Part shown: piece after piece, positions 1 through 64,000 of the stretch | Position numbering within the stretch: position 1 is the first letter of the stretch | Layout: every line of letters starts with the position of its first letter | Assembly (NCBI GenBank): GCA_963792895.1 | Contig: CAWBYA010000008.1 | Coordinates: 373,495-437,494 of the forward strand | Direction of reading: 5' to 3' | Origin: an uncultured Acidimicrobiia bacterium | Lineage (GTDB): Bacteria > Actinomycetota > Acidimicrobiia > Spongiisociales > UBA5794 | Length of the DNA stretch: 64,000 nucleotides | Translations under genes and position numbers: made by a program | The notes under the pieces: generated by a model | Told to the model about the DNA's origin: nothing | Databases searched by the model: none | Seen by the model: the letters and a program-made list of their open reading frames with translations, nothing else

Positions 1-121
1 CTGCACGCGACCAAACATCGGATTGGCGGACCCGCCGACCAAAGCGACGTTGTGCAAGAACATGCCATTGGCGACCATCGGCATGGAGGAGGTCGCCGAA
101 GACCAACGCTGCGGCGCTGCG

Positions 122-1399
122 TCACCCCTCCTGAGCCGGAATCACGCACTCGGGCCGGGCGCCGCCGCTACCGGCGAAGCCATCCCAGACTTCGGGGTCG
201 AAGCTGGGAGCCCCGCCGGGCTCATCGGTCGTGACGAAGCGCACGAGCGCCCGGTAGACCGCAGCGGCGTAGGCGTGCTGGAACTCAGGCGTACGCAGCA
301 GCTCGGCCTCGGTTGGGTTGTTGATGTACGCCCCTTCGGCAATCACGGTCGGCACGGTCGAAGCTTTGAGCACGCCGTAGTACTGGCTGACACCATCACG
401 CGGGCTGATGCGAGACTTGGCGCCCAGGAGAAGGGCGCCAACCCAGTCCGCCTCGAATTCGGTGAAGCCACGGCGAAACTCCTCGACGAGGAGCGTGGCC
501 AGACGACGTGAGGGCTCGTTGAGCGCCGCCTGCGACTGGTAGTAGACGTCGCTTCCCGGCAGCTCGGTCGCGACCTCCCACCCGGCGTTGTTGTGGATCG
601 CAATCATGGCGTGAGCGTTCGCTGCGTTCGCTACCGCAGCTCGGAAGTCGAGCCCGGCCTCGTAGTCGCCGGCCGCCCCCTCGCCGACGCGGGTCATTAT
701 CACCGTTCCGGCGGAGGGCACCTCGTCTCCGCTGAGAATGGTGCCGGTCTCCCAGTCGATGCTGTGCGGCTCGCCCAAGAGGTCGCGCACCCGATTGGCT
801 ATCTCGAGGTTGACGTCTTTCTCCAGGAGCCCATCCGGGCTGGAAGCGCCGATGTTCGACGGACCACCGTGGCCAGGATCGAGAACGATGACGGCGTTCG
901 AGAAGTCGAACCCGGCGCCGATTGTCGCCTCGGGTGCCGGCAGGAGCGCAGAGAGTTGGTCTGCACGCGCCCAAGCAACGCCGTCGCACGTGTGGAACAC
1001 CCTGACCCACCCTCGCTCGGCGCTCATCCCTCTGCCGGCAAACACGAGGCCTTCACGTGCTCGGGTGAAAGGCGGGCCATCCGGCGAGCTGGCGAGGTCG
1101 ACTCCTCCCGCGCCGGCGACTACCACCCCGGTGCCGTCGAAGCCTTCGGGCAGACCCGGCTTGGGAGGCGGAGGTGGGGGCGCGGGGCTCTCCGGGACCA
1201 CGACTGGGAGTGGAGCGAGGGTGGTGGTGGTGGTGGTCGTCGTCGTGGTCGTGATTGTCGTTGTGGTCGGCGCCACGGTCGTTGTCGATGACGTCGTCGG
1301 CGCCGCTGCGATCGTGGAGCCATCGCCTCGCGCCGCCATCACGGCTCCCGCAGCGACGAGCAGCACGGCGACTGCGACGGCGGAGAGTCGAGCGATCAC
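122..1399 (-). CDS. secreted N-acetylmuramoyl-L-alanine amidase (Amidase_3 family) with N-terminal signal peptide and poly-Thr/poly-Pro linker
   Basis: 425 aa ORF; motif VIVLDPGHGG...GLLEKDVNLEIANRVRDLL typical of MurNAc-L-Ala amidase catalytic domain; hydrophobic N-terminus; run of about 13 Thr followed by PPPPPP. Confidence 0.7.
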   Translation of the reverse strand: MIARLSAVAVAVLLVAAGAVMAARGDGSTIAAAPTTSSTTTVAPTTTTITTTTTTTTTTTLAPLPVVVPESPAPPPPPPKPGLPEGFDGTGVVVAGAGGVDLASSPDGPPFTRAREGLVFAGRGMSAERGWVRVFHTCDGVAWARADQLSALLPAPEATIGAGFDFSNAVIVLDPGHGGPSNIGASSPDGLLEKDVNLEIANRVRDLLGEPHSIDWETGTILSGDEVPSAGTVIMTRVGEGAAGDYEAGLDFRAAVANAANAHAMIAIHNNAGWEVATELPGSDVYYQSQAALNEPSRRLATLLVEEFRRGFTEFEADWVGALLLGAKSRISPRDGVSQYYGVLKASTVPTVIAEGAYINNPTEAELLRTPEFQHAYAAAVYRALVRFVTTDEPGGAPSFDPEVWDGFAGSGGARPECVIPAQEG

Positions 1400-2565
1400 G
1401 GTTGGGCAGGTATCACGCAGGCGGACGAATTCACAGTCCCTGCGTCGTCGGGGAACAGCTCTGGTTCCTGGATGCCCGTGCCGGTCTCCGTCGTGGTGAG
1501 GAACCGGACGATCCCCCGGTACACGCCTTCTGCATATGACTGGCGGAACTCCTCGGTCTCCAACAGCGCCTCCTCGTCGGGCTGGTCGATATAGACGCCC
1601 TCGACGATGACGGCCGGCATCTCGGCTCGCCGAAGGAGGCCGTAGTAGTCCCCACTGGTGTCCGGATCCACGCGAGCTCGAGCGCCCAGCAGGTCTCCGC
1701 CCTTCCAGTCGGCGGTGTAGCTCGAGAAGCTTCGCAGCAACTCCTCGTAGATCAGCGAGGCGAGGCGAGCGGACTCTTCGACAGACACGGAGTAGAAGAC
1801 CTCGGTACCCGGAATATCGGTGTCGATACGCGGGACCGTGTTGTTGTGGATCGATACGAGCGCGTCCGCGCCGGCCGCATTGGCCAACTCGGCGCGGAAA
1901 GCGAGACCGAGCTCGAAATCCCCCTCGTTCGGGCCCGAGCGGTCACGGGTGAGCCATACCTCACCAAAGGCGGGGACGCCTGTCCCGACGGAGATGACGC
2001 CTGTTTGCCAGTCGACCGCCCGCTCTGCGCTCATCAGCTCGCGAACCCGCTCTGCGATGTCGAGATTGACGCGCTTCTCAGCGAGTCCATTGGGCCCGAC
2101 GCCACCCCAGTCACGGTCACCGTGGCCAGGGTCGAGCACGATGACGGCCTGTGAGATGTCGAAGCCGGGGCCGGGCACCCCGCCAACGGTCGAGTGCGGA
2201 GTGACCTCGACGTCTGCTTCCTCGACCCAGGCGACATCGTTGCAGGTGGTGACTACCTCGAGCCAGCCGTCCTGACGGGCCGTGAAGCCCATGACGATGC
2301 CTTCGTGCGCCAGGATGAACGGAGCATCGCCGGGGGCTTCCGCCAGCGCGGCTCCGCCGACCGGGATCAGCACCACACCTTCAGATGCCGGACCGGGAGC
2401 CTCGGTTGTCGTCGTGGTGGACGCTGCGATCACTCCCTGCGCCTTGGTGGATGTCGGCTCGCCGGCGCCCATGACGGCGTCGCCCGTCGTGACATCAACG
2501 GATGCGCATCCACTCGCCGTTGCGGCGACAACGAGCGCGGCGATGAGAGATGAGCGGCGAAACAT
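1396..2565 (-). CDS. secreted N-acetylmuramoyl-L-alanine amidase, tandem paralog of the preceding gene
   Basis: 389 aa ORF; VIVLDPGHGDRDWGG...GLAEKRVNLDIAERVRELM; signal peptide plus lipobox-like ASGCAS; C-terminus CVIPAQP similar to neighbour; 4-nt overlap with downstream paralog. Confidence 0.7.
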   Translation of the reverse strand: MFRRSSLIAALVVAATASGCASVDVTTGDAVMGAGEPTSTKAQGVIAASTTTTTEAPGPASEGVVLIPVGGAALAEAPGDAPFILAHEGIVMGFTARQDGWLEVVTTCNDVAWVEEADVEVTPHSTVGGVPGPGFDISQAVIVLDPGHGDRDWGGVGPNGLAEKRVNLDIAERVRELMSAERAVDWQTGVISVGTGVPAFGEVWLTRDRSGPNEGDFELGLAFRAELANAAGADALVSIHNNTVPRIDTDIPGTEVFYSVSVEESARLASLIYEELLRSFSSYTADWKGGDLLGARARVDPDTSGDYYGLLRRAEMPAVIVEGVYIDQPDEEALLETEEFRQSYAEGVYRGIVRFLTTTETGTGIQEPELFPDDAGTVNSSACVIPAQP

Positions 2566-2631
2566 GGATCTCGATCCGGGATGACAGGTCCGGCGCCGAT
2601 TATCTCATCGCGTGGGCACAACCCTGCGCAT

Positions 2632-4209
2632 TCAGACCCGCCGAGTGACCGACTTCATCTCCATGAAGAGCCGGAGGTAGTCGGGGCCGCCCGCTTTGGC
2701 GTTTGAGCCCGACATCTTGAACCCGCCGAAGGGTTGGATACCCACCAGCGCACCGGTGATCTTCCGGTTGATGTAGAGGTTGCCGACATGGAAGTCGCGA
2801 CGAGCCCTCTCGATTCGGGTCTCGTCCTGCGAGTAGAGCCCGCCCGTGAGACCGAACTCTGTGTCATTGGCGATCATGAGCGCATCTTCGAAGTCGGCCG
2901 CCTTGATCACGGACAGCACCGGTCCGAATATCTCATGCTGGGCAAGCCGGGCGCGCCGATCGACGTCCGCAAAGATCGTCGGCTCCAGGTAGTAGCCACC
3001 GTCGAGGTCGACAGGATCCCCCCCGACGATGAGCCGCCCCTCGCGCTTCCCGCGGTCGATCTCTTCGAGAATCGCCGTGTACTGCGCGGCGGAGATGACA
3101 GGGCCAACGGCGGTATTGGCCTCGGGCGAGCCGATCTCGAGCGCCTGGGTGCGGGCTACGACTTCGTCGAGCAATGCGTCGTGCACCGCATCGACTGCGA
3201 TGAGCCTGCTGCAGGCGGAGCATTTCTGACCTTGGAACCCGTAGGCACTGCGAACGATGCCGTCTGCCGCAGCAGCCAGGTCGGCAGTCTCGTCCACGAT
3301 GATGGCGTCCTTGCCACCCATCTCCATGTAGGCGCGCTTCAGCCAGCGCTGGCCGGGCTGGATCGCTGCGGCCCGCTGAGCGATGCGCAGGCCGACCTCC
3401 TTCGAGCCGGTGAAGTTCACGAACCGCGTGCTCGGATGGTCGACGAGGGTGTCCCCTATCTCGCCGCCGGGCCCCGGCAGGAAGTTGATGACCCCGGCAG
3501 GCAGACCGGCCTCGGCAACCATGTCCATGAACCGAGACCCAACGACGGGGGTGTTCGAGGCGGGCTTCAGCACGACGGTGTTGCCGGCTGCGACCGGACC
3601 GACCGTCATTCCGACCAGGATCGCAACGGGGAAGTTCCACGGCGGAATGGCCACACCCGCACCCATTGGTATGAGGAAAGACTCGTTCGTCTCTCCCGGG
3701 TAGCCGTACAGCGGCACCGGCTCGGCCAACGCGAGGGCTTGGTGGGCGTAGTAGCGGCAGAAGTCGATCGCCTCGGCAACGTCGGCTTCGGATTCGGCGA
3801 AGTTCTTACCCGCCTCGAGCGTCATCCATGCGGCCAGCTCCAGCTTGCGCTCCGCAATCACGTCGCCGATGCGGTGAACCAGTTCGGCGCGCCGCTCCGC
3901 CGGCGTCGCCGCCCACGCCGGGAACGCATCCCATGCCGCCTCGAGGGCTCGCACGGCCGTCGAGGCGTCACCCGACCCGGCCTGTCCGATCACCTCGTCA
4001 GGTCTGGCCGGGTTCACAGAGGCGATCGTGCGTGCGGTCGTCACCGCCTCGCCTGCGATCACCACTGGTGCGGGAGCACCCAGGTCCCGCCGTACCGTGG
4101 CGAGTGCCGTCGCATACGCCGCCGCAGCGTCGGGATCGGTGAAGTCGGAGTACGGCTCCGGGGTGTAGGGCTCGAGCACGGTGGTCTCCTCGGCGGGGGG
4201 ATGATCCAC
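2632..4209 (-). CDS. pruA: L-glutamate gamma-semialdehyde (1-pyrroline-5-carboxylate) dehydrogenase
   Basis: 525 aa aldehyde dehydrogenase; motifs FTGSKEVG, EMGGKDAIIV, FGFQGQKCSACSRL; length and N-terminus typical of actinobacterial PruA/RocA. Confidence 0.8.
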   Translation of the reverse strand: MDHPPAEETTVLEPYTPEPYSDFTDPDAAAAYATALATVRRDLGAPAPVVIAGEAVTTARTIASVNPARPDEVIGQAGSGDASTAVRALEAAWDAFPAWAATPAERRAELVHRIGDVIAERKLELAAWMTLEAGKNFAESEADVAEAIDFCRYYAHQALALAEPVPLYGYPGETNESFLIPMGAGVAIPPWNFPVAILVGMTVGPVAAGNTVVLKPASNTPVVGSRFMDMVAEAGLPAGVINFLPGPGGEIGDTLVDHPSTRFVNFTGSKEVGLRIAQRAAAIQPGQRWLKRAYMEMGGKDAIIVDETADLAAAADGIVRSAYGFQGQKCSACSRLIAVDAVHDALLDEVVARTQALEIGSPEANTAVGPVISAAQYTAILEEIDRGKREGRLIVGGDPVDLDGGYYLEPTIFADVDRRARLAQHEIFGPVLSVIKAADFEDALMIANDTEFGLTGGLYSQDETRIERARRDFHVGNLYINRKITGALVGIQPFGGFKMSGSNAKAGGPDYLRLFMEMKSVTRRV

Positions 4210-4236
4210 AGGGAGGTTACCGCCGGCCGCCGTGGC

Positions 4237-4878
4237 TCACGAGGCGGCCAGCAGTTCAACCACCTCGCCATCGCTGGTCTGGGTGAAGTCGTCGTACCAC
4301 GCACCGACCGCATCAAACCGAACAGGCTGAAGAGGACACACCACGGCGTCGCAGTGCCCGGCCAGCATCTCTACGGAATCGGGAGGCGCCACCGGAACGG
4401 CGCACACGAGCCGAGAAGGCTGTCTGGTCTGCATCGCTTGGAGCACCGAGGCCAGCGTCGCGCCGGTTGCGACACCGTCGTCGACCACGACCACCGGACG
4501 TCCGGCGATCGGCGCCGCCTTGCGACCCTGCCGATACCGGGAGGCTCGTCGAGCAATCTCAGCCTGAGCTCGGGCGACGGCTTCCTCCACCCAGTCATCG
4601 TCGAGCCGCAGCCTGGCGAGGAGCGGGTGATTCAGCCACACAGCCCCACCCTCTGCAACCGCGCCGACGGCCAGCTCGGGGTTGGACGGTGCGCCGAGCT
4701 TGCGAGCCAGCGCAACGTCGAGCGGCAAGCCCAGACGATGTGCCACTGTCGCGGCAACGACAACTCCCCCGCGGGGGATGCCGAGTACGAGCGCTCCCTC
4801 GGCGACGATCTCCGGCGCAGCGACGAGCACTGCATCCGCGAGCGCATCGCCTGCCGCTTCCCGGTTTCGGTACCGCAT
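4237..4878 (-). CDS. phosphoribosyltransferase-domain protein
   Basis: PRTase type I motif VVVVDDGVATGATLASV and N-terminal LVLGIPRGGVVVAATVAHRLGLPLD; start placed at internal Met (MRYRNREAAGDALA) to avoid 5-prime overlap with divergent gene. Confidence 0.6.
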   Translation of the reverse strand: MRYRNREAAGDALADAVLVAAPEIVAEGALVLGIPRGGVVVAATVAHRLGLPLDVALARKLGAPSNPELAVGAVAEGGAVWLNHPLLARLRLDDDWVEEAVARAQAEIARRASRYRQGRKAAPIAGRPVVVVDDGVATGATLASVLQAMQTRQPSRLVCAVPVAPPDSVEMLAGHCDAVVCPLQPVRFDAVGAWYDDFTQTSDGEVVELLAAS

Positions 4879-4912
4879 TTCCTCACGGTACCTGACGGTT
4901 AGCCTGGATTCG

Positions 4913-5848
4913 ATGCGCCGCCTCCTCCTCATCGCCAACCCGTCGGCATCGGCATTCACGGGAGCCCTGCACCGACGGGTCGTCGGCGACCTGAGCGAAG
5001 CGTTCGAGGTTGCCCCGGCCTGGCCCTCGACACCCGCTGAGGCACGTCAGCTCGCAGCGGAGGCGGCCTTTGATGGATATGACGTCGTGGTGGCAATGGG
5101 CGGAGACGGGGTCGTCCACCACGTTGCCAACGGCATCGCCAGGACCAACACGGCACTTGGCATCGTGCCCGCCGGAACGACGAACGTCGTTGCCCGCATC
5201 GTCGGCCTGCCGTCAAAGCCCGCCAAGGCGGCGCTGGCGCTCGCGGCCGCCGAGGTGACGACTGTGCCGCTTGCCCACCTGGCGACCGATTCGCTCGGCG
5301 GCGCACGCTCGGAGTTCGGGGTCTTCGCGGCAGGCATCGGGTACGACGCCGAGATGGTGCAGATCGCAGAACAACGCCCGGCGTCCAAGTACTACTTCGG
5401 GTCCGTGCACTATGCCCGATCGGCGGCGGCGGCGCTGCTGTCGCGCTTCCGCACCAGGGCCCCGAACCTCAGGGTGGACTGCGACGGCGACCGGGTCGAT
5501 GCCGTATCCGTGATGGTGCAGGTCCACGATCCGTACACGTACTTCGGCAAGATGCCGCTCAGGCTGTCGCCGTCACCCGGCCCGGGGCTGACGGTGCTTG
5601 CGATCGAGTCGCTGGCCCTCCCGCGAGCCGTTGCGGTCTTGGGCCGCGCTACGTGGGGCCGGGATCTCACCCGCATCCCAGGGATGCATGTGTGGCACAA
5701 TCCGGCCAAGCTCATCATCGAGGCCGACCCGCGAAGTAGCTTCCAGGCCGACGGTGAGCTGCTCGGCTCGGCCGATTGGCTCGAGGTGACACCCGTCCCC
5801 GCCGGTCTGCGGGTCCTCACCCCTGTGGAGGCGGCGTCCGATCGATGA
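4913..5848 (+). CDS. diacylglycerol-kinase-catalytic-domain lipid kinase (YegS/DagK-like)
   Basis: MRRLLLIANPSAS...DVVVAMGGDGVVHHVANGI...LGIVPAGTTNV: DAGK_cat signature; start chosen at atg 4913. Confidence 0.65.
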   Translation: MRRLLLIANPSASAFTGALHRRVVGDLSEAFEVAPAWPSTPAEARQLAAEAAFDGYDVVVAMGGDGVVHHVANGIARTNTALGIVPAGTTNVVARIVGLPSKPAKAALALAAAEVTTVPLAHLATDSLGGARSEFGVFAAGIGYDAEMVQIAEQRPASKYYFGSVHYARSAAAALLSRFRTRAPNLRVDCDGDRVDAVSVMVQVHDPYTYFGKMPLRLSPSPGPGLTVLAIESLALPRAVAVLGRATWGRDLTRIPGMHVWHNPAKLIIEADPRSSFQADGELLGSADWLEVTPVPAGLRVLTPVEAASDR

Positions 5849-6680
5849 GCTCGATGTGTGGATACGGGATCGAGATCCCGTCTGCATCGAACCGCTTCTT
5901 GATCCGACGAAGAAACTCGCGCCTCGACGACCAGCGAAACGCCGGATGGACCTTGAACATGAGGCGAATCACGATGGCCGAGTCGTCGAAGCGCTCGACG
6001 CCGAGCATTTCGGGGGGGTCGAGAAAGGCGGACGCCCACTCGGGGTCGGCAACGAACCGGTTCACCTCGTCGGTGATCACGTCGATGGCCCGATCGACGT
6101 TCGTCTCATACGACACACCCAGATCGATCACCACCTGACTGAACTCCTGGGTCAGGTTGGACGCCACGGTCACTTGACCGTTGGGGACGTGGTGAACGTT
6201 CCCGTCCAAGTCGCGCAGCACAGTCGTGCGCAACCGGATCGCCTCGACCTTGCCCGATACGCCGCCAATCCTCACGACGTCGTCGATGCCGTACTGATCC
6301 TCGGCGATGATGAACAGGCCGGCAATGACATCCTTCACGAGGTCCTGCGCCCCGAATCCGATCGCAACGCCGACAACAGACCCCACCGCCAGGAAGGGGC
6401 CAATCGGAACGCCCCACACGTCGAGGAGCAACAGCACCAGAGCGACGCCGAGCAGGATCAGGACGAACATACGCGCCACGACCCAGAGCGTCCTGATGCG
6501 TTGGGCTCGCTCGTCTCCCCGTACGCCGCCCTCGCTGCTGGCGCGTGCGACGAGCCTCTTCATCAGGCGGTGGCCGCCGCGCCTCAGCACGAGCCACACC
6601 ACGAGCAGCATGGCAACGACGACGGCCGACTGGATGAGACCCTCCCGCAGCGGCGGCGCAGCCGCGATCAGCACCGTCAT
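5817..6680 (-). CDS. small-conductance mechanosensitive channel (MscS family)
   Basis: 287 aa; three N-terminal TM helices then MscS beta-domain signature DVVRIGGVSGKVEAIRLRTTVLRDLDGNVHHVPNG. Confidence 0.75.
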   Translation of the reverse strand: MTVLIAAAPPLREGLIQSAVVVAMLLVVWLVLRRGGHRLMKRLVARASSEGGVRGDERAQRIRTLWVVARMFVLILLGVALVLLLLDVWGVPIGPFLAVGSVVGVAIGFGAQDLVKDVIAGLFIIAEDQYGIDDVVRIGGVSGKVEAIRLRTTVLRDLDGNVHHVPNGQVTVASNLTQEFSQVVIDLGVSYETNVDRAIDVITDEVNRFVADPEWASAFLDPPEMLGVERFDDSAIVIRLMFKVHPAFRWSSRREFLRRIKKRFDADGISIPYPHIELIDRTPPPQG

Positions 6681-7864
6681 CGGACTGTGGCCCCGTAGCG
6701 GCGCCCAAGCTGGCGAGCCCCGATGTGCGTGAGGGCGACGAGCGCCGCGAAGCGGCTGCGCCGCGCAACGATGACGCCCATCGGCGCGCCGATCCGCTCG
6801 TCGAGCCTGCTTCTGGCCCCCGCAACATCGCCTGCGTCGACCGCAACCTGCGCCATTCTCACGATGTCATCTACCTCCTCTGTGTCGAATCGACCGCGCA
6901 GCTCGACTGCGAGGAGGCCGCCGACCTCGGCTGCCGTCGCTGCAATCAGGTCCTCAATGCGGCACAACGCATCTTCGCCCGGCGAGCCGGCGTCGGCATC
7001 GATCGCGGCCAAAGCCGATTCTCTCGTCGCCGTCCAACGCTCATCGAGGCCGATCGCAGCGCCTTGCCACACGCCGGACGACTCTCCCACCATTTGAACC
7101 AAGCCTGCGATGTCCGACAGGAGCTTGCCATGAGCGGTGCGTTTTCTGTCGATCTGCGTGCCGAGGAAGGCCACCAGCGGCTCCACCGCCGCTGGGGAGC
7201 CGGACGGCGGATCAGCCGCGAGAGGAAACACGATCGGATCGAAGTACCCACGATCGATGAGGGTCTCACGGACGCTGGAGAGCACGTTGGCGACGTCGTC
7301 GCCGGCGATACGATCGACCTTGTTGAGCACGAAGACGGTCTGGTCGGCATACCTGGCGAGAGGCGTCAGAAAGTCACGGTGGAGCGTTGAGTCGTGGTAC
7401 TTCTCCGGGTCGAGGACCCAGATCACGGCATCGACGTTGGCGATCACACGTTCCGTCGTGCGGCGGTGATGGCCCTCCACGGAATCCATGTCGGGGAGGT
7501 CGATGAGCGTGAGGCCGGGGAGCCGGGCTTGTGTCCTCAGGTCGGTGACACCCAACTCCGTGAGGAGATGCCCCGCAGAGGAGCTCGCATCCTCGGCAAC
7601 CCAGGCCAGCGGCTCGTCCGTATGCGGCCGGAGCCGGCTCACCGACGCAATCCTCTCGGCTGCGATTGCGTTGAGGAGGCTGGACTTGCCCGTCCCGGTG
7701 CCTCCCGCCAGAGCCACGAACAGCGTTGATCCGAGACCCCCAACCCGACGTCGCATGAGGTCGAGGGTTGTTCGGGCACGGGCGATATCTGCCGGCGGGG
7801 CGATCCCCTCGCCGCTCTCGACGAGCTGGTCGAGGGCGTCGTACAGCTCCGAGATGTCACGCAT
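6677..7864 (-). CDS. dynamin-family / YeeP-like GTPase (second of an overlapping pair)
   Basis: P-loop LAGGTGTGKSSLLNAI, G4 NKVD, long helical C-terminal region; 8-nt overlap with upstream paralogous GTPase. Confidence 0.55.
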   Translation of the reverse strand: MRDISELYDALDQLVESGEGIAPPADIARARTTLDLMRRRVGGLGSTLFVALAGGTGTGKSSLLNAIAAERIASVSRLRPHTDEPLAWVAEDASSSAGHLLTELGVTDLRTQARLPGLTLIDLPDMDSVEGHHRRTTERVIANVDAVIWVLDPEKYHDSTLHRDFLTPLARYADQTVFVLNKVDRIAGDDVANVLSSVRETLIDRGYFDPIVFPLAADPPSGSPAAVEPLVAFLGTQIDRKRTAHGKLLSDIAGLVQMVGESSGVWQGAAIGLDERWTATRESALAAIDADAGSPGEDALCRIEDLIAATAAEVGGLLAVELRGRFDTEEVDDIVRMAQVAVDAGDVAGARSRLDERIGAPMGVIVARRSRFAALVALTHIGARQLGRRYGATVR

Positions 7865-9341
7865 TGGCGGCCTCGGCTGGGTCTGTCGCTTCTGGGTCTG
7901 GAGTCGCCATCAGCTCGCTACCGATGCTCTCGACGTTGAGTGGGCCCGTGAGCTCTGTCAGCTCCGCAATCGCGTCCGGCCCCGGATACTGCCCGAGCTG
8001 GACCTGGAACCGTTGCTCATCGTCGCGGACGATCTCGGCAGCCATCTCAGCCAGCCTGCGCTTCGCGGCCGCCACAGCTGGATCGACACCCCCCTTGAGC
8101 CTGCGCCGGATACGCCACTTGATCCTGGCCGGGTCACCGAGCGCCCGCTGCATGACGGCCATACGAGTATCTCTCGCTCGCTCGGGCGACATCGCCCGCT
8201 TGGACTGCTCCTCGACGACGGCAGCGACCTCGACCTCCCATCGCAACAGACGGATGCGAGCGTCCGTTGCTGCACCGGCGGCGTGACGCCACAGTCCCTG
8301 ACCTTGGCTCTCGAGGAGCTCGCCGCCGCCGGGCATCCGGAACCAGGCGGACGCAGTACGGCCTGCGGCTGCACCGATCTCTCGTGTGATGACGGCGGCC
8401 AGCCGCTCGGCACGTACCGGCCAGGCGGTCTCATTGGACGATGCCAAAGCGGCGGCCACCAACTCGGCAACCGCCTCCGCGGTTCTCTCATACTCGCTGT
8501 TCGCTGCAGCGGCTAGATCGGCCCGTGCCGTTCGCAATGCGTCAAACGGCCGAACGAGACCTGCTGCGATCCGCAGAATGGCGCCTTCGCGGGCTGCGAT
8601 AGCGTCGTCGAGCATCCGGTCACGAGCCGGGCCGTGGAGGTCGACCAGCGCTTCGTCGAGGCCGCCCAGCCCGGTGGTGTCTTCTCCAATCGTGAAGATC
8701 GGCAGCGAGCGCCCGGCGGCGGCGAGACGTGCCTCGAAGTCGGCAACGACCTCGTCCCCGGTCCCGATCGTCCGGTTGAGCACCACCCAGCACGGGATTC
8801 CGAGGCCGTCCAACCAGTCCAGGAGCGACCATGTGGCGTTGTCGGCATAGCGAGCAGGCGTGACGACGACGATCACCAGATCGGCGAGGCTGAGCGCGCG
8901 GTGACTCGGGGCACCGACGCTGTCCGCGGGCATGTCGATGAGGGTCGCCCGCTCCGTGATGATCCCGTGGTCGCGACGGAAGCGCACCGGGGCCGCCGAG
9001 GCGCGCATCCTGCGCTCGACGTCCTTGCGCGTACCTTCCTCGAGGCGAGTGGAGATGATTGCGACAGGGGACGTGGTCGTGGGTCGCGTCGCACCCTCGG
9101 GGCTGTGCTGCTCGCTCGTGATCCGGTTGGCGAGATAGGACTTGCCCGCACCGCCCGGACCCGCAATCGCAACGATGAGAGGCGTGTCGGGCCGGTCGAG
9201 ACGGGGGAGGATGTAGCCCGTGACGCTCCGGACGACGTCGCGCCGCGCCTGGTCGGCTGCGCGATCCGGGAGCGGCATGCCGTCGAGCAGCTGCGCCAGG
9301 CGTTTGAGCCGTACCCTCTCCTCCGACAACACTGCGCGCAT
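7857..9341 (-). CDS. dynamin-family GTPase (first of an overlapping pair)
   Basis: P-loop IAGPGGAGKSYLANRI, VVLNRT, helical C-terminus; start set at atg 9339-9341 (MRAVLSEERVRL) because upstream part of the 821-aa ORF runs through mca in another frame. Confidence 0.55.
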   Translation of the reverse strand: MRAVLSEERVRLKRLAQLLDGMPLPDRAADQARRDVVRSVTGYILPRLDRPDTPLIVAIAGPGGAGKSYLANRITSEQHSPEGATRPTTTSPVAIISTRLEEGTRKDVERRMRASAAPVRFRRDHGIITERATLIDMPADSVGAPSHRALSLADLVIVVVTPARYADNATWSLLDWLDGLGIPCWVVLNRTIGTGDEVVADFEARLAAAGRSLPIFTIGEDTTGLGGLDEALVDLHGPARDRMLDDAIAAREGAILRIAAGLVRPFDALRTARADLAAAANSEYERTAEAVAELVAAALASSNETAWPVRAERLAAVITREIGAAAGRTASAWFRMPGGGELLESQGQGLWRHAAGAATDARIRLLRWEVEVAAVVEEQSKRAMSPERARDTRMAVMQRALGDPARIKWRIRRRLKGGVDPAVAAAKRRLAEMAAEIVRDDEQRFQVQLGQYPGPDAIAELTELTGPLNVESIGSELMATPDPEATDPAEAANA

Positions 9342-9399
9342 GCAGCCGATTACACCACACCTCGCGCGGTGGGGATGGTCACGTTGTGCGCATGAGGCC

Positions 9400-10242
9400 T
9401 CACAAGCCGGCAAACAGGTCCTTGGCGCCTTCCGGCAACGGAACCCTCGCACGCAACAGCTCGAAGTCCTCGTACGGATAGACCTCGGCGACGACATCGG
9501 TCGGGAGCTTGAACCAGAAGCCGTCCGGGTCGATCTGGGTGCGGTGCGCCCTGAGCGCATCCCGACCGACCTCCAAGGTGTCGGCGACGTCGACCGAGAC
9601 GAGGAGCTTGCCGTCGTCGGTTGCGCCGTCGAGGCTGTCGATCCACCTCTGGAACGGGGATTCGAGGCCACGATCGATCGACGCATCGTGAAGCGCCCTG
9701 ATACGACGCACGGTGAAGACGGGGGCAAACAGCCTCGCTGCCGACCACGGGTTCCCCGTCCCCGGGAAGCGGTTCGGGTCGGCGGCCGCATCGAAGAGGT
9801 CGAGTGCCAGCCGGTGGACGGCGAGATGATCGGGATGGGGATAGCGCTCATGATCGTCATATCCGAAGATGACGTCGGGGCGGAGGTCGCGCACGATCGT
9901 GACGAGCCGCCCAAGCACTTCCTCGTGTGATGCGTTGACGAGGGCAGCCGGGTGAGCGTTCGCCTCCGTGTCTGGCATGCCGGAGTCCCGGTAGCCGAGC
10001 TCTCTGACCTCGCCGTAGCCGATGATCCGGGCCGCTTCCAGCAGTTCCTCCTTCCGCAGTTCGGCAAGCCGTTCTTTGACGTCTGGCTTGTCCATCGCAG
10101 GATTGAGGATGTCTCCGGCTTCCCCGCCCGTTGCGGTGACGAGCACGCAGTGGACGCCGGCCGCCGCATAGTGAGCGACCGTCGCGGCGCCCTTCGAGCT
10201 CTCGTCGTCGGGGTGGGCGTGGATTGCGAGCAAGGTGCGCAT
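9400..10242 (-). CDS. mca: mycothiol S-conjugate amidase
   Basis: 280 aa; near full-length resemblance to mycobacterial Mca (LAIHAHPDDESSKGAATVAHYA...GGEAGDILNPAMD...HPDH...ELFAGL C-terminus); LmbE/PIG-L zinc motif. Confidence 0.8.
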   Translation of the reverse strand: MRTLLAIHAHPDDESSKGAATVAHYAAAGVHCVLVTATGGEAGDILNPAMDKPDVKERLAELRKEELLEAARIIGYGEVRELGYRDSGMPDTEANAHPAALVNASHEEVLGRLVTIVRDLRPDVIFGYDDHERYPHPDHLAVHRLALDLFDAAADPNRFPGTGNPWSAARLFAPVFTVRRIRALHDASIDRGLESPFQRWIDSLDGATDDGKLLVSVDVADTLEVGRDALRAHRTQIDPDGFWFKLPTDVVAEVYPYEDFELLRARVPLPEGAKDLFAGL

Positions 10243-10372
10243 AGGCCGCAGAAGTATGGCAGGGAGGGCACGCCCTCTTGACGAGCGATCGTGGTGCCAT
10301 TGAGCATGAGCAGGCGCGACACCCCGTTACACTTCCCTCTGGGCCACCACCTCTCTCCAGCGCTCGATACCG

Positions 10373-12391
10373 ATGAACCGTCATTTCAGCCTTGCGGTCA
10401 CCGGGGCCGTCATTGCCGCCGTGATCATCTTCCCCCTGATGGTGTTCGCGCTCGCCCGCGCCCTCAACAGCGGCGAGATCGCACCCAACGTGTCTGCTGC
10501 GGGCGTGCCGATCGGCGGCCTCAGCGAGGAGGATGCACTCGCCCGCCTCCAGGAGCACGAGCGACTCCTGCGCGAAACCCCTGCCGACTTCGTGGTCGAG
10601 GGCACCGAATTTGCGCTCAGCCCAACCGTCGTCGGGCTCGACCTGGACGAGACGGCAGCTGTCGACGCCGCGCTCGATGCCCGCAACGAGGGCGGATTCC
10701 TCGACGAGTTCGCTGCGTGGGTTCGGTCATTTCGGTCGACGATCGAGGTCCCGGTCGACTTCTCGATCGATACGGACGCCCTCGAGACCGTGTTCACGTC
10801 GTGGGAGAACACCGCTGTCGGCGTACCCGCGCACCAAGGCGGGATCCAGGTCATCGACGGCGACATCCAACCCGATTACCCGCAGGCCGGGAGGGGTATC
10901 GACCGATCGAGCGCGGCAGGTCTGGTTGAGGCGTCGCTGGTGACGCTCGAACGCGATGTCGTCGAACTGCCGACGGCGGACATCGTGCCTCGCGTCACCG
11001 ATGAGGATGTCGACGCTGCGATGCTCGTCGCCAGAAGCCTCGTCGACGGCCCCATCACACTCAGCGCCGCCGACCCGCCCGTAGAGGTCACCTTCTCGAC
11101 CGAAGAGCTCGTAGCGGCGATCACTTCTCGGGTCGTCGAGGCTTCGGCGCCCGAGATCGTGGTTGAGTTCGCCCCAGACGCGCTGATGCCCGTGCTCGAG
11201 CAACACCGCGCCGAGATCGAGCGGCCGGCCGAAGACGCACGTTTCGTGATCCTCGACGATGCAACCGTCGACCTCCGACCCTCGAAACGTGCGACGAAGC
11301 TCGATGCCGGCCTCGTCGCCGCAACGCTTCGCGAAGTGGGCACGGGATCTGATACGGGCGAGTTCCCTTTCGCCCTCGGCGAGGAGGCCGGCTTCACCAC
11401 CGAAGAAGCGCGAGCCATGGGACCGATCCGCCAGATGTCGGCTTTCACGACTGAGCATCCGCCCGGCGAGGCCCGCGTGACCAACATCCACCTCATCGCC
11501 GACACCGTCGACGGCGCCATCGTCTGGCCGGGTGCGACCTTCTCGTTGAACGATTACGTGGGCCGCCGGACGGTGGAGAAGGGCTATGTTCCCGCACCGA
11601 TGATCCTCGGAGGCGACATCGTCGACGACGTCGGAGGCGGCGTCAGCCAGTTCGCAACAACCTTCTACAACGCAGTGTTCTTCGGCTGCTACGAGGACGT
11701 CTCCCACCAGCCCCACTCGTACTACTTCTCGCGTTACCCGGTCGGCAGGGAGGCAACGATCTCGTGGCCCAACCCAGACCTGGTGTTCCGCAACGACTCG
11801 GATGCGCTCATCGTCATCGACACGTCCTACACATCCACGTCGATCACCGTGAGGTTCTTCGGCAACAACGGCGGGCGCGAGTGCACCTCGGAGGTGTCTG
11901 AACGCTACAACTTCACCGATCCAGAGACCGTGTACGAATCCGATTCGTCGGTGAGACCCGGCGACGAGATCATCGACTCCAATGGATGGCAGGGATTCAC
12001 GGTCGACGTCACGCGGTTGATGCTCATGCCCGATGGCTCGGAGCGGGAACAGATGTGGACTCATCGTTACCTCGCCGGCCCGGTGCGTATCCGCGTGCAC
12101 CCCTGCCAGGTGCCGGGCTCGAGCGTCGTGTGCCCGATCGCAGTGCCAAACGTCATCGGGTTGAGCTTCGATGCGGCTGCGGCCAACCTGGCGGAGGCCG
12201 GCTTCACGATCGAGGACGGCGGTACGGTGGACGTCACCGACCCTGCGCAGGCAGGTTTGGTGCAGTCGCAGAACCCGGGTTCCGGCTCACTCGTCGACCC
12301 CGGGTCGGTCGTGACGGTCCTCACCGGGGTCTTCGTCGAGCCTCCACCCGACGACGGTGGTTCGACGACCACCACGACGGTCGCCCCCTGA
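10373..12391 (+). CDS. VanW-domain protein with N-terminal membrane anchor and C-terminal PASTA domain
   Basis: 672 aa; TM helix at N-terminus; VanW core (LNDYVGRRTVEKGYVPAPMILGGDIVDDVGGGVSQFATTFYNAVFFGCYE); C-terminal PASTA-like segment VPNVIGLSFDAAAANLAEAGFTIEDGGTVDV. Confidence 0.7.
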   Translation: MNRHFSLAVTGAVIAAVIIFPLMVFALARALNSGEIAPNVSAAGVPIGGLSEEDALARLQEHERLLRETPADFVVEGTEFALSPTVVGLDLDETAAVDAALDARNEGGFLDEFAAWVRSFRSTIEVPVDFSIDTDALETVFTSWENTAVGVPAHQGGIQVIDGDIQPDYPQAGRGIDRSSAAGLVEASLVTLERDVVELPTADIVPRVTDEDVDAAMLVARSLVDGPITLSAADPPVEVTFSTEELVAAITSRVVEASAPEIVVEFAPDALMPVLEQHRAEIERPAEDARFVILDDATVDLRPSKRATKLDAGLVAATLREVGTGSDTGEFPFALGEEAGFTTEEARAMGPIRQMSAFTTEHPPGEARVTNIHLIADTVDGAIVWPGATFSLNDYVGRRTVEKGYVPAPMILGGDIVDDVGGGVSQFATTFYNAVFFGCYEDVSHQPHSYYFSRYPVGREATISWPNPDLVFRNDSDALIVIDTSYTSTSITVRFFGNNGGRECTSEVSERYNFTDPETVYESDSSVRPGDEIIDSNGWQGFTVDVTRLMLMPDGSEREQMWTHRYLAGPVRIRVHPCQVPGSSVVCPIAVPNVIGLSFDAAAANLAEAGFTIEDGGTVDVTDPAQAGLVQSQNPGSGSLVDPGSVVTVLTGVFVEPPPDDGGSTTTTTVAP

Positions 12392-12422
12392 GGCGTACGC
12401 GCCGCATGGCACGCCGTGCTGC

Positions 12423-12764
12423 TCAGCCCTCCGGCGGGTAATAGAGGAAGAAGTCTGCGATCACCTGCGAGGCCGCGGCGACGTCGTCATCGGTCCATCC
12501 GCCCCTCTTGCGCACGACCACCTGATTGGACGCCACGAACACGTGGTTCACGGCACTGTCGCCTGCGAACAGCCTCGCAGCGAGCTGCGCAGGGAACTCG
12601 GCGGTCTCGGCGGCTTCCTCAGCCGATGCGAAACTCGCCCCGTCCTGGCCGGAAATGCTGCGGTCGGTGTCGAACATCACGACGTCGTCCAGACGGGTGG
12701 CAGCGACTTGGATCGGTTGGCCCATGGGCTGTCGTACCTCCTCACAGCGGGTGCGAACCGGCAT
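12423..12764 (-). CDS. Nfu/NifU N-terminal-domain-like small protein
   Basis: about 100 aa; pattern AARLFAGDSAVNHVFVASNQVVVRKRGGW...VIADFFLYYP resembles Nfu_N scaffold domain; true start may be the internal Met (MGQPIQ) at about 12725. Confidence 0.45.
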   Translation of the reverse strand: MPVRTRCEEVRQPMGQPIQVAATRLDDVVMFDTDRSISGQDGASFASAEEAAETAEFPAQLAARLFAGDSAVNHVFVASNQVVVRKRGGWTDDDVAAASQVIADFFLYYPPEG

Positions 12765-12798
12765 GGTAGATGCCTCGCCCGGCGGCCGGGTCCCGCCG

Positions 12799-14232
12799 TC
12801 AGTCTCCGCCGGGGACGCCGATGGTGGTCGAGCCGATGGAGTGGAGCTTCATGAGGTTGGTCGATGCGCTCTGATTGGGCGGGATTCCTGCCGCCATCAC
12901 CACGCCGTCGCCGGGCTTGACGATGCCCGAGTGCAGCAGGTTCTGCTCGGCGTAGGCGATCATCTCGTCGGTCGAGTCGACCGGGTGGAACGGCAGGGGT
13001 GTGACTCCGGCGTAGAGGGCCATACGGCGATATGTCCGTTCGTGGGGTGTGTAGGCGAAGATGTCGGCTCGGGGCCGGTACTTCGAGATCAAGCGGGCAG
13101 TCGACCCCGATTCGGTGAAGGCCACGATCGCACCGAGCCCGAGGTTGGCGGCGGCGTCGACACACGCCTGCGCCGTTGCGGACGCAAACCGTGCCCGATC
13201 CTCGAGGAAGTGGATCTCCGGGCCCCTCCCGTAGTCGGGGCTGAGCTCGGCCTCCCGGCAGATGCGATCCATCATCTTCACTGCCCGAACGGAATACTCG
13301 CCGATCGCGGTCTCCGCCGACAGCATCACTGCGTCGGACCCGTCGAGCACCGCACTCGATACGTCTGTGACCTCGGCGCGGGTCGGGCGTGGCGAGTGCG
13401 TCATCGACTCGAGCATCTCGGTCGCAGTGATCGATACCCTGGCGCGTGCATTGGCCCTGGCGAGGATGTCCTTCTGCGCCCGCGGCACGCTCTCCATCGA
13501 CAACTCGACGCCGAGGTCGCCGCGGGCGACCATCATGCCGTGCGCCTCCTCGAGGATGTCGTCCAGGTTGCCGTAACCGACGGCGCTTTCGATCTTCGCG
13601 ATCACGGGAGTACCAGGTGCCAGCTTGCGGATGCGACGAATATCGGCGCCCGACGACACAAACGAGGCGGCGATGAGGTCGACGCCGATCGACGATCCAA
13701 AGGCGAGGTCGACCTCGTCTTTGGCGGTGACGGCGGGAATGCGAATCGGTGTCCCGGGAAACGCAACCCCTTTGTGATCGCGCAGTTCGCCTCCGTGGAT
13801 GACGCGTGCCACGACATCCGAGCCACGGTGGGCGATGACCTCGAGGGCGACCAAGCCATCCGACATCAACACCGGCGCCCCCGCAGCCAACTCCGCATCC
13901 TCGAGGTGCCCGATGAAGATCCGCGACGCCGAGCCCTCCGCTTCGCCGGGCGTCAGCACCACATCCTCGCCGGACGTCAACTCGACGGTGCCGCCGGGGA
14001 AGGTCCCGACCCGAATGCGCGGCCCTTGGATGTCCTGGAGGATGGCGACAGGCTCTTCGAGGTCCTCGCTCGCTCGCCGTACCCAACTGAAGAACTTCTC
14101 GTGCGTGTCGTGGGTGCCGTGCGAGAAGTTGAGCCGGGCAACATTCATCCCCGCGGACACGAGCTCACGAATGGCTTCGTACGACTCGACAGCGGGACCA
14201 AGCGTTGCGATGATCTTCGTCTTTCGCTTCAC
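12799..14232 (-). CDS. pyk: pyruvate kinase
   Basis: 477 aa; MKRKTKIIATLGPAVESYEAIRELVSAGMNVARLNFSHGTHDTHE canonical PK N-terminus. Confidence 0.9.
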   Translation of the reverse strand: MKRKTKIIATLGPAVESYEAIRELVSAGMNVARLNFSHGTHDTHEKFFSWVRRASEDLEEPVAILQDIQGPRIRVGTFPGGTVELTSGEDVVLTPGEAEGSASRIFIGHLEDAELAAGAPVLMSDGLVALEVIAHRGSDVVARVIHGGELRDHKGVAFPGTPIRIPAVTAKDEVDLAFGSSIGVDLIAASFVSSGADIRRIRKLAPGTPVIAKIESAVGYGNLDDILEEAHGMMVARGDLGVELSMESVPRAQKDILARANARARVSITATEMLESMTHSPRPTRAEVTDVSSAVLDGSDAVMLSAETAIGEYSVRAVKMMDRICREAELSPDYGRGPEIHFLEDRARFASATAQACVDAAANLGLGAIVAFTESGSTARLISKYRPRADIFAYTPHERTYRRMALYAGVTPLPFHPVDSTDEMIAYAEQNLLHSGIVKPGDGVVMAAGIPPNQSASTNLMKLHSIGSTTIGVPGGD

Positions 14233-14271
14233 CAGGCGAGCATACCGGTGCCCGCTCTCCCGACCCAGTGG

Positions 14272-15012
14272 TCACTCCCACCGGAACACGACGAGTGCGG
14301 CCACAACGGCGCCCACACCGAGGGCGCCGAGCACGAACCAGGAGGATCCGGGGTCGAGACGGAGCCAGCCGTCGTGCATCGCACGGATCGCATACGGAAG
14401 CGGCGTGGCGTCCCCGACCCGTCGCATCGCGGCGCTGAGGACCTCGGGCGGCGGGCCGGCGCCGCCGAGGAACAACATCACGAACCACACCATGATGCCG
14501 AGGCCCTGCGCGGCGCGAGCCGTCGGCAACACAGCCCCGAGCAGCACGCCCAGCGCTCCGAAGACCACGGAGATCAACCCGAATCCGGCGATGACGAGCC
14601 CGACCGACTGCGGTGCCGAGAAGTCGTAGAGCAGTGCGGCCGCGACGAGGAGGACGACGGCCGATGCGGTGGCGATCACCACGGCCACGGCGATCTCGGC
14701 AACGACGACAGTCCACGTCGGAACACCCGACGCGTGGAGACGCCGCAGCACGCCGCGCTCCCGATTCCCGGCGAGCTGGGTGGGGACGCTGACGATCCCA
14801 ACCGACGCGACCACAAGGGCGAGGTATGCAGGCACGTAGTAGGACATCGCGCCGACACCGCGGTACACGTCGGATTCAGACTCGTTGCCGAAGACTCCAC
14901 CGAGGATGACGAGGATCACGGCCGGCAACGCCAGCGCGAAGATCAACGTGAGCGGCTCACGCACCAACAGCTTCAGCTCAACAGTGGCGAGCTTGCGGAC
15001 GGTGCGCATCAT
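14272..15012 (-). CDS. ABC-2 family transporter permease
   Basis: 246 aa, six predicted TM helices, translationally coupled (4-nt overlap) to upstream ABC ATPase. Confidence 0.7.
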   Translation of the reverse strand: MMRTVRKLATVELKLLVREPLTLIFALALPAVILVILGGVFGNESESDVYRGVGAMSYYVPAYLALVVASVGIVSVPTQLAGNRERGVLRRLHASGVPTWTVVVAEIAVAVVIATASAVVLLVAAALLYDFSAPQSVGLVIAGFGLISVVFGALGVLLGAVLPTARAAQGLGIMVWFVMLFLGGAGPPPEVLSAAMRRVGDATPLPYAIRAMHDGWLRLDPGSSWFVLGALGVGAVVAALVVFRWE

Positions 15013-15911
15013 CCGACCTCGGCGGTGAGCTTCAGAAACACGTCTTCGAGGGTTGCCCGGTGGACCTGAAGATCCGCCGGAGCTTCGCCGCGGGCCACGA
15101 GGCCGGCGGCCACGAGGGCGACCACGGGGCCGATGCCGCGAACCGTGACCGTCCGCCCGTTCAGGTTGTAGGCGGCCACCGGCTCCAGCTCACCCAGCCA
15201 CGACAGGTCTTCGAGGTCGGAGCTGAAGCTGAGCGTGACATCGCCGCCGTGGCGCGTCACGAGGGCACCAGGCGAGTCCAGCGCAACGATCCGCCTGCGG
15301 TCGAACACGGCTACCCGGTCGCACAGCGTCTCCGCTTCGTCCATGAAGTGGGTGACCAGGACGACGGTCGCACCGCGATCTCTGATCGAGCGGATCAGGT
15401 CCCACGCAACCCGCCTCGACGAAGGATCGAGGCCCGTGGTCATCTCATCGAGGAACACGACCTCGGGGTCGTTGACCACGGCGAGAGCGACGAGGAGACG
15501 CTGCTGCTGCCCTCCAGAAAGGCTCCCGAATGTCGCCTTTGCCTTCGGTCCGAGCCCCCATTCGTCCATTACGTGGCGCCAGTCACCGCCGCCGCGCCCG
15601 AGCGATGAGAACAGGTCCAGCGCCTCCCAGACCTTGATACGCTCCGGGAGCGCTGCGTCCTGGAGCTGCGCACCCATGCGCCTGCGGAGCTGGGCAGCCT
15701 GCCGGCTCGGATCGAGCCCGAGCACTTCGATGCGCCCTCCGTCGGGATGGCGAAGACCCTGGATGCACTCGACGGTCGTCGTCTTGCCGGCTCCATTCGG
15801 TCCGAGAATCCCGAAGATCTCGCCTTCCTCGACCGCAAACGAGACGTCCTCCACGGCGGGCACCGCACCGTACGCCTTTCGCAGGTGCTCGACCGTGATG
15901 ACCGGACGCAC
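15009..15911 (-). CDS. ABC transporter ATP-binding protein
   Basis: Walker A GPNGAGKTT, signature LSGGQQQRL, Walker B VVFLDEMTTGLD. Confidence 0.85.
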   Translation of the reverse strand: MRPVITVEHLRKAYGAVPAVEDVSFAVEEGEIFGILGPNGAGKTTTVECIQGLRHPDGGRIEVLGLDPSRQAAQLRRRMGAQLQDAALPERIKVWEALDLFSSLGRGGGDWRHVMDEWGLGPKAKATFGSLSGGQQQRLLVALAVVNDPEVVFLDEMTTGLDPSSRRVAWDLIRSIRDRGATVVLVTHFMDEAETLCDRVAVFDRRRIVALDSPGALVTRHGGDVTLSFSSDLEDLSWLGELEPVAAYNLNGRTVTVRGIGPVVALVAAGLVARGEAPADLQVHRATLEDVFLKLTAEVG

Positions 15912-15926
15912 GGTGACGCTCTCCGC

Positions 15927-16883
15927 TCAGTGGAAGCTGGGCATGACGTCAGAGGCGAAACGACGCATCGAGTCACCCCAGGTGCCATCTGCGAAGTAGA
16001 CGATCAAATACTCGACGCCGCGGTCGCGAAACGCCGTCACCTTCTCCGCAACCTGCTCGGCGGTACCGTAGAGCGCGCGGCCCGCCCACACCGCCTTGTC
16101 CTCGCTCCCCGGCTTGTTCCATTCTGCCAACTTGTCGGCTGCCTCGGACTCGGTTTCTCCGATCAGGCAATCGACGTTCGCCGTGAGGGTGATCTCATCG
16201 AAGTCACGTCCGACGTCGCGGCAGTGACCCTGCAGCACTGCCGTCTTGTGACGGAACGTTGCGTCGTCGCCGAAATAGTTGGCGTAGTCCGCATATCGGG
16301 CGACGATCCGCAACGTGAGCTGCTCGCCGCCGCCTGCGATCCACAGCGGCGGATGCGGGTCTTGCAGCGGGCGGGGCCGATTGATCGCACCGGCCAGGCG
16401 GTAGTGCACACCGTCGAACGTCGTCTCGTCATGGGTCCACATCGACTTGAGAATCTGCACGGCTTCGTCGAGCTGCCCGATGCGCGTTGCCGCCGAGGGG
16501 AAGTCATACCCGTATCCGTGGTACTCGTGCTCGTACCAGCCCGCCCCGATGCCGACGTCGAGGCGGCCCCCCGACATGACGTCGATGCACGCGGTGACCT
16601 TGGCGAGGTACGACGGCGGACGGTAGGAGTTGCAGGTGCACATCTGTCCGAGGCGGACTTGCTCGGTCGCCTCGGCGAGACCCGCCATCAGCGTCCACGC
16701 TTCCCACGTTGATTGCTGGCTGACTTCCGGGAACGTGTGCAGGTGGTCGTAGACCCAGATGGAGTCGAAACCGGTCTCCTCAGCGACACGAGCGATCGCC
16801 ACCATGGTGTCCCACTGCAGTGCGGCGGGGATGTCGGCGAGGTCCAGCCGCCACCCCTGCGGGACGAATGCGCCAAACTGCAT
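15927..16883 (-). CDS. LLM-class (luciferase-like) F420-dependent oxidoreductase
   Basis: MQFGAFVPQGW...FDSIWVYDHL...GRLDVGIGAGW; start set at atg 16881-16883 rather than the upstream ORF start. Confidence 0.7.
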   Translation of the reverse strand: MQFGAFVPQGWRLDLADIPAALQWDTMVAIARVAEETGFDSIWVYDHLHTFPEVSQQSTWEAWTLMAGLAEATEQVRLGQMCTCNSYRPPSYLAKVTACIDVMSGGRLDVGIGAGWYEHEYHGYGYDFPSAATRIGQLDEAVQILKSMWTHDETTFDGVHYRLAGAINRPRPLQDPHPPLWIAGGGEQLTLRIVARYADYANYFGDDATFRHKTAVLQGHCRDVGRDFDEITLTANVDCLIGETESEAADKLAEWNKPGSEDKAVWAGRALYGTAEQVAEKVTAFRDRGVEYLIVYFADGTWGDSMRRFASDVMPSFH

Positions 16884-16961
16884 CTTGTGCTCCTTGGTGT
16901 GCGCACGGGCCACCCTAGGAGGATGTCTTGTCGCGCTCCTCCACAGGTAGGCTCGCCGCCC

Positions 16962-17480
16962 ATGACCTCCGACGTGCCCGAGCATGCCCTGACCGTGCCT
17001 ACAGAGCTCTCCAGCTTGGTCGAACGCTTCGACCACCTTGCGTTGGCCGTTCACGACGTGCGCCGCACCTTGCCCTTGCTGGGCTTTCTGGGAGCGACGT
17101 ACCGAACGGGGGGCCACCATCGCACCCAAGGCTTTCGTTGGGTGCAATTCGACCTCGCCGCCGGGCCGAAGATCGAGCTGTTGTCACCCCTCGACCCCGA
17201 AGATCGCGCCAACTTCTTGGTCAGATTCCTCGCCGCCAGCGGGGAAGGGCCGCACCACGTGACGTTCAAGGTGCGCAACATCACCCAGACCGTCGCTGCA
17301 GTTCGCAACCTCGGCTACTCCGTCGTCGGCGAGGACCTCACGAGCCCGAACTGGAAAGAAGCGTTCGTGCACCCCAAGTCGTCACACGGTCTCCTCATCC
17401 AGATCGCCGAATGGGACGAGGCCATTCCCCTGCAACACCGCACCCTGTCAGAGGTGCTCGCTGCGCCGGAGACCCTGTGA
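16962..17480 (+). CDS. VOC/glyoxalase-family protein
   Basis: 172 aa; FDHLALAVHDV...GPHHVTFKV...IQIAEW pattern of VOC fold; start atg 16962 inside a longer ORF. Confidence 0.55.
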   Translation: MTSDVPEHALTVPTELSSLVERFDHLALAVHDVRRTLPLLGFLGATYRTGGHHRTQGFRWVQFDLAAGPKIELLSPLDPEDRANFLVRFLAASGEGPHHVTFKVRNITQTVAAVRNLGYSVVGEDLTSPNWKEAFVHPKSSHGLLIQIAEWDEAIPLQHRTLSEVLAAPETL

Positions 17481-18091
17481 CGTTGCTCGTTGGGGTCCCG
17501 ATCAAGCCGTTCGGGGTCGCCAAAGCGCGTCTGGCGCCTGCGCTCGACGCCCGCGCCAGGTCTCTATTGGGACGTGAGATCGCGGCGCACACACTGCGCA
17601 TGATCGAGGCGAGCGGTGCGAGAGCCGCCGTGGTCACCGCCGACCCAGGTGTGCGCCGGTGGGCGCGGCGCCACCGCTGGGAGGTGCTCGCGGAAGCACC
17701 TGGCAGTGGGCTCGACGCCGCAGCGAGGGCGGTGACGGAAGCGGCGCACGACGCTCTCTGGGCCGTCGTCCACGCGGACCTGCCGCTGCTCACCCCCACC
17801 GACCTGGCCACGGCGTGGGCCGCCCTGGAGGCCGGCCCGGTGCTGGCCCCTTCCCACGACGGGGGGACGTCGCTCGTTGCCGGAAGCGGCGCCTTCCCGT
17901 TCTCCTACGGGCCCGGCAGCTTCTTCCGCCACCTCTCCGCTGCTCCGGCGGCGACCATCCTGGTGCGGGCCGGCTTGGCGCTCGACCTCGACACGGTCAC
18001 CGACCTCGATTGCGCCCTTCGCCTTCCCGCGGGTAGGTGGTTGCGGGCGTATGTGCCTCTGGAGGGGCCGCCGCCGATGCGGGCGCTCTAA
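17477..18091 (+). CDS. cofC: 2-phospho-L-lactate/phosphoenolpyruvate guanylyltransferase (F420 biosynthesis)
   Basis: GVPIKPFGVAKARLAPALDARARSLLGREIAAHTL signature of CofC/FbiD; GTG start overlaps stop of upstream gene (GTGA). Confidence 0.7.
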   Translation: MTLLVGVPIKPFGVAKARLAPALDARARSLLGREIAAHTLRMIEASGARAAVVTADPGVRRWARRHRWEVLAEAPGSGLDAAARAVTEAAHDALWAVVHADLPLLTPTDLATAWAALEAGPVLAPSHDGGTSLVAGSGAFPFSYGPGSFFRHLSAAPAATILVRAGLALDLDTVTDLDCALRLPAGRWLRAYVPLEGPPPMRAL

Positions 18092-18101
18092 CCTCGACGT
18101 C

Positions 18102-18851
18102 GTGACCAGCGATCTCTACGGCGACCTGCGCGAGACACCGCCGCCTCTCGACACGCCGGCGCGAGCCCTCGCCATCGGTGCGCATCCCGACGACATCGAG
18201 TTCGGAGCCGGCGGCACCCTCGCCAAGTGGGCCGGGGCCGGGTGCCACGTGACGATGCTGGTGGTCACCGACGGCTCGAAGGGCACCTGGGATCCGGAGG
18301 TGTCACCGAACGACCTCGCCCATCGCCGACGGGTGGAGCAGGCATCGGCGGCATCCGCACTCGGCGCCGCGGCGGTGGTGCATCTCGGCCACGTCGACGG
18401 GGAGCTCGAGGTCTCCATGGCGCTGCGCGAGGAGATGTGCCGCCAGATCCGCCTGGCCGCTCCCGACGTGCTGCTCACCCACGATCCGTGGCAGCGCTAC
18501 CAACTGCACCCCGACCATCGAGCCACCGGAACGGTGGCGGTCGACGGGGTGATTGCGGCGCGCGACCCCTTGTTCTTCCCCGGCCAAGGGCTCACCCCGC
18601 ACCGTCCTGCGGCCGTGCTGTTGTGGTCGGCAGACACGCCAGACCACGCCGAGCCGATCGCCGACACGATCGATGCGAAGATCGCCGCACTGCTGTGCCA
18701 CTCGTCGCAAGGGACGACGACCATGGGTGATGCCCATGCCGGCGAGGAGCAACGTACGGCTTTCGCCGCCCGCATCCGGAAGTGGGCCGAGACCGCCGGC
18801 GAAGCGGTGGGGCATCCCATGGCGGAGCGGTTCAAGCGGCTGACACCTTGA
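18102..18851 (+). CDS. PIG-L/LmbE-family N-deacetylase
   Basis: AIGAHPDDIEFGAGGTLAKWAGAGCHVTMLVVTDGSKG...HPDH: LmbE-like zinc deacetylase motifs; GTG start just after cofC stop. Confidence 0.65.
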   Translation: MTSDLYGDLRETPPPLDTPARALAIGAHPDDIEFGAGGTLAKWAGAGCHVTMLVVTDGSKGTWDPEVSPNDLAHRRRVEQASAASALGAAAVVHLGHVDGELEVSMALREEMCRQIRLAAPDVLLTHDPWQRYQLHPDHRATGTVAVDGVIAARDPLFFPGQGLTPHRPAAVLLWSADTPDHAEPIADTIDAKIAALLCHSSQGTTTMGDAHAGEEQRTAFAARIRKWAETAGEAVGHPMAERFKRLTP

Positions 18852-18918
18852 TCCGTTGGTCGCAGAACCCGTCGAACGCCCCAGGGTCGTGGCAACGCTC
18901 GCCGCTATCGTTGGAGAT

Positions 18919-19629
18919 ATGAACACGGACCACGTCGCAATCGTCACCGGTGGTACCGGCGCCCTCGGGCAGTCTCTGGTGCCCGTCCTCTTGAGGCGCA
19001 ACTTCAAGGTGGCGGTGACCTACCTCGTACCTGAAGAAGCTCGCGCCCTGGAGTCGAGTCTCGACGTCGACGAAGACCGCATGGTGCTGCGCAGGGTCGA
19101 CTGCACGGATGCCGAAGCGGTCAATCGATTCATGAAGGAGACCGTCGAAGCCTTCGGGCACATCAACGTTGTGTGTGCGCTGGTCGGCGGCTGGGCCGGC
19201 GGTCGCGATGTCGGAGAGACCGACGACGTGCGGTTCGATCGTATGCTCGACATCAATCTCCGCTCTACCTTCTATACGGTACGCGCTGCGATACCCCACG
19301 TCCTCGAGGCCGACTGGGGCCGCATCATCGCCATGGGCAGCCGTGCCGCCGTCGACACCCCGGCGGGTCAAGCGGCCTTCAACGTCGCAAAAGCCGGGGT
19401 GGTCACCCTGATCAAGAGCTTGGCCAACGAGCTCGACGACACGAACGTCACCGCCAACGTCATCCTCCCCGCAGTGATCGACACAGAAGACACCCGTGCC
19501 GCGCTGCCTTACGCCGACTACGTACGGTGGCCCAAACCGGCCGAGATCGCCAGCGTGGTGGACTTCCTCGCCAGCCCGCAGTCGGCGGTCATCAACGGTG
19601 CGGCGATACCCGTCTATGGTCAGAGCTGA
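18919..19629 (+). CDS. SDR-family oxidoreductase
   Basis: HVAIVTGGTGALGQSLV Rossmann motif, catalytic Y-x3-K region (FNVAKAG), 236 aa. Confidence 0.75.
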   Translation: MNTDHVAIVTGGTGALGQSLVPVLLRRNFKVAVTYLVPEEARALESSLDVDEDRMVLRRVDCTDAEAVNRFMKETVEAFGHINVVCALVGGWAGGRDVGETDDVRFDRMLDINLRSTFYTVRAAIPHVLEADWGRIIAMGSRAAVDTPAGQAAFNVAKAGVVTLIKSLANELDDTNVTANVILPAVIDTEDTRAALPYADYVRWPKPAEIASVVDFLASPQSAVINGAAIPVYGQS

Positions 19630-19681
19630 CCGGTAGGCGCATGCGGACACCAGGGAGCGCCGGTGGCGAGAGGGGCCACAC

Positions 19682-20434
19682 ATGACAGGTAGGGATGGAT
19701 TCAGCTCGGACGATCTACTGCGCCAGGCGCGTGAGGCGATCGCACGCAAGGACGTCACGGAGAACGATGACGAGCGAGCGGCCTCGTCTCGAACGGAGCC
19801 GACAGCGCCACCGCCCGATCCCTCCCCGACTCTTCCGCGGTTCGAGACCGTCGCGGCGGAGCCGTATGAGCCCCACGAAGAGCCGGATCGCCTCGTGTCC
19901 GAGCGCCCCCGGCCCGCCACCGACGGCATGGTCAGACCGACCGATCGTATCGCTACGGGTGTTCCCCCATCTACGAAACGCCGCCCGGCGGTGGCGGTTG
20001 GAATCGCGATCGCCATCTTCTCGGTCGGCTTTGCGGTCTTCGTCGCCGGGCTCGTCGATGACTCCACCGACGTCCAGAACGTCGGTGTCGGGACATGTCT
20101 CAACGATCCGGGGGGCGAGGTCGTAACCGGGATCGACCCGATCCCGTGTGACGAGCCCCATCAATTCGAGATGATCGGATCCGTGAAGATTCCCGGCGAC
20201 GCCTTCCCCGGGAACGACGAGTCGTTCGACCTCGCCATCGATCGTTGTGTACCGATGTTCGAGGAATACGTCGGCATCGCCTACCAGGACTCGCTCTGGT
20301 GGCTCAATGCCTTCACCCCGACTGCCGAAGGGTGGGAAAGCGGCGACCGCATCGCCAACTGTCTCGTCTTCCAGTTCGACGACGACCGCAACATCGTCTC
20401 GGTGACGGGCTCGGCCAGAGGCGACGGACGCTGA
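19682..20434 (+). CDS. septum-formation-family membrane-anchored protein
   Basis: 250 aa; cytoplasmic N-terminus, single TM (VAVGIAIAIFSVGFAVFVAGLV), extracellular domain with conserved Cys pattern (CDEPHQFE...CVPMFEEY...NCLVFQFDD). Confidence 0.6.
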   Translation: MTGRDGFSSDDLLRQAREAIARKDVTENDDERAASSRTEPTAPPPDPSPTLPRFETVAAEPYEPHEEPDRLVSERPRPATDGMVRPTDRIATGVPPSTKRRPAVAVGIAIAIFSVGFAVFVAGLVDDSTDVQNVGVGTCLNDPGGEVVTGIDPIPCDEPHQFEMIGSVKIPGDAFPGNDESFDLAIDRCVPMFEEYVGIAYQDSLWWLNAFTPTAEGWESGDRIANCLVFQFDDDRNIVSVTGSARGDGR

Positions 20435-20505
20435 CAGGCACGGCAGACCCGCCGCGCCGCCGGGGCCGGACGTTCGTCACTGCGCTGGTCGTCGTCGTTG
20501 CGGCA

Positions 20506-20916
20506 GTGGTGGTGGCGATCGTCGTTGTGAGCTTGTTCGACCGATCAGCCTCTGCCCTGTCGCTGCGTCGAGGAGACTGTCTGCTCGATCCGGGGGCAGA
20601 TCGAGTTGTCGATGTCGACCGGGTCGCCTGTGACTCGCCGCACCAGTTCGAGGTCATCGGTTCGGTGAGCTTTCCCGGCGCGACGTTTCCGGGCGACGAG
20701 GCTCTCGTTGCGCAGGGACGAGCGGCATGCGAGCCCCTGTTCGTCGACTACGTGGGCCAGCCGTACGACACGTCGCCGTGGTTCGTCAATGTGTTCACGC
20801 CGACGGCCGAGGGGTGGGCGAATGGCGAGCGCAGCACCACGTGCCTCGTCTTCCAGTTCGACGAGGCCCTCGAGATTCGGACGGTCACGGGGTCTGCAGC
20901 CGGGTCGGGGCGCTAG
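20506..20916 (+). CDS. septum-formation-family protein, tandem paralog (start uncertain)
   Basis: same domain pattern as upstream gene (CDSPHQFEVIGSV...CEPLFVDYVG...TCLVFQFDE); reading frame open from 20431 but no ATG/GTG/TTG before the TM segment, first GTG at 20506. Confidence 0.45.
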   Translation: MVVAIVVVSLFDRSASALSLRRGDCLLDPGADRVVDVDRVACDSPHQFEVIGSVSFPGATFPGDEALVAQGRAACEPLFVDYVGQPYDTSPWFVNVFTPTAEGWANGERSTTCLVFQFDEALEIRTVTGSAAGSGR

Positions 20917-20934
20917 GAGGGTGCTGCCCGGCGG

Positions 20935-21450
20935 CTACTTCTTCTTCTTCTTGCTCTTCTTGCTCGACCCGGAGCTCTCGCTCTCGATCTTGTACCGAGT
21001 CTCCACCGTCCCGATGGTCGAGCCGTCATCGCTGAACTCGGTGTAAGTGACCTTGATCTCCTCGAAGCTGTTGGCGATGACCACGGTCGGCGGTCCGGCT
21101 TCGTCGTTGCCCGATGCGTTGATCTGGTACGACGTCACCATGACGTTCGTGAGCTCGTATGCGAGGTAGGTGACCCGGGTCCCGCCGTACGTGGCGGTCA
21201 GCTCGACATGGAGCTTGGGGACGACCTCGCCCTTCACGCACTTTTCCTGCAGCTTGGGCGACGCCTTGTCGTAGTCCATGGTGAGCACCATGTCATCGAC
21301 GACGGCAGCCCCGCGCCTGCGGCTTTGCCCGGTTGCGCCACCTCCCGGCCGGCGCACCCCCCAGTCGAGGGCGAGGAGATCGATCCACTTGTCGTGGTGA
21401 GCGTCCCGCGACTCCCCATCGACACCGTCGTAGTTCGCAAAGATGGCCAT
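20935..21450 (-). CDS. hcp: Hcp-family protein (type VI secretion tube protein homolog) with Ser/Lys-rich C-terminal tail
   Basis: MAIFANYDGVDGESRDAHHDKWIDLLALDWG...KASPKLQEKCVKGEVVPKLHVELTATYGG...YLAYELTNVMVTSYQ...VIANSFEEIKVTYTEF aligns along its length with Hcp1 hallmarks (e.g. P. aeruginosa Hcp1); tail SESSGSSKKSKKKKK; GC about 60% vs about 70% flanks; alternative upstream start at 21486. Confidence 0.8.
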   Translation of the reverse strand: MAIFANYDGVDGESRDAHHDKWIDLLALDWGVRRPGGGATGQSRRRGAAVVDDMVLTMDYDKASPKLQEKCVKGEVVPKLHVELTATYGGTRVTYLAYELTNVMVTSYQINASGNDEAGPPTVVIANSFEEIKVTYTEFSDDGSTIGTVETRYKIESESSGSSKKSKKKKK

Positions 21451-22096
21451 CGCACGCTCCGTGTTTGCAGCATCGAACCGAACCAATCGCTCCAGAACCT
21501 ATCGCAACTGGGATGGATGTGCGGCCCGGGCCCACGCTGCAACCGGTGCCGTCGAGGCTGAAAGGTCGACTTCGTCGTCGGTCATCTCCGGCGCCATGCT
21601 GATTCCGGAATGCCCTCTGCGGTTGCGGGCCCCGCCGGCACGCTCAACGGCTACCTCGGCATATCCGAGTCCCATTCCTCGACGCCCAAGACCAACACCG
21701 GTCGATGCACTCATGGACGTGGGCGGCATCCCCGTTTGCAGACTCTGTGATCTGCTCGCTACAAAGCTCGAGTCGTCGGTGACCGTGGTGCGCTCGGGGA
21801 TTGCTTCGACCTGCTCACGATCGAGCGCGACACCCGGTGATGGAAGGCGCCCACGGCGGCACCCCTTCTTCACCTCGCGGTTGGACAGCCGGTCTGAGGC
21901 GGACGCATGACCTTGGCTCAGTCGCCACTGTCGGCAGCCGTCGGTCGGCCGCATGGAACGCGCCGAGTAGTCGACAAGCCGCGCCTGACCAAAGCGCGAG
22001 GTGCCGTTTTTCCGATACTTCACAGGACGTGCGTTCGTGTCGGAGATGCGGTTGATCGGCGTGGTCGGAGGGCCGGCGGCGCCTAGAGTCCGATGC

Positions 22097-22780
22097 ATGG
22101 ACATCCTTCTCATCGCTGGGTTGTGGCTACCCCGCTCGATTTGGGCCGACGTCTGTGGTGAGCTGGAGAGCCGTGGGCACCGGCCGTTGCCGGTGGCTCT
22201 GCCCGGTGTCGATGACGCCTCGACCACGGCGACGTTGGCCGATCAGGTGACGGCCGTCCTGGCTGAGGTCGACGATGCCGATCGACCGATGGTCGTCGGG
22301 CACTCGGCGGCTTGCACTCTGGCGTGGATGATCGCCGACCGGCGGCCGGACACGATCAGTCGGGTCGTGCTGGTGGGCGGATTCCCGTCTTCCCAGGGCG
22401 AGGCCTACGCCGACATCTTCCCAACCGTCGACGGCGCAATGGCCTTCCCGGGTTGGGCACCGTTCGAGGGGGCCGACTCGGGTGACCTCGGCGACGCCGA
22501 TCGGGAACGCATCGCCTCGGAAGCCGTTCCCGTTCCTGAGGGTGTCGCCAAGGGGATCGTCCGGTTGAGCGACGATCGACGCTTCGACGTTCCCGTGCTC
22601 CTGGTCTGCCCCGAGTTCAGCCCCGACCAGGCCAAGGCGTGGATGGACGCCGGCGATGTCCCCGAGCTCAGCCGGGCCAGGCAAGTCGCGTTCGTCGACA
22701 TCGACTCGGGACACTGGCCGATGGTCAGTCAACCCGCTGAACTGGCCCGGATCCTCGACGATGCGACCAAAGAAGGCTGA
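22097..22780 (+). CDS. alpha/beta-hydrolase-fold protein
   Basis: 227 aa; MVVGHSAAC nucleophile elbow (G-H-S-A-A), C-terminal D/H candidates; typical size. Confidence 0.6.
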   Translation: MDILLIAGLWLPRSIWADVCGELESRGHRPLPVALPGVDDASTTATLADQVTAVLAEVDDADRPMVVGHSAACTLAWMIADRRPDTISRVVLVGGFPSSQGEAYADIFPTVDGAMAFPGWAPFEGADSGDLGDADRERIASEAVPVPEGVAKGIVRLSDDRRFDVPVLLVCPEFSPDQAKAWMDAGDVPELSRARQVAFVDIDSGHWPMVSQPAELARILDDATKEG

Positions 22781-22795
22781 ACCCCGAAGACCGGT

Positions 22796-22957
22796 GTGGT
22801 CCGCGAACTCGACGCGTCGGCCTGGGACGGCTTCGCTGAGCTCGTCGAGCGCAACAATCGGATCTTCGGGGGTTGCTGGTGTGTCGGCTGGCACCCCGAG
22901 TGCGGGCAGCAAGGGATCAACCATCGCGAGGTCAAGGAACACCGGCCCCCGCGCTGA
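22796..22957 (+). pseudogene. GNAT N-acetyltransferase N-terminal fragment (partial duplication of downstream gene)
   Basis: GTG-initiated 54-codon ORF VVRELDASAWDGFAELVERNNRIFGGCWCVGWH parallels IRELTPDLWPALEDLFDTSGAVGRCWCMYWR of the gene at 23061; lacks acetyl-CoA-binding core. Confidence 0.35.
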
Positions 22958-23060
22958 GTGAACGCGCGCAGGTCGGTCACCGCTCCTCAAAGTGCCGTTG
23001 GAGCGCACTCGGCGAGCGCCACAGAGCGGGTCTAGCTTATGGAACGCAAAGGGAGCCTTC

Positions 23061-23621
23061 ATGGACCGTGTCATTCGTGAACTCACCCCAGATCTGTGGC
23101 CTGCGCTTGAGGACCTGTTCGACACGTCCGGCGCCGTCGGCCGTTGCTGGTGCATGTACTGGCGTATCGGTAGCCGATATCGCGACGTGGACCGCGACGC
23201 CAACAAGGCAGCGTTCCGCAAGGTCTTGGACGACGGACCGCCCCCGGGTTTGCTCGCGTTCGATGACGATGTCGCCGTTGGGTGGTGCCAGCTCACGCCT
23301 CGCGATGCGTTGCCGTGGCTGGATCGCACGTGGCGACTCAGGCGTGTTGACGAGGTCCCAGTGTGGTCGATCTCATGCTTCTACGTGCGAAAGGGTTACC
23401 GCAGACAGCGTGTCGCGAGTGCCATGATCACTGCGGCAGTGGATGCCGCCAAGCGCGCCGGCGCCCCAGCGGTCGAGGCGTATCCGCTTGACGCAGACTT
23501 GACACCGAGCACCTCGCACACCGGGTACGCAACGACGTTCAAGCGCGCTGGGTTCAAGATCGTTGGTCGACATGTGCCTTCTCGCCCGATCATGCGCTAC
23601 GACTTCCGGCACGCAGACTGA
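23061..23621 (+). CDS. GNAT-family N-acetyltransferase
   Basis: 186 aa; start atg 23061 (MDRVIRELTP); core VRKGYRRQRVASAMITAAVDAAKRAGAPAVEAYP resembles GNAT motif A. Confidence 0.65.
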   Translation: MDRVIRELTPDLWPALEDLFDTSGAVGRCWCMYWRIGSRYRDVDRDANKAAFRKVLDDGPPPGLLAFDDDVAVGWCQLTPRDALPWLDRTWRLRRVDEVPVWSISCFYVRKGYRRQRVASAMITAAVDAAKRAGAPAVEAYPLDADLTPSTSHTGYATTFKRAGFKIVGRHVPSRPIMRYDFRHAD

Positions 23622-23849
23622 ACAGCATTCAGGCCGCACAGAACACTCACCACCCAGGGCGTTATCGAGCACACACGAGCGTCCGGGATGCGGCATATCA
23701 TGCAATCGGCGCCACCGCGTCGATACGTGGAAGGCGACGGGAGCGGTGGGTGCTCAGCGTTTCGAGACCGAGGGTGTCTCGGTCCACGTCTGCTCGAAAG
23801 TGCGCTGTTGGGCTGCTCGGTGCTGGATCTCGGCGAGCCGCCGCCACAC

Positions 23850-24275
23850 GTAACCGTCGCCCTCCCGGTGTTCGTCTTCGACACGCTGGCACGACACTGC
23901 GATGACCACCCACCCGCCGGCGACATGGTGTGGACCACACAGCGAGGCGACCTCCTGCAACGCGGCTCCTTCGGCCGCATCTGGAGGAGAGCGGTCGCCG
24001 AGTCGGTGGGGCCACCCTGTCGCGTTCACGATCTTCGACACACCCACGCTGCATGGCTGATTGCCGACGGAGAGCACCCGAAGGCGATCCAGGCGCGGCT
24101 GGGGCACAGCTCGATCACCGTGACGATGGACCGCTACGGACACCTGATGGACGGGCTCGATGACGAGATCGCCGCGCATCTGGACACTCGTGCCGCTGCT
24201 GCCGCGCCCCCACCGCGCCCCGAGGCCCGAGCACCAGCAGAGCCGACCGACCCCCAAACACGTCGAAACCCCTGA
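23850..24275 (+). pseudogene. tyrosine recombinase/phage integrase, C-terminal catalytic fragment only
   Basis: RVHDLRHTHAAWLIADGEHPKAIQARLGHSSITVTMDRYGHLM = integrase box II (HxxR ... Y); no N-terminal SAM/core-binding or box I region upstream; ends 86 nt from tRNA-Glu 3-prime end. Confidence 0.6.
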
Positions 24276-24295
24276 CGCACAGGGTTCTCGATGAT

Positions 24296-24326
24296 GCAGA
24301 AACCCCCGCCTGGCGGGGGTTTCTGC
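24296..24326. terminator. perfect 15-bp inverted repeat hairpin between convergent integrase remnant and tRNA-Glu
   Basis: gcagaaacccccgcc t ggcgggggtttctgc; GC-rich stem, no U-tract (common in high-GC actinobacteria). Confidence 0.4.
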
Positions 24327-24360
24327 CAACGGACTCGCCGAAGGCGAGTACGGTAGGACG

Positions 24361-24433
24361 TAGCCCCGACCGGATTTGAACCGGCGTTACCGCCTTGAGA
24401 GGGCGGCGTCCTAGGCCCCTAGACGACGGGGCC
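24361..24433 (-). tRNA. tRNA-Glu (anticodon CTC)
   Basis: reverse complement folds as cloverleaf: acceptor GGCCCCG/CGGGGCT, D-arm GTCT..GGAC, anticodon stem CCGCC/GGCGG with loop CTCTCAA, T-arm GCCGG TTCAAAT CCGGT; no encoded CCA. Confidence 0.85.
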
Positions 24434-24501
24434 AGGGGAGACGGATATTAACCGCCGACGAGATGCCAACTGCGCAGCTGTGCCGCCGGCGCCCCGCGGA
24501 G

Positions 24502-24573
24502 CTCGGGGGGGAGGACTCGAACCCCCAACGACAGGACCAGAACCTGCTGTGTTACCGATTACACCACCCCCGA
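24502..24573 (-). tRNA. tRNA-Gln (anticodon CTG)
   Basis: reverse complement: acceptor TCGGGGG/CCCCCGA (U1-A72 typical of tRNA-Gln), D-arm GTGT..ACAC, anticodon stem GCAGG/CCTGT loop TTCTGGT, T-loop TTCGAGT. Confidence 0.85.
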
Positions 24574-24661
24574 AGGGCGGTGCGGAAGGATAGGGAGACG
24601 GGTGAAAAAGGCCAAGCCGCCCCATTGCGTTGTCCCCGGACCCGGGTACGCTGCCCTTGGG

Positions 24662-26044
24662 ATGCAGGGCAGGAAACGCCTCGGGGGGATCATCGCAGCA
24701 GCAGCGCTGCTCGCAGCCGCGTGCTCTTCTCCCGCTGCGACCACCGCAGCCGGAACAGCCGGCCCAAGCCCCGAACCCGGCGCAACGACGACCGTTGCCA
24801 TCTCTTCAGATGGTGCGACGACGCCACAGCAACCCCCTTCGTGTGACGCGACGCCGGACCTCGCCGGCGGCGATCCGCAGCCGTGGCATACCGACGTCAC
24901 CGTCGAGGCCACGGCTTTCCAGGAACCGGGTGCCGATGGGCCAGGTATCCGGGCCGTCGTGTATCCGCACCCGGATTATCGCGGCAAGCCGTGGTCGCAG
25001 TGGGGGCAGGGAGTCGTTCTCGCCGACGGCCGGTTCCTGTCCGCGATCGGCGACCACTTCGGGGCAGACGGGAACTCGTTCATCTACGAGTACGACCCTG
25101 CGACGAGCACGCTCGTCCAGATCGCAGACGTCCTTTCGCTCGTGGACCACACGGCCGGCGAGTGGGGCTACGGCAAGATCCACGCCCAGATGGTGGAACT
25201 CGGCTGCGGCGAGGTCTACCTGTCGACCTATTGGGGCTCTCGCCGCAACCTCACGTACACCGACGAGTACCAGGGCGATCTCCTCTTTCGCCTCGACCCT
25301 GCGGGCCGCACGAGCGCAGAGGTCGGCGTGATCCTGCCTGAGCACGGCGTCGCGTCGATGGCCGGCTGGTCGCACGGCGGTCTGCTCTACGCAGAGGCCG
25401 CCGACCCGTTCGGCCAGAAGACGGGCTCGTTCGTGGTCCTCGATGCCGCCACTGGTGGGCAGGTGTTCGAGGATGCCGACGACGCCCACGGCGGCTACCG
25501 CGCCGTCGCCGTCGACGCTGCAGGTCGGGCGTACATCACCTGGAACGAGACCTCCCTCGCCCGCTACGACCCGGATACCAACACCCTCACACCCCTCGAC
25601 GTGACGATGCCGGGCGGGATACTACGCGCCGTGACGGTTCCCGACGCAAACGGCACGATCTTCGCTGCGACCAGAGATCCAGCCGTGTTCTTCAGCCTCA
25701 CGGAAGACGGCACGATCACCGAGCTCGGCCCGGCTCGCGGCTACACCACTTCGATCGCTCTCTCCCCAGACGGGAGCCGCTTCTACTACGTGCCAGACGC
25801 CCACGGTGGTGCGTGGCGTGAAGGGACGCCGCTCATCGCCGTAGACACCACCACCGGTGAGGAAGCGGTCATCGCCGAGCTCCAGCCGATCGTCGGGGAA
25901 GCGCTCGGGCTCAAGCTCGGCGGAACCTACAACGTCGCCGTCGACGAGTCGGGCAGCCGGATCTATGTCGGCCTCAACGCCGGCGAGCTGGCGGGCGGGG
26001 AGAGCTTCGGCGAGGTCGTGCTCGTCGTCGTCACCCTGCCGTGA
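24662..26044 (+). CDS. lipoprotein with predicted beta-propeller domain
   Basis: 460 aa; signal peptide ending in lipobox LAAAC; Ala/Thr/Pro-rich linker; repeated beta-strand-rich segments (YEYDPATSTL..., YITWNETSLARYDPDTNTL...); 4-nt overlap with downstream gene. Confidence 0.5.
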   Translation: MQGRKRLGGIIAAAALLAAACSSPAATTAAGTAGPSPEPGATTTVAISSDGATTPQQPPSCDATPDLAGGDPQPWHTDVTVEATAFQEPGADGPGIRAVVYPHPDYRGKPWSQWGQGVVLADGRFLSAIGDHFGADGNSFIYEYDPATSTLVQIADVLSLVDHTAGEWGYGKIHAQMVELGCGEVYLSTYWGSRRNLTYTDEYQGDLLFRLDPAGRTSAEVGVILPEHGVASMAGWSHGGLLYAEAADPFGQKTGSFVVLDAATGGQVFEDADDAHGGYRAVAVDAAGRAYITWNETSLARYDPDTNTLTPLDVTMPGGILRAVTVPDANGTIFAATRDPAVFFSLTEDGTITELGPARGYTTSIALSPDGSRFYYVPDAHGGAWREGTPLIAVDTTTGEEAVIAELQPIVGEALGLKLGGTYNVAVDESGSRIYVGLNAGELAGGESFGEVVLVVVTLP

Positions 26045-27741
26045 AGCGGCTCGCGGCCGTCCTGGCGCTGTTGCTCGTGGCTGCAGCTTGTTCGGGCGCC
26101 ACCGCCGACACCGTCGTTCCCGCACGTGAGTCGGCTCCCACGAATGATGCATCGGGGACGGCCGCCACTGCCCCGCCGGCAGCAGGCTCGGAAACGACGG
26201 GCGACGGCATCACCTGCTGGGCCGCCCCGGCAGCCGGGGGCTCGCCGGGCACGACCTTCGAGGACGTCACCGCCGCATGGGGTCTCATCGATCCGCTCAC
26301 CGGGATGCGCGGCCACGCTGCCGCATGGGGTGAGGTCGGCGCCGCCCACAGAGCCGACCTCTTCGTCGGCACCTTCGCCACTGCCCGCTCCGACATCTAC
26401 GTCGAGAGGGGTGCGACCGGCCCATCACCCGACCGGCTCCTGACCGACGACGGTGAGGGCTTCGCCATGGACTCCGGGTTTCCCCAGTCGTTCGGACGGA
26501 CCAGCGGCGCTGCATTCGCCGACCTCGACGGGGACGGCGACCACGATCTCGTCGTATCCCGCAACGCAGCGGAGCGAGATCAAGAGGGCGCGCCTACCCA
26601 AGTGCTGGAGAACACCGGATCGGGCTTTGCGATCGTCCCGGATGCCGGCATCGACCCGACGCTCGGCGGAAGATCCGTTGGGGTGCTCGACGTCGACGAA
26701 GACGGGCTGCTCGACCTCGTGATCATCGAAGACCGCTACCGCGGCGGATCCAGCCGCCTCTATCGCAACCTCGGCGACCTTCGTTTCGAAGACGCGACGA
26801 CGGCTCTCGGGCTCGGTGACGACGTCGAAGGGCTTGGAATCGCAACAGGCGATCTCAACAACGATGGCCACACCGATGTCTTCGTCGCCGGATCGAACCG
26901 GCTGTTCGTCGGAACGGGCTCGCGGCTGGCCGAAGCCGACGGCGCAGCGCTCCAGTGGGAGACGTTCGGGAACGAGGACGACGTGGCCGGAGCTGCCATC
27001 GCCGACGTCAACCGCGACGGATGGCTCGACCTCGTCGTCGGGCACCACTACAACAGCACTCTCAGCCAGGGCCAGCAGGTCCCGGTGCGGCTGTACCTCA
27101 ATCGCACCCGCGACGCCGGGGCGGCTCCTGTCCTCGAAGACGTGACTGAAGCGGCGGGCTTGATCGGGCTCCCGACGAAGGCGCCCCACGTCGAGTTGGC
27201 CGACCTCGACAACGACGGATGGCCCGACATCGTGACGACGGCGTCCGCCGACGACGGCATGCGGCCCGCCGTGTTCCGCCACCTCGGCCTCGTCGACGGC
27301 GTCCCCCGTTTCGAGGCGCCATCCGGGCTCGGGGCCGCCCAATACTGGGTGACCGGACCCACCGCCGACGTCGACCACGACGGCCGGCTCGACATCCTCC
27401 TCGTCGAGTGGGAGCCCTCGCTCCCGTCTCTGCTCCTCCACAACACCTCGGCGTCCGGCCATTGGCTGGAAGTGTCAGTCGGCCCCGAATTCGGCGGTGG
27501 CGTCGGCACCCGTGTCGATATCTATGCGGCCGGCGGAGCCGGCGACTCTGCGGCGCTCCTGGGCAGCCGCGAGATCGTTGCATCCCTCGGCTACACGGCG
27601 GGCGTACTCCAGGTCGCGCATTTCGGATTGGGAGACGCAACGACGGTCGACGTCATCGTCACGCCACCCCGAGGTGCCGAGCCCGTCACCGTCGACGGCG
27701 TCGCCGCAGACCAGCACATCCGGCTCCCCGGCGGCTGCTGA
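26041..27741 (+). CDS. FG-GAP/VCBS-repeat lipoprotein with C-terminal ASPIC/UnbV domain (CRTAC1-like)
   Basis: 566 aa; lipobox LLVAAAC; six D-x-D/N-x-DG-x-xD calcium-type repeats (DLDGDGDHDLVVS, DVDEDGLLDLVII, DLNNDGHTDVFVAG, DVNRDGWLDLVVG, DLDNDGWPDIVTT, DVDHDGRLDILLV); C-terminal RVDIYAAGG...HFGLGDATTVD. Confidence 0.7.
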   Translation: MKRLAAVLALLLVAAACSGATADTVVPARESAPTNDASGTAATAPPAAGSETTGDGITCWAAPAAGGSPGTTFEDVTAAWGLIDPLTGMRGHAAAWGEVGAAHRADLFVGTFATARSDIYVERGATGPSPDRLLTDDGEGFAMDSGFPQSFGRTSGAAFADLDGDGDHDLVVSRNAAERDQEGAPTQVLENTGSGFAIVPDAGIDPTLGGRSVGVLDVDEDGLLDLVIIEDRYRGGSSRLYRNLGDLRFEDATTALGLGDDVEGLGIATGDLNNDGHTDVFVAGSNRLFVGTGSRLAEADGAALQWETFGNEDDVAGAAIADVNRDGWLDLVVGHHYNSTLSQGQQVPVRLYLNRTRDAGAAPVLEDVTEAAGLIGLPTKAPHVELADLDNDGWPDIVTTASADDGMRPAVFRHLGLVDGVPRFEAPSGLGAAQYWVTGPTADVDHDGRLDILLVEWEPSLPSLLLHNTSASGHWLEVSVGPEFGGGVGTRVDIYAAGGAGDSAALLGSREIVASLGYTAGVLQVAHFGLGDATTVDVIVTPPRGAEPVTVDGVAADQHIRLPGGC

Positions 27742-27912
27742 CCACCCTCGTCGAAGATGCCACCCTCCGCCAGTCGGGCGGCGGCGTCCCTCCTCAGGCC
27801 CAAAACGCCCCACGGCAAGCATGAACGGTCGAGCTTTGCTGCCACTTTGCGCTGCCGCGCGCCGATGCCGTGCCGGGGTCGGCGATGCCTCCCCCGGCAC
27901 AGCTCGATGGGC

Positions 27913-28734
27913 TCAGGCCTCGGCGACCGGCATCCGGATCTCGGTGACCGGAGGTCCCGGCTCGTCTGGGCCCGTCAGGTAGATCTCGCGCACCGGGCCT
28001 GCGATGTGATAGCCGTGCTCTTCGATCCAGGACCCCAGTGCCTGGTACGTGCCGGCGAGCTCCTCGTACGGCCCGACATGTACGATCACTGCCGCGAGAC
28101 CGCCCTCCAGGGTCCGCACGTCGAGCTTGCGGCTCCCGGGGGTCGAGAGCGGCCCGCCGTCGTGCGCACCAACCGGACACACCACCTCGACGTCGATGCT
28201 CTCCGGGGTGAACTCGAGATCGTGGTACACCATGACCGGGGGGCCGACGATCTGGAGGCCGTTGGCGAACACCCCGCCGATCGCATCCTGAATCAGCTCC
28301 GCAATCCCTTCCGTGCTCGGCACGACCTCCCGCACCGCCAAGCCGGTGAGCGGCTCGATGGTCTTGACGATGACTTCCTTGTCGGGCATGGCGCCCTCCT
28401 TCTCGATCAGCCGGAGACGGGCCTCCACTCGGGCGAGCCTCGCCTGATCCTCGGCAACCCTCCGTCCGATCTCCGCGCGCTTGAGCACGAGCATGCCGCG
28501 CAACTCGGCGGGGCCGAGGTGCTCAGCCAGCACCCCTTTGATCTCGTCGAGGGACAGCCCGAGGTCTTTGAGCGCCAGGATCCGGTTGAGGACGGGGAGT
28601 TGGGCCCCTGTGTAGTACCGGTACCCGGACCAAGCGTCCACCACGGCGGGCGCGAAGATTCCGATGGAGTCGTAGTACCGCAGCGCAGATACCGGCACCA
28701 TCGAAACTTGCGAGAACTCGCCGATCTTGAACAC
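27913..28734 (-). CDS. MerR-family transcriptional regulator with GyrI-like effector-binding domain
   Basis: N-terminal HTH FKIGEFSQVSMVPVSALRYYDSIGI, coiled-coil linker, C-terminal GyrI-like domain; GTG start at 28734 preferred. Confidence 0.7.
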   Translation of the reverse strand: MFKIGEFSQVSMVPVSALRYYDSIGIFAPAVVDAWSGYRYYTGAQLPVLNRILALKDLGLSLDEIKGVLAEHLGPAELRGMLVLKRAEIGRRVAEDQARLARVEARLRLIEKEGAMPDKEVIVKTIEPLTGLAVREVVPSTEGIAELIQDAIGGVFANGLQIVGPPVMVYHDLEFTPESIDVEVVCPVGAHDGGPLSTPGSRKLDVRTLEGGLAAVIVHVGPYEELAGTYQALGSWIEEHGYHIAGPVREIYLTGPDEPGPPVTEIRMPVAEA

Positions 28735-28857
28735 GCACCGCCTCCGATCACTCAATCTGCTGAAGGCCCACCGAGTGTGCACCCTCGAGTAGGTCGAGAG
28801 TCAAGAGGCTTTGGGCTCAGTCGCCCCGATCCTCGCTCGCCGGAGGCGTGAAGGCGT

Positions 28858-30300
28858 TCAGAGCCGGTCGAGCGCCGTGCCGATGCGCTCCAAGGTCGTC
28901 TCCCTGCCAACCGCCGCCAACGACTCGAACAGAGGCGGGCTGATGGATGAGCCGGTGACGGCGACTCGCAGCGGCTGGAACCCCTTCCGGGCAGACAGCT
29001 CGAGGTCGTCGAGCACTCCACGCAGCGTTCCTTCGATCGCTTCCGTATGCCACTCGTCCAGGGCTGCGAGACGCTCGCCCGCCGTCGCCAGCAAGCCGCC
29101 GACCTCCGGCTTCGTCATCACCTTGTCCCAGGAAGCATCGTCGTATTCGATCGCTCCGAACAGGAACCGCACCTGCGGGCCGATCTCGGTGAGCAACTTC
29201 GTGCGCTCTTGCACGAGCGGTGCGATCTCACCGAACACGGCCTGCTCCGCATCATCGAGATCGCGGCCGAGGGTGGCCGCCACGAAGGGCATCGCATGAG
29301 CCACGAAGTCGGCGACGCTCAACTCGCGGATGTAGACGCCGTTCATCCACTCGAGCTTCGTCACATCGAAGACTGCCGGGCTCTTCGAGACCGCGCCGAG
29401 GTCGAAACGCTCCGCCATCGTCGCCAGCGACACGATCTCCTCGTCCTCCCCCGGAGACCACGACAGGATCGCCAGGTAATTGCGGACCGCCTCGGCAAGG
29501 TACCCGTCTTCACGGTAGGCGGAGATGGCCGTGTGACCGTGCCGCTTCGACAGCTTGGCGCCATCGGGCCCCATGAGAAGCGGCAAGTGCGCGTATGTCG
29601 GTAACGCGTTGCCAAGCGCCTGGGTAAGCAGGATGTGCTTGGGCGTGGACGACAGCAAGTCCTCGCCGCGCACGACGTGAGTGATCTCGAAGTCGACATC
29701 GTCGACGGTTGAGGCGAGGTGGTAGGTCGGGGACCCATCCGACCGCAAGATGACGAAGTCGTCCACCTGCACGTGGTCGAAACGCACTTCGCCGCGCACC
29801 ACGTCGGTGAACACCGTCTCCCCCGGCCTCGGCACGGCGAACCTGATCGGGGCGGGCTCACCTTCGGAAACGCGCCGCTCGGTCTCCTCGGCGGTCAACC
29901 GCATGCGACCGTCGTAGGCAGGCGGCCTCCCGGCGGCCTGCGCCTCCTTGCGGAACGCATCGAGCTGATCGGGAGTCTCGAACGAGTAGTAGGCCAGCCC
30001 CTCCGCAACGAGGCGATGCGCCACGGTGCGATAGCGGTCCATCCGTCTGCTCTGCCGGTAGGGGTCGTGCGGGCCGCCGACGGCGATTCCTTCGTCCCAA
30101 TCGAGGCCGAGCCACTCCATACTGGCGAGGATGTCCGCGTAGTACTCGTCAGTCGATCGCTCCTGATCCGTGTCGTCGCTGCGCAGGATCATCGTTCCGC
30201 CGTTGCGCCGAGCGAACAGCCAGTTGTACAGCGCCGTCCGGCCACCGCCGACGTGGAGGAAGCCCGTTGGGGAGGGAGCGAAGCGCACACGCACGCTCAC
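28858..30300 (-). CDS. gltX: glutamate--tRNA ligase
   Basis: 480 aa; RVRFAPSPTGFLHVGGGRTALYNWLFAR (HIGH region), KLSKRHG (KMSKS motif). Confidence 0.9.
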   Translation of the reverse strand: MSVRVRFAPSPTGFLHVGGGRTALYNWLFARRNGGTMILRSDDTDQERSTDEYYADILASMEWLGLDWDEGIAVGGPHDPYRQSRRMDRYRTVAHRLVAEGLAYYSFETPDQLDAFRKEAQAAGRPPAYDGRMRLTAEETERRVSEGEPAPIRFAVPRPGETVFTDVVRGEVRFDHVQVDDFVILRSDGSPTYHLASTVDDVDFEITHVVRGEDLLSSTPKHILLTQALGNALPTYAHLPLLMGPDGAKLSKRHGHTAISAYREDGYLAEAVRNYLAILSWSPGEDEEIVSLATMAERFDLGAVSKSPAVFDVTKLEWMNGVYIRELSVADFVAHAMPFVAATLGRDLDDAEQAVFGEIAPLVQERTKLLTEIGPQVRFLFGAIEYDDASWDKVMTKPEVGGLLATAGERLAALDEWHTEAIEGTLRGVLDDLELSARKGFQPLRVAVTGSSISPPLFESLAAVGRETTLERIGTALDRL

Positions 30301-31061
30301 GCAGCCACCACCGGGTTCAGCAGCACGCCAACGCCTTCGATCTCGACCTCGACCCTGTCCCCAGCGACGATTGGGCCGACCCCAGCGGGCGTGCCGGTGA
30401 GGATCACGTCGCCGGGGAGCAGCGTCATGATCTCGGAGATGAACGACACGAGCTCGCCTACGCCGAACACCATGTCACTCGTTGAGCCCGCCTGGCGGAT
30501 CTCATCGTTGACGCGGCAGATGATCGACAGGCCCTCCTGGGGATCGAGTTCCGTGTCGATGGCCGGCCCTAGCGGACAGAAAGTGTCGAAGCCCTTGGCT
30601 CTCGTGAACTTTCCGTCGGCCCGCTGAAGGTCCCGCGCCGTGACGTCGTTGGCAGCCGTGTACCCCAGGATGTGCGGCCCCACGTCTTCGATTTGCACGT
30701 TGCGGGTGACGGTGCCGATGACCACGGCGAGCTCGGCCTCGTGATGAACCTCATGCGACATCGCCGGCAGCCGGATCGCCTGGAGGGGCCCGATGATCGT
30801 CGTCGGCGGTTTGAGGAAGATGATCGGGATGTCGGGGACCGGGTTGCCGAGCTCGGCGGCGTGGTCGGCGTAGTTGCGGCCGACGGCGACGATCTTCGTT
30901 GGGATCACCGGGGCGAGCAGCCGCGCCTTGTCCCATGCCACGATCGTCTCGGTCGGCTCCCATGCGACGAACGGGGTGCCACGATGAAGACGAATCCCCT
31001 CGGGCTCCACGGCGCCGTAGGTGATGTCATCGACCTCCGAGTCGACGCGCACGATCTTCAT
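30297..31061 (-). CDS. fumarylacetoacetate-hydrolase (FAH) family protein
   Basis: 254 aa; FAH-fold motifs (IVAVGRNYADHAAELG..., EAELAVVIG, PLGP); 4-nt overlap with gltX as in mycobacterial synteny. Confidence 0.75.
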   Translation of the reverse strand: MKIVRVDSEVDDITYGAVEPEGIRLHRGTPFVAWEPTETIVAWDKARLLAPVIPTKIVAVGRNYADHAAELGNPVPDIPIIFLKPPTTIIGPLQAIRLPAMSHEVHHEAELAVVIGTVTRNVQIEDVGPHILGYTAANDVTARDLQRADGKFTRAKGFDTFCPLGPAIDTELDPQEGLSIICRVNDEIRQAGSTSDMVFGVGELVSFISEIMTLLPGDVILTGTPAGVGPIVAGDRVEVEIEGVGVLLNPVVAA

Positions 31062-31089
31062 GTCATCCCCATTCGATTGAGCGGTGAGC

Positions 31090-31611
31090 TCACCGCAGGA
31101 TCAAGCGCTCGCCGGCCGCCATCCGGGCGCGCAAGTCCTCGAGGGGCGCTGCCAGGTTCTCGATCGGTACCGAAGCGACCAGCTCCCTCGCCTTCGCCGG
31201 ACTGTGTCCGAGGTTGGCGAACCATTTGATGCGTTGTTTCGCCATCGTGGTCACGAGATCCGATGGGAGCCCGCTGGGGGCGAGTCCGAGGATCGTGATG
31301 GCGACATCGACGTCGCGAGCGATGGGAGCCCTGCCGAAATGCGACGCTCTCGCGCCCGCGAGCGCCGCTATCGCGACCTCTGCGTTGTGGCGGTCCTCGC
31401 CGGCGAGCAACACGAGATCCCGGCCGCGGACGAGCTTGAGGGCGTAACCGGTGTCGGGGCCCGTGGTGCCGAACGCTCCGCCCCACGGCACTTCCTGCGG
31501 GGTGGTCATCTCCCCCGGGCGCCGGGGGCTCCATCGCCGCGCCGGCGCCGGCGCCGCCTTGGGACGGGGGAGGTCGGAGATCTCGAGCTCGATGTTCGGC
31601 TGCTGGCCCAT
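31090..31611 (-). CDS. hypothetical protein
   Basis: 173 aa ORF with good coding-frame GC3 bias, no recognisable motif. Confidence 0.4.
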   Translation of the reverse strand: MGQQPNIELEISDLPRPKAAPAPARRWSPRRPGEMTTPQEVPWGGAFGTTGPDTGYALKLVRGRDLVLLAGEDRHNAEVAIAALAGARASHFGRAPIARDVDVAITILGLAPSGLPSDLVTTMAKQRIKWFANLGHSPAKARELVASVPIENLAAPLEDLRARMAAGERLILR

Positions 31612-31657
31612 GGAGACGGCATGCTACCCGAGTCGTCACGAACCCGGGCAGCGGACG

Positions 31658-32692
31658 TTACCCGGTGACCGGGGTGAGCCAACCGTGCCGATCTTCGGCT
31701 TCGCCAATGTGCAGATCGGTGAGCGCTTTGCGCAGCCGAAGGGTGTGGCTGCCTACGGCGCCGGTTCCGACGGGCAGCTCTTCACTGACGAGCATGAGGC
31801 TGCCGACGGCGGCGAGCACCGCAGCGGTTCCGGAGAGCGCCGCCTCGGAGGCCTCGTGAGAGGCCCATTCAACGAGCTCGTCGACGGTGAGTTTGTCGCG
31901 TTGCCCCACCTCGTAGCCGAGGTCTGCAGCGAGCGTGAGGACGGAGTCGCGGGTCACGCCGTGCAGAAACGCCTCGGTGAGTGCGGGGGTGATCACATGC
32001 TCGGGATTGATCATGAGGAAGTTGGCGGCACCCGTCTCTTGGATGATTCCTCCGGGGGCGAAGAGCACCTGGTCGGCGCCGAGCGACTGCTTCGCGTGCA
32101 TGGTCGGCCCAAGTGCCATGACGTAGTTGGCGCCGGACTTCACCATGCCGAACTGCGGTGTCGTGCGCGGCCTGACAGTCTCGAGGGCGAGCTTCAGGGG
32201 CCGAACGCCACCGGCGAAGTAGTCGCCGACGGGGCTCGCCAACACGTAGAGCATGGCCTGTGAAGACGGCACCGCGGCCGCTCCGATGTTGGGGACCGTT
32301 CCGATCAAGGTCGGGCGCAGGTAGAGCGATCCGGGCGCGGCAGGCACCTCGTCGAGGCAGGCGCTCACGACGTCGAGCACCATGCTCGTGAGCATCTCCG
32401 CCGGCGGGACCGGCAACATCAGGATCTCGGCCGAAGAACGCATGCGCCGCACGTGAGCATCGAGCCGGAACACGCGAACGATGCCGTCGGTGCCGCGGTG
32501 GGCCTTCAGACCCTCGAAGCACGCGCTTCCGTAGTGGAGGACGTGCGTGGCCGGGTGCAACGACAACGGCTCCACTGGGCCGACTCTCGGCTCACTCCAC
32601 TCGCCTTCGGCCCAGCCGGCTACCACCATCGAGCTCGCAAAGACACTGCCGAACGGCGCAGTCGGGGCGGGCGGTGCGGACTGGGTGGTCAT
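31658..32692 (-). CDS. ilvE: branched-chain amino acid aminotransferase (class IV)
   Basis: HYGSACFEGLKAHR...GANYV...LFAPGGIIQETGAANFLMI; start at atg 32690-32692 (MTTQSAPP), upstream 280 codons of the ORF are non-coding artefact. Confidence 0.85.
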   Translation of the reverse strand: MTTQSAPPAPTAPFGSVFASSMVVAGWAEGEWSEPRVGPVEPLSLHPATHVLHYGSACFEGLKAHRGTDGIVRVFRLDAHVRRMRSSAEILMLPVPPAEMLTSMVLDVVSACLDEVPAAPGSLYLRPTLIGTVPNIGAAAVPSSQAMLYVLASPVGDYFAGGVRPLKLALETVRPRTTPQFGMVKSGANYVMALGPTMHAKQSLGADQVLFAPGGIIQETGAANFLMINPEHVITPALTEAFLHGVTRDSVLTLAADLGYEVGQRDKLTVDELVEWASHEASEAALSGTAAVLAAVGSLMLVSEELPVGTGAVGSHTLRLRKALTDLHIGEAEDRHGWLTPVTG

Positions 32693-32781
32693 CGGTCCTC
32701 CCTGAGGTCTCCTGAGATGCAGACTGTATCGGCCGTGCGGCCGGCAGCCAATCGGGCGGGCGACCCGGCGGCCCGGGTACC

Positions 32782-34719
32782 TCAGTCCCCGGCGCCGCCC
32801 TTCAGGTGACGGGCATGCCACTCGAGGATCATTTCGAACCGTTCCAGTCGGTGCTTCGGGGCACCCCCTCGGCTGAGCTCGTGGCCCTCGCCGGCCGGGA
32901 AGCGCACCATCGCAGTTTCCGTTCCGGCGTGTACGAGTGCGGCAAACAGTTGCTCGCCCTGCTCGATGGGCGTCCGGTAGTCCGTCTCGGAATGAACTAC
33001 CAGCGTCGGTGTGGTGATGGCAGATGCGCGGGCGAGGGGCCCCGACCGCCAGAGGAGGTCCGGGTCCTCGTGTGCGTCGACTCCCACGTAGGCCTTGCCG
33101 AACCACATTCCGATGTCGGAGGTGCCCGCAAAGGACGTCCAGGAGTAGAGGCCTCTCTCGGCGACCGCCGACCGGAAGCGATGCTCGACGGCGGTCGCCC
33201 GGGCCGTCATCAAGCCCCCGTACGATCCGCCCATGATCCCGACGTTCTGGATGTCCAGGCGTGGCGCAACCGCAGCGGCGGCATCGACGGCGGCGAGGAC
33301 GTCGGCGAGATCGGGCGGCATCTCTTCGTGCCATCTGCCGACGACGGCGCGTACGTGGTCGTCCCCATAGCCGCTCGACCCGCGAGGGTTGGTTGCCACA
33401 ATGCCGTAGCCGGCACCGACGTACACCTGGAACTCGTCGAAGAACCCGTAGCCGTACTGGGTCGCCGGGCCACCATGGATGTTGAGGAGCGTCGGTACCG
33501 GCCCCTCGCCAGGCGGCAGGTAGACCCATCCCTCGACCGTCGCGCCGTCGTGGTCGATCGTGAAGCGCTGCGGCTCGGCCAGTTCAACGCCTGCCCGGAA
33601 TTCGTCGTTGAGCGTCGTGAGACGTCGCTCCTCGCCGTCCTCCCACCACCACAGCTCCCCCGGGTCCGTGGGAGTGGTCGCCGTGAACGCAAAGGCCGAG
33701 CCGTCGCTCCGCGGACTCGCTCCCGTCACCACGCGGTCGCCGCCGACCAGATCGTTCGTCGTGCCGTCGGATCCCAGTCGAATCACCCGAATCCTGCCCT
33801 CGTCCTCGAGGATCGACACTGCGGTTCCGTCATCCAGCCACTGCGGCCCTGCCGGGGCAATCTCAGGCGAGAACGTCGCGATGCTGCGATCCAAGTGGCC
33901 GGTGAGGTTCGTCATGGCATCGTCGAGCCGGCGCAACACAGGGACGCCGGGGAACGCCCATGGGTCGGGGTCGCCGATTGCGTGGAGCATGCCCGACCGG
34001 TCGTAGCTCGGCGTCCCCCACGTGCCCACGGGCGCCACATCGGCAACGTCGCCTCCAGGTAGCGAAACGGTGAAGATCTGCGCTCCCGGGTCGACGTGCC
34101 GGGTCGCGTGGCGCCTACTCACGAACGCTATCTCGGCGGCGTCCGGCCGCCACGCGATCATGCTCTCGGTGAAGTCGCCTTCGGTGAGACATCGGGGATC
34201 TGCGGTGCGAGCAGGATCGACCAGCCACACATGGGTGTGCCGGTCGGATCGCCATCCCTGATTGTCTCCCCGGTAGGGAATCTCGGTGATCCTTCGCGGG
34301 CGCCTCGCGCGCTCCTCATCGTCGAGGTCGGCCAGTTCGGGGATCCACTCGGACGCGACAACGGCGATCGACGCACCGTCGGGGGACCACTCCGCCTCCG
34401 TCACGCCGAGGGCAAAACCGGTGATGATCTCGGCTTCGCCGCCGCCCATCGGCAACACGGCAACCTGCGCCTTCGCGCTCTTGTCCGCACCCTTGCGAAG
34501 GAACAGCAGGTGGCTCCCGTCCGGAGCCCAGCGCGGGCGGGTGTCGCCCGGCCCGGCGGTCAACGCGCGTGCGGTCGCTCCGTCCCACAGCCACAGCCTC
34601 CGAACGTACCGGTCGGCTGCGAGGTCCATCTGGGTGACCACGAATGCGACCGAGACACCGTCCGGGTGGATCCGGGGATCCGACGGGACCCGGTAGTCGC
34701 CGAGCTGATCGGGGCGCAT
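32782..34719 (-). CDS. S9-family serine peptidase (prolyl oligopeptidase/acylaminoacyl peptidase-like) with N-terminal beta-propeller
   Basis: 645 aa from atg 34717-34719; catalytic GGSYGG nucleophile elbow, C-terminal Asp/His region. Confidence 0.8.
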   Translation of the reverse strand: MRPDQLGDYRVPSDPRIHPDGVSVAFVVTQMDLAADRYVRRLWLWDGATARALTAGPGDTRPRWAPDGSHLLFLRKGADKSAKAQVAVLPMGGGEAEIITGFALGVTEAEWSPDGASIAVVASEWIPELADLDDEERARRPRRITEIPYRGDNQGWRSDRHTHVWLVDPARTADPRCLTEGDFTESMIAWRPDAAEIAFVSRRHATRHVDPGAQIFTVSLPGGDVADVAPVGTWGTPSYDRSGMLHAIGDPDPWAFPGVPVLRRLDDAMTNLTGHLDRSIATFSPEIAPAGPQWLDDGTAVSILEDEGRIRVIRLGSDGTTNDLVGGDRVVTGASPRSDGSAFAFTATTPTDPGELWWWEDGEERRLTTLNDEFRAGVELAEPQRFTIDHDGATVEGWVYLPPGEGPVPTLLNIHGGPATQYGYGFFDEFQVYVGAGYGIVATNPRGSSGYGDDHVRAVVGRWHEEMPPDLADVLAAVDAAAAVAPRLDIQNVGIMGGSYGGLMTARATAVEHRFRSAVAERGLYSWTSFAGTSDIGMWFGKAYVGVDAHEDPDLLWRSGPLARASAITTPTLVVHSETDYRTPIEQGEQLFAALVHAGTETAMVRFPAGEGHELSRGGAPKHRLERFEMILEWHARHLKGGAGD

Positions 34720-34899
34720 GGCATTCCTCTCGAGAGATCGGGCACGAAGAGTACCGCCGGCGTCGGTGCCGCTTCTCACGCCGCAGCCAGGACGGTGCAG
34801 GATGTTTCGGCGGTTTCGGTGGGATAGGTGTTGGAGCGCATCGACGTCATTGCATTCCAGGTTTCTGGTTGCGCGTCTTCGGCACCCTCCTAGGGTCAC

Positions 34900-35409
34900 G
34901 TGATGAGCAAGACTCCCGAATCTGAGCTTTCAACCCTCGGCCGGTTCCTCGATGCCTATCGCGGGGCCTGTCTGTTCAAGCTCGACGGGCTCTCAGAGGG
35001 CGACGCCCGCCGGCCGATGGTTCCCTCTGGGAACTCGTTGCTCAGCATCGTCAAGCACCTCGGTTACGTCGAGCGCTGGTGGTATCGAGCAGTGCTGGCG
35101 GGCGAGGATCCGGAGTTTCCTTGGAGCGACGAGGACCCCGATGCCGATTGGCGTCTCGAAGAGTCGGACACGGTGGCATCCGTCGCCGCGTTCTATGCAG
35201 CTGAGTGCGACGTGAGTCGACGCATCCACGAAGCCCTCGACGATCCTGAGGTGAAGGTCACGTTCGGCCCAAACGAGTCCCCTGTGCGCGACATCGTGGT
35301 CCACATGATCGAGGAGACGGCTCGCCACGCAGGGCACATGGACATCATGCGAGAGCTCATCGACGGCGCCACCGGCGGCTTCGCACCCGGAGGGGCCCCG
35401 TGGGCCTGA
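34900..35409 (+). CDS. DinB/DUF664-family (mycothiol-dependent-enzyme-like) protein
   Basis: 169 aa; LSIVKHLGYVERWWY and HMIEETARHAGHMDIMRE four-helix-bundle His motifs. Confidence 0.6.
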   Translation: MMSKTPESELSTLGRFLDAYRGACLFKLDGLSEGDARRPMVPSGNSLLSIVKHLGYVERWWYRAVLAGEDPEFPWSDEDPDADWRLEESDTVASVAAFYAAECDVSRRIHEALDDPEVKVTFGPNESPVRDIVVHMIEETARHAGHMDIMRELIDGATGGFAPGGAPWA

Positions 35410-35422
35410 GCGCACGTCCCGA

Positions 35423-36451
35423 TCAGTAGGCAGCGAGCGATCTCGCAGCCGCCTCGATCTTGACAGCCGAGGGGCGGTATGCGGCCTCGAGGGGAGGGCT
35501 GAAGGGGACGGGCGCGTCGAGCCCCCCGAGGCGCAGCGGCGGGGAATCCAAGAGATCGAACCACCGCTCTGCGATCTCAGCCGCGATCTCGGCTCCAACG
35601 CCGAGCATCCGGTTCGCCGAATGGACTATCAGCACCTTGCCGGTTCGTCGCACGGTCGCAGCAACCGCATCCCAGTCCAGCGGCTTCAAAGAGCGGAGAT
35701 CCAGCACCTCGGCGTCGATGCCGTCGGTGGCCATCGTCTCCGCAGCGGTGATCGCCTCCCGAACCTGGGCGCCGTAGGTGATGATCGAGAGGTCGTTTCC
35801 CGGCCGCACGACCGCTGCGGTGCCGATCGGCACGACGTGCTCGCCGGCCGGGACGTGTCCTTTCACGGACCGGTAGAGCGGTTTCGGCTCGAAGTAGATC
35901 ACCGGGTTTGGGTCTCGGATCGATGCGACGAGCAGCCCCTTGGCGTCGGCCGGGTTGGACGGCGACACCACCTTGAGTCCCGGCGTATGGACGAACCACG
36001 CTTCGGGATTCTGGCTGTGGAAGGGACCGCTCGAAATGCCCCCGTCGCTCGGCGCCCGGATCACCCACGGCACGGCGGCACCCCATCGGTAGTGGTTGGT
36101 GGCGGCGTACTGGACGATGCTGTCGAACGCGGAGCTGATGAAGTCGGCGAACTGTATCTCGACCACGGGCCGCAACCCCATGAGCGCCATCCCGGTGGCC
36201 ATACCAACGAAGCTCAACTCGGCGAGTGGCGTGTTGCGGACCCGATGATCGCCGAACTCGGCGGCCAGGCCGTCGGTGACCTTGAAGGCCCCACCGAACT
36301 CGCCGCCGACATCTTCGCCGATGATGCACACGTTCTCGTCGCGTGCCATCTCGTGTCGCAGCGCCTCGCGAATCGCCTCGAGGAACGTCAGCTCCCGCCC
36401 CTTCGGTTGCGCACCCGGTCCCCCATCGACGACATCGCCGACGCCGGTCAT
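35423..36451 (-). CDS. 2-oxoacid dehydrogenase E1 component beta subunit
   Basis: 342 aa; transketolase-like pyrimidine-binding and C-terminal domains (IIGEDVGGEFGGAFKVTDGLAAEFG). Confidence 0.85.
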   Translation of the reverse strand: MTGVGDVVDGGPGAQPKGRELTFLEAIREALRHEMARDENVCIIGEDVGGEFGGAFKVTDGLAAEFGDHRVRNTPLAELSFVGMATGMALMGLRPVVEIQFADFISSAFDSIVQYAATNHYRWGAAVPWVIRAPSDGGISSGPFHSQNPEAWFVHTPGLKVVSPSNPADAKGLLVASIRDPNPVIYFEPKPLYRSVKGHVPAGEHVVPIGTAAVVRPGNDLSIITYGAQVREAITAAETMATDGIDAEVLDLRSLKPLDWDAVAATVRRTGKVLIVHSANRMLGVGAEIAAEIAERWFDLLDSPPLRLGGLDAPVPFSPPLEAAYRPSAVKIEAAARSLAAY

Positions 36452-37470
36452 GGTGCAAACACCCTCTCCCCAACCTCCTCAGGGTTGGGGAACGGCGCCG
36501 CCTCGGCTTCGGCAACCGCCTCTGCTATCTCACCCTGGGCCCTCTCGTCGATCCCCCGCAGCACCTCCGCGGGGGTACCCCGGGTCACCAGGCGGCGCGC
36601 ATACGCCGCTACCGGATCACGCGCCTCCCACTCGGAGAGCATCGCGTCGGGCACGTATTCGGCGCCGTCGTGGATGGCATGCCCCAGCATGCGCATCGTC
36701 TTGGCCTCGATCAGGCTCGGCCCACCGCCCGACCGAGCCCGCACGAGCGCTTCTTGCGTGGCCAGGTGCACGGCCTCGACGTCGTTGCCGTCGACGATGA
36801 TCCCTGGGATCCCATATCCGGCTGCACGGTTGGCGATGTCGGGTACGACCGTCTGCTCGCTGAGCGGCGTCGAATAGGCGTACTGGTTGTTCTCGACCAC
36901 GAGGACGAATGGTGCCTGGTACACGGCGGCCATGTTCACCGTCTCGTGCCAGCCCCCGGTGCTGCTCCCGCCGTCGCCGATGAAGGTGAGTGCGGCTCGG
37001 GGCTCGCCCCGCATCTGGAAAGCCATGGCAGCGCCGAGCGTCACCGGCATCGACATCGGGAGGTGACTCACGAACCCGATGATGCCGAGCGAGAGGTCGC
37101 CAAGACCATGCAGATTGGCGTCACGTCCCCGCGTCACGCCGGTCTCCTTCCCGAGCAGGTTGCCGAAGATGCGAGCAGGGCTCATCCCTCGCACCAGGTA
37201 GCACCCGAGATCACGATGCATCGGTGCGACGACGTCGTCGGGACCGAGGGCGAAGCCTGCGCCGACGGCAACGGCCTCGTGCCCTCGCTCGCTGAAGGCC
37301 CCGCCGAGGCCGCGGCCTTGTTTCCACATCGCGACCATCCGGTCGTCGAACGCCCGAGTCAGGCGCATCCAGTAGTACACCTGCAGCGAGTCGTCGTGCG
37401 AGAGCGGGCTCAGCAGATCAGGGTTCCATTCGGTCATGGGGAGCGAGCCTACCCAGGACCACCACGGCAC
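36448..37470 (-). CDS. 2-oxoacid dehydrogenase E1 component alpha subunit (TPP-dependent)
   Basis: YRMMRLTRAFDDRMVAMWKQGR, GDGGSSTGGWHE TPP motif; start may be internal Met at 37437. Confidence 0.85.
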   Translation of the reverse strand: MPWWSWVGSLPMTEWNPDLLSPLSHDDSLQVYYWMRLTRAFDDRMVAMWKQGRGLGGAFSERGHEAVAVGAGFALGPDDVVAPMHRDLGCYLVRGMSPARIFGNLLGKETGVTRGRDANLHGLGDLSLGIIGFVSHLPMSMPVTLGAAMAFQMRGEPRAALTFIGDGGSSTGGWHETVNMAAVYQAPFVLVVENNQYAYSTPLSEQTVVPDIANRAAGYGIPGIIVDGNDVEAVHLATQEALVRARSGGGPSLIEAKTMRMLGHAIHDGAEYVPDAMLSEWEARDPVAAYARRLVTRGTPAEVLRGIDERAQGEIAEAVAEAEAAPFPNPEEVGERVFAP

Positions 37471-37529
37471 GGCCGAGAGGGAGCGGCGGAATCGACCGTT
37501 CCCGTCACGCGCCGTATGCTCGCGGCCCT

Positions 37530-38045
37530 ATGGAGGGGTGGTTCTTCGTCGTCGCTGCGCTCTTGATCGGCGCCGGCTTCCTGAAGGTTCGGGACCCTGC
37601 GCCCACGCAGGGCGCCCTCGCCGCGGCATCACTGCCGTCGGGGGCATGGCCGGCGCTCACCCTCGGTGTCGGCGAGATCGTCGTCGGCTCGTACGGGCTG
37701 CTCGCCGGCGGACGGCTCGGCGGTGTCGCGGTTGCCGCCATCTACGGAGGATTCGCGGCTTTCGTTCTCGTCGCGCTGCGACGGAAGCTGCCACTGCAAT
37801 CGTGCGGCTGTTTCGGCAAGGACGACACCCCCCCGTCGCCGGTCCATGCCGTGACCAACGTTCTCGCCGCCGTGGGCGCCATCGGGTACGCACTCACGTC
37901 TGCGCCGTCCCTGCCGGAAGTGATCGCCTCCCAGCCGGGATGGGGTTTCCCCTACCTCGTGTTCCTCGCAGTGGGCGTCTACGCGCTCTACCTGATGCTC
38001 GCCGAGCTGCCCCGGCTTCGCCTGATCGTCCGGGGGCCGGCGTGA
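37530..38045 (+). CDS. MauE-like (methylamine-utilisation protein E family) membrane protein
   Basis: 171 aa, four TM helices, conserved CGCFG motif between TM2 and TM3. Confidence 0.65.
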   Translation: MEGWFFVVAALLIGAGFLKVRDPAPTQGALAAASLPSGAWPALTLGVGEIVVGSYGLLAGGRLGGVAVAAIYGGFAAFVLVALRRKLPLQSCGCFGKDDTPPSPVHAVTNVLAAVGAIGYALTSAPSLPEVIASQPGWGFPYLVFLAVGVYALYLMLAELPRLRLIVRGPA

Positions 38046-38866
38046 GCACCCGGCTGGTTGAAGCAACCGCCGGCTTCCTCGGTCGAAGGACCAGCAGGCG
38101 CGGCTTCCTGCGTCGCGCGGCCATCGTCGGCTCGGCGCTCGCTGCCGCCCCCGCAGCGTATGTCCTCCGTCCGACCACCGCGTATTCGGCGATCGTCAAG
38201 ACCTGCAGCGACTGCCCGTCCGGATCGCGATGTTGCGGCGGATACACCGAGTTCTGCTGCGCCATGTCCGGGGTCAACACGTGCCCTCCGGGCAGTGTCA
38301 TCGCAGGCTGGTGGCGGGCCGAGGGCTCCGGCTACTGCGATGGCGGGTCCCGCTACTACATGGACTGCAACACCGCAGACTGCGGGGGCTGCGGCTGTGG
38401 GTATTCGGGCACGTGCTCGGACTCATGCGTCGACTGCAGCTGTGGATGCGCCAACAACGACTGCAACCTGAGGCAGGCGTGTTGTGTCCGGTTCCGGTAC
38501 GGCCAATGCAACCAGCACATCGAGTGCGTCGGCCCGATCATCTGCCGGGTCGTCACCTGCGTGCCGCCGTGGGAGTGGGATTCGTCGTGCTCGAAGGCCG
38601 ACGCCCGCGACGACAACACCCGATTCCACGATGCGGCATGTCTCCGGCCGTCGCTCGTGCGCCAGGCGTACCCCGGCGTCGTGTCGGGCGCCACCTTCGA
38701 GCTGCGCGAGTCACTCAGCACAGGCATCCCTACGGAGAAGTACGACTACGGGCTGCCGGGCGACATCCCAATCATGGCGGACTGGTCCGGCTCGGGCCTG
38801 GAGACGGCCGGACTGGTGCGGGGGCGCGCCATGGGGCCCTGGACGCTGGTGCGCTCACGTGGCTGA
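38042..38866 (+). CDS. Tat-exported cysteine-rich protein with C-terminal FG-GAP repeat (possibly 5-prime part of a longer frameshifted gene)
   Basis: GTG start overlapping mauE-like stop; twin-arginine signal SRRGFLRRAAIVGSALAAAPAAYV; 26 Cys in about 150 residues; C-terminal YDYGLPGDIPIMADWSGSG repeat. Confidence 0.5.
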   Translation: MSTRLVEATAGFLGRRTSRRGFLRRAAIVGSALAAAPAAYVLRPTTAYSAIVKTCSDCPSGSRCCGGYTEFCCAMSGVNTCPPGSVIAGWWRAEGSGYCDGGSRYYMDCNTADCGGCGCGYSGTCSDSCVDCSCGCANNDCNLRQACCVRFRYGQCNQHIECVGPIICRVVTCVPPWEWDSSCSKADARDDNTRFHDAACLRPSLVRQAYPGVVSGATFELRESLSTGIPTEKYDYGLPGDIPIMADWSGSGLETAGLVRGRAMGPWTLVRSRG

Positions 38867-38874
38867 TCCGCCAA

Positions 38875-39363
38875 GTGCCCGGGCCAGGCGACCCCGACCT
38901 CGTCGTGGAGTACGGAACCGCAGGCGACGTGCCCGTCGCCGGTGATTGGAATGGCGACGGCGTCGACACGATCGGGGTCGTCCGGGGCAACCGCTGGCTG
39001 CTGAGCAACCACAACGCCGGGGGCACGGCAGACATCGATATCGTGTTCGGCGAGCCCGGCGACATCCCTGTGGCGGGCGACTGGAACGGCGACGGTGTCG
39101 ATACGCCGGGCGTAGTCCGGGGAACACGGTGGATACTGCTCAACGGCTTCGACCCAGCGGGCCCTCGGGTCGAATTCGACTTTGGGCCTGCCGACGGCGT
39201 CCCCATCGTCGGCGACTGGACCGGGGCAGGGCGCCATCTGCCGGGGCGCTTCGTCGCCGGGTCTTGGCAGCTTCGGCTGTCGCTGTCGGACGGACCGGCG
39301 AACAGCACCTTTTCGTTCGGCGACCCGAACGGGGTGCCGGTGGTGTGGGGCCGGGTGCCATGA
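38875..39363 (+). CDS. FG-GAP repeat protein (likely continuation of preceding gene across a 1-nt frameshift)
   Basis: three tandem units GD-x-PVAGDWNGDGVDT-x-GVVRG-x-RW; no signal peptide of its own; first in-frame GTG at 38875. Confidence 0.45.
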   Translation: MPGPGDPDLVVEYGTAGDVPVAGDWNGDGVDTIGVVRGNRWLLSNHNAGGTADIDIVFGEPGDIPVAGDWNGDGVDTPGVVRGTRWILLNGFDPAGPRVEFDFGPADGVPIVGDWTGAGRHLPGRFVAGSWQLRLSLSDGPANSTFSFGDPNGVPVVWGRVP

Positions 39364-40070
39364 CCGCTCTCGTCGTGTTGGAAGCGGTCGTGATCGTGCT
39401 GCTCGTCGTGCTCGTCGCCGGGCTGCTGCGCAGCCACGCCGAGATTCTCCGCAGACTCCACGAGCTCGGCGCGGGCGAAGCCGAGCCAGACCAGGCTGCG
39501 GCGATGGTGGCCGCACCACGCGGCTCGCAGCCGCTCGCCGCCACCGAACTGGCCGGGGTCACGCCCGGCGGGGGCGCCGCTTCAGTTGCGCTTGCCGGGT
39601 CGCGCGGTCTGGTGCTCGTGACGTTCCTCACGTCCGGCTGCTCCTCGTGCCGTCTGTTGTGGCGCGGGCTCGCCAACCCGATTGCGATGCCGCGCAAAGA
39701 CATCCGCACCGTGGTCGTCACGAAAGGCCCAGAAGAGGAGAGCCCGGCCACGATCCGCAACCTCGCCCCTTCGGATGCGATCGTCATCATGTCCAGTCCT
39801 GCGTGGGATGCGTTCCGGGTGCCGGTCGCGCCCTATTTCGCCCTCGTCGACGCCGGGCGCGGCCATGTCATCGGCGAGGGTGCTGCGGGATCGTGGCCCC
39901 AAATCGCGGAACTCGCCGGACGAGCACTGGGTGACGCCACCGGCGATTCCCGTCTCCACGCCGGGACGGCACAACGTCTCGAGGACACCGACGAAGAGCT
40001 GCGCCGGGCCGGTGTCGAGCCCGGCGACCCGAGCTTGTGGGCGCCGCCATCGAACGGTGGTGGACGGTGA
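39360..40070 (+). CDS. TlpA/MauD-like membrane-anchored thioredoxin-fold protein
   Basis: N-terminal TM helix, redox motif LTSGCSSC, thioredoxin-fold spacing; ATG overlaps upstream stop (ATGA). Confidence 0.6.
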   Translation: MTALVVLEAVVIVLLVVLVAGLLRSHAEILRRLHELGAGEAEPDQAAAMVAAPRGSQPLAATELAGVTPGGGAASVALAGSRGLVLVTFLTSGCSSCRLLWRGLANPIAMPRKDIRTVVVTKGPEEESPATIRNLAPSDAIVIMSSPAWDAFRVPVAPYFALVDAGRGHVIGEGAAGSWPQIAELAGRALGDATGDSRLHAGTAQRLEDTDEELRRAGVEPGDPSLWAPPSNGGGR

Positions 40071-40144
40071 CGATCACATCGCTGGGAGTGCTCGTCGCGG
40101 TGTTCGCAGCACTCCGATCGCATTGGTCGCCGTGAGGGGAGTCG

Positions 40145-40729
40145 ATGCTCTCGAGCATCCACCCGCTCGGCGAGCGGGCACGTCACAACCGATGGGTGCT
40201 CACGGTGACTGCCTTCTCGGTGGGCGCTATCGGAGCGGCCGGCGCCGTCGGGGCCGTCCTCGGCATCGCGGGTTCGTACGTGCTCGGCGGACCGACGGGT
40301 AGAACGGTCGCCATCATCGGGGTGGCGGCTCTTGCGGCGGCGGGCCTCGACCTCCTCGGCGCCCGGCCGCCCGGACCCCACCGCCAGGTCAACGAACGCT
40401 GGATCGGCGCGTATCGAGGATGGGTGTACGGCGCAGGATTCGGCGCCCAACTCGGTGCGGGGGTTGCCACGTACATCGTGACATGGGGTGTGTGGGTCGT
40501 CCTCGCTGCCGAGGTGGCCAGTGGATCTGGTGCTGCAGGGGCTGTGGTCGGGCTTGCGTTCGGTGTTGGCCGGTCGCTCCCCGTCGTCGCGGGCCGGTGG
40601 ATCAACACGCCGAGTCGACTGGGCTCCTCGTCGGCTGTCATGCGCCGGCTCGCAGGTCCTGCGTTCCGCCTGATGGCCGCCGCCACTGCCGTTGCAGGCA
40701 TCGCCGGGATCTTCGCGGGAGTGGTGTGA
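40145..40729 (+). CDS. polytopic membrane protein, unknown function
   Basis: 194 aa, Gly/Ala-rich, 4-5 predicted TM helices, no Cys. Confidence 0.45.
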   Translation: MLSSIHPLGERARHNRWVLTVTAFSVGAIGAAGAVGAVLGIAGSYVLGGPTGRTVAIIGVAALAAAGLDLLGARPPGPHRQVNERWIGAYRGWVYGAGFGAQLGAGVATYIVTWGVWVVLAAEVASGSGAAGAVVGLAFGVGRSLPVVAGRWINTPSRLGSSSAVMRRLAGPAFRLMAAATAVAGIAGIFAGVV

Positions 40730-40733
40730 CGTG

Positions 40734-41231
40734 GTGCGCCTGAACAGCGGCGGTGTCGGGTTCGAGTTGCCGTCAGGGTGGGAGGGTCAGATCGACCCGG
40801 GCTCAGGCACATGGCGAGAGTCCCCTCGCATCGGGACGACGGAACCACTCCCCGAGACGCATCCGGACGGAGCGGTGCGACGCGTTGTCGCCCACGTCGC
40901 CAACTTCCCGTTGCCCCCTGGGCGAGGAGACTTCGGCAACGGGGCAGTCCAGACGATGCGAGCGGGCGACGTCTTCGTCACATTGTTCGAATACGACCCG
41001 GAATCGGCGCGGACGCCGCTCTTCCGCCACGAGGGACTCCCCGAGGTCGGCGCCGGCGACTTCGAACCCGCCGCTCTCCAAAAGCCGGTGCCGGGCGGCT
41101 CCGCGATGCAGCGCTTCTTCCGCACCGCCGGGCGTGCGTTCTGCCTCTATGTCGTCGTCGGCAGCCACATCGACCGCGCCGACGTCGTGCCGACGATTCG
41201 CGAACTGTTGGCCGGCGTGGAGATCACGTGA
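40734..41231 (+). CDS. hypothetical protein
   Basis: GTG start immediately after upstream stop; 166 aa; strong third-position GC bias. Confidence 0.4.
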   Translation: MRLNSGGVGFELPSGWEGQIDPGSGTWRESPRIGTTEPLPETHPDGAVRRVVAHVANFPLPPGRGDFGNGAVQTMRAGDVFVTLFEYDPESARTPLFRHEGLPEVGAGDFEPAALQKPVPGGSAMQRFFRTAGRAFCLYVVVGSHIDRADVVPTIRELLAGVEIT

Positions 41232-42229
41232 AGCGGTGGGTCGCGCTTGTCGTGGTCGGAGCCCTCGCCACCGCCGTCGCGGCAGGCCCCCTCGTTGCGG
41301 AGCCCGCTGAAGCGGTCGTGGTGGACTCGCGGTTCACGGACGACGACTGGAACATCCACGAGCCCAACATCAACGCCATCGCCGCGGCGAGCATCACCTT
41401 CGGCTGCAATCCACCGACCAACGACCACTACTGCCCCGATCGCCCGGTCACCAGGGGCCAGATGGCGGCTTTTCTCACCCGTGCATTCGGCTACACCGAG
41501 CGGCTCGCCGACCCCTTCACCGATGACGACGGATCGATCTTCGAAGCCGACATCGAACGTCTGGCCGCAGCAGGCGTGACGCTCGGCTGCAATCCGCCTG
41601 CCAACACGAGGTACTGCCCGGACGATCCAGTCTCGCGGGCGCAGATGGCGAGCTTCCTCGCTCGTGCCCTCGACCTCCAACCGTTGGCGGCCGGGCCGTT
41701 CCAGGACATCTCGGGCAACATCCACAGCTTCACCATCAACGCAATCGCCGCCGCCCGCATCACCTATGGATGCAATCCTCCGGCCAACGACCTCTACTGC
41801 CCGAACGACCTCGTGACCCGCGCCCAGATGGCGAGTTTCCTGGCGCGGGCGCTCGACCTGTCGCCGATCCCGAGCCGCCTCTCGCTCCGCCCGGGATCGG
41901 CATGCGACCGGGTGCGCACCTCGTGCACTGCGACGCTCGCCATCCCCGCCGGCCGCACATTCGAGCTCCGCGAGGGCTGGTACAACGTGCTCCCGTTTGC
42001 CCCGGGCGAGGAAGCCGCCTTCAGGGGGCCGGATACCACCTTCACTGCGACGCTCGACGGGACGCCGCTGTCAATGGCGACACTCGACACCGCATCCACC
42101 ACCATGGCAACGCGTGAGTGGCACGCTGTGATCGCAAGCGTCGGTGCAGGGACCCACGTGCTACGCGGCGTCTGGCAGTGGGACGGCACCACCAACCTCA
42201 CCGTCGTGGTGACCATCGTCGCCGGGTAG
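41228..42229 (+). CDS. secreted protein with three SLH-like (S-layer homology) domains
   Basis: signal peptide; three approximately 60-aa repeats F-x-D-x4-H/F-x3-I-x2-A/L-A-x3-T-x-GCNPP-x-N-x2-YCP-x-D-x-V(T/S)R-x-QMA-x-FL-x-RA; GTG overlaps upstream stop. Confidence 0.6.
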   Translation: MKRWVALVVVGALATAVAAGPLVAEPAEAVVVDSRFTDDDWNIHEPNINAIAAASITFGCNPPTNDHYCPDRPVTRGQMAAFLTRAFGYTERLADPFTDDDGSIFEADIERLAAAGVTLGCNPPANTRYCPDDPVSRAQMASFLARALDLQPLAAGPFQDISGNIHSFTINAIAAARITYGCNPPANDLYCPNDLVTRAQMASFLARALDLSPIPSRLSLRPGSACDRVRTSCTATLAIPAGRTFELREGWYNVLPFAPGEEAAFRGPDTTFTATLDGTPLSMATLDTASTTMATREWHAVIASVGAGTHVLRGVWQWDGTTNLTVVVTIVAG

Positions 42230-42366
42230 CGGGACCACCCGAGAACACTGCCGTGGCGCAGGCGACGAGTCATTGTGCCCGATGCGCTCGATCTGACCGC
42301 CTGGACCGCCGCGAAAGAGCCGGTTGCGGCCTGGCGCGATCGTGCACAGCGGGCCACGATTACGTC

Positions 42367-43338
42367 ATGGAAGCCCTTCACCCCGCAGGGAACGGATCCT
42401 CGACCGGGGACGAGGGCTCCGCCACGATGATCGACTGGCTGATGGAAGGGGATCCGGCCATCCGCTGGCAGACGATGCGTGACCTCGCCGACGCCGCACC
42501 GGCCGAGGTCGCTGCCGAGCGGGCACGGGTTGCGACGGACGGCTGGGGTGCGAGGCTTCTCGAGCTTCAGGACGACGAGGGAACCTGGGCCGGTGCGCTC
42601 TACAGCCCAAAGTGGACATCCACGACGTACACGCTGCTTCTCCTGCACCGGCTCGGCCTACCTCGCGGCCACCCCCAGGCCCTGGCAGGCTGCAGGGTGC
42701 TCTGGGATCGGGCCAAGTGGTTCGACGGCGGCCTCACGCTCGCCAAGACGATCAGGGAGCCGGAGACCTGCATCACCGGAATGCTGCTGCAGCTGGCGGC
42801 TACGTTCGGCCACGACGACACTCGTCTCGACGAGGCCGCTGCATGGCTCATCGGCCAGCAGCTTGCCGACGGAGGCTGGAACTGCGAGTCGATTCGCAGC
42901 GGCTCGCGCCACGGGTCGTTTCACACGTCGATCACGGTGCTCGAAGCACTGGACGCCTATCGGGGGGCCGACGGCGGGATTGCGGTTGCCAGGGCGATGG
43001 AGCGAGGCCGCCAGTTCTTCCTCGACCACCGGCTCTACTGCTCGCATCGAACGGGCGAGGTCGTCGACACGACCTTCACCCGCTTCCCGTTCCCACCGCA
43101 GTGGCACTTCGACGTCGTCCGCGGACTCGAGCACTTCCTGACGCAAGGCGTCGCACCCGACGAGCGGCTCGCCGGCGCCGTCGATGCCGTGTCACGAGCC
43201 CGTCGCCGCGACGGCAGGTGGCCCGTCTACCGGGCCTACCCGGGACGTCGATGGTTCCTGCTCGAACAGAATGGGCCCGGGCGCTGGTCGACGCTCCGTG
43301 CGCTCCGGGTGCTGCGCTGGTGGGGCGGCGCCGGCTGA
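42367..43338 (+). CDS. prenyltransferase/squalene-cyclase-like alpha/alpha-toroid repeat protein
   Basis: 323 aa; about six 45-50-aa repeats carrying Q/D-x2-DGGW motifs (LQDDEGTW, WFDGG, QQLADGGW, RRDGRW). Confidence 0.5.
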   Translation: MEALHPAGNGSSTGDEGSATMIDWLMEGDPAIRWQTMRDLADAAPAEVAAERARVATDGWGARLLELQDDEGTWAGALYSPKWTSTTYTLLLLHRLGLPRGHPQALAGCRVLWDRAKWFDGGLTLAKTIREPETCITGMLLQLAATFGHDDTRLDEAAAWLIGQQLADGGWNCESIRSGSRHGSFHTSITVLEALDAYRGADGGIAVARAMERGRQFFLDHRLYCSHRTGEVVDTTFTRFPFPPQWHFDVVRGLEHFLTQGVAPDERLAGAVDAVSRARRRDGRWPVYRAYPGRRWFLLEQNGPGRWSTLRALRVLRWWGGAG

Positions 43339-43370
43339 GCCACCGGACGCTGCCCCGCTACGCTCGCCCG

Positions 43371-43820
43371 ATGCGTCGCGTTGTTGCAGCCGGATTCGGG
43401 GTGGGTTGGATCCCTCGCCGGCTGTGGGGCAGCGACAATGGTGCAGGCACGTTTGGGGCGGCCGTAGGAGGCATCATCGGCATCGCCTCCTGGCTTGGCG
43501 CATGGTGGGTGGGCCTCATCATCGCCGTAGCCGCAATTGCCCTCTCGGTATGGGCATCCGGCCCGGAAGGCCGTGGCGGGGCAGATCCGGGTTGGGTGGT
43601 GATCGACGAGGTTGCAGGAGCCTTGGTCGCCGTCATCGGGCTCTCCGGTGTGGCGTGGGCCGTCGCCTGGATCGTGGCCAGGTTGGCCGACATCTTCAAG
43701 GTGCTCCCCGGCGTCGGGCAGGCAGAAGGTCTCCCTCCGCCGTGGGGCATCACTGCAGACGACGTTGTCGCCGGGCTGTACGGCTTGGCCGCCGGCTGGC
43801 TCGTCACCTGGCTCCTGTGA
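43371..43820 (+). CDS. pgpA: phosphatidylglycerophosphatase A
   Basis: 149 aa; DPGWVVIDEVAG signature, hydrophobic C-terminal half. Confidence 0.7.
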   Translation: MRRVVAAGFGVGWIPRRLWGSDNGAGTFGAAVGGIIGIASWLGAWWVGLIIAVAAIALSVWASGPEGRGGADPGWVVIDEVAGALVAVIGLSGVAWAVAWIVARLADIFKVLPGVGQAEGLPPPWGITADDVVAGLYGLAAGWLVTWLL

Positions 43821-43828
43821 GCCCGACG

Positions 43829-45409
43829 TCACTGCAGCCTGATGTAGCGCGCAGCGAGCACGCCCTCGAGCGCACGGAGCCGCTCCACGAGCTCGTCGTC
43901 CATGGACTGGTCGATGCTGATCCCCATCATCGCACCGTGGTCCGGCCCACGGCCGACCGCCATGTCGGCGATGTTGATGCCGGCGTCGCCGAGCAGCGTG
44001 CCGACCCGCCCAATGACACCGGGGGTGTCGGAGTTGCGAACCAACGCCATGTGATCGGCGATGGGGAATTCGATCTCGTAGCCGTCGACCTCGACGAGCA
44101 CTGCGCCGCGGTGGGCCATCACCGACCCGCAGATGGAGCGAGCTTTCCCTGCGACCGTGCCGCCGAGACGAACGACCGATCGGTAGTCGGCAGCCTCGGG
44201 CACGGCTTCCTCGCGCCAGGACATCCCGTGGCGGGCCGCCAGGACGGGGGCGTTGACGAACGAGACCGGGGTTTCGCTTGCGGATGCCAGCGTGCCCTTG
44301 ACGGCACTCAAGGCGATCGCCCGCACCGCATCGGCGATGTCCCGACCCCGTGCCGACACCGTCAGCTCGCTGGGGAGCCCGAAAGAGAATCCCGCGAATA
44401 TCCGCCCGAGCCGCTCGGCGAGGTCGACGTACGGTCTCGCTTCGACAGACACGCGCGGACCGAGATCGAGGTTCACGGCCGAAGGCACGAGCTCACCTGC
44501 GAGCGCCGCTACGACGGCCTCCGCAACCGAAGTGCCGGCCTTGTCCTGCGCCTCTTGGGTCGAGGCTCCGAGGTGCGGAGTCACGACGACGTTTGCGAGG
44601 CCGAAGAGCGGGCTCGTGGTGGTGGGCTCGGTTGCGAACACGTCGACGGCGGCGCCTCCCACCTGCCCGCTGGCGACGGCGGCGGCGAGGGCTTCTTCGT
44701 CGACGAGGCCCCCTCTGGCGACGTTGACGATACGAACACCCGGCTTGGCGCGGGCGAGAGCTGCAGCATCGATGAGACTCTCGGTGTCAGGGGTGCGGGG
44801 GAGATGAATGGTCACGAAATCCGACTCGGCAAGCACGTCGTCGAGTGGTGCCAACCGCACGCCGAGGCGCCCAGCGCGCTCGTCGCTCACGAACGGGTCG
44901 TAGGCGATGAGATGCATGCCGAACGCCGAAGCACGCTGCGCCACCAGAGTCCCGATGCGGCCGAGGCCGAGGATCCCGAGTGTCTTGCCGTGCAACTCGA
45001 CTCCTTGGAACCGCGATCGTTCCCATGCGCCGCCACGAAGGGAGGCGTCGGCCTCAGCCACTCGGCGGGCTTGAGCGAGCAGCAACGCCATCGTGTGCTC
45101 CGCTGCCGAGATCGTATTTGCGTCAGGGGCGTTCACAACCAAGACGCCTGCGGCTGTCGCAGCATCGAGATCGATGTTGTCGACACCGATACCGGCCCGA
45201 CCTACCACCCGCAGGAGCGGAGCGGCGGCGATGAGCTCAGCATCGACCTTTGTCGCCGAACGGACGATGAGGCCGTGTGCGGATGCGAGCCGATCGCCCA
45301 ATTCGGGTCGCGACAGACCGGCAGCGACGACGACATCGACCGAGGCGCGCAACAGGTCGAGTGCAGCCTCGGCGATGGTCTCGGCGATGACAACGGTGGG
45401 TCGGTCCAT
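43829..45409 (-). CDS. serA: D-3-phosphoglycerate dehydrogenase
   Basis: 526 aa; NAD Rossmann GLGRIG, catalytic R/H/E region, C-terminal ASB + ACT domains. Confidence 0.9.
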   Translation of the reverse strand: MDRPTVVIAETIAEAALDLLRASVDVVVAAGLSRPELGDRLASAHGLIVRSATKVDAELIAAAPLLRVVGRAGIGVDNIDLDAATAAGVLVVNAPDANTISAAEHTMALLLAQARRVAEADASLRGGAWERSRFQGVELHGKTLGILGLGRIGTLVAQRASAFGMHLIAYDPFVSDERAGRLGVRLAPLDDVLAESDFVTIHLPRTPDTESLIDAAALARAKPGVRIVNVARGGLVDEEALAAAVASGQVGGAAVDVFATEPTTTSPLFGLANVVVTPHLGASTQEAQDKAGTSVAEAVVAALAGELVPSAVNLDLGPRVSVEARPYVDLAERLGRIFAGFSFGLPSELTVSARGRDIADAVRAIALSAVKGTLASASETPVSFVNAPVLAARHGMSWREEAVPEAADYRSVVRLGGTVAGKARSICGSVMAHRGAVLVEVDGYEIEFPIADHMALVRNSDTPGVIGRVGTLLGDAGINIADMAVGRGPDHGAMMGISIDQSMDDELVERLRALEGVLAARYIRLQ

Positions 45410-45469
45410 GGCTTCCTCCGGCGTGAGGAGTCATGTTGGCACCGGCCGCTACCGAGGCCGAATCGGTGG

Positions 45470-45880
45470 GTGCCGGCGCGAGTACCCTGGCGGCTCGTGG
45501 AGCCATTCCCTCAGCCGACACTGGTTCGCGCGCTCCTCAGGGGAGCCGTTGGCCGCTGTCCACGCTGCGGTTCCGGCCACATCTTCCGCTATTGGGTCAC
45601 GATGGTCGACGACTGCCCGCGGTGCGGGATGCACTTCGAGCGGAGCCAGGGTTACTGGTTGGGCTCGATGCTCATCAACAGCGCGGTCACGATGGGAACG
45701 TGGCTGATCGTGTTCGTCGGCATGATGGTCGCCACCTGGCCCGACGTGCCGTGGACGACCGTGTTGATCATTGTCGTTGCGGTGACGGCGCTCGTCCCCG
45801 TGCTGTTTCACCCCCTAGCCCGGACGCTGTGGGTAGCGCTCGAACGGCACGTTCGCGCCCGCAGCGAGCCGTACGCCTGA
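45470..45880 (+). CDS. DUF983-family zinc-ribbon membrane protein
   Basis: CPRCGSGHIF...CPRCGMHFE followed by two TM helices; GTG start at 45470 (or 45497). Confidence 0.5.
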   Translation: MPARVPWRLVEPFPQPTLVRALLRGAVGRCPRCGSGHIFRYWVTMVDDCPRCGMHFERSQGYWLGSMLINSAVTMGTWLIVFVGMMVATWPDVPWTTVLIIVVAVTALVPVLFHPLARTLWVALERHVRARSEPYA

Positions 45881-45924
45881 CGGCACCAGCACGCAAAACG
45901 CCCTCGATGTAGGTTGCCGGGGCC

Positions 45925-47049
45925 ATGGTCGTGGACACGCCCCCTACCCGCCGCCACGAAATCGATGCTCTGCGCGTGACAGCGACGCTGCTCCTGATCT
46001 TGTTTCACACCGGGATGGTGTTCACCGCGTTCGATGCGTTCCACATCCAGAACGCCGAACGAAGCGAACTGATCGGCGAAGTCAACAACTTCATCCACCA
46101 GTGGCATATGCCGCTGTTCTTCCTTCTCGCCGGCATGTCGGCTTGGTATGCCTTCCGGTCCCGCCTCGCGCACGAGTTCCGGTTGGAGCGGCTCAGGCGG
46201 CTTCTCGTACCGCTCGTATCCGGGATGCTCCTGATCATCCCGCCCCAGGTCTACGTGGAGCGCATTGCGACGTGGGTAGGCACTCGAAGGAGCCCAATCG
46301 ACTTCTCCGGCACCTTCTTCGAGTGGTATCCCAACACCTTCCAGTGCTGTTATCCCGATGCGAACCTCTCGTGGCACCACCTGTGGTTCCTCATGTACCT
46401 GTTCCTCTACTCCGTGCTGTTCGCCGGCGTCTTCGCTTGGCTCCGCAACGGAGGCGCTCCCTTTCGGATTCGCGTCACCGCAGTGCTCGCTCGAGGATGG
46501 AACCTGGTCCTGATCCCAGCGGCGTACCTCGGAATCGCCGAGGCCGTGTTGCGGCCATCGTTCCCCAACAACCAGGACCTCGTCACCGATCTCGCCAACC
46601 ATGCCAACTATCCGGTCGTGTTCCTGCTCGGCTTTCTCGTCGTGAGCGATCCGCGACTCGACGACGCCATCAATCGGCTGTGGGTGTGGTCGTTGCCACT
46701 GGGAATCGCAGTGATCGTTCTCCCGGACGTGTCCCGACAGTTCGACGCCGCAACACGTGGTGTTGCCGAGTGGCTGGTGATCGTCGGCCTGGTTGGGCTG
46801 GGTCGCAGGTACGTCACCCGGCCTACCGATTGGATCACTCGGTTCTCCGCCATCTCACTCCCCTTCTACATCTGGCATCAGACCGTGATCATCGTTCTTG
46901 CGTACTTCGTCATCCAGTGGGAGGTCGCAATACTGCCCAAGTACGCAACGATCGCGACGCTGGCGTTTCTCATCACCTGGGCACTCTCCGAGGCCGTCGC
47001 ACGCACCAACCCCACTCGGGCGCTGTTCGGCCTTCGACCTCGCGTGTAG
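45925..47049 (+). CDS. acyltransferase-3 family membrane protein
   Basis: 374 aa, about 10 TM helices, N-terminal EIDALRVTATLLLILFHTG motif. Confidence 0.7.
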   Translation: MVVDTPPTRRHEIDALRVTATLLLILFHTGMVFTAFDAFHIQNAERSELIGEVNNFIHQWHMPLFFLLAGMSAWYAFRSRLAHEFRLERLRRLLVPLVSGMLLIIPPQVYVERIATWVGTRRSPIDFSGTFFEWYPNTFQCCYPDANLSWHHLWFLMYLFLYSVLFAGVFAWLRNGGAPFRIRVTAVLARGWNLVLIPAAYLGIAEAVLRPSFPNNQDLVTDLANHANYPVVFLLGFLVVSDPRLDDAINRLWVWSLPLGIAVIVLPDVSRQFDAATRGVAEWLVIVGLVGLGRRYVTRPTDWITRFSAISLPFYIWHQTVIIVLAYFVIQWEVAILPKYATIATLAFLITWALSEAVARTNPTRALFGLRPRV

Positions 47050-47110
47050 CCGCCCGGCGTCGCCTCCGGCACCCGTCGATCGATCCCAGAGCGGCGGCTA
47101 CGCTCGCCCG

Positions 47111-49871
47111 ATGCCAGACGAAGAGCGCATCGAGCGCGACACCCGGCTCAGAGCGGACATCCGCCTCCTCGGCAACCTCTTGGGTGAGACCCTCGTTCGC
47201 CAGGAGGGCGCCGGCCTGCTCGAGCTCGTCGAAGACGTGCGAGCGCTCACGAAACGCATCCGGGGTGGGACAGACGACGACCGAGACGCCGCCGATGAAC
47301 TGACCCAGCTCCTCGCGCAACTCGATCTCGAGACGACGATCCAACTCGTCCGCGCCTTCTCGGCGTTCTTCTATCTCGCCAACGTGGCCGAGCAAACCCA
47401 CCGCCTCGATGAGGAGGGGGCCCGTTCGGGCCAGCGCGGCTGGCTCGCAGCGACCGTCGACCGTGTTCTTGCTGCCGACATGCCGGCGGAGATCCTGAGC
47501 GCCGTCGCCACCAGGCTGGAGTTGCGCCCCGTGTTCACGGCACACCCCACCGAGGCCGCCCGCCGCTCGATCCTCACCAAGACGGACCGGGTGGCAGATC
47601 TCCTCGAGCTCCGCGCCGACCCACGCCTCACAGACAGCGACCGCGACCGGATCGACCGGCGCCTCGCCGAGGTCGTCGATCTGATTTGGCAGACCGACGA
47701 GCTGCGTCGGGAGCGCCCCACCCCGATCGACGAGGCTCGCTCGGTGATGTATTACTTCGACGAGATCTTCCGCGAGGTCGCTGCCGAGCTGTTCGACGAG
47801 CTCGATCATCAGCTCGGCCGGCTCGGTATCGAGCTTCCGTCGACCAGCCGACCGCTCCACTTCGGCACCTGGGTCGGGGGCGACCGTGATGGCAACCCGA
47901 ACGTGACACCCGACGTGACGATGCGGGTGCTCCAGATGCAGCACGATCATGCGCTGCGCGAGCTCATCGCCGCCGTCGAGCAGCTGGCAACCGACCTCAG
48001 CTCGTCCGACCGGATCACACCCATCACCGACGAGCTGGAGATGTCGCTGGCGGGGGACGCCCGCGACCTGCCGTCGACCTACGAGGTCTTCTCCGACCTC
48101 TCCGCCGGCGAGGCCTACCGGCAGAAGTGCGCGTACGTCCACCAGCGCCTCATCAACACGCGACAGCGGCTCGCAGACGAGACCCCGCATCATCCGGGTC
48201 GGGACTACGGATCCGCCGACGCGCTGCTCGACGACCTGGCCGTGATGCGGCGGTCGCTCCTTGCTCATCACGGCGAGCTCATCGCACGTGGCTCGCTGGA
48301 TCGTCTCATCCGCCGTGTCGCCACGTTCGGGTTCCGGCTCGCCACGATGGATGTGAGGGAGCACGCGACAGCCCATCACGCTGCGATCAGCCAGCTCTAC
48401 GCCAGGCTCGACGTCGCCTACCCCGCCGACCCGGCCGAACGCACGGCGGTGCTGGCAGCGGAGCTGGAGAGCCGTCGTCCGCTGGCATCGCTCACGACTC
48501 GCCTCGACGACGGTCCGGCTCGTACCGTCGAGACCTTCCACACCGATCCGCAAAGCCCTCGACCACTTCGGCCCAGACACCATCGAGAGCTACATCGTGT
48601 CCGAGACCCGCGGCCCCGAGGACATCCTCTCCCCCGCCGTCCTCGCCAGGGATGCGGGCCTGATCGACCTCCACACCGGTGTGGCGCGCATCGGCTTCGT
48701 TCCACTCTTCGAGACGATCGACGAAGTGCGTGACGCCGGCGACCTCCTCGACGAGATGCTGACATGTGCGCCCTACCGAGAGATCGTGCGGCTGCGCGGC
48801 GACCTCCAGGAGGTGATGCTCGGCTACTCCGACTCCAACAAGCATGCCGGCATCACGACGTCGCAATGGGAGCTGTACAAGGCGTCTCGGGCGCTCCGCG
48901 ACGTCGCCAGCGGCCACGGCGTCGAGCTGCGCATCTTCCACGGCAGGGGCGGCACGGTTGGGCGGGGTGGCGGCCCGACCGGCGAGGCCATCCTGGCTCA
49001 GCCGTGGGGCACCGTCGACGGCCGGATCAAGATCACCGAGCAGGGCGAGGTCATCGCCGACAAGTACGGCCTCCCCCGCCTCGCCGCCTCCAACCTCGAG
49101 TTGACACTCGCCGCCACTCTGGAGGCGTCGTTGCTGCACCGTACCTCACGCCAGATCGAGCGATGTGCTGGCGAGGTGGGACGAGAGCATGGACGTGGTC
49201 AGCGATGCCGCCTTCGCCGCCTACCGAGGACTCGTCGACCTGCCCGACCTCGTGCCGTACTTCGTGACCTCGACGCCGGTCGAGGAGCTGGCGGCGATGA
49301 ACATCGGCTCGCGCCCGGCCCGCCGGCCGGGTGGCGGTGCCGACAACGTAGGCCTCGGCGGGATGCGGGCGATTCCGTGGGTATTCGGGTGGACCCAGTC
49401 GCGCCAGATCGTTCCCGGCTGGTTCGGTGTCGGCACCGGCCTGCCGCGCCGCTCGGTCCGCCGGTCTCGACGGCGCCATCGCCCACATGTACGAGCAGTG
49501 GTCGTTCTTCCGCACCTTCATCTCGAATGTGGAGATGACGCTGACCAAGACCGACCTCACGGTGGCAGAGCGATACGTCGAGACGCTCGTCGCCCCCGAG
49601 CACCGCCACGTGTTCGACGTGATCCGTGAGGAGCACGACGCGCACGGTGGCCGAGGTGCTGGCGGTGACGGGCCAGGACGACCTGCTCGACCGCTACCCG
49701 GTGCTGCAGCGCACGCTGCGCATCCGCGACGTCTACATCGACCCGATCTCGTACCTGCAGGCAGCGCTCCTGCAACGATCGCGCTCGGCTGCCGAGGGTG
49801 ACGATTCATTGTCGCGGGCGTTGCTGCTCACCGTCAACGGCTTGGCGGCAGGTCTGCGCAACACCGGGTGA
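47111..49871 (+). pseudogene. ppc: phosphoenolpyruvate carboxylase disrupted by about four frameshifts
   Basis: PEPC hallmarks in order but spread over five frames: a (47111-48550, ...RTVETF), b (48550-49160, [12 protein letters not shown]...[15 protein letters not shown]...[11 protein letters not shown]), e (49165-49450, [10 protein letters not shown]...GWFGVGTGL), c (49450-49640, [31 protein letters not shown]), d (49640-49871, [10 protein letters not shown]...[16 protein letters not shown]). Confidence 0.7.
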
Positions 49872-50029
49872 GGTCCGACCTCTGTGCGCGATGCGGTTCG
49901 ACCCATGAACCAACTGCGCCCGGCCGGCGGTCGGGCGGCGTCGCCATCCCCTGCCCAACCATCGGGCCGGGCCTTGTGTCACGTCAGCGGTCGCCGCAGA
50001 CCCATCCCCTCGTTCGTAGGCTCGGGTTG

Positions 50030-50389
50030 GTGACCACGCTCGATCACGTCCGGTCCGTTGCGCTGACGCTGCCGGGGGCGTTCGAGCAGCCTTCGTATGG
50101 AGGCCGGCCATCGTGGCGGACGAAGTCGCGGATGTTCGCCTGGTTCCGAGACGACCCCGAGGCGCTCGTCGTCTGGGTCGAGACGCCCGAGGAGAAGCTC
50201 GGTCTCATCGCCGGCGAGCCGGAGAAGTTCTTCACGACCGACCACTACGACGGTCTCCCCGTCGTGCTGGTACAGCTCGATGCCATCGATGACGCCGAAG
50301 CCGGCGAGCTGATCGTCGAGTCCTGGCGCCTACGAGCGCCGAAGGGGCTCGTGAGTTCCTGGGACGAACCCAACGCTGCGAGTCGTTGA
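50030..50389 (+). CDS. MmcQ/YjbR-family putative DNA-binding protein
   Basis: 120 aa from GTG 50030; LTLPGAFEQPSYGGRPSWRTKSRMFAWF pattern. Confidence 0.45.
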   Translation: MTTLDHVRSVALTLPGAFEQPSYGGRPSWRTKSRMFAWFRDDPEALVVWVETPEEKLGLIAGEPEKFFTTDHYDGLPVVLVQLDAIDDAEAGELIVESWRLRAPKGLVSSWDEPNAASR

Positions 50390-50416
50390 CATCACGGCGG
50401 CGGGGTTGCGTATGCG

Positions 50417-50746
50417 CTACTCCGGCGGGCTCATGTCGACGCACGTGTAGACCTGCACTTGACCACCGTGGCTGATATGGGGATGGTTTTCGCAGGCCGC
50501 CGCGGCTGCGTCCAGCGAGTCGGCCGTGATGACCGTGTAGCCCGTCGCTGGGTTGTCACCGAGCGGACCGTCTTCGATACCGCTGCCGCTCATGTGTTTG
50601 GCATCGGCGAAGGGAGAACCACCGTCGACGATCGAGGCACCCATCTTGTCGTACCAAACGCCCCACTCACCCATGATCCGCTGCTGTTCCTCGGGGCTCG
50701 CTCCCATGCCCCCGCCACCGGTGTAGATCACCATGAACTTCGCCAT
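50417..50746 (-). CDS. YciI-like (Dabb/stress-response) small protein
   Basis: 109 aa, MAKFMVIYTGG N-terminus and His-containing core typical of YCII-related domain. Confidence 0.5.
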   Translation of the reverse strand: MAKFMVIYTGGGGMGASPEEQQRIMGEWGVWYDKMGASIVDGGSPFADAKHMSGSGIEDGPLGDNPATGYTVITADSLDAAAAACENHPHISHGGQVQVYTCVDMSPPE

Positions 50747-50886
50747 CGCCGGCTCCTCGCTCGTCGCTGGGTGCCGACACTACCGATCGTGGCGGAGCCG
50801 TGACGAGGGCCGGCGATCTCCCCGGCCCCGCGCCGGTTGGCACGGAAAGCGGCCCTCAGGGAAGGGCAGGCCGATACCATCACCCA

Positions 50887-51598
50887 ATGACCGCTCGACC
50901 CCATGTGGGCACGTTGCGCGAGAAGCCGCTGCATGCGGCGCTGAAGCGCTGGTATGCCGAGCAGGGAGATCGCATCGAGGAGCCGGTCGACGGGTTTCGT
51001 CATCGACCTCGTCCGCGAAGAGATGCTCATCGAGATCCAGACGCGCGGCTTCTCCTCGATGAAGCCCAAGCTGCACAACCTGCTGCAACGGCATTCCGTG
51101 CATCTCGTGTACCCGATCCCGCTCGAGAAGTGGATCGTGAAGATCGACGACAGCGGGGCGGTCATGTCCCGGCGGAGATCGCCCAAGCGAGGTGCAGTGG
51201 TAGACGTCTTCGCCGAGCTGGTGAGCTTCCCTGAGCTCCTCGCCCATCCGAACTTCACGCTGGAGGTGCTGCTCATCCAAGAGGAAGAGGTGCGCAGGTT
51301 CGACCCAAGCAAGGCATGGCGCCGCAAGGGCTGGGTGGTCGTCGAGCGCCGGCTGCTCGACGTCGTCGATCTCCTCGTGGTCGAATCACCGCACGCCCTC
51401 GTCTCGCTGCTGCCGACCGAAGTGCCTCGGGAGTTCACGACTGCCGACCTCGCGGCGGAGCTCAGCTGCCACCGCCGCTTGGCGCAACAGATGACCTACT
51501 GCCTGCGCCGCACGGGCGTCATCGAGATGGTCGGCAAGGAGGGGAACGCCATCATGTATGCCCGCATCGATGACGCCGACTGGCCGGAAACGACGTAG
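50887..51598 (+). CDS. hypothetical protein (nuclease-fold-like N-terminus plus winged-helix-like C-terminus), interrupted by a single-T insertion
   Basis: frame 1 MTARPHVGTLREKPLHAALKRWYAEQGDRIEEPVDGF continues in frame 2 VIDLVREEMLIEIQTRGF...; joining requires removing one T from run ttt at about 50994; C-terminal MTYCLRRTGVIEMVGKEGNAIMY resembles wHTH. Confidence 0.45.
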
Positions 51599-51610
51599 GA
51601 ATCTGGAGCC

Positions 51611-51973
51611 TCAACGGCCTCGCATGTCGAAGAACTCGCGAACCTCGATCGGGGCATTGATCGCATCCACCACCTTGCCGGCCCACGTCAGCGCCGCATC
51701 ACGATCATCTGCCTCGATGACATAGAAGCCGCCGATCTGCTCCTTCGACTCGGCAAACGGACCGTCGGTCACGACCAGGTCGCCGCCGGTTCTTCGGACG
51801 ACGGCCGCCGCATCGGGGCCATGCAGCCCGCCGGTGAACACGAACGCACCGCTCGCCCTCATCTCGGCCTCGAGGGCGTTGATGCGTTGCATGAAGACTT
51901 CCCTCTCCTCGGGCGACGCCGGCCCGCGGCTCTCCCCCTCGACCATGTGAACGGACAGCAGATACTGGCTCAT
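51611..51973 (-). CDS. YciI-like/DGPF-domain small protein
   Basis: 120 aa from atg 51971-51973; GPFAESKEQIGGFYVIEADDRDAALTWA. Confidence 0.5.
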   Translation of the reverse strand: MSQYLLSVHMVEGESRGPASPEEREVFMQRINALEAEMRASGAFVFTGGLHGPDAAAVVRRTGGDLVVTDGPFAESKEQIGGFYVIEADDRDAALTWAGKVVDAINAPIEVREFFDMRGR

Positions 51974-52107
51974 GTGTGCTCCTCTTGCTCGTGCGGGCAT
52001 TCCGTGCTCACCCACCCTACGAATGGGATGCGCTCGCGACGACATCATCGGCGAGATAGCAACAGCCGACATGGTCGGTCGGACCGGAGTCTCGGCCCCG
52101 AGGCTCG

Positions 52108-54920
52108 TCACTCCAGCTCGGCGTAGTAGTTCGTCAGCACCTCCTCAGGTGTGAGCACTCGGTCGTAGACGGCCGCCCCGAAGAACGTTCCGAGCCAGTG
52201 CGCGCCGCCGCCGCCGTCGGCGAGCGAGAGAATGACGTCACCGGCTGCGGGTGTGCCCCACGATCCCGTGAAGCGCTCTTGCGCAAGCATCGATCCATCG
52301 ACGTAGAGGCGCAGCTGCGCATTCTCGATGTCGACGCTGCATGCCACATGGAGCCGCCCGGGTTCGTCTGCGATCACCGACCTCACGGCTTCCATTGCCC
52401 GTCGACGGCGCATCGTCAGCTCGACCGCCCCGACGAGACCGATCTCGTCGAAGGCGAGCGTCAGGTGAGGACCGAGCGAGTCGGCCACGGTCACCGTCCT
52501 GGCCGAGGTGCGCCGGAACACCATTCCCGGGCTCGGAGTGACCATTGCCTCGAGTGTGCCACCGCCGTTGGCCACCATCGCCTCGAGGATCCACGCGCGC
52601 AGAACCCTCAGCCGACAGGGTGCTCGGGCCCACGAGCTCGAGACCGCCACCGGACCACGCAACGGCGCTCGGGTCCGTGATCTCCAGGTCGAGTGCCGAC
52701 GCTCCCGGCGCCCGGTCGTGAACGACCGAACCAGCACCCTCATCGAAGGCGTAGTGGGCAACCAGTCCATGGGAGACGTGCGGCGGCCGGAGTGCGTGCA
52801 CGACGACGCTATCGAAAGACTCGGCGGCACCGTCGTCGGCGACGATCGTGAGCGTGTAGTCGCCGGGTCTCGTGAACCGGGCACGAGTGAGATCGGACGA
52901 GGCGTCATCGAAGCTGGTATTCCCCGGGCCGTCTTCCTGACGCCACCGAAGCGTGACGCGACCCGGCGAATGTGGGAGCCCGTCGTCGCCGACCGTTGCG
53001 TCGAGCACGGCCGGATTCGGCAAGACAACCGACCGTTCCGGCCCCGCATCGACGGTCGGCCGCTGGTTGACGGTGAACGTGACCATCTCCGCCGAGCTGA
53101 GGTAGCCGTTCCCGACGGTGAGTTCGAAGACGTAGTCGCCGTTCCGCTCGACCGTTGCCGTCGCCGTCAACCCGTTCGGCGAATCGATGACCGGCTCCGA
53201 TGGGCCGGACACATACCGCCAGGTCGTGGTCACCGGAGCTCCCGGGTCTCCGAGCGCCGGGTCGATGATCGTTCCCGCCAGCGATATCGCTGCGCTACCG
53301 CTGGAGTCGAGCGTGACGATCTGCGGCGCGTCCGTCGTGATCTGCGGAGTGCCGAACGCTGCGACGTACACGTCCGCGCTCGCCACGAAGGCTGTCGAGA
53401 GCTCCACCCCGGTAGACGTCGGCATCTTCCGTGCGGTCGCGCAGCCGGCCGTTGACGTACGTGCGCAAGGTCGACCCATCGAACGAGATAGCAAGGTGGT
53501 TCCAGCTATCCAGGGTCAGGACTCGCGACGAGCGGTGCTCGACCCAGGTTCCGTCAGCGCCGAAGCCGATCCGAAGCGCGTTCATGTCCTCGATCCACAC
53601 GGACGGCGGCGAGTTGTTGGTGCGGCGCGCTCCGGCGATGGTCTTGCCGGCGCCGATCAACCGCTGCGGCTTGACGGCGTGCTCGCCCTCGGGCCGCCTC
53701 GGGAAGATCCAGGCCTCGATCGAGAATGCGCCTTCCAACGACACGCCGCCGTCGAGAGCGATCTTCGTCTGCCCCGAGAACTCCAGCGCAGTCTCGGCGT
53801 GCCCGGTCGACTCGACGAAGGGGATCAGGTCTTCTCCGGTGAACGGGTCCTTCCCTGGCCGCGCCTCGAACACGTCGCCGCGGTGCGCGGGGTCTGGGCT
53901 CGTGTAGAACTGCGTGCCGCGTGGGTTGAAGAGGCCATCCGCGGCGCGCTCGAGGCTGTAGGAATCGATGCGGCCGGTGCGTGCGTTGTGGGTGAGGATC
54001 TGCCAGCGCTGCATCCCAGCAACCTGGGTCGGAACCAACAGCACGGTGAATCGGCCATCGCGGAGCTGATTGACGAACGACAGCTCGAGCGTCGGCTCGA
54101 TGAAGGGGTTGCCGTCCAGATCGCGGTCACCGAGACCATCCCGGCGGCTTTGCGGCCGGCTCTTGCTCCGGCTCCGCTGGAAGCGGACCTCCCGCACACT
54201 GGTCAACTCGTTGCCGGAAAGCAGGAAGCGATCCACGAGCAGCGTCGAATCGACCAGCGGCACGGCCACGCCCGCGGCGTCTGTCACGAGATCACCGTCC
54301 GGCGTCGTCTTGGCCAAGGCGCTCGGTGAGTCGGCTGCGATGGCCTGGCGGAAGACGTAGATGTGCTGCCCATCCGACATTGCCTCGAAGGGCTGCACCG
54401 CGGTGAACCGTGCGGTCGTCGACAGGAACTCGTCGCGATCAGGGGCCGCCAGTCTCACCCCGGCGGGCTCAGCGACGGTCGAGCCCCTCTTGTAGGTAGG
54501 AACGGTGGTCTGGTCGACGATGCCGTAGCCGACCTGTGCGATCTCAGTGGGGAAGCTCAACAGCAGCGGCGTCGGGCTCCAACCATCCACGTCGCGCGAC
54601 GGGGCGGCGGACCCATTCGTCGACGCCTGAGCAGCGGCGGCCGCGGCATCCAGCACGGAGTAGTAGATGCTCGGTCGGCCGTTTGGCTCCACAGCAAGAG
54701 CAAACGATACGACGCGCCCTTGGTGGCGCACCATGGTCGTGAACCGGAAGTCGCGCTGCGAGTAGCGCTTGACGAATGAGTCGAGCATACGTTCAGAACC
54801 CCCAGGTCCGGGCGTCAGGCCTTCTGGATTGTGTGCCTGGTCCCGTCTCCCCCGAGATCCCGAACGCGCCAGCGCCTCCGACTCTATAGAAGCGGGAAGG
54901 CGCATGACGGCTCGAGACAC
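52108..54920 (-). CDS. large (about 930 aa) LamG(ConA-like)/PKD-domain protein, reading frame broken twice
   Basis: three consecutive minus-strand ORFs (54920-53295, 53494-52238, 53049-52108) carry in order: unknown N-terminal domain, LamG-like (WNHLAISFDGSTLRTYVNGRL), PKD/Ig-like (TATATVERNGDYVFELTVGNG), second LamG-like (LVAHYAFDEGAGSVVHD...LRLYVDGSMLAQ...AVYDRVLTPEEV); no signal peptide. Confidence 0.5.
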
Positions 54921-54974
54921 AAGACGATGGCCGTGCGGTCGCAGCCGGTCGCCGCACCAGCCGAAGCGGTCACC

Positions 54975-56999
54975 TCAGCGGACGGTGTCGAGGCGTACCA
55001 GGAGGTCACCCATGCCGACCCGATCGCCGACGGCGAACCGGACCTCGACAACAGTCGCGAAGCCGGTGGCTGCGATCCTGTGCTCCATCTTCATCGCCTC
55101 GATCACCATCAAGACGTCACCGTCCTCGACCTGCTGACCGGCGGACACATTCACGGCGATGACGGTGCCGGGTAGAGGGCTGACGGGGCCACTGCCTGCC
55201 TCGGACGCGTCGTGGTCGGAGAATCGCCGCATGAGCGTCCATGTCGCACTGCCCACCGCACCTATCGCCGTGATGCCACGCTCCGGCGTTCCGACCAGCA
55301 TGATCGAGCGCCGGACGCCGTCGACCTCGATACCGAGCTGCTCCCCGGCATGAGACAGCACCCGTACCCGCAGCCGGCGCCGCTCGTCGGGACCGAGGGC
55401 GCCGTCGTCGCCCGGTTGCGGCCACGGACCGACGACCACGGCTGCCTCCCGATCGCTCACCCACAGCTCCTCGATGTGGTTGGCAGCGCCACTCCGGTCG
55501 AGCCACACCGACCGCTGCCCCATCGTCCGCAGATTGCGCCATCCGGGCCGGACGAATCCCCAGAGCCCGTCCGCCGCCCGGTTCGCCAGCGCCCTGTGCA
55601 CCACGCACGCCACGAGCAGAGCGAGAAGGTCGTCGCCCTCCGCACCCGTGGCCGCGGTCACCTGCGGATGCTCCTCCAGATACGAGGTCGGCGTCGCCGC
55701 CGCCAGGAAGTCCGCTTCGTCGAGCAGGGCAACGAGCGTGTTGCGGTTCGTCGCCGGCCCCGCGAGATGAGCTGTGCGCAACGCGCGAGCAAGAGAGCGG
55801 GCCGCCTCTCCCCGCGTTGGGGCGTGGGCAATCACCTTTGCGAGCAGCGAGTCGTAGTCGGTCGACACCACCGAACCCAGCCGGACACCTGCATCCACCC
55901 GCACGTCATCGGCGACCGAGAACGCCGTGATCTCACCGGTGGCCGGGATCCAGCCTGCCGCCGGGTCCTCAGCAACGAGCCGGGCCTCGACGGCGTGGCC
56001 GGCGATCACCACGTCGTCCTGGGCCAGCGGCAACGGCTCCCCCGCCGCAACCCGCAACTGGAGCTCGACGAGATCCAGCCCCGTCACCGCCTCTGTGACG
56101 GGATGCTCGACCTGGAGGCGGGTGTTGACCTCGAGGAAGCTGATGGTGCCTTCGCCGGCCACCAGGAACTCGACGGTGCCGGCGTTCTGGTAGCCAACCG
56201 CCCTACCGAGGGCGAGCGCACCCTCGCACACGGCCGCTCTCATGGCTGCGGTGATCCCGGCGGACGGTGCCTCTTCGACGATCTTCTGGTTGCGGCGCTG
56301 GATCGAGCACTCCCGCTCGCCGAGGTGGATCACGTTGCCGTGGGCGTCGCCCATGATCTGGACCTCGATGTGACGCGTCTGCTCGATATAGGGCTCGACG
56401 AAGACGGTCCCGTCTCCGAACGCACTCGCCGCTTCTCTGGCCGCCGCTTCCACCGCCGCGACCAGCTCGGTCGGGTTGCGCACGATCCGCATCCCCCGCC
56501 CACCGCCACCGGCGGCGGCCTTCACGATGGCGGGCATCGGTACGTTGTCGGGGATCGCCTCAGGTGCTGCTGCGAACACCTGCGCCGTCGGGACCCCGGC
56601 GTCGACGGCGACCTGCTTCGCCGCCACCTTGTCGCCGAGCAGGGCAATCTGGTCCGGCGTCGGGCCCACCCACGCCAGCCCCGCGTCGATCACTCGCCGT
56701 GCAAACTCGGCGTTCTCGGCGAGGAATCCATAGCCGGGGTGGACGGCGTCGCAACCCTGCGACAGCGCAGCCTCGAGCACGGCATCGATATGGAGATACG
56801 ATTCAACAGGCGTTGCTCCGCCCAGCGCAACGGCGACATCGACGACATCGACGTGGAGCGCGTTCGCGTCGGGCTCGGAGTACACGCCCACCGTCTCGAT
56901 GCCCATGCGGTGGGCGGTGCGGGCGATTCGGCAGACGATCTCGCCACGGTTGGCGATGAGGAGCCGGCGGATCGGGCGCACCTCCATCAGTGCCTCCAC
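54975..56999 (-). CDS. accA: acyl-CoA carboxylase alpha subunit (biotin carboxylase + biotin carboxyl carrier domains)
   Basis: 674 aa; ATP-grasp biotin carboxylase N-terminus, C-terminal EAMKME biotinylation motif. Confidence 0.9.
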   Translation of the reverse strand: MEALMEVRPIRRLLIANRGEIVCRIARTAHRMGIETVGVYSEPDANALHVDVVDVAVALGGATPVESYLHIDAVLEAALSQGCDAVHPGYGFLAENAEFARRVIDAGLAWVGPTPDQIALLGDKVAAKQVAVDAGVPTAQVFAAAPEAIPDNVPMPAIVKAAAGGGGRGMRIVRNPTELVAAVEAAAREAASAFGDGTVFVEPYIEQTRHIEVQIMGDAHGNVIHLGERECSIQRRNQKIVEEAPSAGITAAMRAAVCEGALALGRAVGYQNAGTVEFLVAGEGTISFLEVNTRLQVEHPVTEAVTGLDLVELQLRVAAGEPLPLAQDDVVIAGHAVEARLVAEDPAAGWIPATGEITAFSVADDVRVDAGVRLGSVVSTDYDSLLAKVIAHAPTRGEAARSLARALRTAHLAGPATNRNTLVALLDEADFLAAATPTSYLEEHPQVTAATGAEGDDLLALLVACVVHRALANRAADGLWGFVRPGWRNLRTMGQRSVWLDRSGAANHIEELWVSDREAAVVVGPWPQPGDDGALGPDERRRLRVRVLSHAGEQLGIEVDGVRRSIMLVGTPERGITAIGAVGSATWTLMRRFSDHDASEAGSGPVSPLPGTVIAVNVSAGQQVEDGDVLMVIEAMKMEHRIAATGFATVVEVRFAVGDRVGMGDLLVRLDTVR

Positions 57000-58594
57000 A
57001 CCCCGTAGCTCGTGGCGCCGGCGACCTCGTTCGAGTGGACCGCCGAGAGCGCCATCCCCAGCACGACCCGGGTGTCACGGGGATCGATGATCCCGTCGTC
57101 CCACACGCGGCCGGTGGCGTACAGCGCCGTCGACTCCCGCTCCACCTGAGTCTCCAGCATCGAGGTCTGGGCGGCGAGCGCCTCCTCCTCGATCTCGAGC
57201 CCGCGCTTGGCGGCGGAGTTGCGGGCGATGATCTCCATGACCCCGGCGAGCTGCTTCGGCCCCATAACGGCGATGCGGTGGTTGGGCCAGGTGAAGATGA
57301 AGCGGGGGTTGTAGGCCCTGCCCGCCATCCCGTAGTTGCCCGCCCCGTAGCTGGCCCCCACCATCATCACCAGGTGGGGTACCTCGGAGTTGGAGACGGC
57401 GTTGATGAGCTTGGCGCCGTTGCGGATGATGCCTCCCTGCTCCGCCTTGGATCCGACCATGAACCCGGTGATGTTCTGGAAGAACACGAGCGGGGTGTCG
57501 GTGCGGTTGCACAGCTGGATGAACTGGGCGCCCTTCTTGGCCTCCTCGGAGAACAAGATGCCGTTGTTGCCGAGCACCCCGACGGGGTAGCCGCAGATCG
57601 AACCCCAGCCGCACACGAGCTGGCCGCCGTACAGCGGCTTGAACTCCTCCATGCGGCTGCCGTCGAGCACCCTGGCGAAGATCTCCCTGATCTCGAAGGG
57701 GATGCGGACGTCCGCCGAGGCGCACCCCATCAGCTCCTCAGGGTCGTGGAGCGGATCGTCGGCAGGCTCGGTGGGACCGGGACCGAGCTTTCGCCAGCGC
57801 AGGTGGCGGACGATGCCACGCCCGATGCGGAGCGCATCCATCTCGTCGATCGCCAGGTAGTCGGACAGCCCGCTGATCCGGGAATGCATCTCCGCCCCGC
57901 CGAGGGTCTCCTCGTCGACGACCTCGTCGATCGCCATCTTCACCAGTGGTGGGCCGCCGAGATAGGCGGTGGCCCGCTCCTTCACGAACACCGAGTAATC
58001 GCTCATCCCCGGCACGTAGGCGCCACCCGCCGTTGCCGGGCCAAAGCCGAGCGTGATCGAGGGGATCCCCGCCTTCGACATCTGGGTGAGGTAGCGGAAC
58101 TGGGCGCCGCCGGGCACGAAGATGTCGGCCTGGCGGGGCAGCTCGGCGCCGGCGGCCTCGTTGAGGATGATGGTCGGCAGCCGGTTCTGGAGCACGATCT
58201 CATACAGCCGCATCATCTTGGTGAGCGTGGTGGGGTTGGCGGAGCCGCCCCGGTACGTCATGTCCGAGCCGGTGATGGCCACCTCGGTTCCCTCGACGAT
58301 CCCTATGCCGGCGACGATGCCCGCCCCGATCGGGTCCTGGGTGCCCCAGGCGGCAAGGGGACTCAGCTCGAGGAAGGGGGTGTGCGGGTCGACCAGGGCC
58401 TCGATCCGCTCCCGCACCAGCATCTTGCCTCGCTTGCGATGGCGGTCGACGTACCGCTGGCCACCCACGGCAGGGACCTTGGCGAGAAGGGTTGCGACCT
58501 CGTCCCACAGTTCCCGCATAGCCGCTCGGTTGGTGGCGTACTCCGCGGAGCGGGTGTCGAGCCGGCTGCGCAGCGGCGTGCCGATCGGGCTCAC
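56987..58594 (-). CDS. accD: acyl-CoA carboxylase carboxyltransferase beta subunit (methylcrotonyl/propionyl-CoA type)
   Basis: 535 aa carboxyltransferase N and C halves; 13-nt overlap with downstream accA (accD-accA order as in mycobacterial accD1-accA1). Confidence 0.85.
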   Translation of the reverse strand: MSPIGTPLRSRLDTRSAEYATNRAAMRELWDEVATLLAKVPAVGGQRYVDRHRKRGKMLVRERIEALVDPHTPFLELSPLAAWGTQDPIGAGIVAGIGIVEGTEVAITGSDMTYRGGSANPTTLTKMMRLYEIVLQNRLPTIILNEAAGAELPRQADIFVPGGAQFRYLTQMSKAGIPSITLGFGPATAGGAYVPGMSDYSVFVKERATAYLGGPPLVKMAIDEVVDEETLGGAEMHSRISGLSDYLAIDEMDALRIGRGIVRHLRWRKLGPGPTEPADDPLHDPEELMGCASADVRIPFEIREIFARVLDGSRMEEFKPLYGGQLVCGWGSICGYPVGVLGNNGILFSEEAKKGAQFIQLCNRTDTPLVFFQNITGFMVGSKAEQGGIIRNGAKLINAVSNSEVPHLVMMVGASYGAGNYGMAGRAYNPRFIFTWPNHRIAVMGPKQLAGVMEIIARNSAAKRGLEIEEEALAAQTSMLETQVERESTALYATGRVWDDGIIDPRDTRVVLGMALSAVHSNEVAGATSYGVWRH

Positions 58595-58727
58595 CGCCTG
58601 CTCCTGTCCATCCCATCGGCTACGTGCTGCATCGGCTCGCAGGCTACCGCGCCGGTCGGGCGGCCCGATCCCGAGCGGGCGGTGCGGGGATCGCTCGTTT
58701 CAACCGCCGCCTACCGTTGCCACTCCG

Positions 58728-59459
58728 ATGAGTGATCACGACTTCTCCCGGCTCGCCGAGCTCCACACGCTCGGCGACGACCCGATCCCCGAGGTCGTGA
58801 GCGGAATCGCAGCCGGCCGGGCAGCCGAGCTGGTCTGGCGCAACGAACTCGGTGGGCTCACGTTTCGCATCGGCGACAGCATCGTGAAGTGGAATCCACG
58901 TCGGACAGGCATCGACCTCGAGCGAGAACGCCTGCGGCTCGACTGGATTGCGGGTCGATTCCCGGCTCCACTCGTCAGGTCTTTCGGCTCGAACGACCAT
59001 GGGCAGTGGATCGTGACCGATGCACTGCCGGGCGACTGCGCCGTCGGCGACACCTGGCGGGCCCGCCGGCAGGAGGCAATCGAGGCGATCGCCACCGGGC
59101 TGCGTGCCATCCACGCCGTCGCAATCGACGACTTCCCGGTTGATTGGATCGGCGAGGTCTGGCACGCCAGGACGCCTGCAACGCTCGGGCAACGGCCGCC
59201 ACTCGACGAGCCGGTCCTCGTGCACGGCGACGCATGTGCGCCCAACACGCTGATCACGCCGGAAGGCGAGTGGTCCGGCATTGTCGATCTCGGCGATCTC
59301 GGCGTGGGCGACCGCTGGGCCGATCTGGCCATTGCATCGCTCAGCCTCGATTGGAACTTCGGCGATGGTCATCAGGGAGAGTTCTTCGATGCGTACGGGA
59401 TTCAGCCAGATGAGGTGCGAATCCGCTACTACCGAGAGCTGTGGCACCTCGAGTCGTGA
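58728..59459 (+). CDS. aminoglycoside/choline-kinase-like phosphotransferase (APH family)
   Basis: 243 aa; Brenner motif VLVHGDACAPNTLI and DLGDLGVGDRWADLA. Confidence 0.7.
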   Translation: MSDHDFSRLAELHTLGDDPIPEVVSGIAAGRAAELVWRNELGGLTFRIGDSIVKWNPRRTGIDLERERLRLDWIAGRFPAPLVRSFGSNDHGQWIVTDALPGDCAVGDTWRARRQEAIEAIATGLRAIHAVAIDDFPVDWIGEVWHARTPATLGQRPPLDEPVLVHGDACAPNTLITPEGEWSGIVDLGDLGVGDRWADLAIASLSLDWNFGDGHQGEFFDAYGIQPDEVRIRYYRELWHLES

Positions 59460-59750
59460 CGCTGTCGCCACTCGCCAGCCGTTGGCGGTCACGCCTCCGC
59501 AAGCTGCGGGACGACGGACTTGCCGAGACGCTCCACCGTTGCAGCCGATCCCGGACCGAGCCGAATCAGTTGGGCTTCCTGGATGCCGGCGTCGTCGAGC
59601 CGCACGGATCTCTCCGACCAAGGCAGCGTCACCACGAGCCGAGCTCATGGTTTCAGTCGTGCTGGTCCTTCTGGGACTGCCGCTGCTGTTGGCCGCATGA
59701 CCAACGGCTGGCACCATGTCGACGAGGGAATGACCTCCGGATGGCGCCGG

Positions 59751-60383
59751 TCAGCGCAGCCCGAGCCAGTGGAGGATGAGGTCGGCGTCGAGGAGCGAGA
59801 TGGCGGTGTGCCGGGTCGACACCGAGCCGTCCCGAGAAAGCAGCACGGTACGCATCCCGGCGGCCACGGCGGCGTCTGCGCCGATCTCGGTGTCGTCGAT
59901 GGCGAGACAGCTCGCCGGTGGCACCGCTATCCCCTCTGCGGCGGCGAGGAACAGGTCCGGCGCCGGCTTGCCACGGGTGACGTCGTGGCCCGAGACCACC
60001 GCATCGAAATAGCGGGTCAAATCGAACTTGGCCAGCTTCAGGTCGAGCATCTCGCGGCCGCTCGACGAGGCCACCGCCAGCGGCACGCCCTCGGCCGCCA
60101 GCGCCCGCACCGTATCGACCGCATCAGGGAACGCTTCGAGCTCCGTCATGAACACATCCCGGCGCACGACGTCGACCTCGGCCACCAGGTCGTGACTCGG
60201 ATCGACGTCGACGAAGCGTCTGAAGTAGATCGCGGCGTCCTCGCTGGTGGTGCCGCGGGTGGCCAGGAAGTCGCCGTCGGTGGCTGCGTAGCCGTAGCGA
60301 TCGAGGATGATCGCCCAGGACCGTTCGGAGATCGGCTCGCTGTCGACGAGGACGCCATCGCAGTCGAACACGACGCCCCGCAT
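59751..60383 (-). CDS. HAD-family hydrolase (beta-phosphoglucomutase-like subfamily IA)
   Basis: MRGVVFDCDGVLVDSE motif I, S/T motif II, K and DD motifs. Confidence 0.75.
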   Translation of the reverse strand: MRGVVFDCDGVLVDSEPISERSWAIILDRYGYAATDGDFLATRGTTSEDAAIYFRRFVDVDPSHDLVAEVDVVRRDVFMTELEAFPDAVDTVRALAAEGVPLAVASSSGREMLDLKLAKFDLTRYFDAVVSGHDVTRGKPAPDLFLAAAEGIAVPPASCLAIDDTEIGADAAVAAGMRTVLLSRDGSVSTRHTAISLLDADLILHWLGLR

Positions 60384-60389
60384 GCCGGA

Positions 60390-61838
60390 TCAGCCTGCGG
60401 CTCGGGTGCGCACGAGCTGCGACACCACCTTGGGGTCGGCCTTGCCGCCCGTCGCCCGCATCACCTGTCCCACGAGGTAGCCGACCGGCTTCATGTCGCC
60501 CTCGCGGATCCTCGCGATCTCGTCCGGATGCGCCGCCAGTACTGCGTCGACCTCCCCCTCGAGCACGCTCGTGTCGGAGATCTGGATGAGGTCGCGAGCC
60601 TCGGCTACCGAGGAGGGTTTCCCCTCCCCCGCCAGCACGCCGCGCAGCACGTCCTTGGCCGCGGATGCCGACACCGTGCCATCGGCGACCATCTCCGAAA
60701 GCTCGACGAGATCGGCTGAATCGAGCCCGGTCGAGGCGAGCGTCGCCTCTTCCTGACGGAGGTAGGCGACGACCTCGCCGGTCAGCCAGTTGGCGACGGT
60801 GCGGGCATCTGCCCCCTCGGCCACGGCGGCGTCGAAGAGCGCGCCGAGGTCATCGTCGTCCACGAGCGACGCCGTAGTGGCGGCGTCGACCCCGGATGCG
60901 AGATACCGTGCGCGGCGGGCTGCCGGCAGCTCGGGAAGCGATGCGATCACTCGCTGCCGCCACGCCGCGTCCACCTCCAGCGGCACGAGGTCGGGCTCCT
61001 GGAAGTAGCGATAGTCCTCGGACTCCTCCTTCGAGCGCATCGATGACGTCGCTCCAGCTCCTTCATCCCAGTGCCGGGTCTCCTGGACGACGGTCCCGCC
61101 CGACTCCACGAGCGCAATCTGGCGGTCGATCTCGTACGCAACGGCGCGCTGCAGCGACCGCAGCGAGTTCATGTTCTTCACCTCGGCCCGGGTGCCGAAG
61201 ACCTCATCGTCGGCGAGGCGGATCGAGATGTTGGCGTCGAACCGCATCGAGCCCTCCTCCAGCCGGGCATCGGAAACGCCGAGCGTGCGCACGATGCGCT
61301 GCAGCTCAGTGGCGTAGGCCCTCGCCTGCTCAGGACTGCGGATGTCCGGCTCGGTGACGATCTCGACCAGCGGCACGCCGGCCCGGTTGAAGTCGAGCAG
61401 CGAGTGGTCGGCATCGTGGATGCGGCCGCCCTCGCTGGCGTGAAGGCTCTTGCCGGTGTCCTCTTCCATGTGCACGCGGGTGATGCCGATCCGCCCGATC
61501 TCGTCGTCGACCGGCACCTCGAGGTGACCGCCGACACACAGCGGGATGTCGTACTGGGAGATCTGGTAGTTCTTCGGAAGGTCGGGGTAGAAGTAGTTCT
61601 TGCGGTGGAAGACGGAGCGCTCGACGATCTCGCAGTTGAGCGCCGCCCCGATGCGAAGGATGCCTTCGATCGCTTCCTCGTTGGGCACCGGGAGGGCGCC
61701 GGGGAGGGCAAGACACACGGGGCAGGTATTCGTGTTGGGCTCGGCGCCGAACTCGACGGCGCAGCCGCAGAACATCTTCGACCGGGTGCGCAGCTCGACG
61801 TGGGTCTCGATGCCGATCACCGCCTCGTACCCGCTCAC
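60390..61838 (-). CDS. gatB: Asp-tRNA(Asn)/Glu-tRNA(Gln) amidotransferase subunit B
   Basis: [13 protein letters not shown]...[13 protein letters not shown]...; GTG start overlaps gatA stop (GTGA). Confidence 0.9.
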
Positions 61839-63316
61839 GGCAGCCTCACCTCCGACGTCGCCAGCGCCGGCCGGGCGACGAAGCCGCTGAGCCGCTCGAG
61901 CTCGGCGGCGACGCGGAACATGACCTCCTCGCCGAGCGCAGGTGCCATCACCTGGAAGCCGATCGGCAGCCCTGTGGAGTCGAGACCGATCGGCAGGGAG
62001 AGGGCCGGATCGCCGACGAGGTTCGCCGGCAGGGTGCAGATGTCCGACAAGTACATCGTCAAGGGGTCGTCGGTCTTCTCGCCGAGCCGGAACGCAGTCG
62101 TGGGGCTCGTCGGCGACACCAGGACGTCGACCTGCTCGTAGGCGGCGGCGAAGTCCCTCCGCATCAGCGTGCGCACCCGCTGCGCCTGGCCGTAGAAGGC
62201 GTCGTAGTAGCCGGCGCTGAGAGCGTACGTGCCGAGCAGGATGCGCCTGGTGACCTCGGGGCCGAAACCCTCGCCGCGGGTCTTCGCCATCATCTCCTCG
62301 GTGGTGTCTCCGTCCACCCGCAGCCCGTAGCGCACACCGTCGAAGCGAGCGAGGTTCGCCGAGCACTCGGCGGGAGCGATGAGGTAGTAGGTGGGGATCG
62401 CATGGGCGACGGCCGGCACTGCCACCTCGACGACCTCCGCACCAGCGTTGGCGAGGCCGTCGACCGAGGCGCGAAACGCAGCGAGCACCTCGGAGTCGAT
62501 CCCCTCGGCGGCGAGCTCCGTCACCACTCCGATGCGGAGACCACTGACGCCGGCGCCCAGGCTGTTGGCGAGGGGCGGGACGTCGCCTCGGATGGTCGTC
62601 GCATCCTGCCGATCCCAGCCGGCGATGGCCTCGAGGATCACCGCTGCGTCCTCCACCGTGCGAGCGAGCGGTCCGATCTGGTCGAGCGACGAGGCAAAGG
62701 CGATGAGGCCGTAGCGGCTCACGAGGCCGTAGGTCGGCTTCACGCCAACGAGCCCACACAGCGCCGCAGGCTGGCGCACCGATCCGCCCGTGTCGCTGCC
62801 GAGCGCCCCGAGCGCCGACCCCGCGGCGACGGCCGCGGCCGCACCACCCGAGGAGCCGCCGGGCACCCGGTCCGGGTCCCAGGGGTTGCGGGTGGGGCCA
62901 AAGGCGGAGTTCTCCGTCGAGGAGCCCATGGCGAACTCGTCGAGGTTGGTCTTCCCGGTGAGCACCGCACCTGCCTCGCGCAGGCTGGTCACGGCCGACG
63001 CGTCGTAAGGGGGCACGTAGCCGGCGAGGATCTTCGACCCGGCCGTGGTCTCGGTGCCGCGCGTGCACATGTTGTCCTTGAGCGCGATCGGGATGCCGTG
63101 AAGCGGGCCGCGATCGTCGCCGGCGGCGAGCTCCAGATCGGCCTGAGCTGCGGCGGTGCGGGCGCCCTCCTGGTCGAGGGTGAGGTAGGCGTGGAGGTGG
63201 GCTTCGGTGATCGACGCCCTCCGCACGACGGCATCGAGCAGCTCGACGGCCGACAGTTCACCGCTGCGCAAGGCAGCACCGGCCGCGGCGATCGTGAGGT
63301 CGGCGGCGTCGGTCAC
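61835..63316 (-). CDS. gatA: Glu-tRNA(Gln) amidotransferase subunit A
   Basis: 493 aa amidase-signature protein, [38 protein letters not shown]. Confidence 0.9.
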
Positions 63317-63317
63317 G

Positions 63318-63608
63318 TCACGCCTCGTCGAGGATGCGCGGCACCCGGAAGTAGCCGTCGACTGCGTCCGGGGCCTGGGCGAGCACCTCGTCTGGATCGA
63401 GCGAGGGCGCCAGCTCGTCGGGTCGGAACGAGTTGGTCATCGGCATCGGATGGGAGGTTGGGGGCACACCTTCAGTGGGAAGGGCTTGCACGCTCTCGGC
63501 GTAGGCGAGGATCGAGTCGAGCTGGGCGCCGTACTCGGCGAGTTGCTCCTCGCTGAGCGCGATGCGGGCGAGCTTGGCCACCTTGGCGATGTCGACGTGG
63601 ACGGGCAT
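63318..63608 (-). CDS. gatC: Glu-tRNA(Gln) amidotransferase subunit C
   Basis: 96 aa; [32 protein letters not shown] typical GatC. Confidence 0.85.
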
Positions 63609-63653
63609 AGACCGGCGAGGTTAGTGCGGGTCCTGACCGGTCGGGCGACCGCC

Positions 63654-63965
63654 TCAGGCGTGATCGCAGCTCGCGCAGACCCATACGGCGCCGCTGAGCG
63701 ATCTCGTGCCGCCACACGTCCGGCATCGGACGAGGTCGGCGTCGGCACCCTCGCGGGTCCAGGCTGCGGCCGAGCGAATCGTCTTCCTCGGGGTGCGCGG
63801 CGCCGCGTTGAGCTTGGAGCCGATCGCGATCCCGACGGCGACGGGCAATGCGAACAGGGCGAGCATGAATGCCGCCGCTCCAACGAACCCGTCGAACGCC
63901 TGGCTCACGCCGAAGGCGACGGCGGCCGCTGCGGCGAATCCAGCGCCGATCAGGACAGCTCGCAC
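63654..63965 (-). CDS. small membrane protein with C-terminal CxxC...CxxC zinc-ribbon (hypothetical; N-terminus may extend beyond ORF start)
   Basis: two TM helices then RCRTCGG...CASCDH. Confidence 0.35.
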   Translation of the reverse strand: MRAVLIGAGFAAAAAVAFGVSQAFDGFVGAAAFMLALFALPVAVGIAIGSKLNAAPRTPRKTIRSAAAWTREGADADLVRCRTCGGTRSLSGAVWVCASCDHA

Positions 63966-64000
63966 CGTGCCTGCATCTTCGTCGCCCGCCGCCGCCGGCG

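Follow-up and report, generated by a model that had tools for sequence, protein, structure and literature searches.

A conserved Acidimicrobiia operon joins MauE-, MauD- and MauF-like genes to a predicted wall-anchored cysteine-rich protein and carries a candidate selenocysteine codon

The stretch of DNA analysed here (64,000 nucleotides from an uncultured Acidimicrobiia bacterium; hereafter the window) carries an operon of six genes that encode, in order, a MauE-like protein, a Cys-rich/propeller precursor, a MauD-like protein, a MauF-like protein, a 166-aa protein and an SLH protein (Table 1). A preliminary description of the locus had placed four translationally coupled genes within 37530-40070; we found three genes there, and the interval is too short, since the conserved operon reaches 42229. 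Of the couplings that had been described, the GTGA overlap at 38042, which joins the mauE-like gene to the precursor gene, and the ATGA overlap at 39360-39363, which leads from the precursor gene into the mauD-like gene, are both present, but no GTGA coupling exists at the supposed junction behind the frame that ends at 38866. What had been taken for two genes, one for a Cys-rich protein and one for an FG-GAP protein, is a single 440-aa open reading frame, which is read in two frames in the window because of a one-nucleotide deletion in a run of G. The sibling contigs L086 and L087, which come from other samples and are 99.8 % identical, contain the extra G and show no frameshift at this site. 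The precursor gene is also intact in ~840 homologues, all 120 homologues among the matches listed are ~440 aa long save a few fragments, and the repaired window translation is likewise 440 aa.

Table 1. Features of the operon, with positions in the window
Feature	Position	Strand	Description
Operon	37530-42229	+	six genes after frameshift repair; three within 37530-40070
mauE-like gene	37530..38045	+	171 aa, four-helix membrane protein, CGC-FG active-site motif
Precursor gene	38042..39363	+	440 aa: Tat leader, Cys-rich domain, five-bladed propeller
Long twin-arginine leader	38042..38191	+	residues 1-50: conserved n-region, RTSRRGFLRR, h-region
Cys-rich domain	38192..38656	+	26 Cys; family-invariant GWW, FRYGQC, GPIxCRVVxC, PPW
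Five-bladed beta-propeller	38657..39363	+	GDW(N/T)GDG-type blades, FG-GAP-like, tachylectin-like lectin fold (predicted)
G5 homopolymer	38820..38824	+	one G fewer than homologues; frameshift site
mauD-like gene	39360..40070	+	236 aa, N-terminal membrane helix and thioredoxin fold, CSSC
mauF-like gene	40067..40729	+	220 aa with TGA read as Sec; DsbD_2-superfamily membrane protein
Candidate selenocysteine codon TGA	40133..40135	+	in frame, motif WSP-U-GES
Candidate bacterial SECIS, two hairpins	40141..40177	+	directly 3' of TGA
Hairpin 1	40144-40159	+	GAUGCU-N4-AGCAUC
Hairpin 2	40163-40177	+	CCGCUC-GGN-GAGCGG; GGN loop 33 nt past UGA
166-aa protein gene	40731..41231	+	conserved, no signal peptide
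SLH protein gene	41228..42229	+	secreted, three SLH repeats, C-terminal domain with extra Cys pair

The genes for MauE, the Cys-rich protein and the CxxC (MauD-like) protein are carried by all 80 of the Acidimicrobiia loci recovered, which come from different species genomes, and in essentially all of them the three are adjacent and co-oriented, far beyond what chance would give. Co-occurrence of the gene set had been named beforehand as a check on functional coupling; the set was found translationally coupled in 80/80 loci, a pattern that persists to ~50 % identity, and nearly all operon junctions across the loci are 4-nt overlaps. The 166-aa protein is encoded in 65 of the 80 loci, the SLH protein in 58 and the MauF-like protein in 49; the absence of the mauF-like gene from ~40 % of loci indicates that it is not obligatory. 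Overall, the family comprises ~840 proteins in 474 clusters at 50 % identity, and species-representative genomes contain more than 586 of its loci.

The first gene had been described as MauE-family with a CGCFG motif, and HMM support for the family had been named as a further check; both points stand: the window protein matches PF07291 with E=1.3e-14 (55.1 bits, gathering cut-off 27), neighbouring homologues are likewise annotated PF07291, and the consensus of 78 homologues retains SCGCFG..DTPP, a Lys in helix 1 and a Glu in helix 2. The same features, namely CXC followed by F-G, a Lys in the first and a Glu in the second of four membrane helices, characterize the MauE studied in a 2026 preprint by Gonzalez et al., which reports that it works as a DsbB-like disulfide oxidase, replacing DsbB in experiments through its CXC active site, and proposes a thioredoxin-like partner for it (bioRxiv 10.64898/2026.03.05.709764). 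By analogy, the window MauE is a putative DsbB-like oxidase. The preprint also argues that MauE is a generalist, found mostly without MauA, and it leaves MauF, Tat clients, Actinomycetota and selenium aside, whereas in the window operon the mauE-like gene shows translational coupling to one particular gene, that of its proposed client. Following that argument, MauE may serve the whole cell as a general oxidase, and the MauE-like and MauD-like proteins together a general DsbB/DsbA replacement that lies beside abundant Cys-containing envelope proteins and has no dedicated client. The SLH protein of the same operon also bears Cys pairs, which would imply more than one client. We nonetheless consider this reading unlikely, given that the mauE-like and Cys-rich genes overlap by 4 nt in 68/77 loci, that the block stays constant while the genes flanking it vary between loci, and that the leader of the precursor resembles that of MauA, the one known dedicated client. 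The same gene set also recurs in a rearranged cluster (L085) around a stand-alone 196-aa Tat/Cys-rich protein, accompanied by MauE, a MauD-like protein, the 166-aa protein and a MauF-like protein of the Cys form.

By profile comparison, the membrane-anchored CSSC protein is a MauD homologue with a thioredoxin fold, as had been proposed: hhalign aligns it to Paracoccus denitrificans MauD over 101 columns with 91 % probability (E=1.1e-6), and C94/C97 of its CxxC motif, invariant in 31 homologues, align with CPVC of MauD. The two proteins share the same N-terminal architecture, and the positive-inside rule leaves the topology of the anchor ambiguous here, with the P. denitrificans protein arranged likewise. 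All ten of its PDB profile matches are thioredoxin-fold proteins, individually weak (E 0.03-1.5), and Thioredoxin_2 weakly matches 12/31 homologues (best E 0.0097). The Redoxin profile that had been suggested as a check gave no match to the window protein at E<=0.1, nor did Pfam AhpC-TSA or the NCBIfam MauD model; true MauD matches AhpC-TSA and Thioredoxin_2.

The precursor gene encodes a twin-arginine signal, which scores 18.6 bits with TIGR01409 (cut-off 16.7), with likely cleavage after AYSA, and exactly 26 Cys within residues 55-200, in agreement with the approximate count given before. Across the Cys-rich family 21-22 of these Cys are invariant, and the module recurs across 474 representative clusters. 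Its partners on the C-terminal side vary, and those of other proteins are of wall-binding type (CWB2 three times, LGFP six times). The Cys-rich domain has no Pfam, NCBIfam or PDB sequence match and no PDB profile match at E<=10. As for the C-terminal part, which had been described as FG-GAP repeats, structure and profile comparison supports a propeller, but neither FG-GAP family (PF01839/PF13517) matches the window protein at E<=0.1, and none of the 120 homologues listed has a precomputed Pfam domain. The predicted propeller would be FG-GAP-like at the level of fold only and is closest to five-bladed tachylectin-2, its best match, and to the UmbA4 lectin, with an identity of only 10-16 % to tachylectin-2, the Streptomyces UmbA lectin propellers and the fungal FG-GAP-type lectins PVL/AAL2. 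The propeller may bind glycans.

Tat export often marks proteins loaded with a cofactor, and binding of metal ions or clusters by the Cys-rich domain would account for it, with the Mau-like proteins handling thiol protection in place of disulfide formation. A toxin or a RiPP-like product might be envisaged in the same way: decRiPPter proposed Streptomyces candidate RiPP clusters in which mauE (and mauD) lie beside precursors with at least 8 Cys (PMC7794033), a precedent, outside methylotrophy, for actinobacterial MauE/MauD homologues next to Cys-rich predicted products. By description, however, those precursors are short predicted Streptomyces peptides, and neither a Tat/propeller fusion nor MauF or Sec was reported with them. 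The domain studied here is 150 aa long and fused to wall-anchoring modules, we found no ferredoxin-type or metallothionein-type motif or family match in it, and the conserved block holds no protease, transporter or immunity gene. MauA itself, moreover, is both Tat-exported and disulfide-rich. Collectively, these observations make a metal-binding or effector role highly improbable.

As in the mau cluster of P. denitrificans (mauFBEDACJG; locus L083), homologues of MauE, MauD and MauF are encoded here together with a small Tat-exported, Cys-dense domain. The precursor leader shares with MauA an unusually long conserved n-region ahead of RTSRR-FL, and the N-terminus of the precursor aligns with the MauA precursor at an hhalign probability of 96-97 %. 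The n-region alone scores 24.2 against the MauA leader, compared with 9.1+-2.1 for column shuffles. Generic Tat leaders, represented by approximate sequences, score mostly 16-26 with one outlier at 42. The leader and the first Cys segment, C-x5-C-x-DG..CC-x7-CPPG..W, are collinear with MauA. Together with the MauD and MauF homologues and the preprint's finding on MauE, this leader makes the analogy to Mau-type disulfide maturation stronger than the preliminary description had proposed.

These same likenesses raise the question of whether the Cys-rich domain is a divergent MauA homologue with a tryptophan-derived or other protein-derived cofactor, and the fused protein a new wall-anchored dehydrogenase. 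The stand-alone Cys-rich form (196 aa) is close in length to the MauA precursor (188 aa), and the invariant GWW aligns, in a low-confidence alignment, with the quinone Trp57. In that alignment, however, the position of Trp108 falls on a residue other than Trp, so the second TTQ Trp is not conserved, and the window mature domain has about twice as many Cys as MauA. PF02975, the MauA family, does not match the window protein in a Pfam search; the mature domain alone reaches an hhalign probability of 10-12 % against the MauA family (P about 3e-3), and the Cys-rich segment scores 26.3 against MauA, marginally over the shuffle maximum of 25.8. From sequence comparison, the mature domain is thus not demonstrably a methylamine dehydrogenase light chain. 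Unlike the mau cluster, the window operon lacks the MauB heavy subunit, MauG, amicyanin, MauJ and a regulator, and it has no cytochrome. MauG, MauB, amicyanin and cytochrome are also absent from the conserved block, and MauB and MauG from the neighbouring genes of homologous loci, consistent with the earlier remark that no heavy subunit was recognisable. In further contrast to MauA, the domain continues into a lectin-like propeller or another wall-binding module, and the host belongs to a monoderm actinobacterial class. A quinoprotein is therefore quite improbable in our estimation, even with MauE, MauD and MauF homologues all present.

The start codon of the mauF-like gene overlaps the stop of the mauD-like gene in a GTGA. 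The MauF-like assignment rests on profile-profile comparison, in which hhalign aligns the protein to P. denitrificans MauF over 128 columns with 96.5 % probability (E=9.8e-10); weak matches to PF13386 (DsbD_2) occur in 16/29 homologues, the best at E 1e-5, a Pfam search gives nothing for P. denitrificans MauF itself, and the NCBIfam MauF model does not match the window proteins. Like members of the CcdA/DsbD family, the predicted protein has multiple helices, the first of which ends in an 'SPC'-type motif that holds a redox residue, but it has one conserved redox residue (Cys or Sec) rather than two, so the classical two-Cys relay cannot apply as such. P. denitrificans MauF has TWSPCGYS at this site and the homologues of 216-223 aa have NWSPCGES, whereas the window gene has an in-frame TGA in place of the Cys codon. 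Public gene callers truncate the candidate, annotating a 194-aa product from 40145 instead of 220 aa.

Two readings of this codon were weighed. TGA could be an ordinary stop, with a 22-aa membrane peptide followed by a 194-aa protein made by re-initiation and a MauF-like function that no longer needs Cys; the sequence GGNGAR (GGAGAG in the window) followed by TCG ATG does resemble a Shine-Dalgarno element and start, and the 194-aa product is what public gene callers predict. Yet TGA occupies the motif site, always in frame, in 46/46 distinct sequences, while it makes up only 72-79 % of the unconstrained stops of these loci, and the 22-codon reading frame upstream of it is conserved and in frame with the downstream one in 48/50 loci. 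Protein conservation extends across both sides (upstream ...RSxWSP, downstream GES-MLSSIHPLGER), and the position of the TGA corresponds to the WSPCG Cys of MauF and of the Cys forms, which comprise L033 (TGC), P0429, P0432 and six other full-length sequences. Immediately 3' of the TGA lie two hairpins, for which RNAalifold gives a consensus of 14 pairs with every change wobble-compatible; the lack of covariation follows from the invariance of the stems. Sites that could change synonymously are frozen where they lie in the stems but vary freely in the loops, the third base of GGN varies as that of a codon would, hairpin 1 sequesters the supposed ATG start, and both hairpins are absent from the Cys form L033. 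The hairpins have no match in Rfam, where bacterial SECIS elements are poorly covered. No tRNA-Sec (selC), selA, selB or selD was found in the 64-kb window or in 1.18 Mb of loci, which would suit a split gene; Sec machinery is, however, reported in another Acidimicrobiia order (bioRxiv 10.64898/2026.04.03.716425). Together, this evidence makes the split gene distinctly unlikely and suggests Sec insertion at the TGA, the product of the mauF-like gene being a candidate new selenoprotein that apparently contains selenocysteine. As far as our search of it went, a 2026 review of prokaryotic selenoproteins contains no MauF-like selenoprotein (PMC13188914).

The last gene of the operon is joined to that of the 166-aa protein by a GTGA overlap, a 4-nt overlap that recurs in 44/55 loci. 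PF00395 (SLH) matches all 29 homologues of its product (best E=1.9e-22), and three SLH repeats are visible in the window protein. Each repeat carries an invariant Cys pair, and the protein has four conserved Cys pairs in all.

The reading we favor, at a probability of roughly 0.6, is that the operon encodes a dedicated, translationally coupled Mau-type module for extracytoplasmic oxidative folding together with its clients, serving a wall-anchored cysteine-knot protein. The 440-aa precursor would be exported by Tat via its long MauA-like leader, and the membrane-anchored MauD-like protein would use its CxxC to form or reshuffle ~11 disulfides of the 22-Cys domain outside the membrane. The MauE-like protein, with its DsbB-like CGC site, would then re-oxidise the MauD-like protein and pass electrons to the quinone pool. 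To these the MauF-like protein would add a third redox-active residue in WSP[C/U]G, in this lineage the candidate selenocysteine, probably acting in fast thiol/selenol exchange or as a reducing (isomerising) arm. The five-bladed lectin-like propeller may hold the mature protein on the cell wall, and the SLH protein may be a second wall-anchored client or a partner.

To our knowledge, no function has been assigned to MauF in the time since sequencing of the mau clusters. Replacement of its single conserved Cys by selenocysteine in one lineage would mark this residue as redox-catalytic, and the UGA-encoded residue offers a direct experimental handle. Far outside methylotrophy, the MauE/MauD/MauF trio appears to travel as a unit with a Tat-exported Cys-dense client, and the locus lends support to the view, now emerging, that MauE is a disulfide oxidase; at the same time it argues for client dedication in some systems with MauE. 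It also defines a large unannotated family of cysteine-knot proteins, predicted to be wall-anchored, in a class that is abundant in soil and in marine settings. More speculatively, and improbable as a whole, MauF, MauE and MauD might constitute a portable 'cysteine-knot maturase' of ancient origin that first served clients other than methylamine dehydrogenases; the Cys-rich domain of Acidimicrobiia would in that case be truly, if distantly, related to the TTQ light subunit, with a protein-derived cofactor or a wall redox function, and selenocysteine would reveal MauF as the catalytic exchange centre.

The 166-aa protein has no Pfam, NCBIfam or PDB match, and comparison with MauJ led us to reject a MauJ-like assignment. 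It is also encoded in the variant cluster around the stand-alone Cys-rich protein.

We located the operon unit at 37530-42229, extending past the 37530-40070 interval that a preliminary description had read as a candidate four-gene disulfide-maturation operon. Within that shorter interval Pfam supported the proposed MauE-family membrane protein, and NCBIfam recognized the Tat signal of a protein whose cysteine content, put at about 26, proved to be exactly that; beyond these two, no Pfam or NCBIfam match was obtained there (E<=0.1). Mechanical ORF lists of the window were crowded because of its high G+C content (~67-70 %). The interval holds three genes, since the supposed second and third are one. 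Searching with the 274-aa product of the second recovered 840 relatives, nearly all from Acidimicrobiia MAGs; among the 120 listed nearly all are ~440 aa long, and no Pfam domain was found in the relatives. These proteins continue unbroken from '...GLETAAIVRG-ARHGALD..LTW.IRQ' into what had been taken for a separate FG-GAP gene. In the window the continuity is broken inside CGGGGGC (a G5 run at 38820-38824), and one added G yields a 440-aa protein. The extra G is present in two sibling contigs of the same species from other samples (L086 and L087, 99.8 % identical over the operon) and likewise in all homologues. We also noted other split genes in these siblings (L086 16968-19725; L087 2627-4302 and 6384-7291), namely a PEP carboxylase (838+86 aa), a peptidase S9 in three pieces and an E1 dehydrogenase subunit in two, suggesting that indel errors are frequent in their assemblies. 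As such splits match the expectation for long-read homopolymer errors, an assembly error is the most likely source of the window frameshift, which would otherwise be no more than a strain variant. No GTGA coupling exists between the claimed genes 2 and 3, as that junction sits inside one frameshifted gene.

Features of the operon, its variant form and the tRNA genes (window coordinates unless a fetched locus is named)
Feature	Position	Strand	Details
mauE-like gene, 171-aa membrane protein	37530-38045	+	Pfam MauE, E=1.3e-14
Cys-rich ORF	start 38042, GTG of GTGA overlap	+	RTSRRGFLRR; 26 Cys in residues 55-200; NCBIfam Tat signal
CxxC (mauD-like) ORF	39360-40070	+	ATG of ATGA overlap; hydrophobic N-terminal helix; CSSC
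Rearranged variant system (stand-alone 196-aa Tat/Cys-rich protein)	L085 3683-6651; L084 3612-6654		
tRNA-Glu(CTC) and tRNA-Gln(CTG)	24360-24573	-	sole Rfam and ARAGORN matches in the window

We then scanned species-representative genomes for relatives, which gave at least 586 loci, and fetched 80 for tblastn with the window's proteins. The MauE-like, 440-aa and CxxC genes were adjacent and co-oriented in essentially all 80, so that the co-occurrence expected of a functional unit is found elsewhere; further downstream, a 194-aa membrane protein was present in 49, a ~150-aa protein in 65 and an SLH-like protein in 58. At most junctions the genes overlap by 4 nt or 1 nt (68/77, 56/73 and 44/55 loci), which upholds the proposed translational coupling outside the gene 2/3 junction. 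Genes flanking the unit in the window (E1 dehydrogenase subunits, aminotransferase, PGDH) recur in the closest relatives only. Downstream of the operon, at 42427-43820, are a PgpA-like gene and one encoding 303 aa with faint repeats of the prenyltransferase/squalene-cyclase type; both are shared by close relatives only and thus probably lie outside the system.

To relate the accessory proteins to the Paracoccus denitrificans methylamine dehydrogenase (mau) cluster, we ran hhalign between its proteins and profiles of the Acidimicrobiia homologues. Against MauD the CxxC protein gave prob 91 % and E=1.1e-6, its CxxC falling on CPVC, and the two share an N-terminal helix with an R..L..HE segment after it, in agreement with the anchored, MauD-like thioredoxin-fold protein first proposed; the PDB profile matches of the CxxC protein were weak and all to thioredoxin-fold proteins. 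The 194-aa membrane protein matched MauF (prob 96.5 %, E=9.8e-10), and 16/29 of its homologues matched Pfam DsbD_2. The MauE-like protein retains the CGC-FG motif and both the Lys and the Glu, hallmarks of MauE according to a 2026 preprint that reports an oxidase role for MauE and its ability to replace DsbB in E. coli (bioRxiv 10.64898/2026.03.05.709764). By these comparisons, all three accessory proteins are Mau homologues (MauE, MauD and MauF). The 166-aa protein encoded downstream had no Pfam or PDB match and, compared with MauJ, was not MauJ-like.

Closer examination of the proposed client precursor revealed a Cys-rich domain in which 21-22 Cys do not vary across the family alignment, nor do the motifs GWW, FRYGQC, GPIxCRVVxC and PPW. 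An exhaustive profile search placed it in 474 representative clusters, almost always directly after a ~44-residue leader in host proteins of 187-1137 aa, and wherever a C-terminal partner could be identified it was a wall-binding module (CWB2 three times, LGFP six times). A PDB profile search with the whole family returned solely a Tat-leader match to NosZ. In the variant cluster the domain stands alone between MauE and the MauD-like protein, followed by the counterpart of the 166-aa protein and a MauF-like protein of the Cys form; both variant loci adjoin large FG-GAP/Tricorn/PD40 and amidase/LysM wall proteins. The C-terminal half of the 440-aa protein is predicted to fold as a five-bladed propeller (pLDDT 85-97), with FG-GAP-type fungal lectins at the top of the Foldseek list, and may bind glycans; Pfam FG-GAP matched neither this half nor its homologues, so any likeness to the FG-GAP repeats initially described may lie in the predicted fold. 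The SLH protein has three SLH repeats in 29/29 homologues, each with an invariant Cys pair.

We next considered whether the Cys-rich domain is itself a MauA, the TTQ-bearing light subunit. PF02975 did not match it, and the PDB profile search gave nothing. When the mature domain was compared profile to profile with 31 aligned MauA sequences, the probability was no more than 10-12 % (P ~3e-3), unchanged with a broader 129-sequence profile and confined to the segment C-x5-C-x-DG..CC-x7-CPPG; on this hhalign probability, we do not class the domain as MauA. Nothing in the domain corresponds to the second TTQ tryptophan, and neither MauB nor MauG was found in the cluster, consistent with the heavy subunit having been reported as missing. 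In favor of a more distant relationship, the N-terminal ~90 residues, leaders included, aligned to the MauA precursor with a probability of 96-97 %. Dissection of this alignment gave scores of 24 for the n-region, 35 for the Tat core and 26 for the Cys segment. Generic Tat leaders mostly scored 16-26 with one outlier at 42. For column-shuffled controls the n-region score was 9.1+-2.1 and the Cys-segment score 13.4+-3.0, at most 25.8. We conclude from these scores that the precursor leader is specifically MauA-like, and that the opening Cys segment bears a suggestive resemblance to MauA; the mature domain is not established as a MauA family member.

Conservation extends to the ~70-nt "gap" that separates the MauD-like stop from the annotated MauF-like start. 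Here a 20-24-codon ORF opens by ATGA/GTGA overlap on the MauD-like stop codon and closes with ...RSxWSP-TGA; it invariably shares its frame with the downstream MLSSIHPLGERAR..., indicating that the publicly annotated 194-aa gene starts 78 nt further upstream (window 40067-40177 region). The TGA occurs in 46/46 distinct sequences, as opposed to 72-79 % TGA at overlap-unconstrained stops of the same loci. TGC replaces it in a single fetched locus (L033); a sister clade, with proteins of 216-223 aa, has NWSPCGES; and P. denitrificans MauF (TWSPCGYS) carries Cys where the window's gene has TGA. The three codons from TGA to ATG vary codon-like (GGN, GAR, TCG); a split gene, in which TGA is a stop and the downstream protein is re-initiated from a GGAGAG that precedes the ATG and could act as a ribosome-binding site, seems to us unlikely. 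Directly 3' of the TGA lie two hairpins, GAUGCU-N4-AGCAUC and CCGCUC-GGN-GAGCGG, in whose stems the synonymous sites are frozen (TCG 46/46, AGC 44/46, CCG 46/46, CTC 44/46, GAG 46/46, CGG 46/46), against codon entropies of 1.2-2.4 bits at loop positions and at conserved residues elsewhere in the gene. Substitutions in the stems are few and turn G-C into G-U, no covariation was seen in the hairpin alignment because the stems are invariant, and synonymous changes in the Cys form abolish both hairpins. An in-frame TGA, Cys homologues and downstream hairpins are standard computational criteria for a bacterial selenoprotein, and we regard the MauF-like gene with TGA at the WSPCG Cys as a candidate new selenoprotein family, with Sec presumably inserted at this codon.

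Searches for the corresponding machinery gave no Rfam match to the hairpins, nothing but two tRNAs in an Rfam scan of the window at gathering threshold, no tRNA-Sec in the window by ARAGORN, and no selABCD within the window or fetched loci. Across the window and all loci, tblastn with E. coli SelA, SelB and SelD matched solely EF-Tu-type GTPases; the one in L085 (6648-9399) adjoins APS kinase and PAPS reductase genes and looks like CysN rather than SelB. Such a GTPase lies near the operon in twenty loci, and in L079, L069, L046, L025, L036, L054 and others it is ~1.5-5 kb upstream of the MauE-like gene, its context having been checked in L085 only. A crude screen of the window yielded no convincing further case of TGA read-through, and its thresholds also missed the MauF-like TGA at 40133. 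Sec machinery has been reported for another Acidimicrobiia order (bioRxiv 10.64898/2026.04.03.716425), and the searched passages of a table of prokaryotic selenoproteins in a 2026 review (PMC13188914) have no MauF or DsbD_2-type entry.

The homologies and genetics that we observed for this operon are most economically modeled as a dedicated oxidative-folding module of the Mau type. Tat would export the precursor, the MauD-like CxxC protein would form or isomerize its disulfides, and the MauE-like protein would re-oxidize the MauD-like protein and pass electrons to quinone, with the MauF-like protein as a putative third, Sec-based exchange center; we infer that the module yields a cysteine-knot protein anchored to the wall, along with an SLH partner. 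Other functions considered were a generalist oxidase, a new quinoprotein, and a metal-binding or effector protein. In the literature searched we found no MauF selenoprotein or UGA form of MauF, no Acidimicrobiia system of this kind, no account of the Cys-rich family and no full MauE/MauD/MauF set accompanying a non-MauA client that bears a MauA-like leader. Within that literature the arrangement is undescribed as to its full set, client family and UGA-bearing MauF, but the logic of MauE/MauD beside a Cys-rich product has been noted in Actinobacteria from candidate RiPP clusters of Streptomyces (PMC7794033). A more distant paralogous locus (L002 10001-12581, ~50 % identity) carries Cys-rich/propeller and MauD-like genes without an adjacent MauE, surrounded by glycosyltransferase and ABC-2/Wzt polysaccharide-export genes and transposases.

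What the first reader, a model, noticed from the sequence alone, without database searches (positions are those of the whole stretch)
38042..38560. Extremely cysteine-rich Tat-exported domain with weak resemblance to amine-dehydrogenase light chains
After the RR signal the mature region reads KTCSDCPSGSRCCGGYTEFCCAMSGVNTCPPGSVIAGWWRAEGSGYCDGGSRYYMDCNTADCGGCGCGYSGTCSDSCVDCSCGCANNDC... Tat export implies folding or cofactor insertion in the cytoplasm. The T/N-C-PPG-(S/T) segment followed by tryptophans recalls the TNCPPGTKLA...W region of methylamine dehydrogenase light chains, where two Trp form the TTQ cofactor. Alternatively the CxC/CGC density suggests a metallothionein-like or copper/iron-sulfur binding module. 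Either reading would make this an undescribed protein class. The resemblance is too weak to call.
Basis: inference. Interest (0 to 1): 0.6.

Follow-up and report, generated by a model that had tools for sequence, protein, structure and literature searches.

The report
Cysteine-rich surface protein with Mau helpers

Summary
GTG 38042 opens a gene with a twin-arginine (Tat) leader followed by a ~150-residue domain holding 26 cysteines.

The window copy lacks one G (G5 at 38820-38824). Assemblies 99.8% identical have G6 and an intact 440-aa protein, whose C-terminal half is FG-GAP-like repeats.

The domain defines a large unnamed family: 467 clusters at 50% identity, at least 591 hits in GTDB species genomes, and no Pfam or NCBIfam model. 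Relatives mostly carry cell-wall-binding C-termini (LGFP, CWB2, SLH).

In about 80 of 82 loci the gene lies in one cassette: MauE, this gene, a MauD homolog (hhalign E 5e-14), a MauF homolog (E 3e-11) and an unknown 166-aa protein.

The resemblance to TTQ (tryptophan tryptophylquinone) light chains is weak but reproducible:
- A CPPG...W profile match lies about 5 sd above shuffled controls.
- The WW pair and an Asp are conserved.

It fails the tests for a TTQ enzyme. PF02975 does not match, there is no MauG, heavy chain or electron acceptor nearby, and the second Trp is Tyr in 17% of relatives.

Best reading: a disulfide-knotted, wall-anchored, light-chain-like module folded by MauE/D/F, with its own function unknown.

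Side finding: the MauF-like gene appears to encode selenocysteine.

The parts
37530..38045 (+). MauE-family membrane protein with a CGCFG (CXC) motif. It is the presumed DsbB-like disulfide generator.
   Evidence: Pfam PF07291, E 1.3e-14, above the gathering score. hhalign against P. denitrificans MauE gives E 7e-8. It lies directly upstream of the target in 77 of 82 loci.
38042..38191 (+). Tat leader of the target protein (about 50 residues, SRRGFL motif, ends ...TAYSA).
   Evidence: TIGR01409 scores above its cut-off. The leader, including its n-region, is conserved across the family.
38192..38650 (+). Cysteine-rich domain (26 Cys). Invariant residues are N, CPPG, G-W-W, R, D, F-R-Y-G-Q and R. 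This is the flagged feature.
   Evidence: AF2 pLDDT is 88.8. Fold hits are to TTQ light chains.
38651..39363 (+). Linker plus four to five FG-GAP-like repeats (GDxPvvGDWnGdG...RGxxWxL). This is the C-terminal half of the same protein, read after correcting the frame.
   Evidence: Homologs are about 440 aa and colinear. FG-GAP_3 matches 5 of 83 relatives; other relatives carry LGFP, CWB2 or SLH instead.
38820..38824 (+). G5 homopolymer holding a one-base deletion that breaks the frame in this window only.
   Evidence: DNA alignment with L012, L001 and L013. L092 and L093, 99.8% identical, have G6.
39360..40070 (+). MauD homolog: membrane-anchored thioredoxin-fold protein with GCSSC (CxxC). Its start overlaps the target's stop as ATGA.
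   Evidence: hhalign of the family against a MauD alignment gives prob 98.2, E 5.1e-14 over 176 columns; cross-controls give E 0.5-1. Present in 80 of 82 loci.
40067..40729 (+). MauF-like membrane protein with an in-frame UGA. Its start GTG overlaps the MauD-like stop as GTGA.
   Evidence: hhalign against P. denitrificans MauF gives prob 97.2, E 3.1e-11 over 155 columns. The upstream extension is conserved in frame.
40133..40135 (+). UGA read as a candidate selenocysteine codon in the motif WSP-U-GES.
   Evidence: TGA at this place in 48 of 54 loci and Cys in 5. Twenty-five database homologs of 216 aa read WSPCGES. MauF has WSPCG at the aligned place.
40141..40177 (+). Two hairpins just 3' of the UGA, a candidate bacterial SECIS (selenocysteine insertion sequence).
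   Evidence: 98.5% of cells are paired across 48 sequences and 3 pairs show compensatory change. Synonymous variation is confined to the loops. The hairpins are degraded in the Cys forms.
40731..41231 (+). Conserved 166-aa protein of unknown function (called w179 in the notes). It has no signal peptide.
   Evidence: Present in 75 of 82 loci. No family or PDB sequence match.
41228..42229 (+). Secreted protein with three SLH-like repeats, each carrying a GCNPP...YCP cysteine pair. Its start overlaps the w179 stop as GTGA.
   Evidence: homologs follow w179 directly in the listed loci, with hits in 47 of 82 loci. A precomputed faint SLH hit is on record.

Best explanation
The flagged stretch encodes the functional head of a ~440-aa cell-surface protein.

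Shown:
- It has a Tat leader.
- It has a ~150-residue domain with 16-26 conserved, mostly even-numbered cysteines.
- It is translationally coupled, through 4-nt overlaps, to homologs of MauE, MauD and MauF.
- It has a C-terminal repeat region that relatives replace with cell-wall-binding modules.

Inferred mechanism:
- After Tat export the cysteines are oxidised to up to 13 disulfides by the membrane-anchored MauD-like thioredoxin.
- MauD is re-oxidised by MauE, a DsbB-like enzyme with a CXC active site.
- The MauF-like protein, with a single Sec or Cys at its first membrane boundary, acts as a third redox partner, for example in isomerisation or relay.
- The mature protein stays on the wall through its repeats.

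The domain is most likely a distant homolog of the N-terminal half of the TTQ-dehydrogenase light chain. That half is the CPPG...W hairpin followed by Asp-Cys. The domain is not a TTQ amine dehydrogenase. It is a light-chain-like module kept together with the disulfide half of the mau toolkit and re-used, alone, as a wall-anchored binding or catalytic domain whose ligand is unknown.
For: - Gene, leader and cysteine conservation.
- Family size and lack of annotation.
- Cassette conservation in 82 loci: MauE 77, MauD-like 80, w179 75, MauF-like at least 53.
- 4-nt overlaps between the genes.
- MauE fused to the Cys-rich protein: one ORF carries both in four loci (L069, L080, L081, L083); P0129 shows the fusion; Pfam finds MauE in 2 of 83 relatives.
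- MauD and MauF homology by profile comparison, with negative cross-controls.
- MauE as a DsbB-like disulfide former with a CXC site, and MauD as its DsbA-like partner: bioRxiv 10.64898/2026.03.05.709764.
- Wall-binding C-termini in relatives (LGFP 32, CWB2 6, SLH 3 of 83).
- Motif match beyond composition.
- WW 128/128 and Asp 127/128 at the places that align with beta-Trp57 and beta-Asp76.
Against: - Only about 60 residues align.
- The Pfam and NCBIfam light-chain models and an hmmsearch of PDB sequences find nothing.
- The 95.6% hhalign probability obtained with the leader included is mostly generic Tat-signal similarity. NosZ and DmsA leaders score about as well.
- MauE is a generalist, and only about 10% of MauE-bearing species have MauA. 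Its presence alone therefore does not imply a light-chain relative.
- Disulfide formation, surface anchoring and the redox role of the MauF-like protein are inferred, not shown.
Confidence: 0.6

Rival explanations
1. It is a true quinoprotein. One of the invariant tryptophans is converted to a TTQ- or CTQ-like quinone (CTQ is cysteine tryptophylquinone), cross-linked to another Trp, Tyr or Cys. The domain would then oxidise amines or another substrate at the cell surface, using a maturation route that does not need MauG.
For: - WW is invariant (128/128) and aligns with the quinone-bearing beta-Trp57.
- An Asp is conserved at the place of the catalytic beta-Asp76.
- An aromatic residue (W or Y) is conserved in 127 of 128 relatives at PPW.
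- The fold hits are to TTQ light chains.
- The Tat leader and the MauE/D/F context match MauA.
- An unexplained conserved partner, w179, could be a maturation factor.
Against: - No MauG, heavy chain, amicyanin or cytochrome was found in 82 loci +/-10 kb or in the 64-kb window.
- The PPW Trp is Tyr in 17% of relatives.
- The Cys that ties the Trp108 segment to the hairpin in MADH (Cys78) has no counterpart, because the family has DC-N rather than DCC.
- The light-chain profiles do not match.
- The active site of known TTQ enzymes lies at the light/heavy chain interface, and no heavy chain is present here.
Confidence: 0.12
2. The domain is an unrelated, convergent cysteine-knot module that happens to be a client of a MauE/MauD/MauF disulfide system. 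The likeness to light chains would be the shared look of small disulfide-rich beta-hairpin proteins plus a short CPPG motif.
For: - All similarity scores are sub-threshold.
- MauE systems serve many clients unrelated to MauA.
- MauE/MauD genes were already seen next to other Cys-rich products in Streptomyces (PMC7794033).
- One Vip3 toxin fragment outranks the light chains.
Against: - Both PDB40 light-chain representatives that appear in the hit lists (2agl_D and 3c75_M) surface at the top from two models only 47% identical to each other, out of 48,164 chains.
- Foldseek independently ranks four light chains first of 350,542 chains.
- The motif score exceeds all 150 composition-matched shuffles.
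- By my own reading of the hhalign alignment, six consecutive Cys keep order and similar spacing with MADH Cys23-77.
- All three light-chain-specific helpers, not just MauE, are present.
Confidence: 0.24
3. The cysteines bind metal, making this a metallothionein-like copper or zinc store or an iron-sulfur module inserted in the cytoplasm before Tat export.
For: High CxC/CGC density, and Tat export, which often carries cofactor-loaded proteins. No tool result supports it.
Against: - No metallothionein, ferredoxin or other metal-binding family matches at E<=10.
- The CGC-rich segment is the most variable part and is deleted in many relatives.
- The Cys number is even in 83% of relatives.
- The operon encodes disulfide-forming proteins rather than metal chaperones.
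Confidence: 0.04

Closest known systems
Light (small, beta) subunit of TTQ-dependent methylamine and aromatic amine dehydrogenases (MauA; Pfam PF02975; PDB 2agl_D, 3c75_M, 1mda_L)
   Same: - Long Tat leader.
- Small, very disulfide-rich domain.
- G-x-N/T-x-C-P-P-G-(S/T)...W hairpin followed by Asp-Cys.
- Top structural neighbours in three searches.
- Encoded next to MauE, MauD and MauF homologs.
   Different: - No profile match.
- Only about half the fold aligns.
- No conserved second Trp and no CC pair after the Asp.
- No MauG, MauB, electron acceptor or MauJ nearby.
- About 30 extra residues of Cys-rich insert.
- Fused to wall-binding repeats.
- Found in Actinomycetota rather than Proteobacteria.
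MauE/MauD oxidative-folding pathway (a DsbB/DsbA analogue; bioRxiv 10.64898/2026.03.05.709764)
   Same: MauE with a CXC(FG) motif and a membrane-anchored CxxC thioredoxin-fold MauD homolog, encoded beside a cysteine-rich exported client.
   Different: Here the pathway is hard-wired to one client family through 4-nt gene overlaps and occasional MauE-client fusions. It also includes a MauF-like third member that usually carries selenocysteine.
MauE/MauD-containing candidate RiPP clusters in Streptomyces (RiPP: ribosomally made, post-translationally modified peptide; decRiPPter, PMC7794033)
   Same: An actinobacterial MauE, with or without MauD, next to a gene product with at least 8 cysteines, in genomes without the rest of the mau cluster.
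   Different: Those products are short precursor peptides. This one is a 440-aa Tat-exported, multi-domain surface protein with a confidently predicted globular fold.
Modular Gram-positive surface proteins (a functional head plus LGFP, CWB2 or SLH wall-binding repeats)
   Same: N-terminal functional domain followed by interchangeable wall-binding modules.
   Different: The head domain is a new cysteine-rich family, exported by Tat rather than Sec.

Membership tests
Methylamine/aromatic amine dehydrogenase light chain (PF02975, TIGR02659) | Match to the curated family profile | tested here: not met
   No hit at E<=10 for the 274-aa ORF or the frame-corrected 440-aa protein. P. denitrificans MauA (2e-53; 2.8e-120) and a Thermomicrobium light chain (9e-9) match as controls. 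A profile of the family against PDB sequences finds no light chain.
Methylamine/aromatic amine dehydrogenase light chain (PF02975, TIGR02659) | Light-chain fold | tested here: inconclusive
Methylamine/aromatic amine dehydrogenase light chain (PF02975, TIGR02659) | Two conserved tryptophans that form TTQ (beta-Trp57 and beta-Trp108) | tested here: inconclusive
   A Trp aligned with Trp57 is invariant (WW, 128/128). No residue could be aligned with Trp108. The only later conserved Trp (PPW) is W in 105, Y in 22 and V in 1 of 128 relatives.
Methylamine/aromatic amine dehydrogenase light chain (PF02975, TIGR02659) | MauG (di-haem enzyme that completes TTQ) encoded with it | tested here: not met
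   No phmmer hit at E<=0.01 in 82 loci +/-10 kb or in the window. The window holds no plausible CxxCH gene. Whole genomes could not be searched.
Methylamine/aromatic amine dehydrogenase light chain (PF02975, TIGR02659) | Heavy-chain (MauB) partner and a dedicated electron acceptor (amicyanin, azurin or cytochrome c) | tested here: not met
   No MauB or amicyanin homolog in the window or the loci. The C-terminal repeats are unrelated to MauB (hhalign E 0.75).
Methylamine/aromatic amine dehydrogenase light chain (PF02975, TIGR02659) | Tat leader and adjacent MauE, MauD and MauF accessory genes | tested here: met
   TIGR01409 above its cut-off. MauE by Pfam, E 1.3e-14. MauD E 5e-14 and MauF E 3e-11 by hhalign.
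MauE (PF07291), upstream gene | Profile match and a CXC motif followed by F-G | tested here: met
   55.1 bits against a cut-off of 27. The sequence reads SCGCFG. The motif is as described in bioRxiv 10.64898/2026.03.05.709764.
MauD (TIGR02661-type accessory thioredoxin), downstream gene | N-terminal membrane anchor, thioredoxin fold with CxxC, and full-length similarity to MauD | tested here: met
   hhalign prob 98.2 over 176 columns, including the anchor and the CxxC. No NCBIfam or Pfam model reports it at E<=1 or E<=10, so it is a distant homolog and not an equivalog.
Bacterial selenoproteins (the MauF-like gene) | In-frame UGA aligned with Cys in orthologs, with conserved sequence on both sides | tested here: met
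   48 loci carry TGA, 5 carry TGC or TGT, and 25 database proteins read WSPCGES. The upstream transmembrane helix and the WSP motif are conserved in frame.
Bacterial selenoproteins (the MauF-like gene) | SECIS hairpin directly 3' of the UGA | tested here: inconclusive
   Two hairpins are 98.5% paired with 3 compensatory pairs, loops alone vary, and the hairpins are lost in Cys forms. No Rfam model matches. SelB binding cannot be tested here.
Bacterial selenoproteins (the MauF-like gene) | Sec machinery (tRNA-Sec, selA, selB, selD) in the same genome | not testable with these tools
   There is no tRNA-Sec among the two tRNAs of the 64-kb window. The rest of the genome is not available.
Metallothionein, granulin, chitin-binding and other known Cys-rich domains | Match to any curated Cys-rich family profile | tested here: not met
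   There are zero Pfam families at E<=10 for the protein. No Pfam family matched the Cys-rich region of the first member at E<=0.001, and the 16 families matched by the 83 relatives are mostly wall-binding or repeat domains, not known Cys-rich families.

The most novel reading that the evidence does not exclude
The domain is a new kind of protein-derived-cofactor enzyme. It would be a stand-alone, wall-anchored relative of the TTQ light chain in which an invariant Trp of the WW pair is turned into a quinone or another cross-linked cofactor, without MauG and without a heavy chain. The conserved unknown protein (w179) and/or the selenocysteine-containing MauF-like protein would take part in its maturation.
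Probability: 0.12. Interest if true: 0.9.

Novelty: new variant of a known kind. Interest (0 to 1): 0.66.

Why it matters
- It gives a name and a context to a large, unannotated family of surface proteins that most sampled Acidimicrobiia seem to carry.
- MauE, MauD and MauF travel as a unit with a light-chain-like client far outside methylotrophs. This suggests that the folding half of the mau cluster is older and broader than methylamine oxidation.
- The Sec/Cys alternation in the MauF-like protein marks the WSP(C/U)G residue as redox-active. That is a direct, testable clue to the function of MauF, which to my knowledge has not been assigned a function. It would also add a membrane-protein family that I could not find in the table of the 2026 selenoproteome review by word search (PMC13188914).
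- Public gene calls mis-handle three genes here. The target starts at Met75 and is broken by a homopolymer error in this window, and the MauF-like gene is cut at the UGA.

Tried and rejected
- Sequence search of PDB with the single protein and with a family profile found only Tat-leader noise.
- hhalign with the leader included gave 95.6% probability. I discounted it after controls showed that unrelated Tat leaders (NosZ 31.8, DmsA 23.8) score like single MauA leaders.
- Mature-only hhalign against proteobacterial MauA and against the Thermomicrobium light chains never extends past the ~17-34 columns around CPPG...WW.
- The C-terminal repeats and w179 were compared with MauB, MauJ and MauG. 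They are unrelated.
- w179 was compared with Pfam, NCBIfam and PDB sequences. Nothing was found.
- An Rfam scan around the UGA found nothing relevant.
- The AlphaFold-database fold library was not available, so annotated structural neighbours outside PDB could not be listed.
- I considered that the frameshift might be programmed. I rejected this because homologs and near-identical assemblies are in frame.
- I considered that the MauF-like gene is simply split into two ORFs, with GGNGAG serving as a ribosome-binding site. This is less likely given the exact UGA/Cys alignment, the conserved upstream peptide, the GTGA overlap at the extended start, and hairpins that are specific to the UGA forms.
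Full report
**What is in the sequence**

The quoted peptide is real. A + strand gene starts at GTG 38042, inside the stop of the upstream gene (GTGA). It reads MSTRLVEATAGFLGRRTSRRGFLRR...AYSA / IVKTCSDC....

The leader passes the curated cut-off of the twin-arginine (Tat) signal model TIGR01409.

The mature domain, about 38192-38650, holds 26 cysteines.

The ORF as listed stops at 38866. This is an artefact of one missing G in a G-run at 38820-38824:
- The best homologs are about 440 aa and colinear with frame A, then with the +2 frame.
- A DNA alignment with three related loci shows a single-base gap.
- Two assemblies 99.8% identical to the window have G6 and an intact 440-aa ORF ending at the position equivalent to 39363.

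The C-terminal half consists of four to five repeats of the type GDxPvvGDWnGdG...RGxxWxL, which are FG-GAP-like.

**How big and how known the family is**

- A word-indexed search found 840 proteins. The best 120 listed are unnamed, 'hypothetical' or 'Tat signal domain-containing', without Pfam domains, and the named ones come from Acidimicrobiia MAGs.
- A profile of the domain alone, run against 1.84 billion representatives, found 467 clusters at 50% identity; 183 of them scored E<=1e-30. The domain almost always follows the leader directly.
- One genome per GTDB species gave at least 591 hits, and the best 80 are nearly all labelled Acidimicrobiia or other Actinomycetota.
- Neither Pfam nor NCBIfam reports any family for the protein at E<=10.
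- Among 83 diverse relatives the C-terminal parts are LGFP repeats (32), CW_binding_2 (6), FG-GAP_3 (5), SLH (3), DUF4214 (2) and a few others. Most of these are cell-wall-binding or surface modules, so the cysteine-rich domain is the constant, functional head.
- In 128 representatives the invariant or near-invariant residues are N, CPPG, G-W-W (128/128), R, D (127/128), F-R-Y-G-Q (128/128) and R (128/128).
- Fifteen Cys columns are at least 90% conserved, and 106 of 128 proteins have an even Cys count.
- The CGC-rich middle segment is variable in length and often absent.

**Context**

The gene sits in a tightly packed operon:
- MauE family, 37530-38045 (Pfam E 1.3e-14, motif SCGCFG).
- The target, 38042-39363.
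- A membrane-anchored CxxC protein, 39360-40070.
- A polytopic membrane protein, 40067-40729.
- A 166-aa protein without relatives (w179), 40731-41231.
- A secreted protein with three SLH-like repeats, each with a GCNPP...YCP cysteine pair, 41228-42229.

The junctions are GTGA, ATGA, GTGA, a 1-nt gap, and GTGA.

Across 82 related loci, MauE is present in 77, the CxxC protein in 80, w179 in 75, the membrane protein in at least 53, and the SLH-like protein in 47. In four loci a single ORF carries both MauE and the Cys-rich protein. P0129 shows such a fusion, and Pfam finds MauE in 2 of 83 relatives.

Profile-profile comparison shows two clear homologies:
- The CxxC family is a full-length MauD homolog (prob 98.2, E 5.1e-14, 176 columns, including the anchor and the CxxC).
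- The membrane protein is a MauF homolog (prob 97.2, E 3.1e-11, 155 columns).
- Cross-comparisons serve as negative controls (E 0.5-1).

No homolog of MauG, MauB, MauJ, amicyanin or MauM/N occurs in the window or in any locus +/-10 kb, and the window has no credible CxxCH gene.

From my own knowledge of the mau clusters, mauF, mauE and mauD are the three genes whose loss specifically removes the small subunit. A 2026 preprint shows that MauE replaces DsbB in E. coli, uses a CXC active site, probably works through MauD- or DsbA-like partners, and occurs mostly in species without MauA (bioRxiv 10.64898/2026.03.05.709764). MauE/MauD next to Cys-rich products has also been noted in Streptomyces (PMC7794033).

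**Is the domain related to TTQ light chains?**

Against:
- The light-chain profiles PF02975 and TIGR02659 do not see it, although they see P. denitrificans MauA and a divergent Thermomicrobium light chain.
- hmmsearch of the family profile against PDB sequences finds nothing.
- The attractive hhalign result with the leader included (95.6%, E 1e-8) is largely generic Tat-signal similarity, since unrelated leaders score alike.

For:
- Without the leader, hhalign still aligns G-x-N-x-CPPG-x4-G-WW with GS-x-T/S-x-CPPG-x6-W. The score is 27.9 against 13.4 +/- 2.9 (maximum 23.0) for 150 column-shuffled MauA alignments of identical composition.
- Foldseek ranks four TTQ light chains first among 350,542 chains, at E 1-2.

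Each score is individually sub-threshold. The recurrence of one small family at the top of three searches is not plausibly chance.

Reading the hhalign alignment, six successive cysteines keep order and roughly keep spacing with MADH Cys23, 29, 36, 46, 61 and 77. The second W falls on beta-Trp57 and the conserved Asp-Cys on beta-Asp76-Cys77. This residue mapping is my inference from the alignment, not a structural superposition.

I put shared ancestry of the N-terminal half at about two in three.

**Is it a TTQ enzyme?**

The evidence says no:
- There is no MauG, no heavy chain and no electron acceptor.
- No residue is alignable with Trp108.
- The only later conserved Trp is Tyr in 17% of relatives.
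- There is no Cys78 equivalent.
- The heads are fused to interchangeable wall anchors rather than paired with a propeller subunit.

A MauG-independent cofactor cannot be excluded. I give it about 12%.

**Most likely mechanism**

The steps are marked as shown or inferred in the Best explanation section. In outline: Tat export; oxidation of up to 13 disulfides by the MauD-like protein, which MauE recycles to the quinone pool; a third redox step by the MauF-like protein; and retention at the wall by the repeats. The ligand or reaction of the N/WW/R/D/FRYGQ/R surface remains unknown.

**Side finding: a candidate selenoprotein**

The MauF-like gene is annotated in public data as a 187-197-aa protein starting MLSSIHPLGER (94 of the best 120 database hits). 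In the window the frame continues upstream through TGA 40133-40135 to a GTG that overlaps the MauD-like stop. This adds a transmembrane helix and the motif RSHWSP-U-GES.

- The same in-frame TGA occurs in 48 of 54 loci, and 5 loci have Cys at that place.
- Twenty-five database homologs of 216 aa read RGNWSPCGES.
- P. denitrificans MauF has TWSPCGYSS at the aligned place.
- Two hairpins directly follow the UGA (40141-40177). They are paired in 98.5% of cells over 48 sequences, with three compensatory pairs.
- Synonymous variation is confined to the loops.
- The hairpins decay in the Cys forms.
- Rfam has no matching model.
- A 2026 review table of prokaryotic selenoproteins contains no occurrence of 'Mau' or 'transmembrane' by word search (PMC13188914).
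- The Sec machinery could not be checked. There is no tRNA-Sec in the window.

**Verdict**

The light-chain hunch is partly right as evolutionary and structural kinship, supported above all by the MauE/D/F context. The TTQ and metal readings are not supported. The family is undescribed, and the operon adds a probable new selenoprotein.

Noticed in passing
window 40067-40729 (UGA at 40133-40135; hairpins 40141-40177): The MauF-like membrane protein has an in-frame UGA in the motif WSP-U-GES. The UGA aligns with Cys in orthologs and in Paracoccus MauF, and conserved hairpins follow it. It is a probable new selenoprotein family. Public annotations truncate it at the next Met and name it TauE/SafE, CcdA, MFS or hypothetical.
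   Followed up: yes
window 38820-38824: A one-base deletion in a G-run (G5 against G6 in 99.8%-identical assemblies L092 and L093) breaks the target gene in this window only. It is most likely a homopolymer assembly error.
   Followed up: yes
L092 2119-3219, L093 2119-3219; also P0084: Public gene calls start the intact ortholog at Met75 (366 aa), which cuts off the Tat leader and the first third of the Cys-rich domain. The GTG start that overlaps the MauE stop is missed.
   Followed up: partly
window 40731-41231: A conserved 166-aa protein without signal peptide or any detectable relative follows the MauF-like gene in 75 of 82 loci. Its role is unknown.
   Followed up: partly
window 41228-42229: A Sec-signal protein with three SLH-like repeats, each containing a GCNPP...YCP cysteine pair. 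It is translationally coupled to w179 (GTGA) and has homologs in 47 of 82 loci, directly after w179 in those listed. It may be a second client of the disulfide system.
   Followed up: partly
P0129; loci L069, L080, L081, L083: A subclade encodes MauE fused in frame to the Cys-rich protein. The RR-leader segment is retained as an internal membrane-spanning segment.
   Followed up: partly
L005 (Thermomicrobium roseum plasmid NC_011961) 2717-3169 and about 7850-8310: There are two short, divergent light-chain-like genes, one of them unannotated. They lie near a 596-aa MauE/DoxX fusion protein and several hypothetical proteins. One reads CPSGTQEGGAWWAC, with a WW pair as in the window family.
   Followed up: no
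window 35423-37470 (- strand): Divergently oriented genes for the alpha and beta subunits of a 2-oxoacid dehydrogenase E1 flank the operon. This neighbourhood is kept only in the closest relatives (2 of 82 loci), so it is not part of the cassette.
   Followed up: partly

Follow-up and report, generated by a model that had tools for sequence, protein, structure and literature searches.

A six-gene Acidimicrobiia cluster encoding MauE- and MauD-like proteins, a cysteine-rich protein and a cysteine-stapled SLH protein

Introduction

[quoted passage not shown] CXC-F-G is the active site of MauE homologues, which can replace DsbB in E. coli, and only in 2026 was MauE suggested to be a DsbB-like enzyme with a general role in forming disulfides (bioRxiv 10.64898/2026.03.05.709764). 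A second type of redox system is represented by DsbD and CcdA, small multi-pass membrane proteins encoded beside thioredoxin-like genes; this family is defined by a cysteine relay. At the cell surface, S-layer homology (SLH) domains occur as three tandem repeats of ~60 residues following a signal peptide, as in B. anthracis Sap (3PYW) and P. alvei SpaA (PMC6081394). Canonical SLH domains have a conserved arginine in a TRAE-type motif (SLH-Arg43) and a conserved glycine in a GIIxG loop (SLH-Gly29) (PMC6081394).

Here we describe a locus in a 64,000-nucleotide stretch of DNA from an uncultured Acidimicrobiia bacterium, hereafter the window. Like the mau cluster, it encodes a MauE-family CXC-F-G protein beside a CxxC protein and a cysteine-rich candidate substrate with a twin-arginine signal, an arrangement that mirrors the maturation of methylamine dehydrogenase. 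It differs in that MauA, MauB and MauG are absent, two additional conserved genes (g1 and g2) are present, and SLH domains are predicted to display the substrate on the wall.

Results

Gene order and boundaries of the cluster

All genes of the cluster lie on the + strand. The gene for the MauE-like membrane protein (37530..38045) comes first, followed by those for a Tat-signal cysteine-rich protein (38042..39363), a MauD-like membrane-anchored protein (39360..40070), the 194-aa membrane protein g1 (40145..40729), the 166-aa protein g2 (40731..41231) and the secreted 333-aa protein g3 (41228..42229). Further downstream on the same strand are g4 (42427..43338) and a pgpA-like gene (43371..43820). 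A sequence-only reading of positions 40145-43338 had proposed four same-strand open reading frames, g1 to g4, all of which are real. It had also described three of them as overlapping by start and stop codons. This holds for g2 and g3, which share GTGA, and not for g1 and g2, where the TGA ends at 40729 and the GTG starts at 40731. Start/stop overlaps run along the cluster as GTGA, ATGA and GTGA, the ATGA joining the start of the MauD-like gene to the stop of the cysteine-rich gene. The 4-nt g2/g3 overlap is also called in the related loci L004, L006, L014, L015, L016 and L019. Upstream of g1 there is a gap of 74 nt with a good Shine-Dalgarno sequence (GAGGGGAG). A scan of positions 37300-43900 gave no promoter-like sites and terminator-like sites at chance level, a result that is uninformative in this GC-rich genome.

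The order MauE, cysteine-rich, MauD-like, g1, g2, g3 is found again in at least seven loci of Acidimicrobiia whose flanks differ, and a five-gene core is kept down to 38-41% identity. MauE heads the cluster in all related loci. Genes g1, g2 and g3 are the distal half, genes 4 to 6, of a conserved six-gene Acidimicrobiia operon. The g1 gene is missing from L015 and may therefore be dispensable. No g2 homologue lies outside this context among the 12 loci examined. The 3' neighbours of g3 in the relatives that share the g2/g3 overlap are pgpA, PNPOx, peptidase M24 or lipoyl synthase genes. In close relatives the usual neighbour is pgpA, and the pgpA-like gene of the window, which shares 72-74% identity (tblastn) with the PgpA genes that lie directly 3' of g3 in L004 and L006, serves as a boundary marker. 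Nothing intervenes between g3 and pgpA in these two loci, and in L019 a PNPOx gene occupies the junction. The cluster as a whole is embedded among housekeeping genes.

The cysteine-rich and SLH modules occur in two arrangements. Seven loci encode both a cysteine-rich protein that carries GDWNGDG repeats and a separate g3. In four loci of a more distant sister clade, three canonical SLH domains (scoring 104-106 bits with Pfam) form the C-terminus of the cysteine-rich protein itself, and there is no separate g3 gene. The fusion in the distant clade indicates that SLH anchoring is tied to the redox genes. Together with the gene order in seven loci, it bears out, for g1 to g3, the earlier view of a cell-envelope unit that includes the preceding redox locus.

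The redox genes and the cysteine-rich protein

The MauE-like protein scores 55.1 bits with Pfam MauE (PF07291; gathering score 27), and its SCGCFG motif contains the CGCFG active site. The MauD-like protein has no Pfam or NCBIfam match and, unlike MauD of the mau cluster, fits no curated family. Its profile matches in the PDB are weak (E = 0.17-0.45), yet all are thioredoxin-fold proteins of the tryparedoxin/TlpA-like type and all align over the CxxC motif (GCSSC). Both cysteines of this motif, C94 and C97, are invariant (alignment A9).

The cysteine-rich protein begins with a twin-arginine signal (RRGFLRR; TIGR01409, 18.6 bits, cutoff 16.7), which is followed by a domain of ~155 residues with 26 cysteines and, after it, by repeats of the GDWNGDGVDT type. 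Across the family, 22 cysteines are invariant (alignment A3) and the cysteine domain is 52-91% identical, in proteins of 250-445 aa. The gene is single and intact, encoding 439-445 aa, in L004, L006, L009, L014-L016 and L019. The window copy is interrupted near 38818-38836, where a G-run contains a 1-base frameshift. Indel errors occur in the assembly, and because the PEP carboxylase gene is broken four times, the frameshift is probably an assembly error; that this copy is a pseudogene is a possible alternative.

The cysteine-rich protein has no Pfam or PDB sequence match, and beyond the signal NCBIfam gave nothing significant. A relationship to the light chain of methylamine dehydrogenase (MauA, PF02975), suggested by a possible CPPG...W resemblance, was not supported: there was no Pfam match at E ≤ 0.1, and neither the profile nor the single sequence gave a PDB match at E ≤ 10. 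A tblastn search of 72,556 plasmids with g1 and MauE, seeking an annotated mau cluster for comparison with MauF, returned no match, and nothing usable on MauF was found in the literature.

A cysteine-stapled SLH protein

The g3 protein consists of a signal peptide, three tandem repeats directly after it (residues 34-213; positions 41327-41866) and a C-terminal domain of ~120 aa (41867-42226) that has no significant Pfam or NCBIfam match and belongs to no known family. The earlier assignment of the repeats to the SLH family was confirmed with Pfam: g3 as a whole reaches 36.0 bits with PF00395 (gathering score 20.8), no repeat passing singly, and the same family is precomputed for 108 of the 120 best g3 homologues. 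The closest PDB sequence match is the SLH trimer of Sap (3PYW; E = 0.012). These are the only SLH-type repeats in the window.

The repeats, of the form GCNPPxNxxYCP...(T/S)RxQ, can be aligned with canonical SLH domains if a 3-residue insertion is allowed for, and g3 resembles Sap and SpaA in having three such repeats after its signal peptide. The TRAE-type motifs are TRGQ, SRAQ and TRAQ, and the GIIxG-like loops are ITFG, VTLG and ITYG. The corresponding arginines (R76, R137 and R198) and glycines (G59, G120 and G181) are invariant in 49 orthologues. In canonical SLH domains, SLH-Trp13 stacks on the pyruvylated sugar. This conserved tryptophan is absent from all three g3 repeats, which have Ile, His or Phe at the position. 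A scan of ~40 window genes revealed no PS_pyruv_trans (CsaB-type) domain.

What distinguishes g3 from Sap and SpaA, besides the insertion, is an invariant cysteine pair in each repeat, G-C-NPPxNxx-Y-C-P, that starts directly after the glycine of the ligand loop. All eight cysteines of g3 (C60, C69, C121, C130, C182, C191, C226 and C233) are invariant in the 49 orthologues. The GCNPP...YCP insertion had been noted as unusual. It is present as described, yet it is not peculiar to g3, since 112 of the 120 best database matches carry at least one. Its carriers among these 120 include amidases, M15 and VanY peptidases, SpoIID and other Acidimicrobiia proteins.

The g1 and g2 proteins

The g1 family is large, with 1144 representative clusters matched at E ≤ 1e-3, and is a divergent branch of the DsbD_2/CcdA superfamily: 21 of 55 members match Pfam DsbD_2 (PF13386; best E = 2.2e-7), and two relatives match the ArsG efflux-permease family. 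The g1 protein of the window has no Pfam or NCBIfam match, DsbD_2 included. Like DsbD and CcdA, members are small multi-pass membrane proteins encoded beside thioredoxin-like genes. The number of transmembrane segments predicted in g1 is five instead of six, and the cysteines also differ. There is no cysteine in g1 and none conserved in its family, so the relay cannot operate. A functional DsbD/CcdA (PF13386, PF02683) was rejected as an identity for g1, which has no score of its own to either family and lacks the two relay membrane cysteines. The residues that are invariant (P7, R80, Q81, V82, W86, R91 and R143) fall in positively charged, presumably cytoplasmic segments.

The g2 protein has neither a signal peptide nor a Pfam or NCBIfam match, and is predicted to adopt a PsbP/Mog1-like alpha/beta fold. 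Comparison with PsbP, LpqN, MTC28, DUF1795 chaperones and the T6SS immunity proteins Tsi3 and TplEi gave 6-13% identity, a likeness at the level of fold only. PsbP, LpqN and MTC28 are exported, whereas g2 lacks a signal peptide or lipobox. We suggest that g1 and g2 are probably accessory factors.

A toroid gene downstream

The g4 protein is called as 303 aa; the 323 aa reported earlier would result from an in-frame ATG upstream, at 42367. It has neither a signal peptide nor a transmembrane segment and is predicted to be a cytoplasmic alpha/alpha-toroid protein of the terpene-cyclase superfamily. The toroid had been proposed from the sequence, and three observations agree with it: the family profile matches squalene-hopene cyclase in the PDB (E = 6e-9), the AF2 model (pLDDT 86) has ~12 long helices, and the top Foldseek matches are the class II terpene cyclases Tpn2, squalene-hopene cyclase, drimenyl diphosphate synthase and MstE (E = 1e-5 to 1e-3, probability 1.0, with TM-scores of only ~0.5). 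Farnesyltransferase beta subunits appear only at ranks 36-38 (E ~9e-3). The repeat count in the proposal was too high. Instead of about six Q-x2-DGGW repeats, we found two full ones (QDDEGTW and QQLADGGW) and two partial ones. Prenyltrans (PF00432) does not match. Scores for SQHop_cyclase_N (22.1 bits) and SQHop_cyclase_C (14.4) are below the gathering scores of 26.2 and 26.1, and that for NCBIfam hopene_cyclase is 19 bits against a cutoff of 431.

With class II terpene cyclases g4 shares an (alpha/alpha)6-type toroid and QW-like repeats. It differs from them in being a single 300-aa domain in which an invariant E-T-C-I takes the place of the DxDD acid: E113-T-C115-I116-T117 aligns with D374-V-D376-D377-T of squalene-hopene cyclase. 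As noted before, g4 has no catalytic Asp-rich motif, neither DxDD nor DDxxD being present. DxDD is absent from 115 of 120 homologues and PExC[IVL]T is found in 119 of them. Protein prenyltransferase beta subunits have a Zn site made of Asp, Cys and His; in the g4 family, E113, C115, C153, H162 and H166 are invariant.

Discussion

Based on the gene order, the domain fusion, the assigned families and folds and the invariant cysteines, we think it reasonably likely that the operon encodes an oxidative-folding module of the MauE/MauD type that specifically serves a cysteine-rich protein displayed on the wall, with g3 as the anchor of that protein in trans. In this scheme, MauE would be a DsbB-like, quinone-linked oxidase that uses its CXC site to re-oxidise the membrane-anchored MauD-like protein with its putative thioredoxin fold. 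The MauD-like protein would insert disulfides into the exported cysteine-rich protein, with its 26 cysteines in ~155 residues, and would probably also make the four putative disulfides between the invariant cysteines of g3. The SLH trimer of g3 would bind the cell wall, and its C-terminal domain would keep the cysteine-rich protein at the surface; in the sister clade, the fused SLH domains would do the anchoring in cis. For g1, a cysteine-less member of the DsbD superfamily with conserved residues facing the cytoplasm, and the cytoplasmic g2, we infer a joint role, probably as a scaffold, escort or transporter pair. The Tat signal on the cysteine-rich protein, which implies export after folding, fits extracytoplasmic disulfide formation awkwardly. 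Oxidation of g3 need not rely on the operon, because cysteine-stapled SLH repeats are found on hundreds of Acidimicrobiia proteins that are not encoded near MauE.

The scheme can be carried further, to a self-contained assembly line of six genes for a new kind of wall-displayed, hyper-disulfide-bonded surface protein in Acidimicrobiia. Here the MauE/MauD-type pair would mature both the cysteine-rich protein and g3, wall anchoring would be redox-dependent because the cysteine pair of the stapled SLH repeat sits on the ligand-binding loop, g3 would be a tether in trans, and g1 and g2 would be a new accessory pair in the MauE pathway, one partner in the membrane and the other in the cytoplasm. 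We regard this fuller version as tentative and rather doubtful.

Other explanations of the locus were weighed against the dedicated folding module. If the cysteine-rich protein were an extracellular thiolate metal binder or redox buffer, g1 a transporter with g2 as its partner, and the MauE and MauD-like proteins set the thiol state, one would understand the 26 cysteines in 155 residues, the charged, cytoplasm-facing conserved residues of g1, and the matches of g1 relatives to DsbD_2 and, in two cases, ArsG, as the LysE/DsbD superfamily includes metal and metalloid exporters. We consider such metal handling unlikely: none of the loci has a metal regulator, chaperone or P-type ATPase, motifs rich in His or Met are lacking, L015 has no g1, and a MauE oxidase would turn thiols into disulfides, which disfavours metal binding. 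There is still less to recommend a RiPP-like, natural-product or toxin-immunity cluster, in which the MauE and MauD-like proteins would mature a cysteine-rich precursor or toxin, g1 would export it or confer immunity, and g2 would be an immunity protein. At 250-445 aa the cysteine-rich protein is large, and its cysteine domain is highly conserved where RiPP cores are usually variable; it is also predicted to be wall-anchored instead of released. The cluster sits amid housekeeping genes and lacks genes for a protease, leader recognition or an ABC exporter, and the PsbP/Mog1 fold of g2 is generic. About equally improbable is mere adjacency, with g1 to g3 a separate small operon and g3 an ordinary SLH-anchored wall protein. 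The 74-nt gap and Shine-Dalgarno sequence before g1 would allow an internal promoter, and SLH modules of the same type decorate many unrelated proteins. Against this stand the neighbourhood kept over wide divergence with changing flanks, the confinement of g2 homologues to this context in 12 loci, and the complementarity of SLH domains in cis and in trans.

The locus had also been read as a coupled operon of four genes, g1 to g4. The coupling stands for g1 to g3, which are joined to the MauE/MauD locus, and fails for g4, which is absent from the related loci L004, L006-L016 and L019. A reading in which the toroid and SLH proteins cooperate in envelope or S-layer biogenesis, for instance on a polyprenyl-linked wall polymer, draws on the common strand, the lack of a terminator-like site between g3 and g4, the adjacency of g3 and g4 in two assemblies that represent approximately one species, and a toroid fold that isoprenoid-handling enzymes also have. 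Synteny largely refutes it, g4 not lying downstream of g3 in L004, L006, L014-L016 or L019, and we give it very little credence. Homologues with ~70% identity form a large actinobacterial family (Cryobacterium, Mycobacteriaceae, Kineosporiaceae and others) and occupy five unrelated neighbourhoods without conserved neighbours, the other contexts being L001, L002, L021 and L022. The gap between g3 and g4 is 137-197 nt, and g4 has no export signal or membrane segment. From these comparisons, g4 is best read as an unrelated, stand-alone, lineage-specific insertion between g3 and pgpA. Its family, which is large, strongly conserved and unstudied, deserves its own study and is uninformative on the six-gene operon.

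The six-gene operon is a natural case, in Actinomycetota, of MauE and a CxxC partner encoded together with an extremely cysteine-rich candidate substrate. The conserved and uncharacterised g1 and g2 are concrete candidates for missing parts of the MauE pathway, and the alternation between fused and separate SLH modules predicts a specific contact between g3 and the cysteine-rich protein. A literature search found no paper on SLH domains in Acidimicrobiia, a widespread and almost uncultured class. Members of this class appear to use the disulfide-stapled SLH subtype defined here as their standard wall anchor.

A conserved six-gene cluster downstream of MauE

We read the cluster described here as a variant MauE/MauD-type system for disulfide formation that is coupled to display through SLH domains. 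The six genes are MauE (37530–38045, +), a Tat-signal Cys-rich protein (38042–39363, +), a MauD-like CxxC protein (39360–40070, +), the membrane protein g1 (40145–40729, +; 194 aa), the 166-aa protein g2 (40731–41231, +) and the secreted triple-SLH protein g3 (41228–42229, +; 333 aa). These are followed by g4, encoding an alpha/alpha-toroid protein (42427–43338, +; 303 aa), pgpA (43371–43820, +) and, on the opposite strand, serA. The g1–g4 ORFs all lie on the same strand, in a GC background of 67–69%. The Cys-rich gene overlaps the preceding MauE gene as GTGA, the MauD-like gene overlaps the Cys-rich gene as ATGA, and the ATG start of g1 is preceded by GAGGGGAG. The sequence-only reading placed start/stop overlaps at both g1/g2 and g2/g3. 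The latter is present, with the GTG start of g3 overlapping the g2 stop as GTGA, but g1 and g2 are adjacent and do not overlap, with one base between the g1 stop codon and the GTG start of g2.

The ORF calls in the window need care. The PEP carboxylase gene (47111–49868) is fragmented into five stretches that alternate between reading frames when compared with the 920-aa orthologue in L019, one of the database loci carrying homologues of the cluster, indicating that the assembly contains many indel errors. An apparent loss of one base from a G-run at 38818–38836 (CGGGGGCGCGCC) divides the Cys-rich gene between two frames; the relatives, in all of which this gene is intact (439–445 aa), imply one more G at this site, reading ...VRGARHG... 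through. The lengths of g1–g4 equal those of their orthologues, and thus these four genes appear intact. Elsewhere in the window, a 183-aa protein (20938–21486, −) matches Pfam T6SS_HCP (Hcp) with 104 bits, unexpected in an Acidimicrobiia genome; the GC content at first codon positions of its gene is 0.57, below that of the neighbours.

In two complete or near-complete Acidimicrobiia MAG contigs (L004 and L006), the order is MauE, a 439-aa, a ~240-aa, a ~195-aa and a ~166-aa protein, the SLH protein, pgpA and serA. The six genes also occur in identical order in L014, L016 and L019. In L015, g1 is missing, and g2 and then the SLH gene come straight after the MauD-like gene (7327–8450), suggesting that g1 may be dispensable. 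The flanks of the L014–L016 and L019 clusters vary and include peptidase M24, lipoyl synthase, PNPOx and sulfate-assimilation genes. A scan that took one genome from each species identified a five-gene core (MauE, Cys-rich, MauD-like, g1 and g2) in four more MAG contigs, L010–L013, with g2 identity of ~41%. The five-gene core of a further locus, L017, holds a g1 relative at 38% identity.

SLH domains are fused to the Cys-rich protein or encoded separately

The sequence-only reading proposed that g1–g4, together with the redox locus, make up a cell-envelope module. For g1–g3 this is supported by the conserved gene order and by the distribution of SLH domains; the toroid gene, absent in close relatives, does not belong to the module. 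In L010–L013, the C-terminus of the Cys-rich protein consists of three canonical SLH domains (Pfam 104–106 bits over three stretches), and g2 is not followed by a separate SLH gene. In the window's clade, the C-terminus instead carries GDWNGDGVDT-type repeats, and a separate g3 is always encoded downstream in the cluster. L017 has neither an SLH-fused Cys-rich protein nor a separate SLH gene. This cis/trans complementarity is the strongest evidence tying g3 to the Cys-rich protein, suggesting that the two belong together functionally. By domain-fusion logic, g3 would anchor the Cys-rich protein to the wall, and we infer from the fused forms that the two may be in physical contact.

The assignment of g3 as an SLH protein was upheld by Pfam, which scores it at 36.0 bits, summed from three weak repeats, against a gathering score of 20.8. 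The top PDB sequence match is the B. anthracis Sap SLH trimer (E = 0.012). All three repeats align to canonical SLH domains, the one departure being an insertion of 3 residues that bears two cysteines (G-C-NPPxNxx-Y-C-P). Structural work on SpaA identified the residues through which SLH domains contact their ligand (PMC6081394). Every g3 repeat retains the Arg of the TRAE-type motif (TRGQ, SRAQ and TRAQ) and the terminal Gly of the GIIxG loop, both invariant among 49 orthologues, whereas the position corresponding to Trp13, a ligand contact in SpaA, is not conserved. Eight cysteines are invariant in the same orthologues, one pair in each SLH repeat (residues 60 and 69, 121 and 130, 182 and 191) and one pair in the linker (226 and 233), and each SLH pair begins immediately after the ligand-loop Gly. 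We propose that g3 defines a Cys-stapled SLH subtype. The insertion, initially regarded as unusual, is typical of the lineage: it is found in 112 of the 120 best matches to g3, and its carriers include amidases, M15 and VanY peptidases, SpoIID, VanW and propeller proteins labelled Acidimicrobiia. A literature search found no papers on SLH in Acidimicrobiia, and no CsaB-type domain was detected among the ~40 window genes scanned. The window also encodes two tandem N-acetylmuramoyl-L-alanine amidases (Amidase_3; 125–2565, −), neither with Cys-type SLH repeats, and a wall protein with VanW, PASTA and PG_binding_4 domains (10373–12388, +).

The redox proteins and the accessory genes

MauE scores beyond the Pfam threshold and contains the motif CGCFG. 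According to a 2026 preprint, MauE homologues stand in for DsbB in E. coli, CXC is the MauE active site, and MauD is the likely DsbA-like partner (bioRxiv 10.64898/2026.03.05.709764). The MauD-like protein of the cluster, for which no curated family gives a match, combines an N-terminal TM helix with an invariant CxxC; its PDB matches are weak ones to the thioredoxin fold (E = 0.17). Of the 26 cysteines within the 155 residues of the Cys-rich domain, 22 are invariant over two clades. The natural reading is that MauE and the MauD-like protein form an oxidative-folding system dedicated to substrates encoded in the same cluster. The cluster is of value chiefly as a natural case in which the recently proposed MauE pathway can be tested, and for defining the Cys-stapled SLH subtype. 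The Cys-rich domain has no relative by sequence in Pfam or PDB, and in particular a suspected kinship with the methylamine dehydrogenase light chain found no support in these comparisons. A mycothiol S-transferase (34900–35406, +) indicates a mycothiol-using actinobacterium.

Five TM segments are predicted for g1, and the positive-inside rule gives it an N-in topology; every invariant residue (P7, R80-Q81-V82, W86, R91 and R143) falls within positively charged, presumably cytoplasmic, segments. The family is broad (1144 representative clusters), and 21 of 55 members match Pfam DsbD_2 (best E = 2.2e-7). It shares the architecture type of DsbD/CcdA but lacks the cysteine relay, no cysteine being conserved across the family. 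For g2, only 141 homologues are detectable, all unnamed, and the few with a labelled source come from Acidimicrobiia or Actinomycetes MAGs. g2 lacks a signal peptide, and AF2 models it with confidence (pLDDT 89). The weakest step of our model is the role of these two genes, which we infer could form a membrane-plus-cytoplasm accessory pair.

The toroid gene lies outside the cluster

A neighbourhood look-up of orthologues found no toroid gene in the L004 or L006 cluster, and in close relatives the g3–pgpA junction is empty or occupied by another gene. In each of the five contexts seen, g4 has different neighbours: g3 and pgpA in the window, CoA-transferase and CBU_0592, SRAP and Clp_N, a Vgb-lyase-like gene, and ring-hydroxylating oxygenase and DLH. 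These observations indicate that g4 is a stand-alone protein, predicted to be cytoplasmic, located here by chance. An in-frame ATG at 42367 would give the 323 aa of the sequence-only reading; gene callers and a 99%-identical database entry use the 303-aa form. The family is very large (7843 matches at E <= 1e-3 among 8000 candidates scored), and except for one 99% copy the best 120 homologues are 66–74% identical; labelled members come from Cryobacterium, Mycobacteriaceae and Kineosporiaceae. The family profile matches squalene-hopene cyclase (E = 6e-9). The g4 model (pLDDT 86) has ~12 long helices, and its top Foldseek matches, with TM-scores of ~0.5, are Tpn2, squalene-hopene cyclase, drimenyl diphosphate synthase, MstE and small myxobacterial cyclases. 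Instead of the roughly six QxxDGGW repeats first reported, g4 has two that are complete and two that are partial. The lack of an Asp-rich motif was borne out: E113-T-C115-I116 replaces the DxDD acid of squalene-hopene cyclase, and 119 of 120 homologues share PExC[IVL]T, suggesting that canonical protonation chemistry is unlikely.

Observations at related loci

L010 (CAYVPD010000192.1) is a 3.9-kb contig binned as Gemmatimonadaceae, and its cluster proteins are nearly identical to those of the Acidimicrobiaceae MAG contig L011; it is probably mis-binned rather than the product of cross-phylum transfer. In the distantly related L017, the five-gene core is followed (6027–6976) by another thioredoxin-like gene (CAPC, weak AhpC-TSA match) and by an additional small Cys-rich protein with a Tat signal (112 aa, 11 Cys). 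The window also contains a 480-aa ORF without a Pfam match followed by an FG-GAP_3/UnbV_ASPIC protein (24602–27738, +), and a comparable pair (457 aa without a Pfam match, then a 544-aa FG-GAP_3/UnbV_ASPIC protein) adjoins the six-gene cluster of L016.

Follow-up and report, generated by a model that had tools for sequence, protein, structure and literature searches.

The gene for phosphoenolpyruvate carboxylase (PEPC), ppc, is spread over five reading frames in the stretch of DNA analyzed here, 64,000 nucleotides from an uncultured Acidimicrobiia bacterium (hereafter the window). The four +1 breaks responsible are most probably single-base insertion errors of a long-read metagenome consensus and not the signs of a dead gene, a reading to which we give a probability of about 0.9 from the comparison of sequences. 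Taken at face value, the window would describe an actinobacterium without PEP carboxylase, in need of another anaplerotic route, and errors would pass into metabolic reconstructions or pseudogene counts that draw on long-read MAGs of this sort.

The split ppc gene and its repaired product

The ppc coding region occupies positions 47111-49871 on the forward strand, 2761 nt as the window stands. It starts with the ATG at 47111, and its last piece ends with the TGA at 49869-49871. The list of open reading frames contains five PEPC-like pieces on this strand (46898..48733, 48597..49538, 49165..49629, 49427..49801, and 49626..49871), which lie in frames 2, 0, 1, 2, and 0 when expressed as coordinate modulo 3. 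For tblastn we used P0005, an Actinomycetota MAG protein that is the closest homolog with a complete C-terminus. This query matched the window in five query-contiguous HSPs at 68-79% identity, covering residues 1-397, 398-600, 602-693, 695-758, and 759-834 in frames 1, 2, 3, 1, and 2, respectively, with exactly one surplus nucleotide at each of the four junctions; besides these junctions, in-frame stops or further gaps were not found in the same search. The five-frame split, which the preliminary description of this DNA had reported as about four frame changes of +1, all in the same direction, is confirmed as real and far surpasses what chance would give. A GC3 and codon-usage frame scan of the whole window was too noisy for frameshift calls and was used for the gene map only. 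The N-terminal fragment of the split gene is found in a public protein collection as an exact gene call of 540 aa, whereas exact matches to the proteins of several other window genes were not found there, probably owing to differences of one residue or of the start codon.

With the four surplus bases removed, ppc measures 2757 nt, that is, 918 codons and a stop. The repaired 918-aa protein matches PF00311 (PEPcase) over profile positions 1-919 of 919 with a score of 1034.6 bits, the curated cut-off being 22.4 bits, and its residues 10-918 align with residues 5-883 of the 883 residues of E. coli PEPC (1FIY). All four hallmarks of the family, namely TAHPTE with the catalytic His, GYSDSxK, the FHGRGGxxGRGG loop, and the C-terminal (Q/R)NTG (here RNTG), are found in the repaired translation and align with the matching segments of 1FIY; their catalytic roles are presumably those known from the E. 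coli enzyme. The earlier observation that the hallmark segments are all present and in the right order therefore holds for the translation, the profile match, and the structural homolog alike. Among the matches listed, the nearest other PEPCs come from Acidimicrobiia/Actinomycetota MAGs, at 55-68% identity, and the G+C content of the window is 60-70%. By these features, the window ppc would be an ordinary, functional-looking bacterial PEPC gene of an Acidimicrobiia-like actinobacterium.

Sibling assemblies of the same population

The ppc region is also covered by two assemblies from the population of the window, nearly identical to it at 99.3-99.7%. In ENA ERZ25039603:contig_22394 (448 kb), an acyltransferase identical to that of the window, where it lies just upstream of ppc (45925-47049) and matches residue for residue, is followed by an intact PEPcase gene of 918 aa. 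An uninterrupted ORF of about 880-970 codons is therefore present in contig_22394 and absent from the window, where the same gene runs through five frames. Across window positions 42925-50053, the two sequences are 99.62% identical, with 23 mismatches and exactly four one-base gaps, every one of which is a base surplus in the window. The other assembly, ENA ERZ25039499:contig_2853 (436 kb), is without the surplus bases of the window at sites 1, 2, and 4 (numbered from the start of the gene), and its ppc is called as two genes of 838 aa and 86 aa because it has a surplus G of its own near site 3. In two Logan contigs from run ERR12037370, ppc has an open frame for residues 1-573 and for its final 274 residues, respectively, which together cover all four sites. 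Among these same-lineage data, contig_22394 is without any of the four lesions, contig_2853 is without those at sites 1, 2, and 4, and the Logan contigs are open across all four.

The preliminary description had weighed a genuine pseudogene against poor read support. It asked for resequencing, in which an uninterrupted ORF of about 920 aa would point to assembly indels, and for a comparison with relatives. The comparison across assemblies stands in for that resequencing. In effect, the 918-aa ppc of the 99.6%-identical contig_22394 is such an ORF, differing from the window copy by exactly four bases plus mostly synonymous SNPs, and the comparison favors assembly indels.

Alignment with the siblings located each surplus base, all on the forward strand. 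Site 1 is an A at 48546, where the window reads CACCGATCCGC and both siblings read CACCG-TCCGC; GTC becomes GATC, and the frame shifts after residue 478. A surplus G at 49154 makes site 2 (window CGCCAGATCGAG, both siblings CGCCA-ATCGAG) and turns CAATC into CAGATC. At site 3, either the G at 49443 or the C at 49444 is surplus, with CCTGCCGCGCC in the window against CCTC-CGCGCC in contig_22394, so that CTCCGC reads CTGCCGC. Site 4 is a surplus A at 49638, GCACGACGCGCAC against GCACG-CGCGCAC in both siblings, by which CACGCGC becomes CACGACGC. These positions correct those first proposed for the breaks (near 48548, 49163, 49450, and 49640). The surplus base at the first of them is an A and not the g that had been suggested, and the restored peptide reads TFHT-VRKALDHF, which differs from the one first given. 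Near site 3, the surplus G of contig_2853 lies one position away from that of the window and in a different local sequence (CCTCGCGCGCC). As this base was acquired independently, site 3 appears to be a recurrent error site, and an adjacent surplus base of this kind is what a systematic miscall would be expected to produce.

All four ppc lesions are insertions, a one-sided pattern. Homopolymers are the classical context of Nanopore errors, and a homopolymer of at least three bases is present at none of the four sites. Homopolymer slippage was accordingly rejected as a common cause, the only indel within a run being the one at 38819 described below. A GATC (Dam) motif was also considered, as the insertions at sites 1 and 2 were seen by eye to create GATC (from GTC and AATC). 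It was rejected in turn: sites 3 and 4 and other private insertions fall outside GATC, so no single motif explains the insertions. A looser signature, CG to CGA, is visible at 48546, 49638, and 50806 in the window, at 46956 in contig_2853, and at 33542 in contig_22394.

Three-way alignments covered window positions 24360-52424 and pairwise alignments 54896-64000, about 37 kb in total. The window has about 8 private single-base indels, among them those that break ppc (4), a DUF8091 gene (50998), and the gene of a 366-aa hypothetical protein (38819). Two are private to contig_2853 and break its acyltransferase (46956) and its ppc (49444). About 36 are private to contig_22394, where genes for a peptidase S9, an E1 dehydrogenase, gatC, gatA, gatB, a carboxyltransferase, and a biotin carboxylase are broken; the peptidase S9 gene alone has 13 indels within 1.9 kb (33.0-34.9 kb). 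The genes broken in contig_22394 are all whole in both the window and contig_2853, and for each broken gene there is another assembly with a whole copy. Between the window and contig_2853, zero gaps were found across 54896-64000.

The window-private indels outside ppc comprise a surplus A at 50806 (GACGAGGG against GACG-GGG), between called genes, and a surplus C at 50998 on the forward strand, which leaves the DUF8091 gene of the window without its N-terminus, as a 214-aa ORF; the two siblings and a Logan contig have this gene at 236 aa. A further surplus C at 52414 lies 10 nt from the edge of a 2.47-kb segment found only in the window (52425-54895) and may be an alignment-edge effect. The remaining one is a one-base deletion in a G run at 38819 on the forward strand (G5 against G6 in both siblings), which splits the 366-aa hypothetical gene that is whole in both siblings. 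Seven of the eight are insertions, and seven of the eight fall within 48.5-52.4 kb; a homopolymer context applies to one of the eight only (38819, G5/G6). The damage had been described as local to ppc, which is true insofar as serA, both acyl-CoA carboxylase genes, and gatCAB are intact, but the private indels at 50806, 50998, 52414, and 38819 extend it beyond the gene.

Insertion clusters over 1-2 kb, such as the one in the window ppc, recur at other loci of a sibling assembly that is otherwise clean there. As would be expected of an artefact, the indels are private to one assembly, differ from assembly to assembly, and hit indispensable genes too. Indeed, gatCAB is expected to be indispensable, and such gene breaks can therefore not all be biology. 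The assembly-private pattern has the appearance of consensus error behavior and not of gene decay. As three assemblies of one population break different genes, frameshifted genes in these contigs should be taken as consensus errors until reads say otherwise.

Purifying selection on ppc and rival explanations

With the intact sibling copy of ppc as frame reference, 16 of the 19 substitutions in the window copy are synonymous, and the other three are conservative (M/L, E/D, and N/D). Downstream of the first frameshift, 10 out of 10 substitutions are synonymous in the repaired frame. Random single-base changes in ppc would be synonymous in 26% of cases and would create a stop in 2.5%, so the chance of 10 synonymous changes out of 10 at random is about 1e-6. 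Since all the downstream substitutions are synonymous, neutral decay is absent in ppc, and purifying selection is shown to span all five frame pieces. Relaxed selection after the first lesion was likewise not found when judged by these substitutions, by the count of stops (zero), and by the full-length profile match. Had a lineage drifted for the time that four indels take to accumulate, tens of substitutions free of constraint would be expected, and none was seen.

This weighs on the possibility of a very recent, genuine, strain-specific ppc pseudogene, in which the four insertions would be real and another anaplerotic route would be used. The window ppc does represent a haplotype of its own, in which 18 SNPs private to the window are clustered; the four insertions lie outside homopolymers; and the region adjoins the strain-variable 2.47-kb segment, which shows that this strain and its siblings are indeed not the same. 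However, such a pseudogene would have gathered four indels without neutral decay, its 10 downstream changes all synonymous, its stops zero, and its motifs intact, and, by coincidence, another assembly would have been struck independently at site 3 as well. Similar private insertions are also found in the window outside ppc, between genes and in a neighboring gene, and far more private indels are found in indispensable genes of a sibling assembly. The mutation spectra of bacteria are deletion-biased for indels, whereas the four lesions here are insertions. As for the alternative route, a pyruvate carboxylase was not found in the window, and the carboxylase encoded nearby is an acyl-CoA carboxylase of two genes, one for a Carboxyl_trans protein and one for a biotin carboxylase/BCCP fusion. 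The suggestion of a genuine pseudogene with anaplerosis supplied in another way is thus contradicted by the intact sibling ppc, the synonymous substitutions, and the assembly-private indels, and we consider it unlikely. We find it quite improbable, too, that the case holds something new, either a real, very recent burst of four +1 insertions that inactivated ppc in an otherwise conserved haplotype, for example through insertion-prone lesion or repair at CG-containing sites, or recurrent CG-to-CGA and site 3 miscalls that reflect a motif at which the DNA of this Acidimicrobiia lineage is modified and the basecaller misled.

Two other scenarios keep ppc functional or turn the comparison around, and both seem to us extremely remote. 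Programmed ribosomal frameshifting or transcriptional slippage could compensate for the four +1 shifts, and this would agree with their common direction and with the purifying selection on the downstream frames. Nevertheless, the 99.6%-identical genomes are without the surplus bases and have the whole protein in a single frame, a full-length HSP without a change of frame was obtained at 75 of the 80 relatives' loci listed, and a slippery motif, homopolymer, or conserved context common to the four sites was not found. Such recoding is excluded in practice by the single-frame ppc of near-identical genomes and by the lack of a common motif. It could also be argued that the window is correct and that contig_22394 and the Logan contigs carry four deletions, contig_22394 being the most error-laden of the three assemblies with its roughly 36 private indels. 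Yet at sites 1, 2, and 4 contig_22394 is matched by contig_2853, which has the fewest errors of the three, and four random deletions would not yield a perfect reading frame. The version without the four bases is a full-length ORF colinear with every homolog and with the Pfam profile, and the reverse scenario is excluded on this basis.

Possible origin of the probable errors and comparison with known systems

For the preferred reading, insertion errors that persisted in a long-read consensus, a plausible origin can be outlined. The platform was probably Nanopore with Flye, as the sibling contigs have Flye-style names. The roughly 4 kb at 48.5-52.4 kb would be a stretch of locally poor consensus, the likely cause being low effective coverage or strain mixing. 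Most simply, the contig would here represent a strain haplotype that is mixed or in the minority and to which few reads effectively contribute, so that polishing would leave insertion errors behind. Of the 26 SNPs private to the window in the 10.8-kb three-way block, 18 fall inside ppc, and the 2.47-kb segment found only in the window adjoins the indel-rich stretch. The indel clusters of the other assemblies also lie in mismatch-rich blocks, as seen in a 58-kb block and in the 82 private mismatches and 158 pairwise mismatches of contig_22394.

Of the 80 ppc loci of relatives among the matches listed, 75 have one HSP that is full-length and keeps to one frame. Clear frame breaks, with HSPs in several frames, were seen at L011 and L017, which are two of six loci from Microflora Danica (MFD) MAGs, and at L076, from a Streptomyces draft, and the alignments of L003, also from MFD, and L074 end short of the C-terminus. 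Clear frame breaks were found in none of the short-read MAGs among the 80 loci listed. Several relatives of the window belong to the MFD Nanopore MAG set, whose MAGs were polished with one Medaka round only (PMC12313526). The same group reported that frameshifting indels persist in Nanopore-only assemblies and that, at a coverage of less than about 40-fold, polishing with short reads is still required to rid a bin of them (Sereika et al. 2022, PMC9262707).

Compared with known systems, the window ppc shares with bacterial Ppc (EC 4.1.1.31; PF00311; E. coli 1FIY/1QB4/1JQN) the full profile, the end-to-end alignment, and the hallmark motifs, the four interrupting surplus bases being the sole difference. 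With the genuine frameshift pseudogenes of Mycobacterium leprae and of host-restricted lineages, it has in common multiple frame breaks in a recognizable gene. However, genuine decaying pseudogenes show relaxed constraint, stops, and deletions, whereas the window ppc has a synonymous to nonsynonymous ratio of 16:3, with no nonsynonymous change downstream of the first frameshift, and its lesions are not reproduced in 99.6%-identical genomes. The errors of Nanopore-only assemblies, seen as truncated genes by IDEEL (Sereika et al. 2022, PMC9262707), share with it single-base indels that are assembly-private, clustered, gene-fragmenting, and missing from independent assemblies. The four ppc insertions differ from textbook Nanopore errors in that they are outside homopolymers and several read CG to CGA. 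The broken ppc is most aptly classed with a familiar type of assembly artefact, the frameshifting indels of long-read-only MAGs, in a somewhat atypical context and with no new biology.

A probable shared error site in ppc and the context of the insertions

At the third site of surplus bases in the phosphoenolpyruvate carboxylase (PEPC) gene, ppc (47111-49871, plus strand), the window and the sibling contig_2853 (L084), two independent assemblies, each carry one surplus base, at most 1 nucleotide apart, at 49443-49444. The two assemblies read CCTGCCGCGCC and CCTCGCGCGCC here, versus CCTCCGCGCC without the surplus base. Because contig_2853 contains only two private indels, that is, indels seen in one assembly only, over ~37 kb, a chance coincidence at this site is unlikely (roughly 1e-3). 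The coincidence suggests that this spot is systematically miscalled, perhaps because of a modified base.

Insertions that turn CG into CGA recur in three assemblies: at 48546, 49638, and 50806 in the window itself, at window position 46956 in contig_2853, and at window position 33542 in the other sibling, contig_22394. Many insertions in contig_22394 likewise make or lengthen CG dinucleotides. In this high-GC lineage, the pattern may stem from the basecaller or the polisher.

The surplus A at 50806 falls between called genes, and the surplus C at 50998 leaves the DUF8091 gene without its N-terminus in the window, where the ORF has 214 aa (50954-51598); the two siblings and a Logan contig encode 236 aa. 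Only one window-private indel lies in a classical homopolymer context: at 38819, a run of five G, versus six in both sibling assemblies, breaks a 366-aa hypothetical gene into ORFs at ~38561-38866 and 38875-39363.

Structural differences between strains

The window-private 15-bp insertion at 28753-28767 (CAATCTGCTGAAGGC), located between a MerR/GyrI-like gene and a glutamyl/glutaminyl-tRNA synthetase gene, is likely real strain variation and not an error. In the region ~22700-24360, contig_22394 (L088, 17236-18884) contains ~1.6 kb of sequence with no counterpart in the window. This stretch contains a 321-aa ORF and adjoins a phage-integrase gene, and both siblings align raggedly to the window at 24237-24359. 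The region resembles a strain-dependent hot spot for mobile elements or integration.

A 2.47-kb segment of the window (52425-54895) is missing in both sibling assemblies, where a 101-aa Laminin_G_3 remnant is found ~70 nt after the biotin carboxylase gene. Three different minus-strand frames of the window, between 54974 and 52108, together encode Laminin_G_3 (profile positions 3-109), two or three PKD domains, and a C-terminal part of Laminin_G_3 (profile positions 69-150). Two readings fit: a large gene for a surface protein, carrying more frameshift errors, or a locus that is decaying and varies among strains. The cluster of window-private single-base insertions at 48.5-52.4 kb borders it.

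Broken genes in the sibling and in other assemblies

The fault pattern of contig_22394 (L085/L088) mirrors the problem of the window. Its dense clusters of insertions and mismatches, at window-equivalent 33.0-34.9 kb and 54.9-64.0 kb, break gatC, gatA, gatB, both acyl-CoA carboxylase genes, and a peptidase S9 gene; its ppc is whole. Aligned with the window over 9.1 kb, it has 18 gaps and an identity of 98.07%.

Several PEPC calls on other long Acidimicrobiia MAG contigs also end in out-of-frame tails (protein calls P0003, P0008, P0009, and P0021; Microflora Danica loci L011 and L017). P0009 and P0021 have a common tail, ...SSCRHSSPTSR, and P0008 loses and regains the reading frame along its length. 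Assemblies of this kind therefore often contain frameshifted ppc calls.
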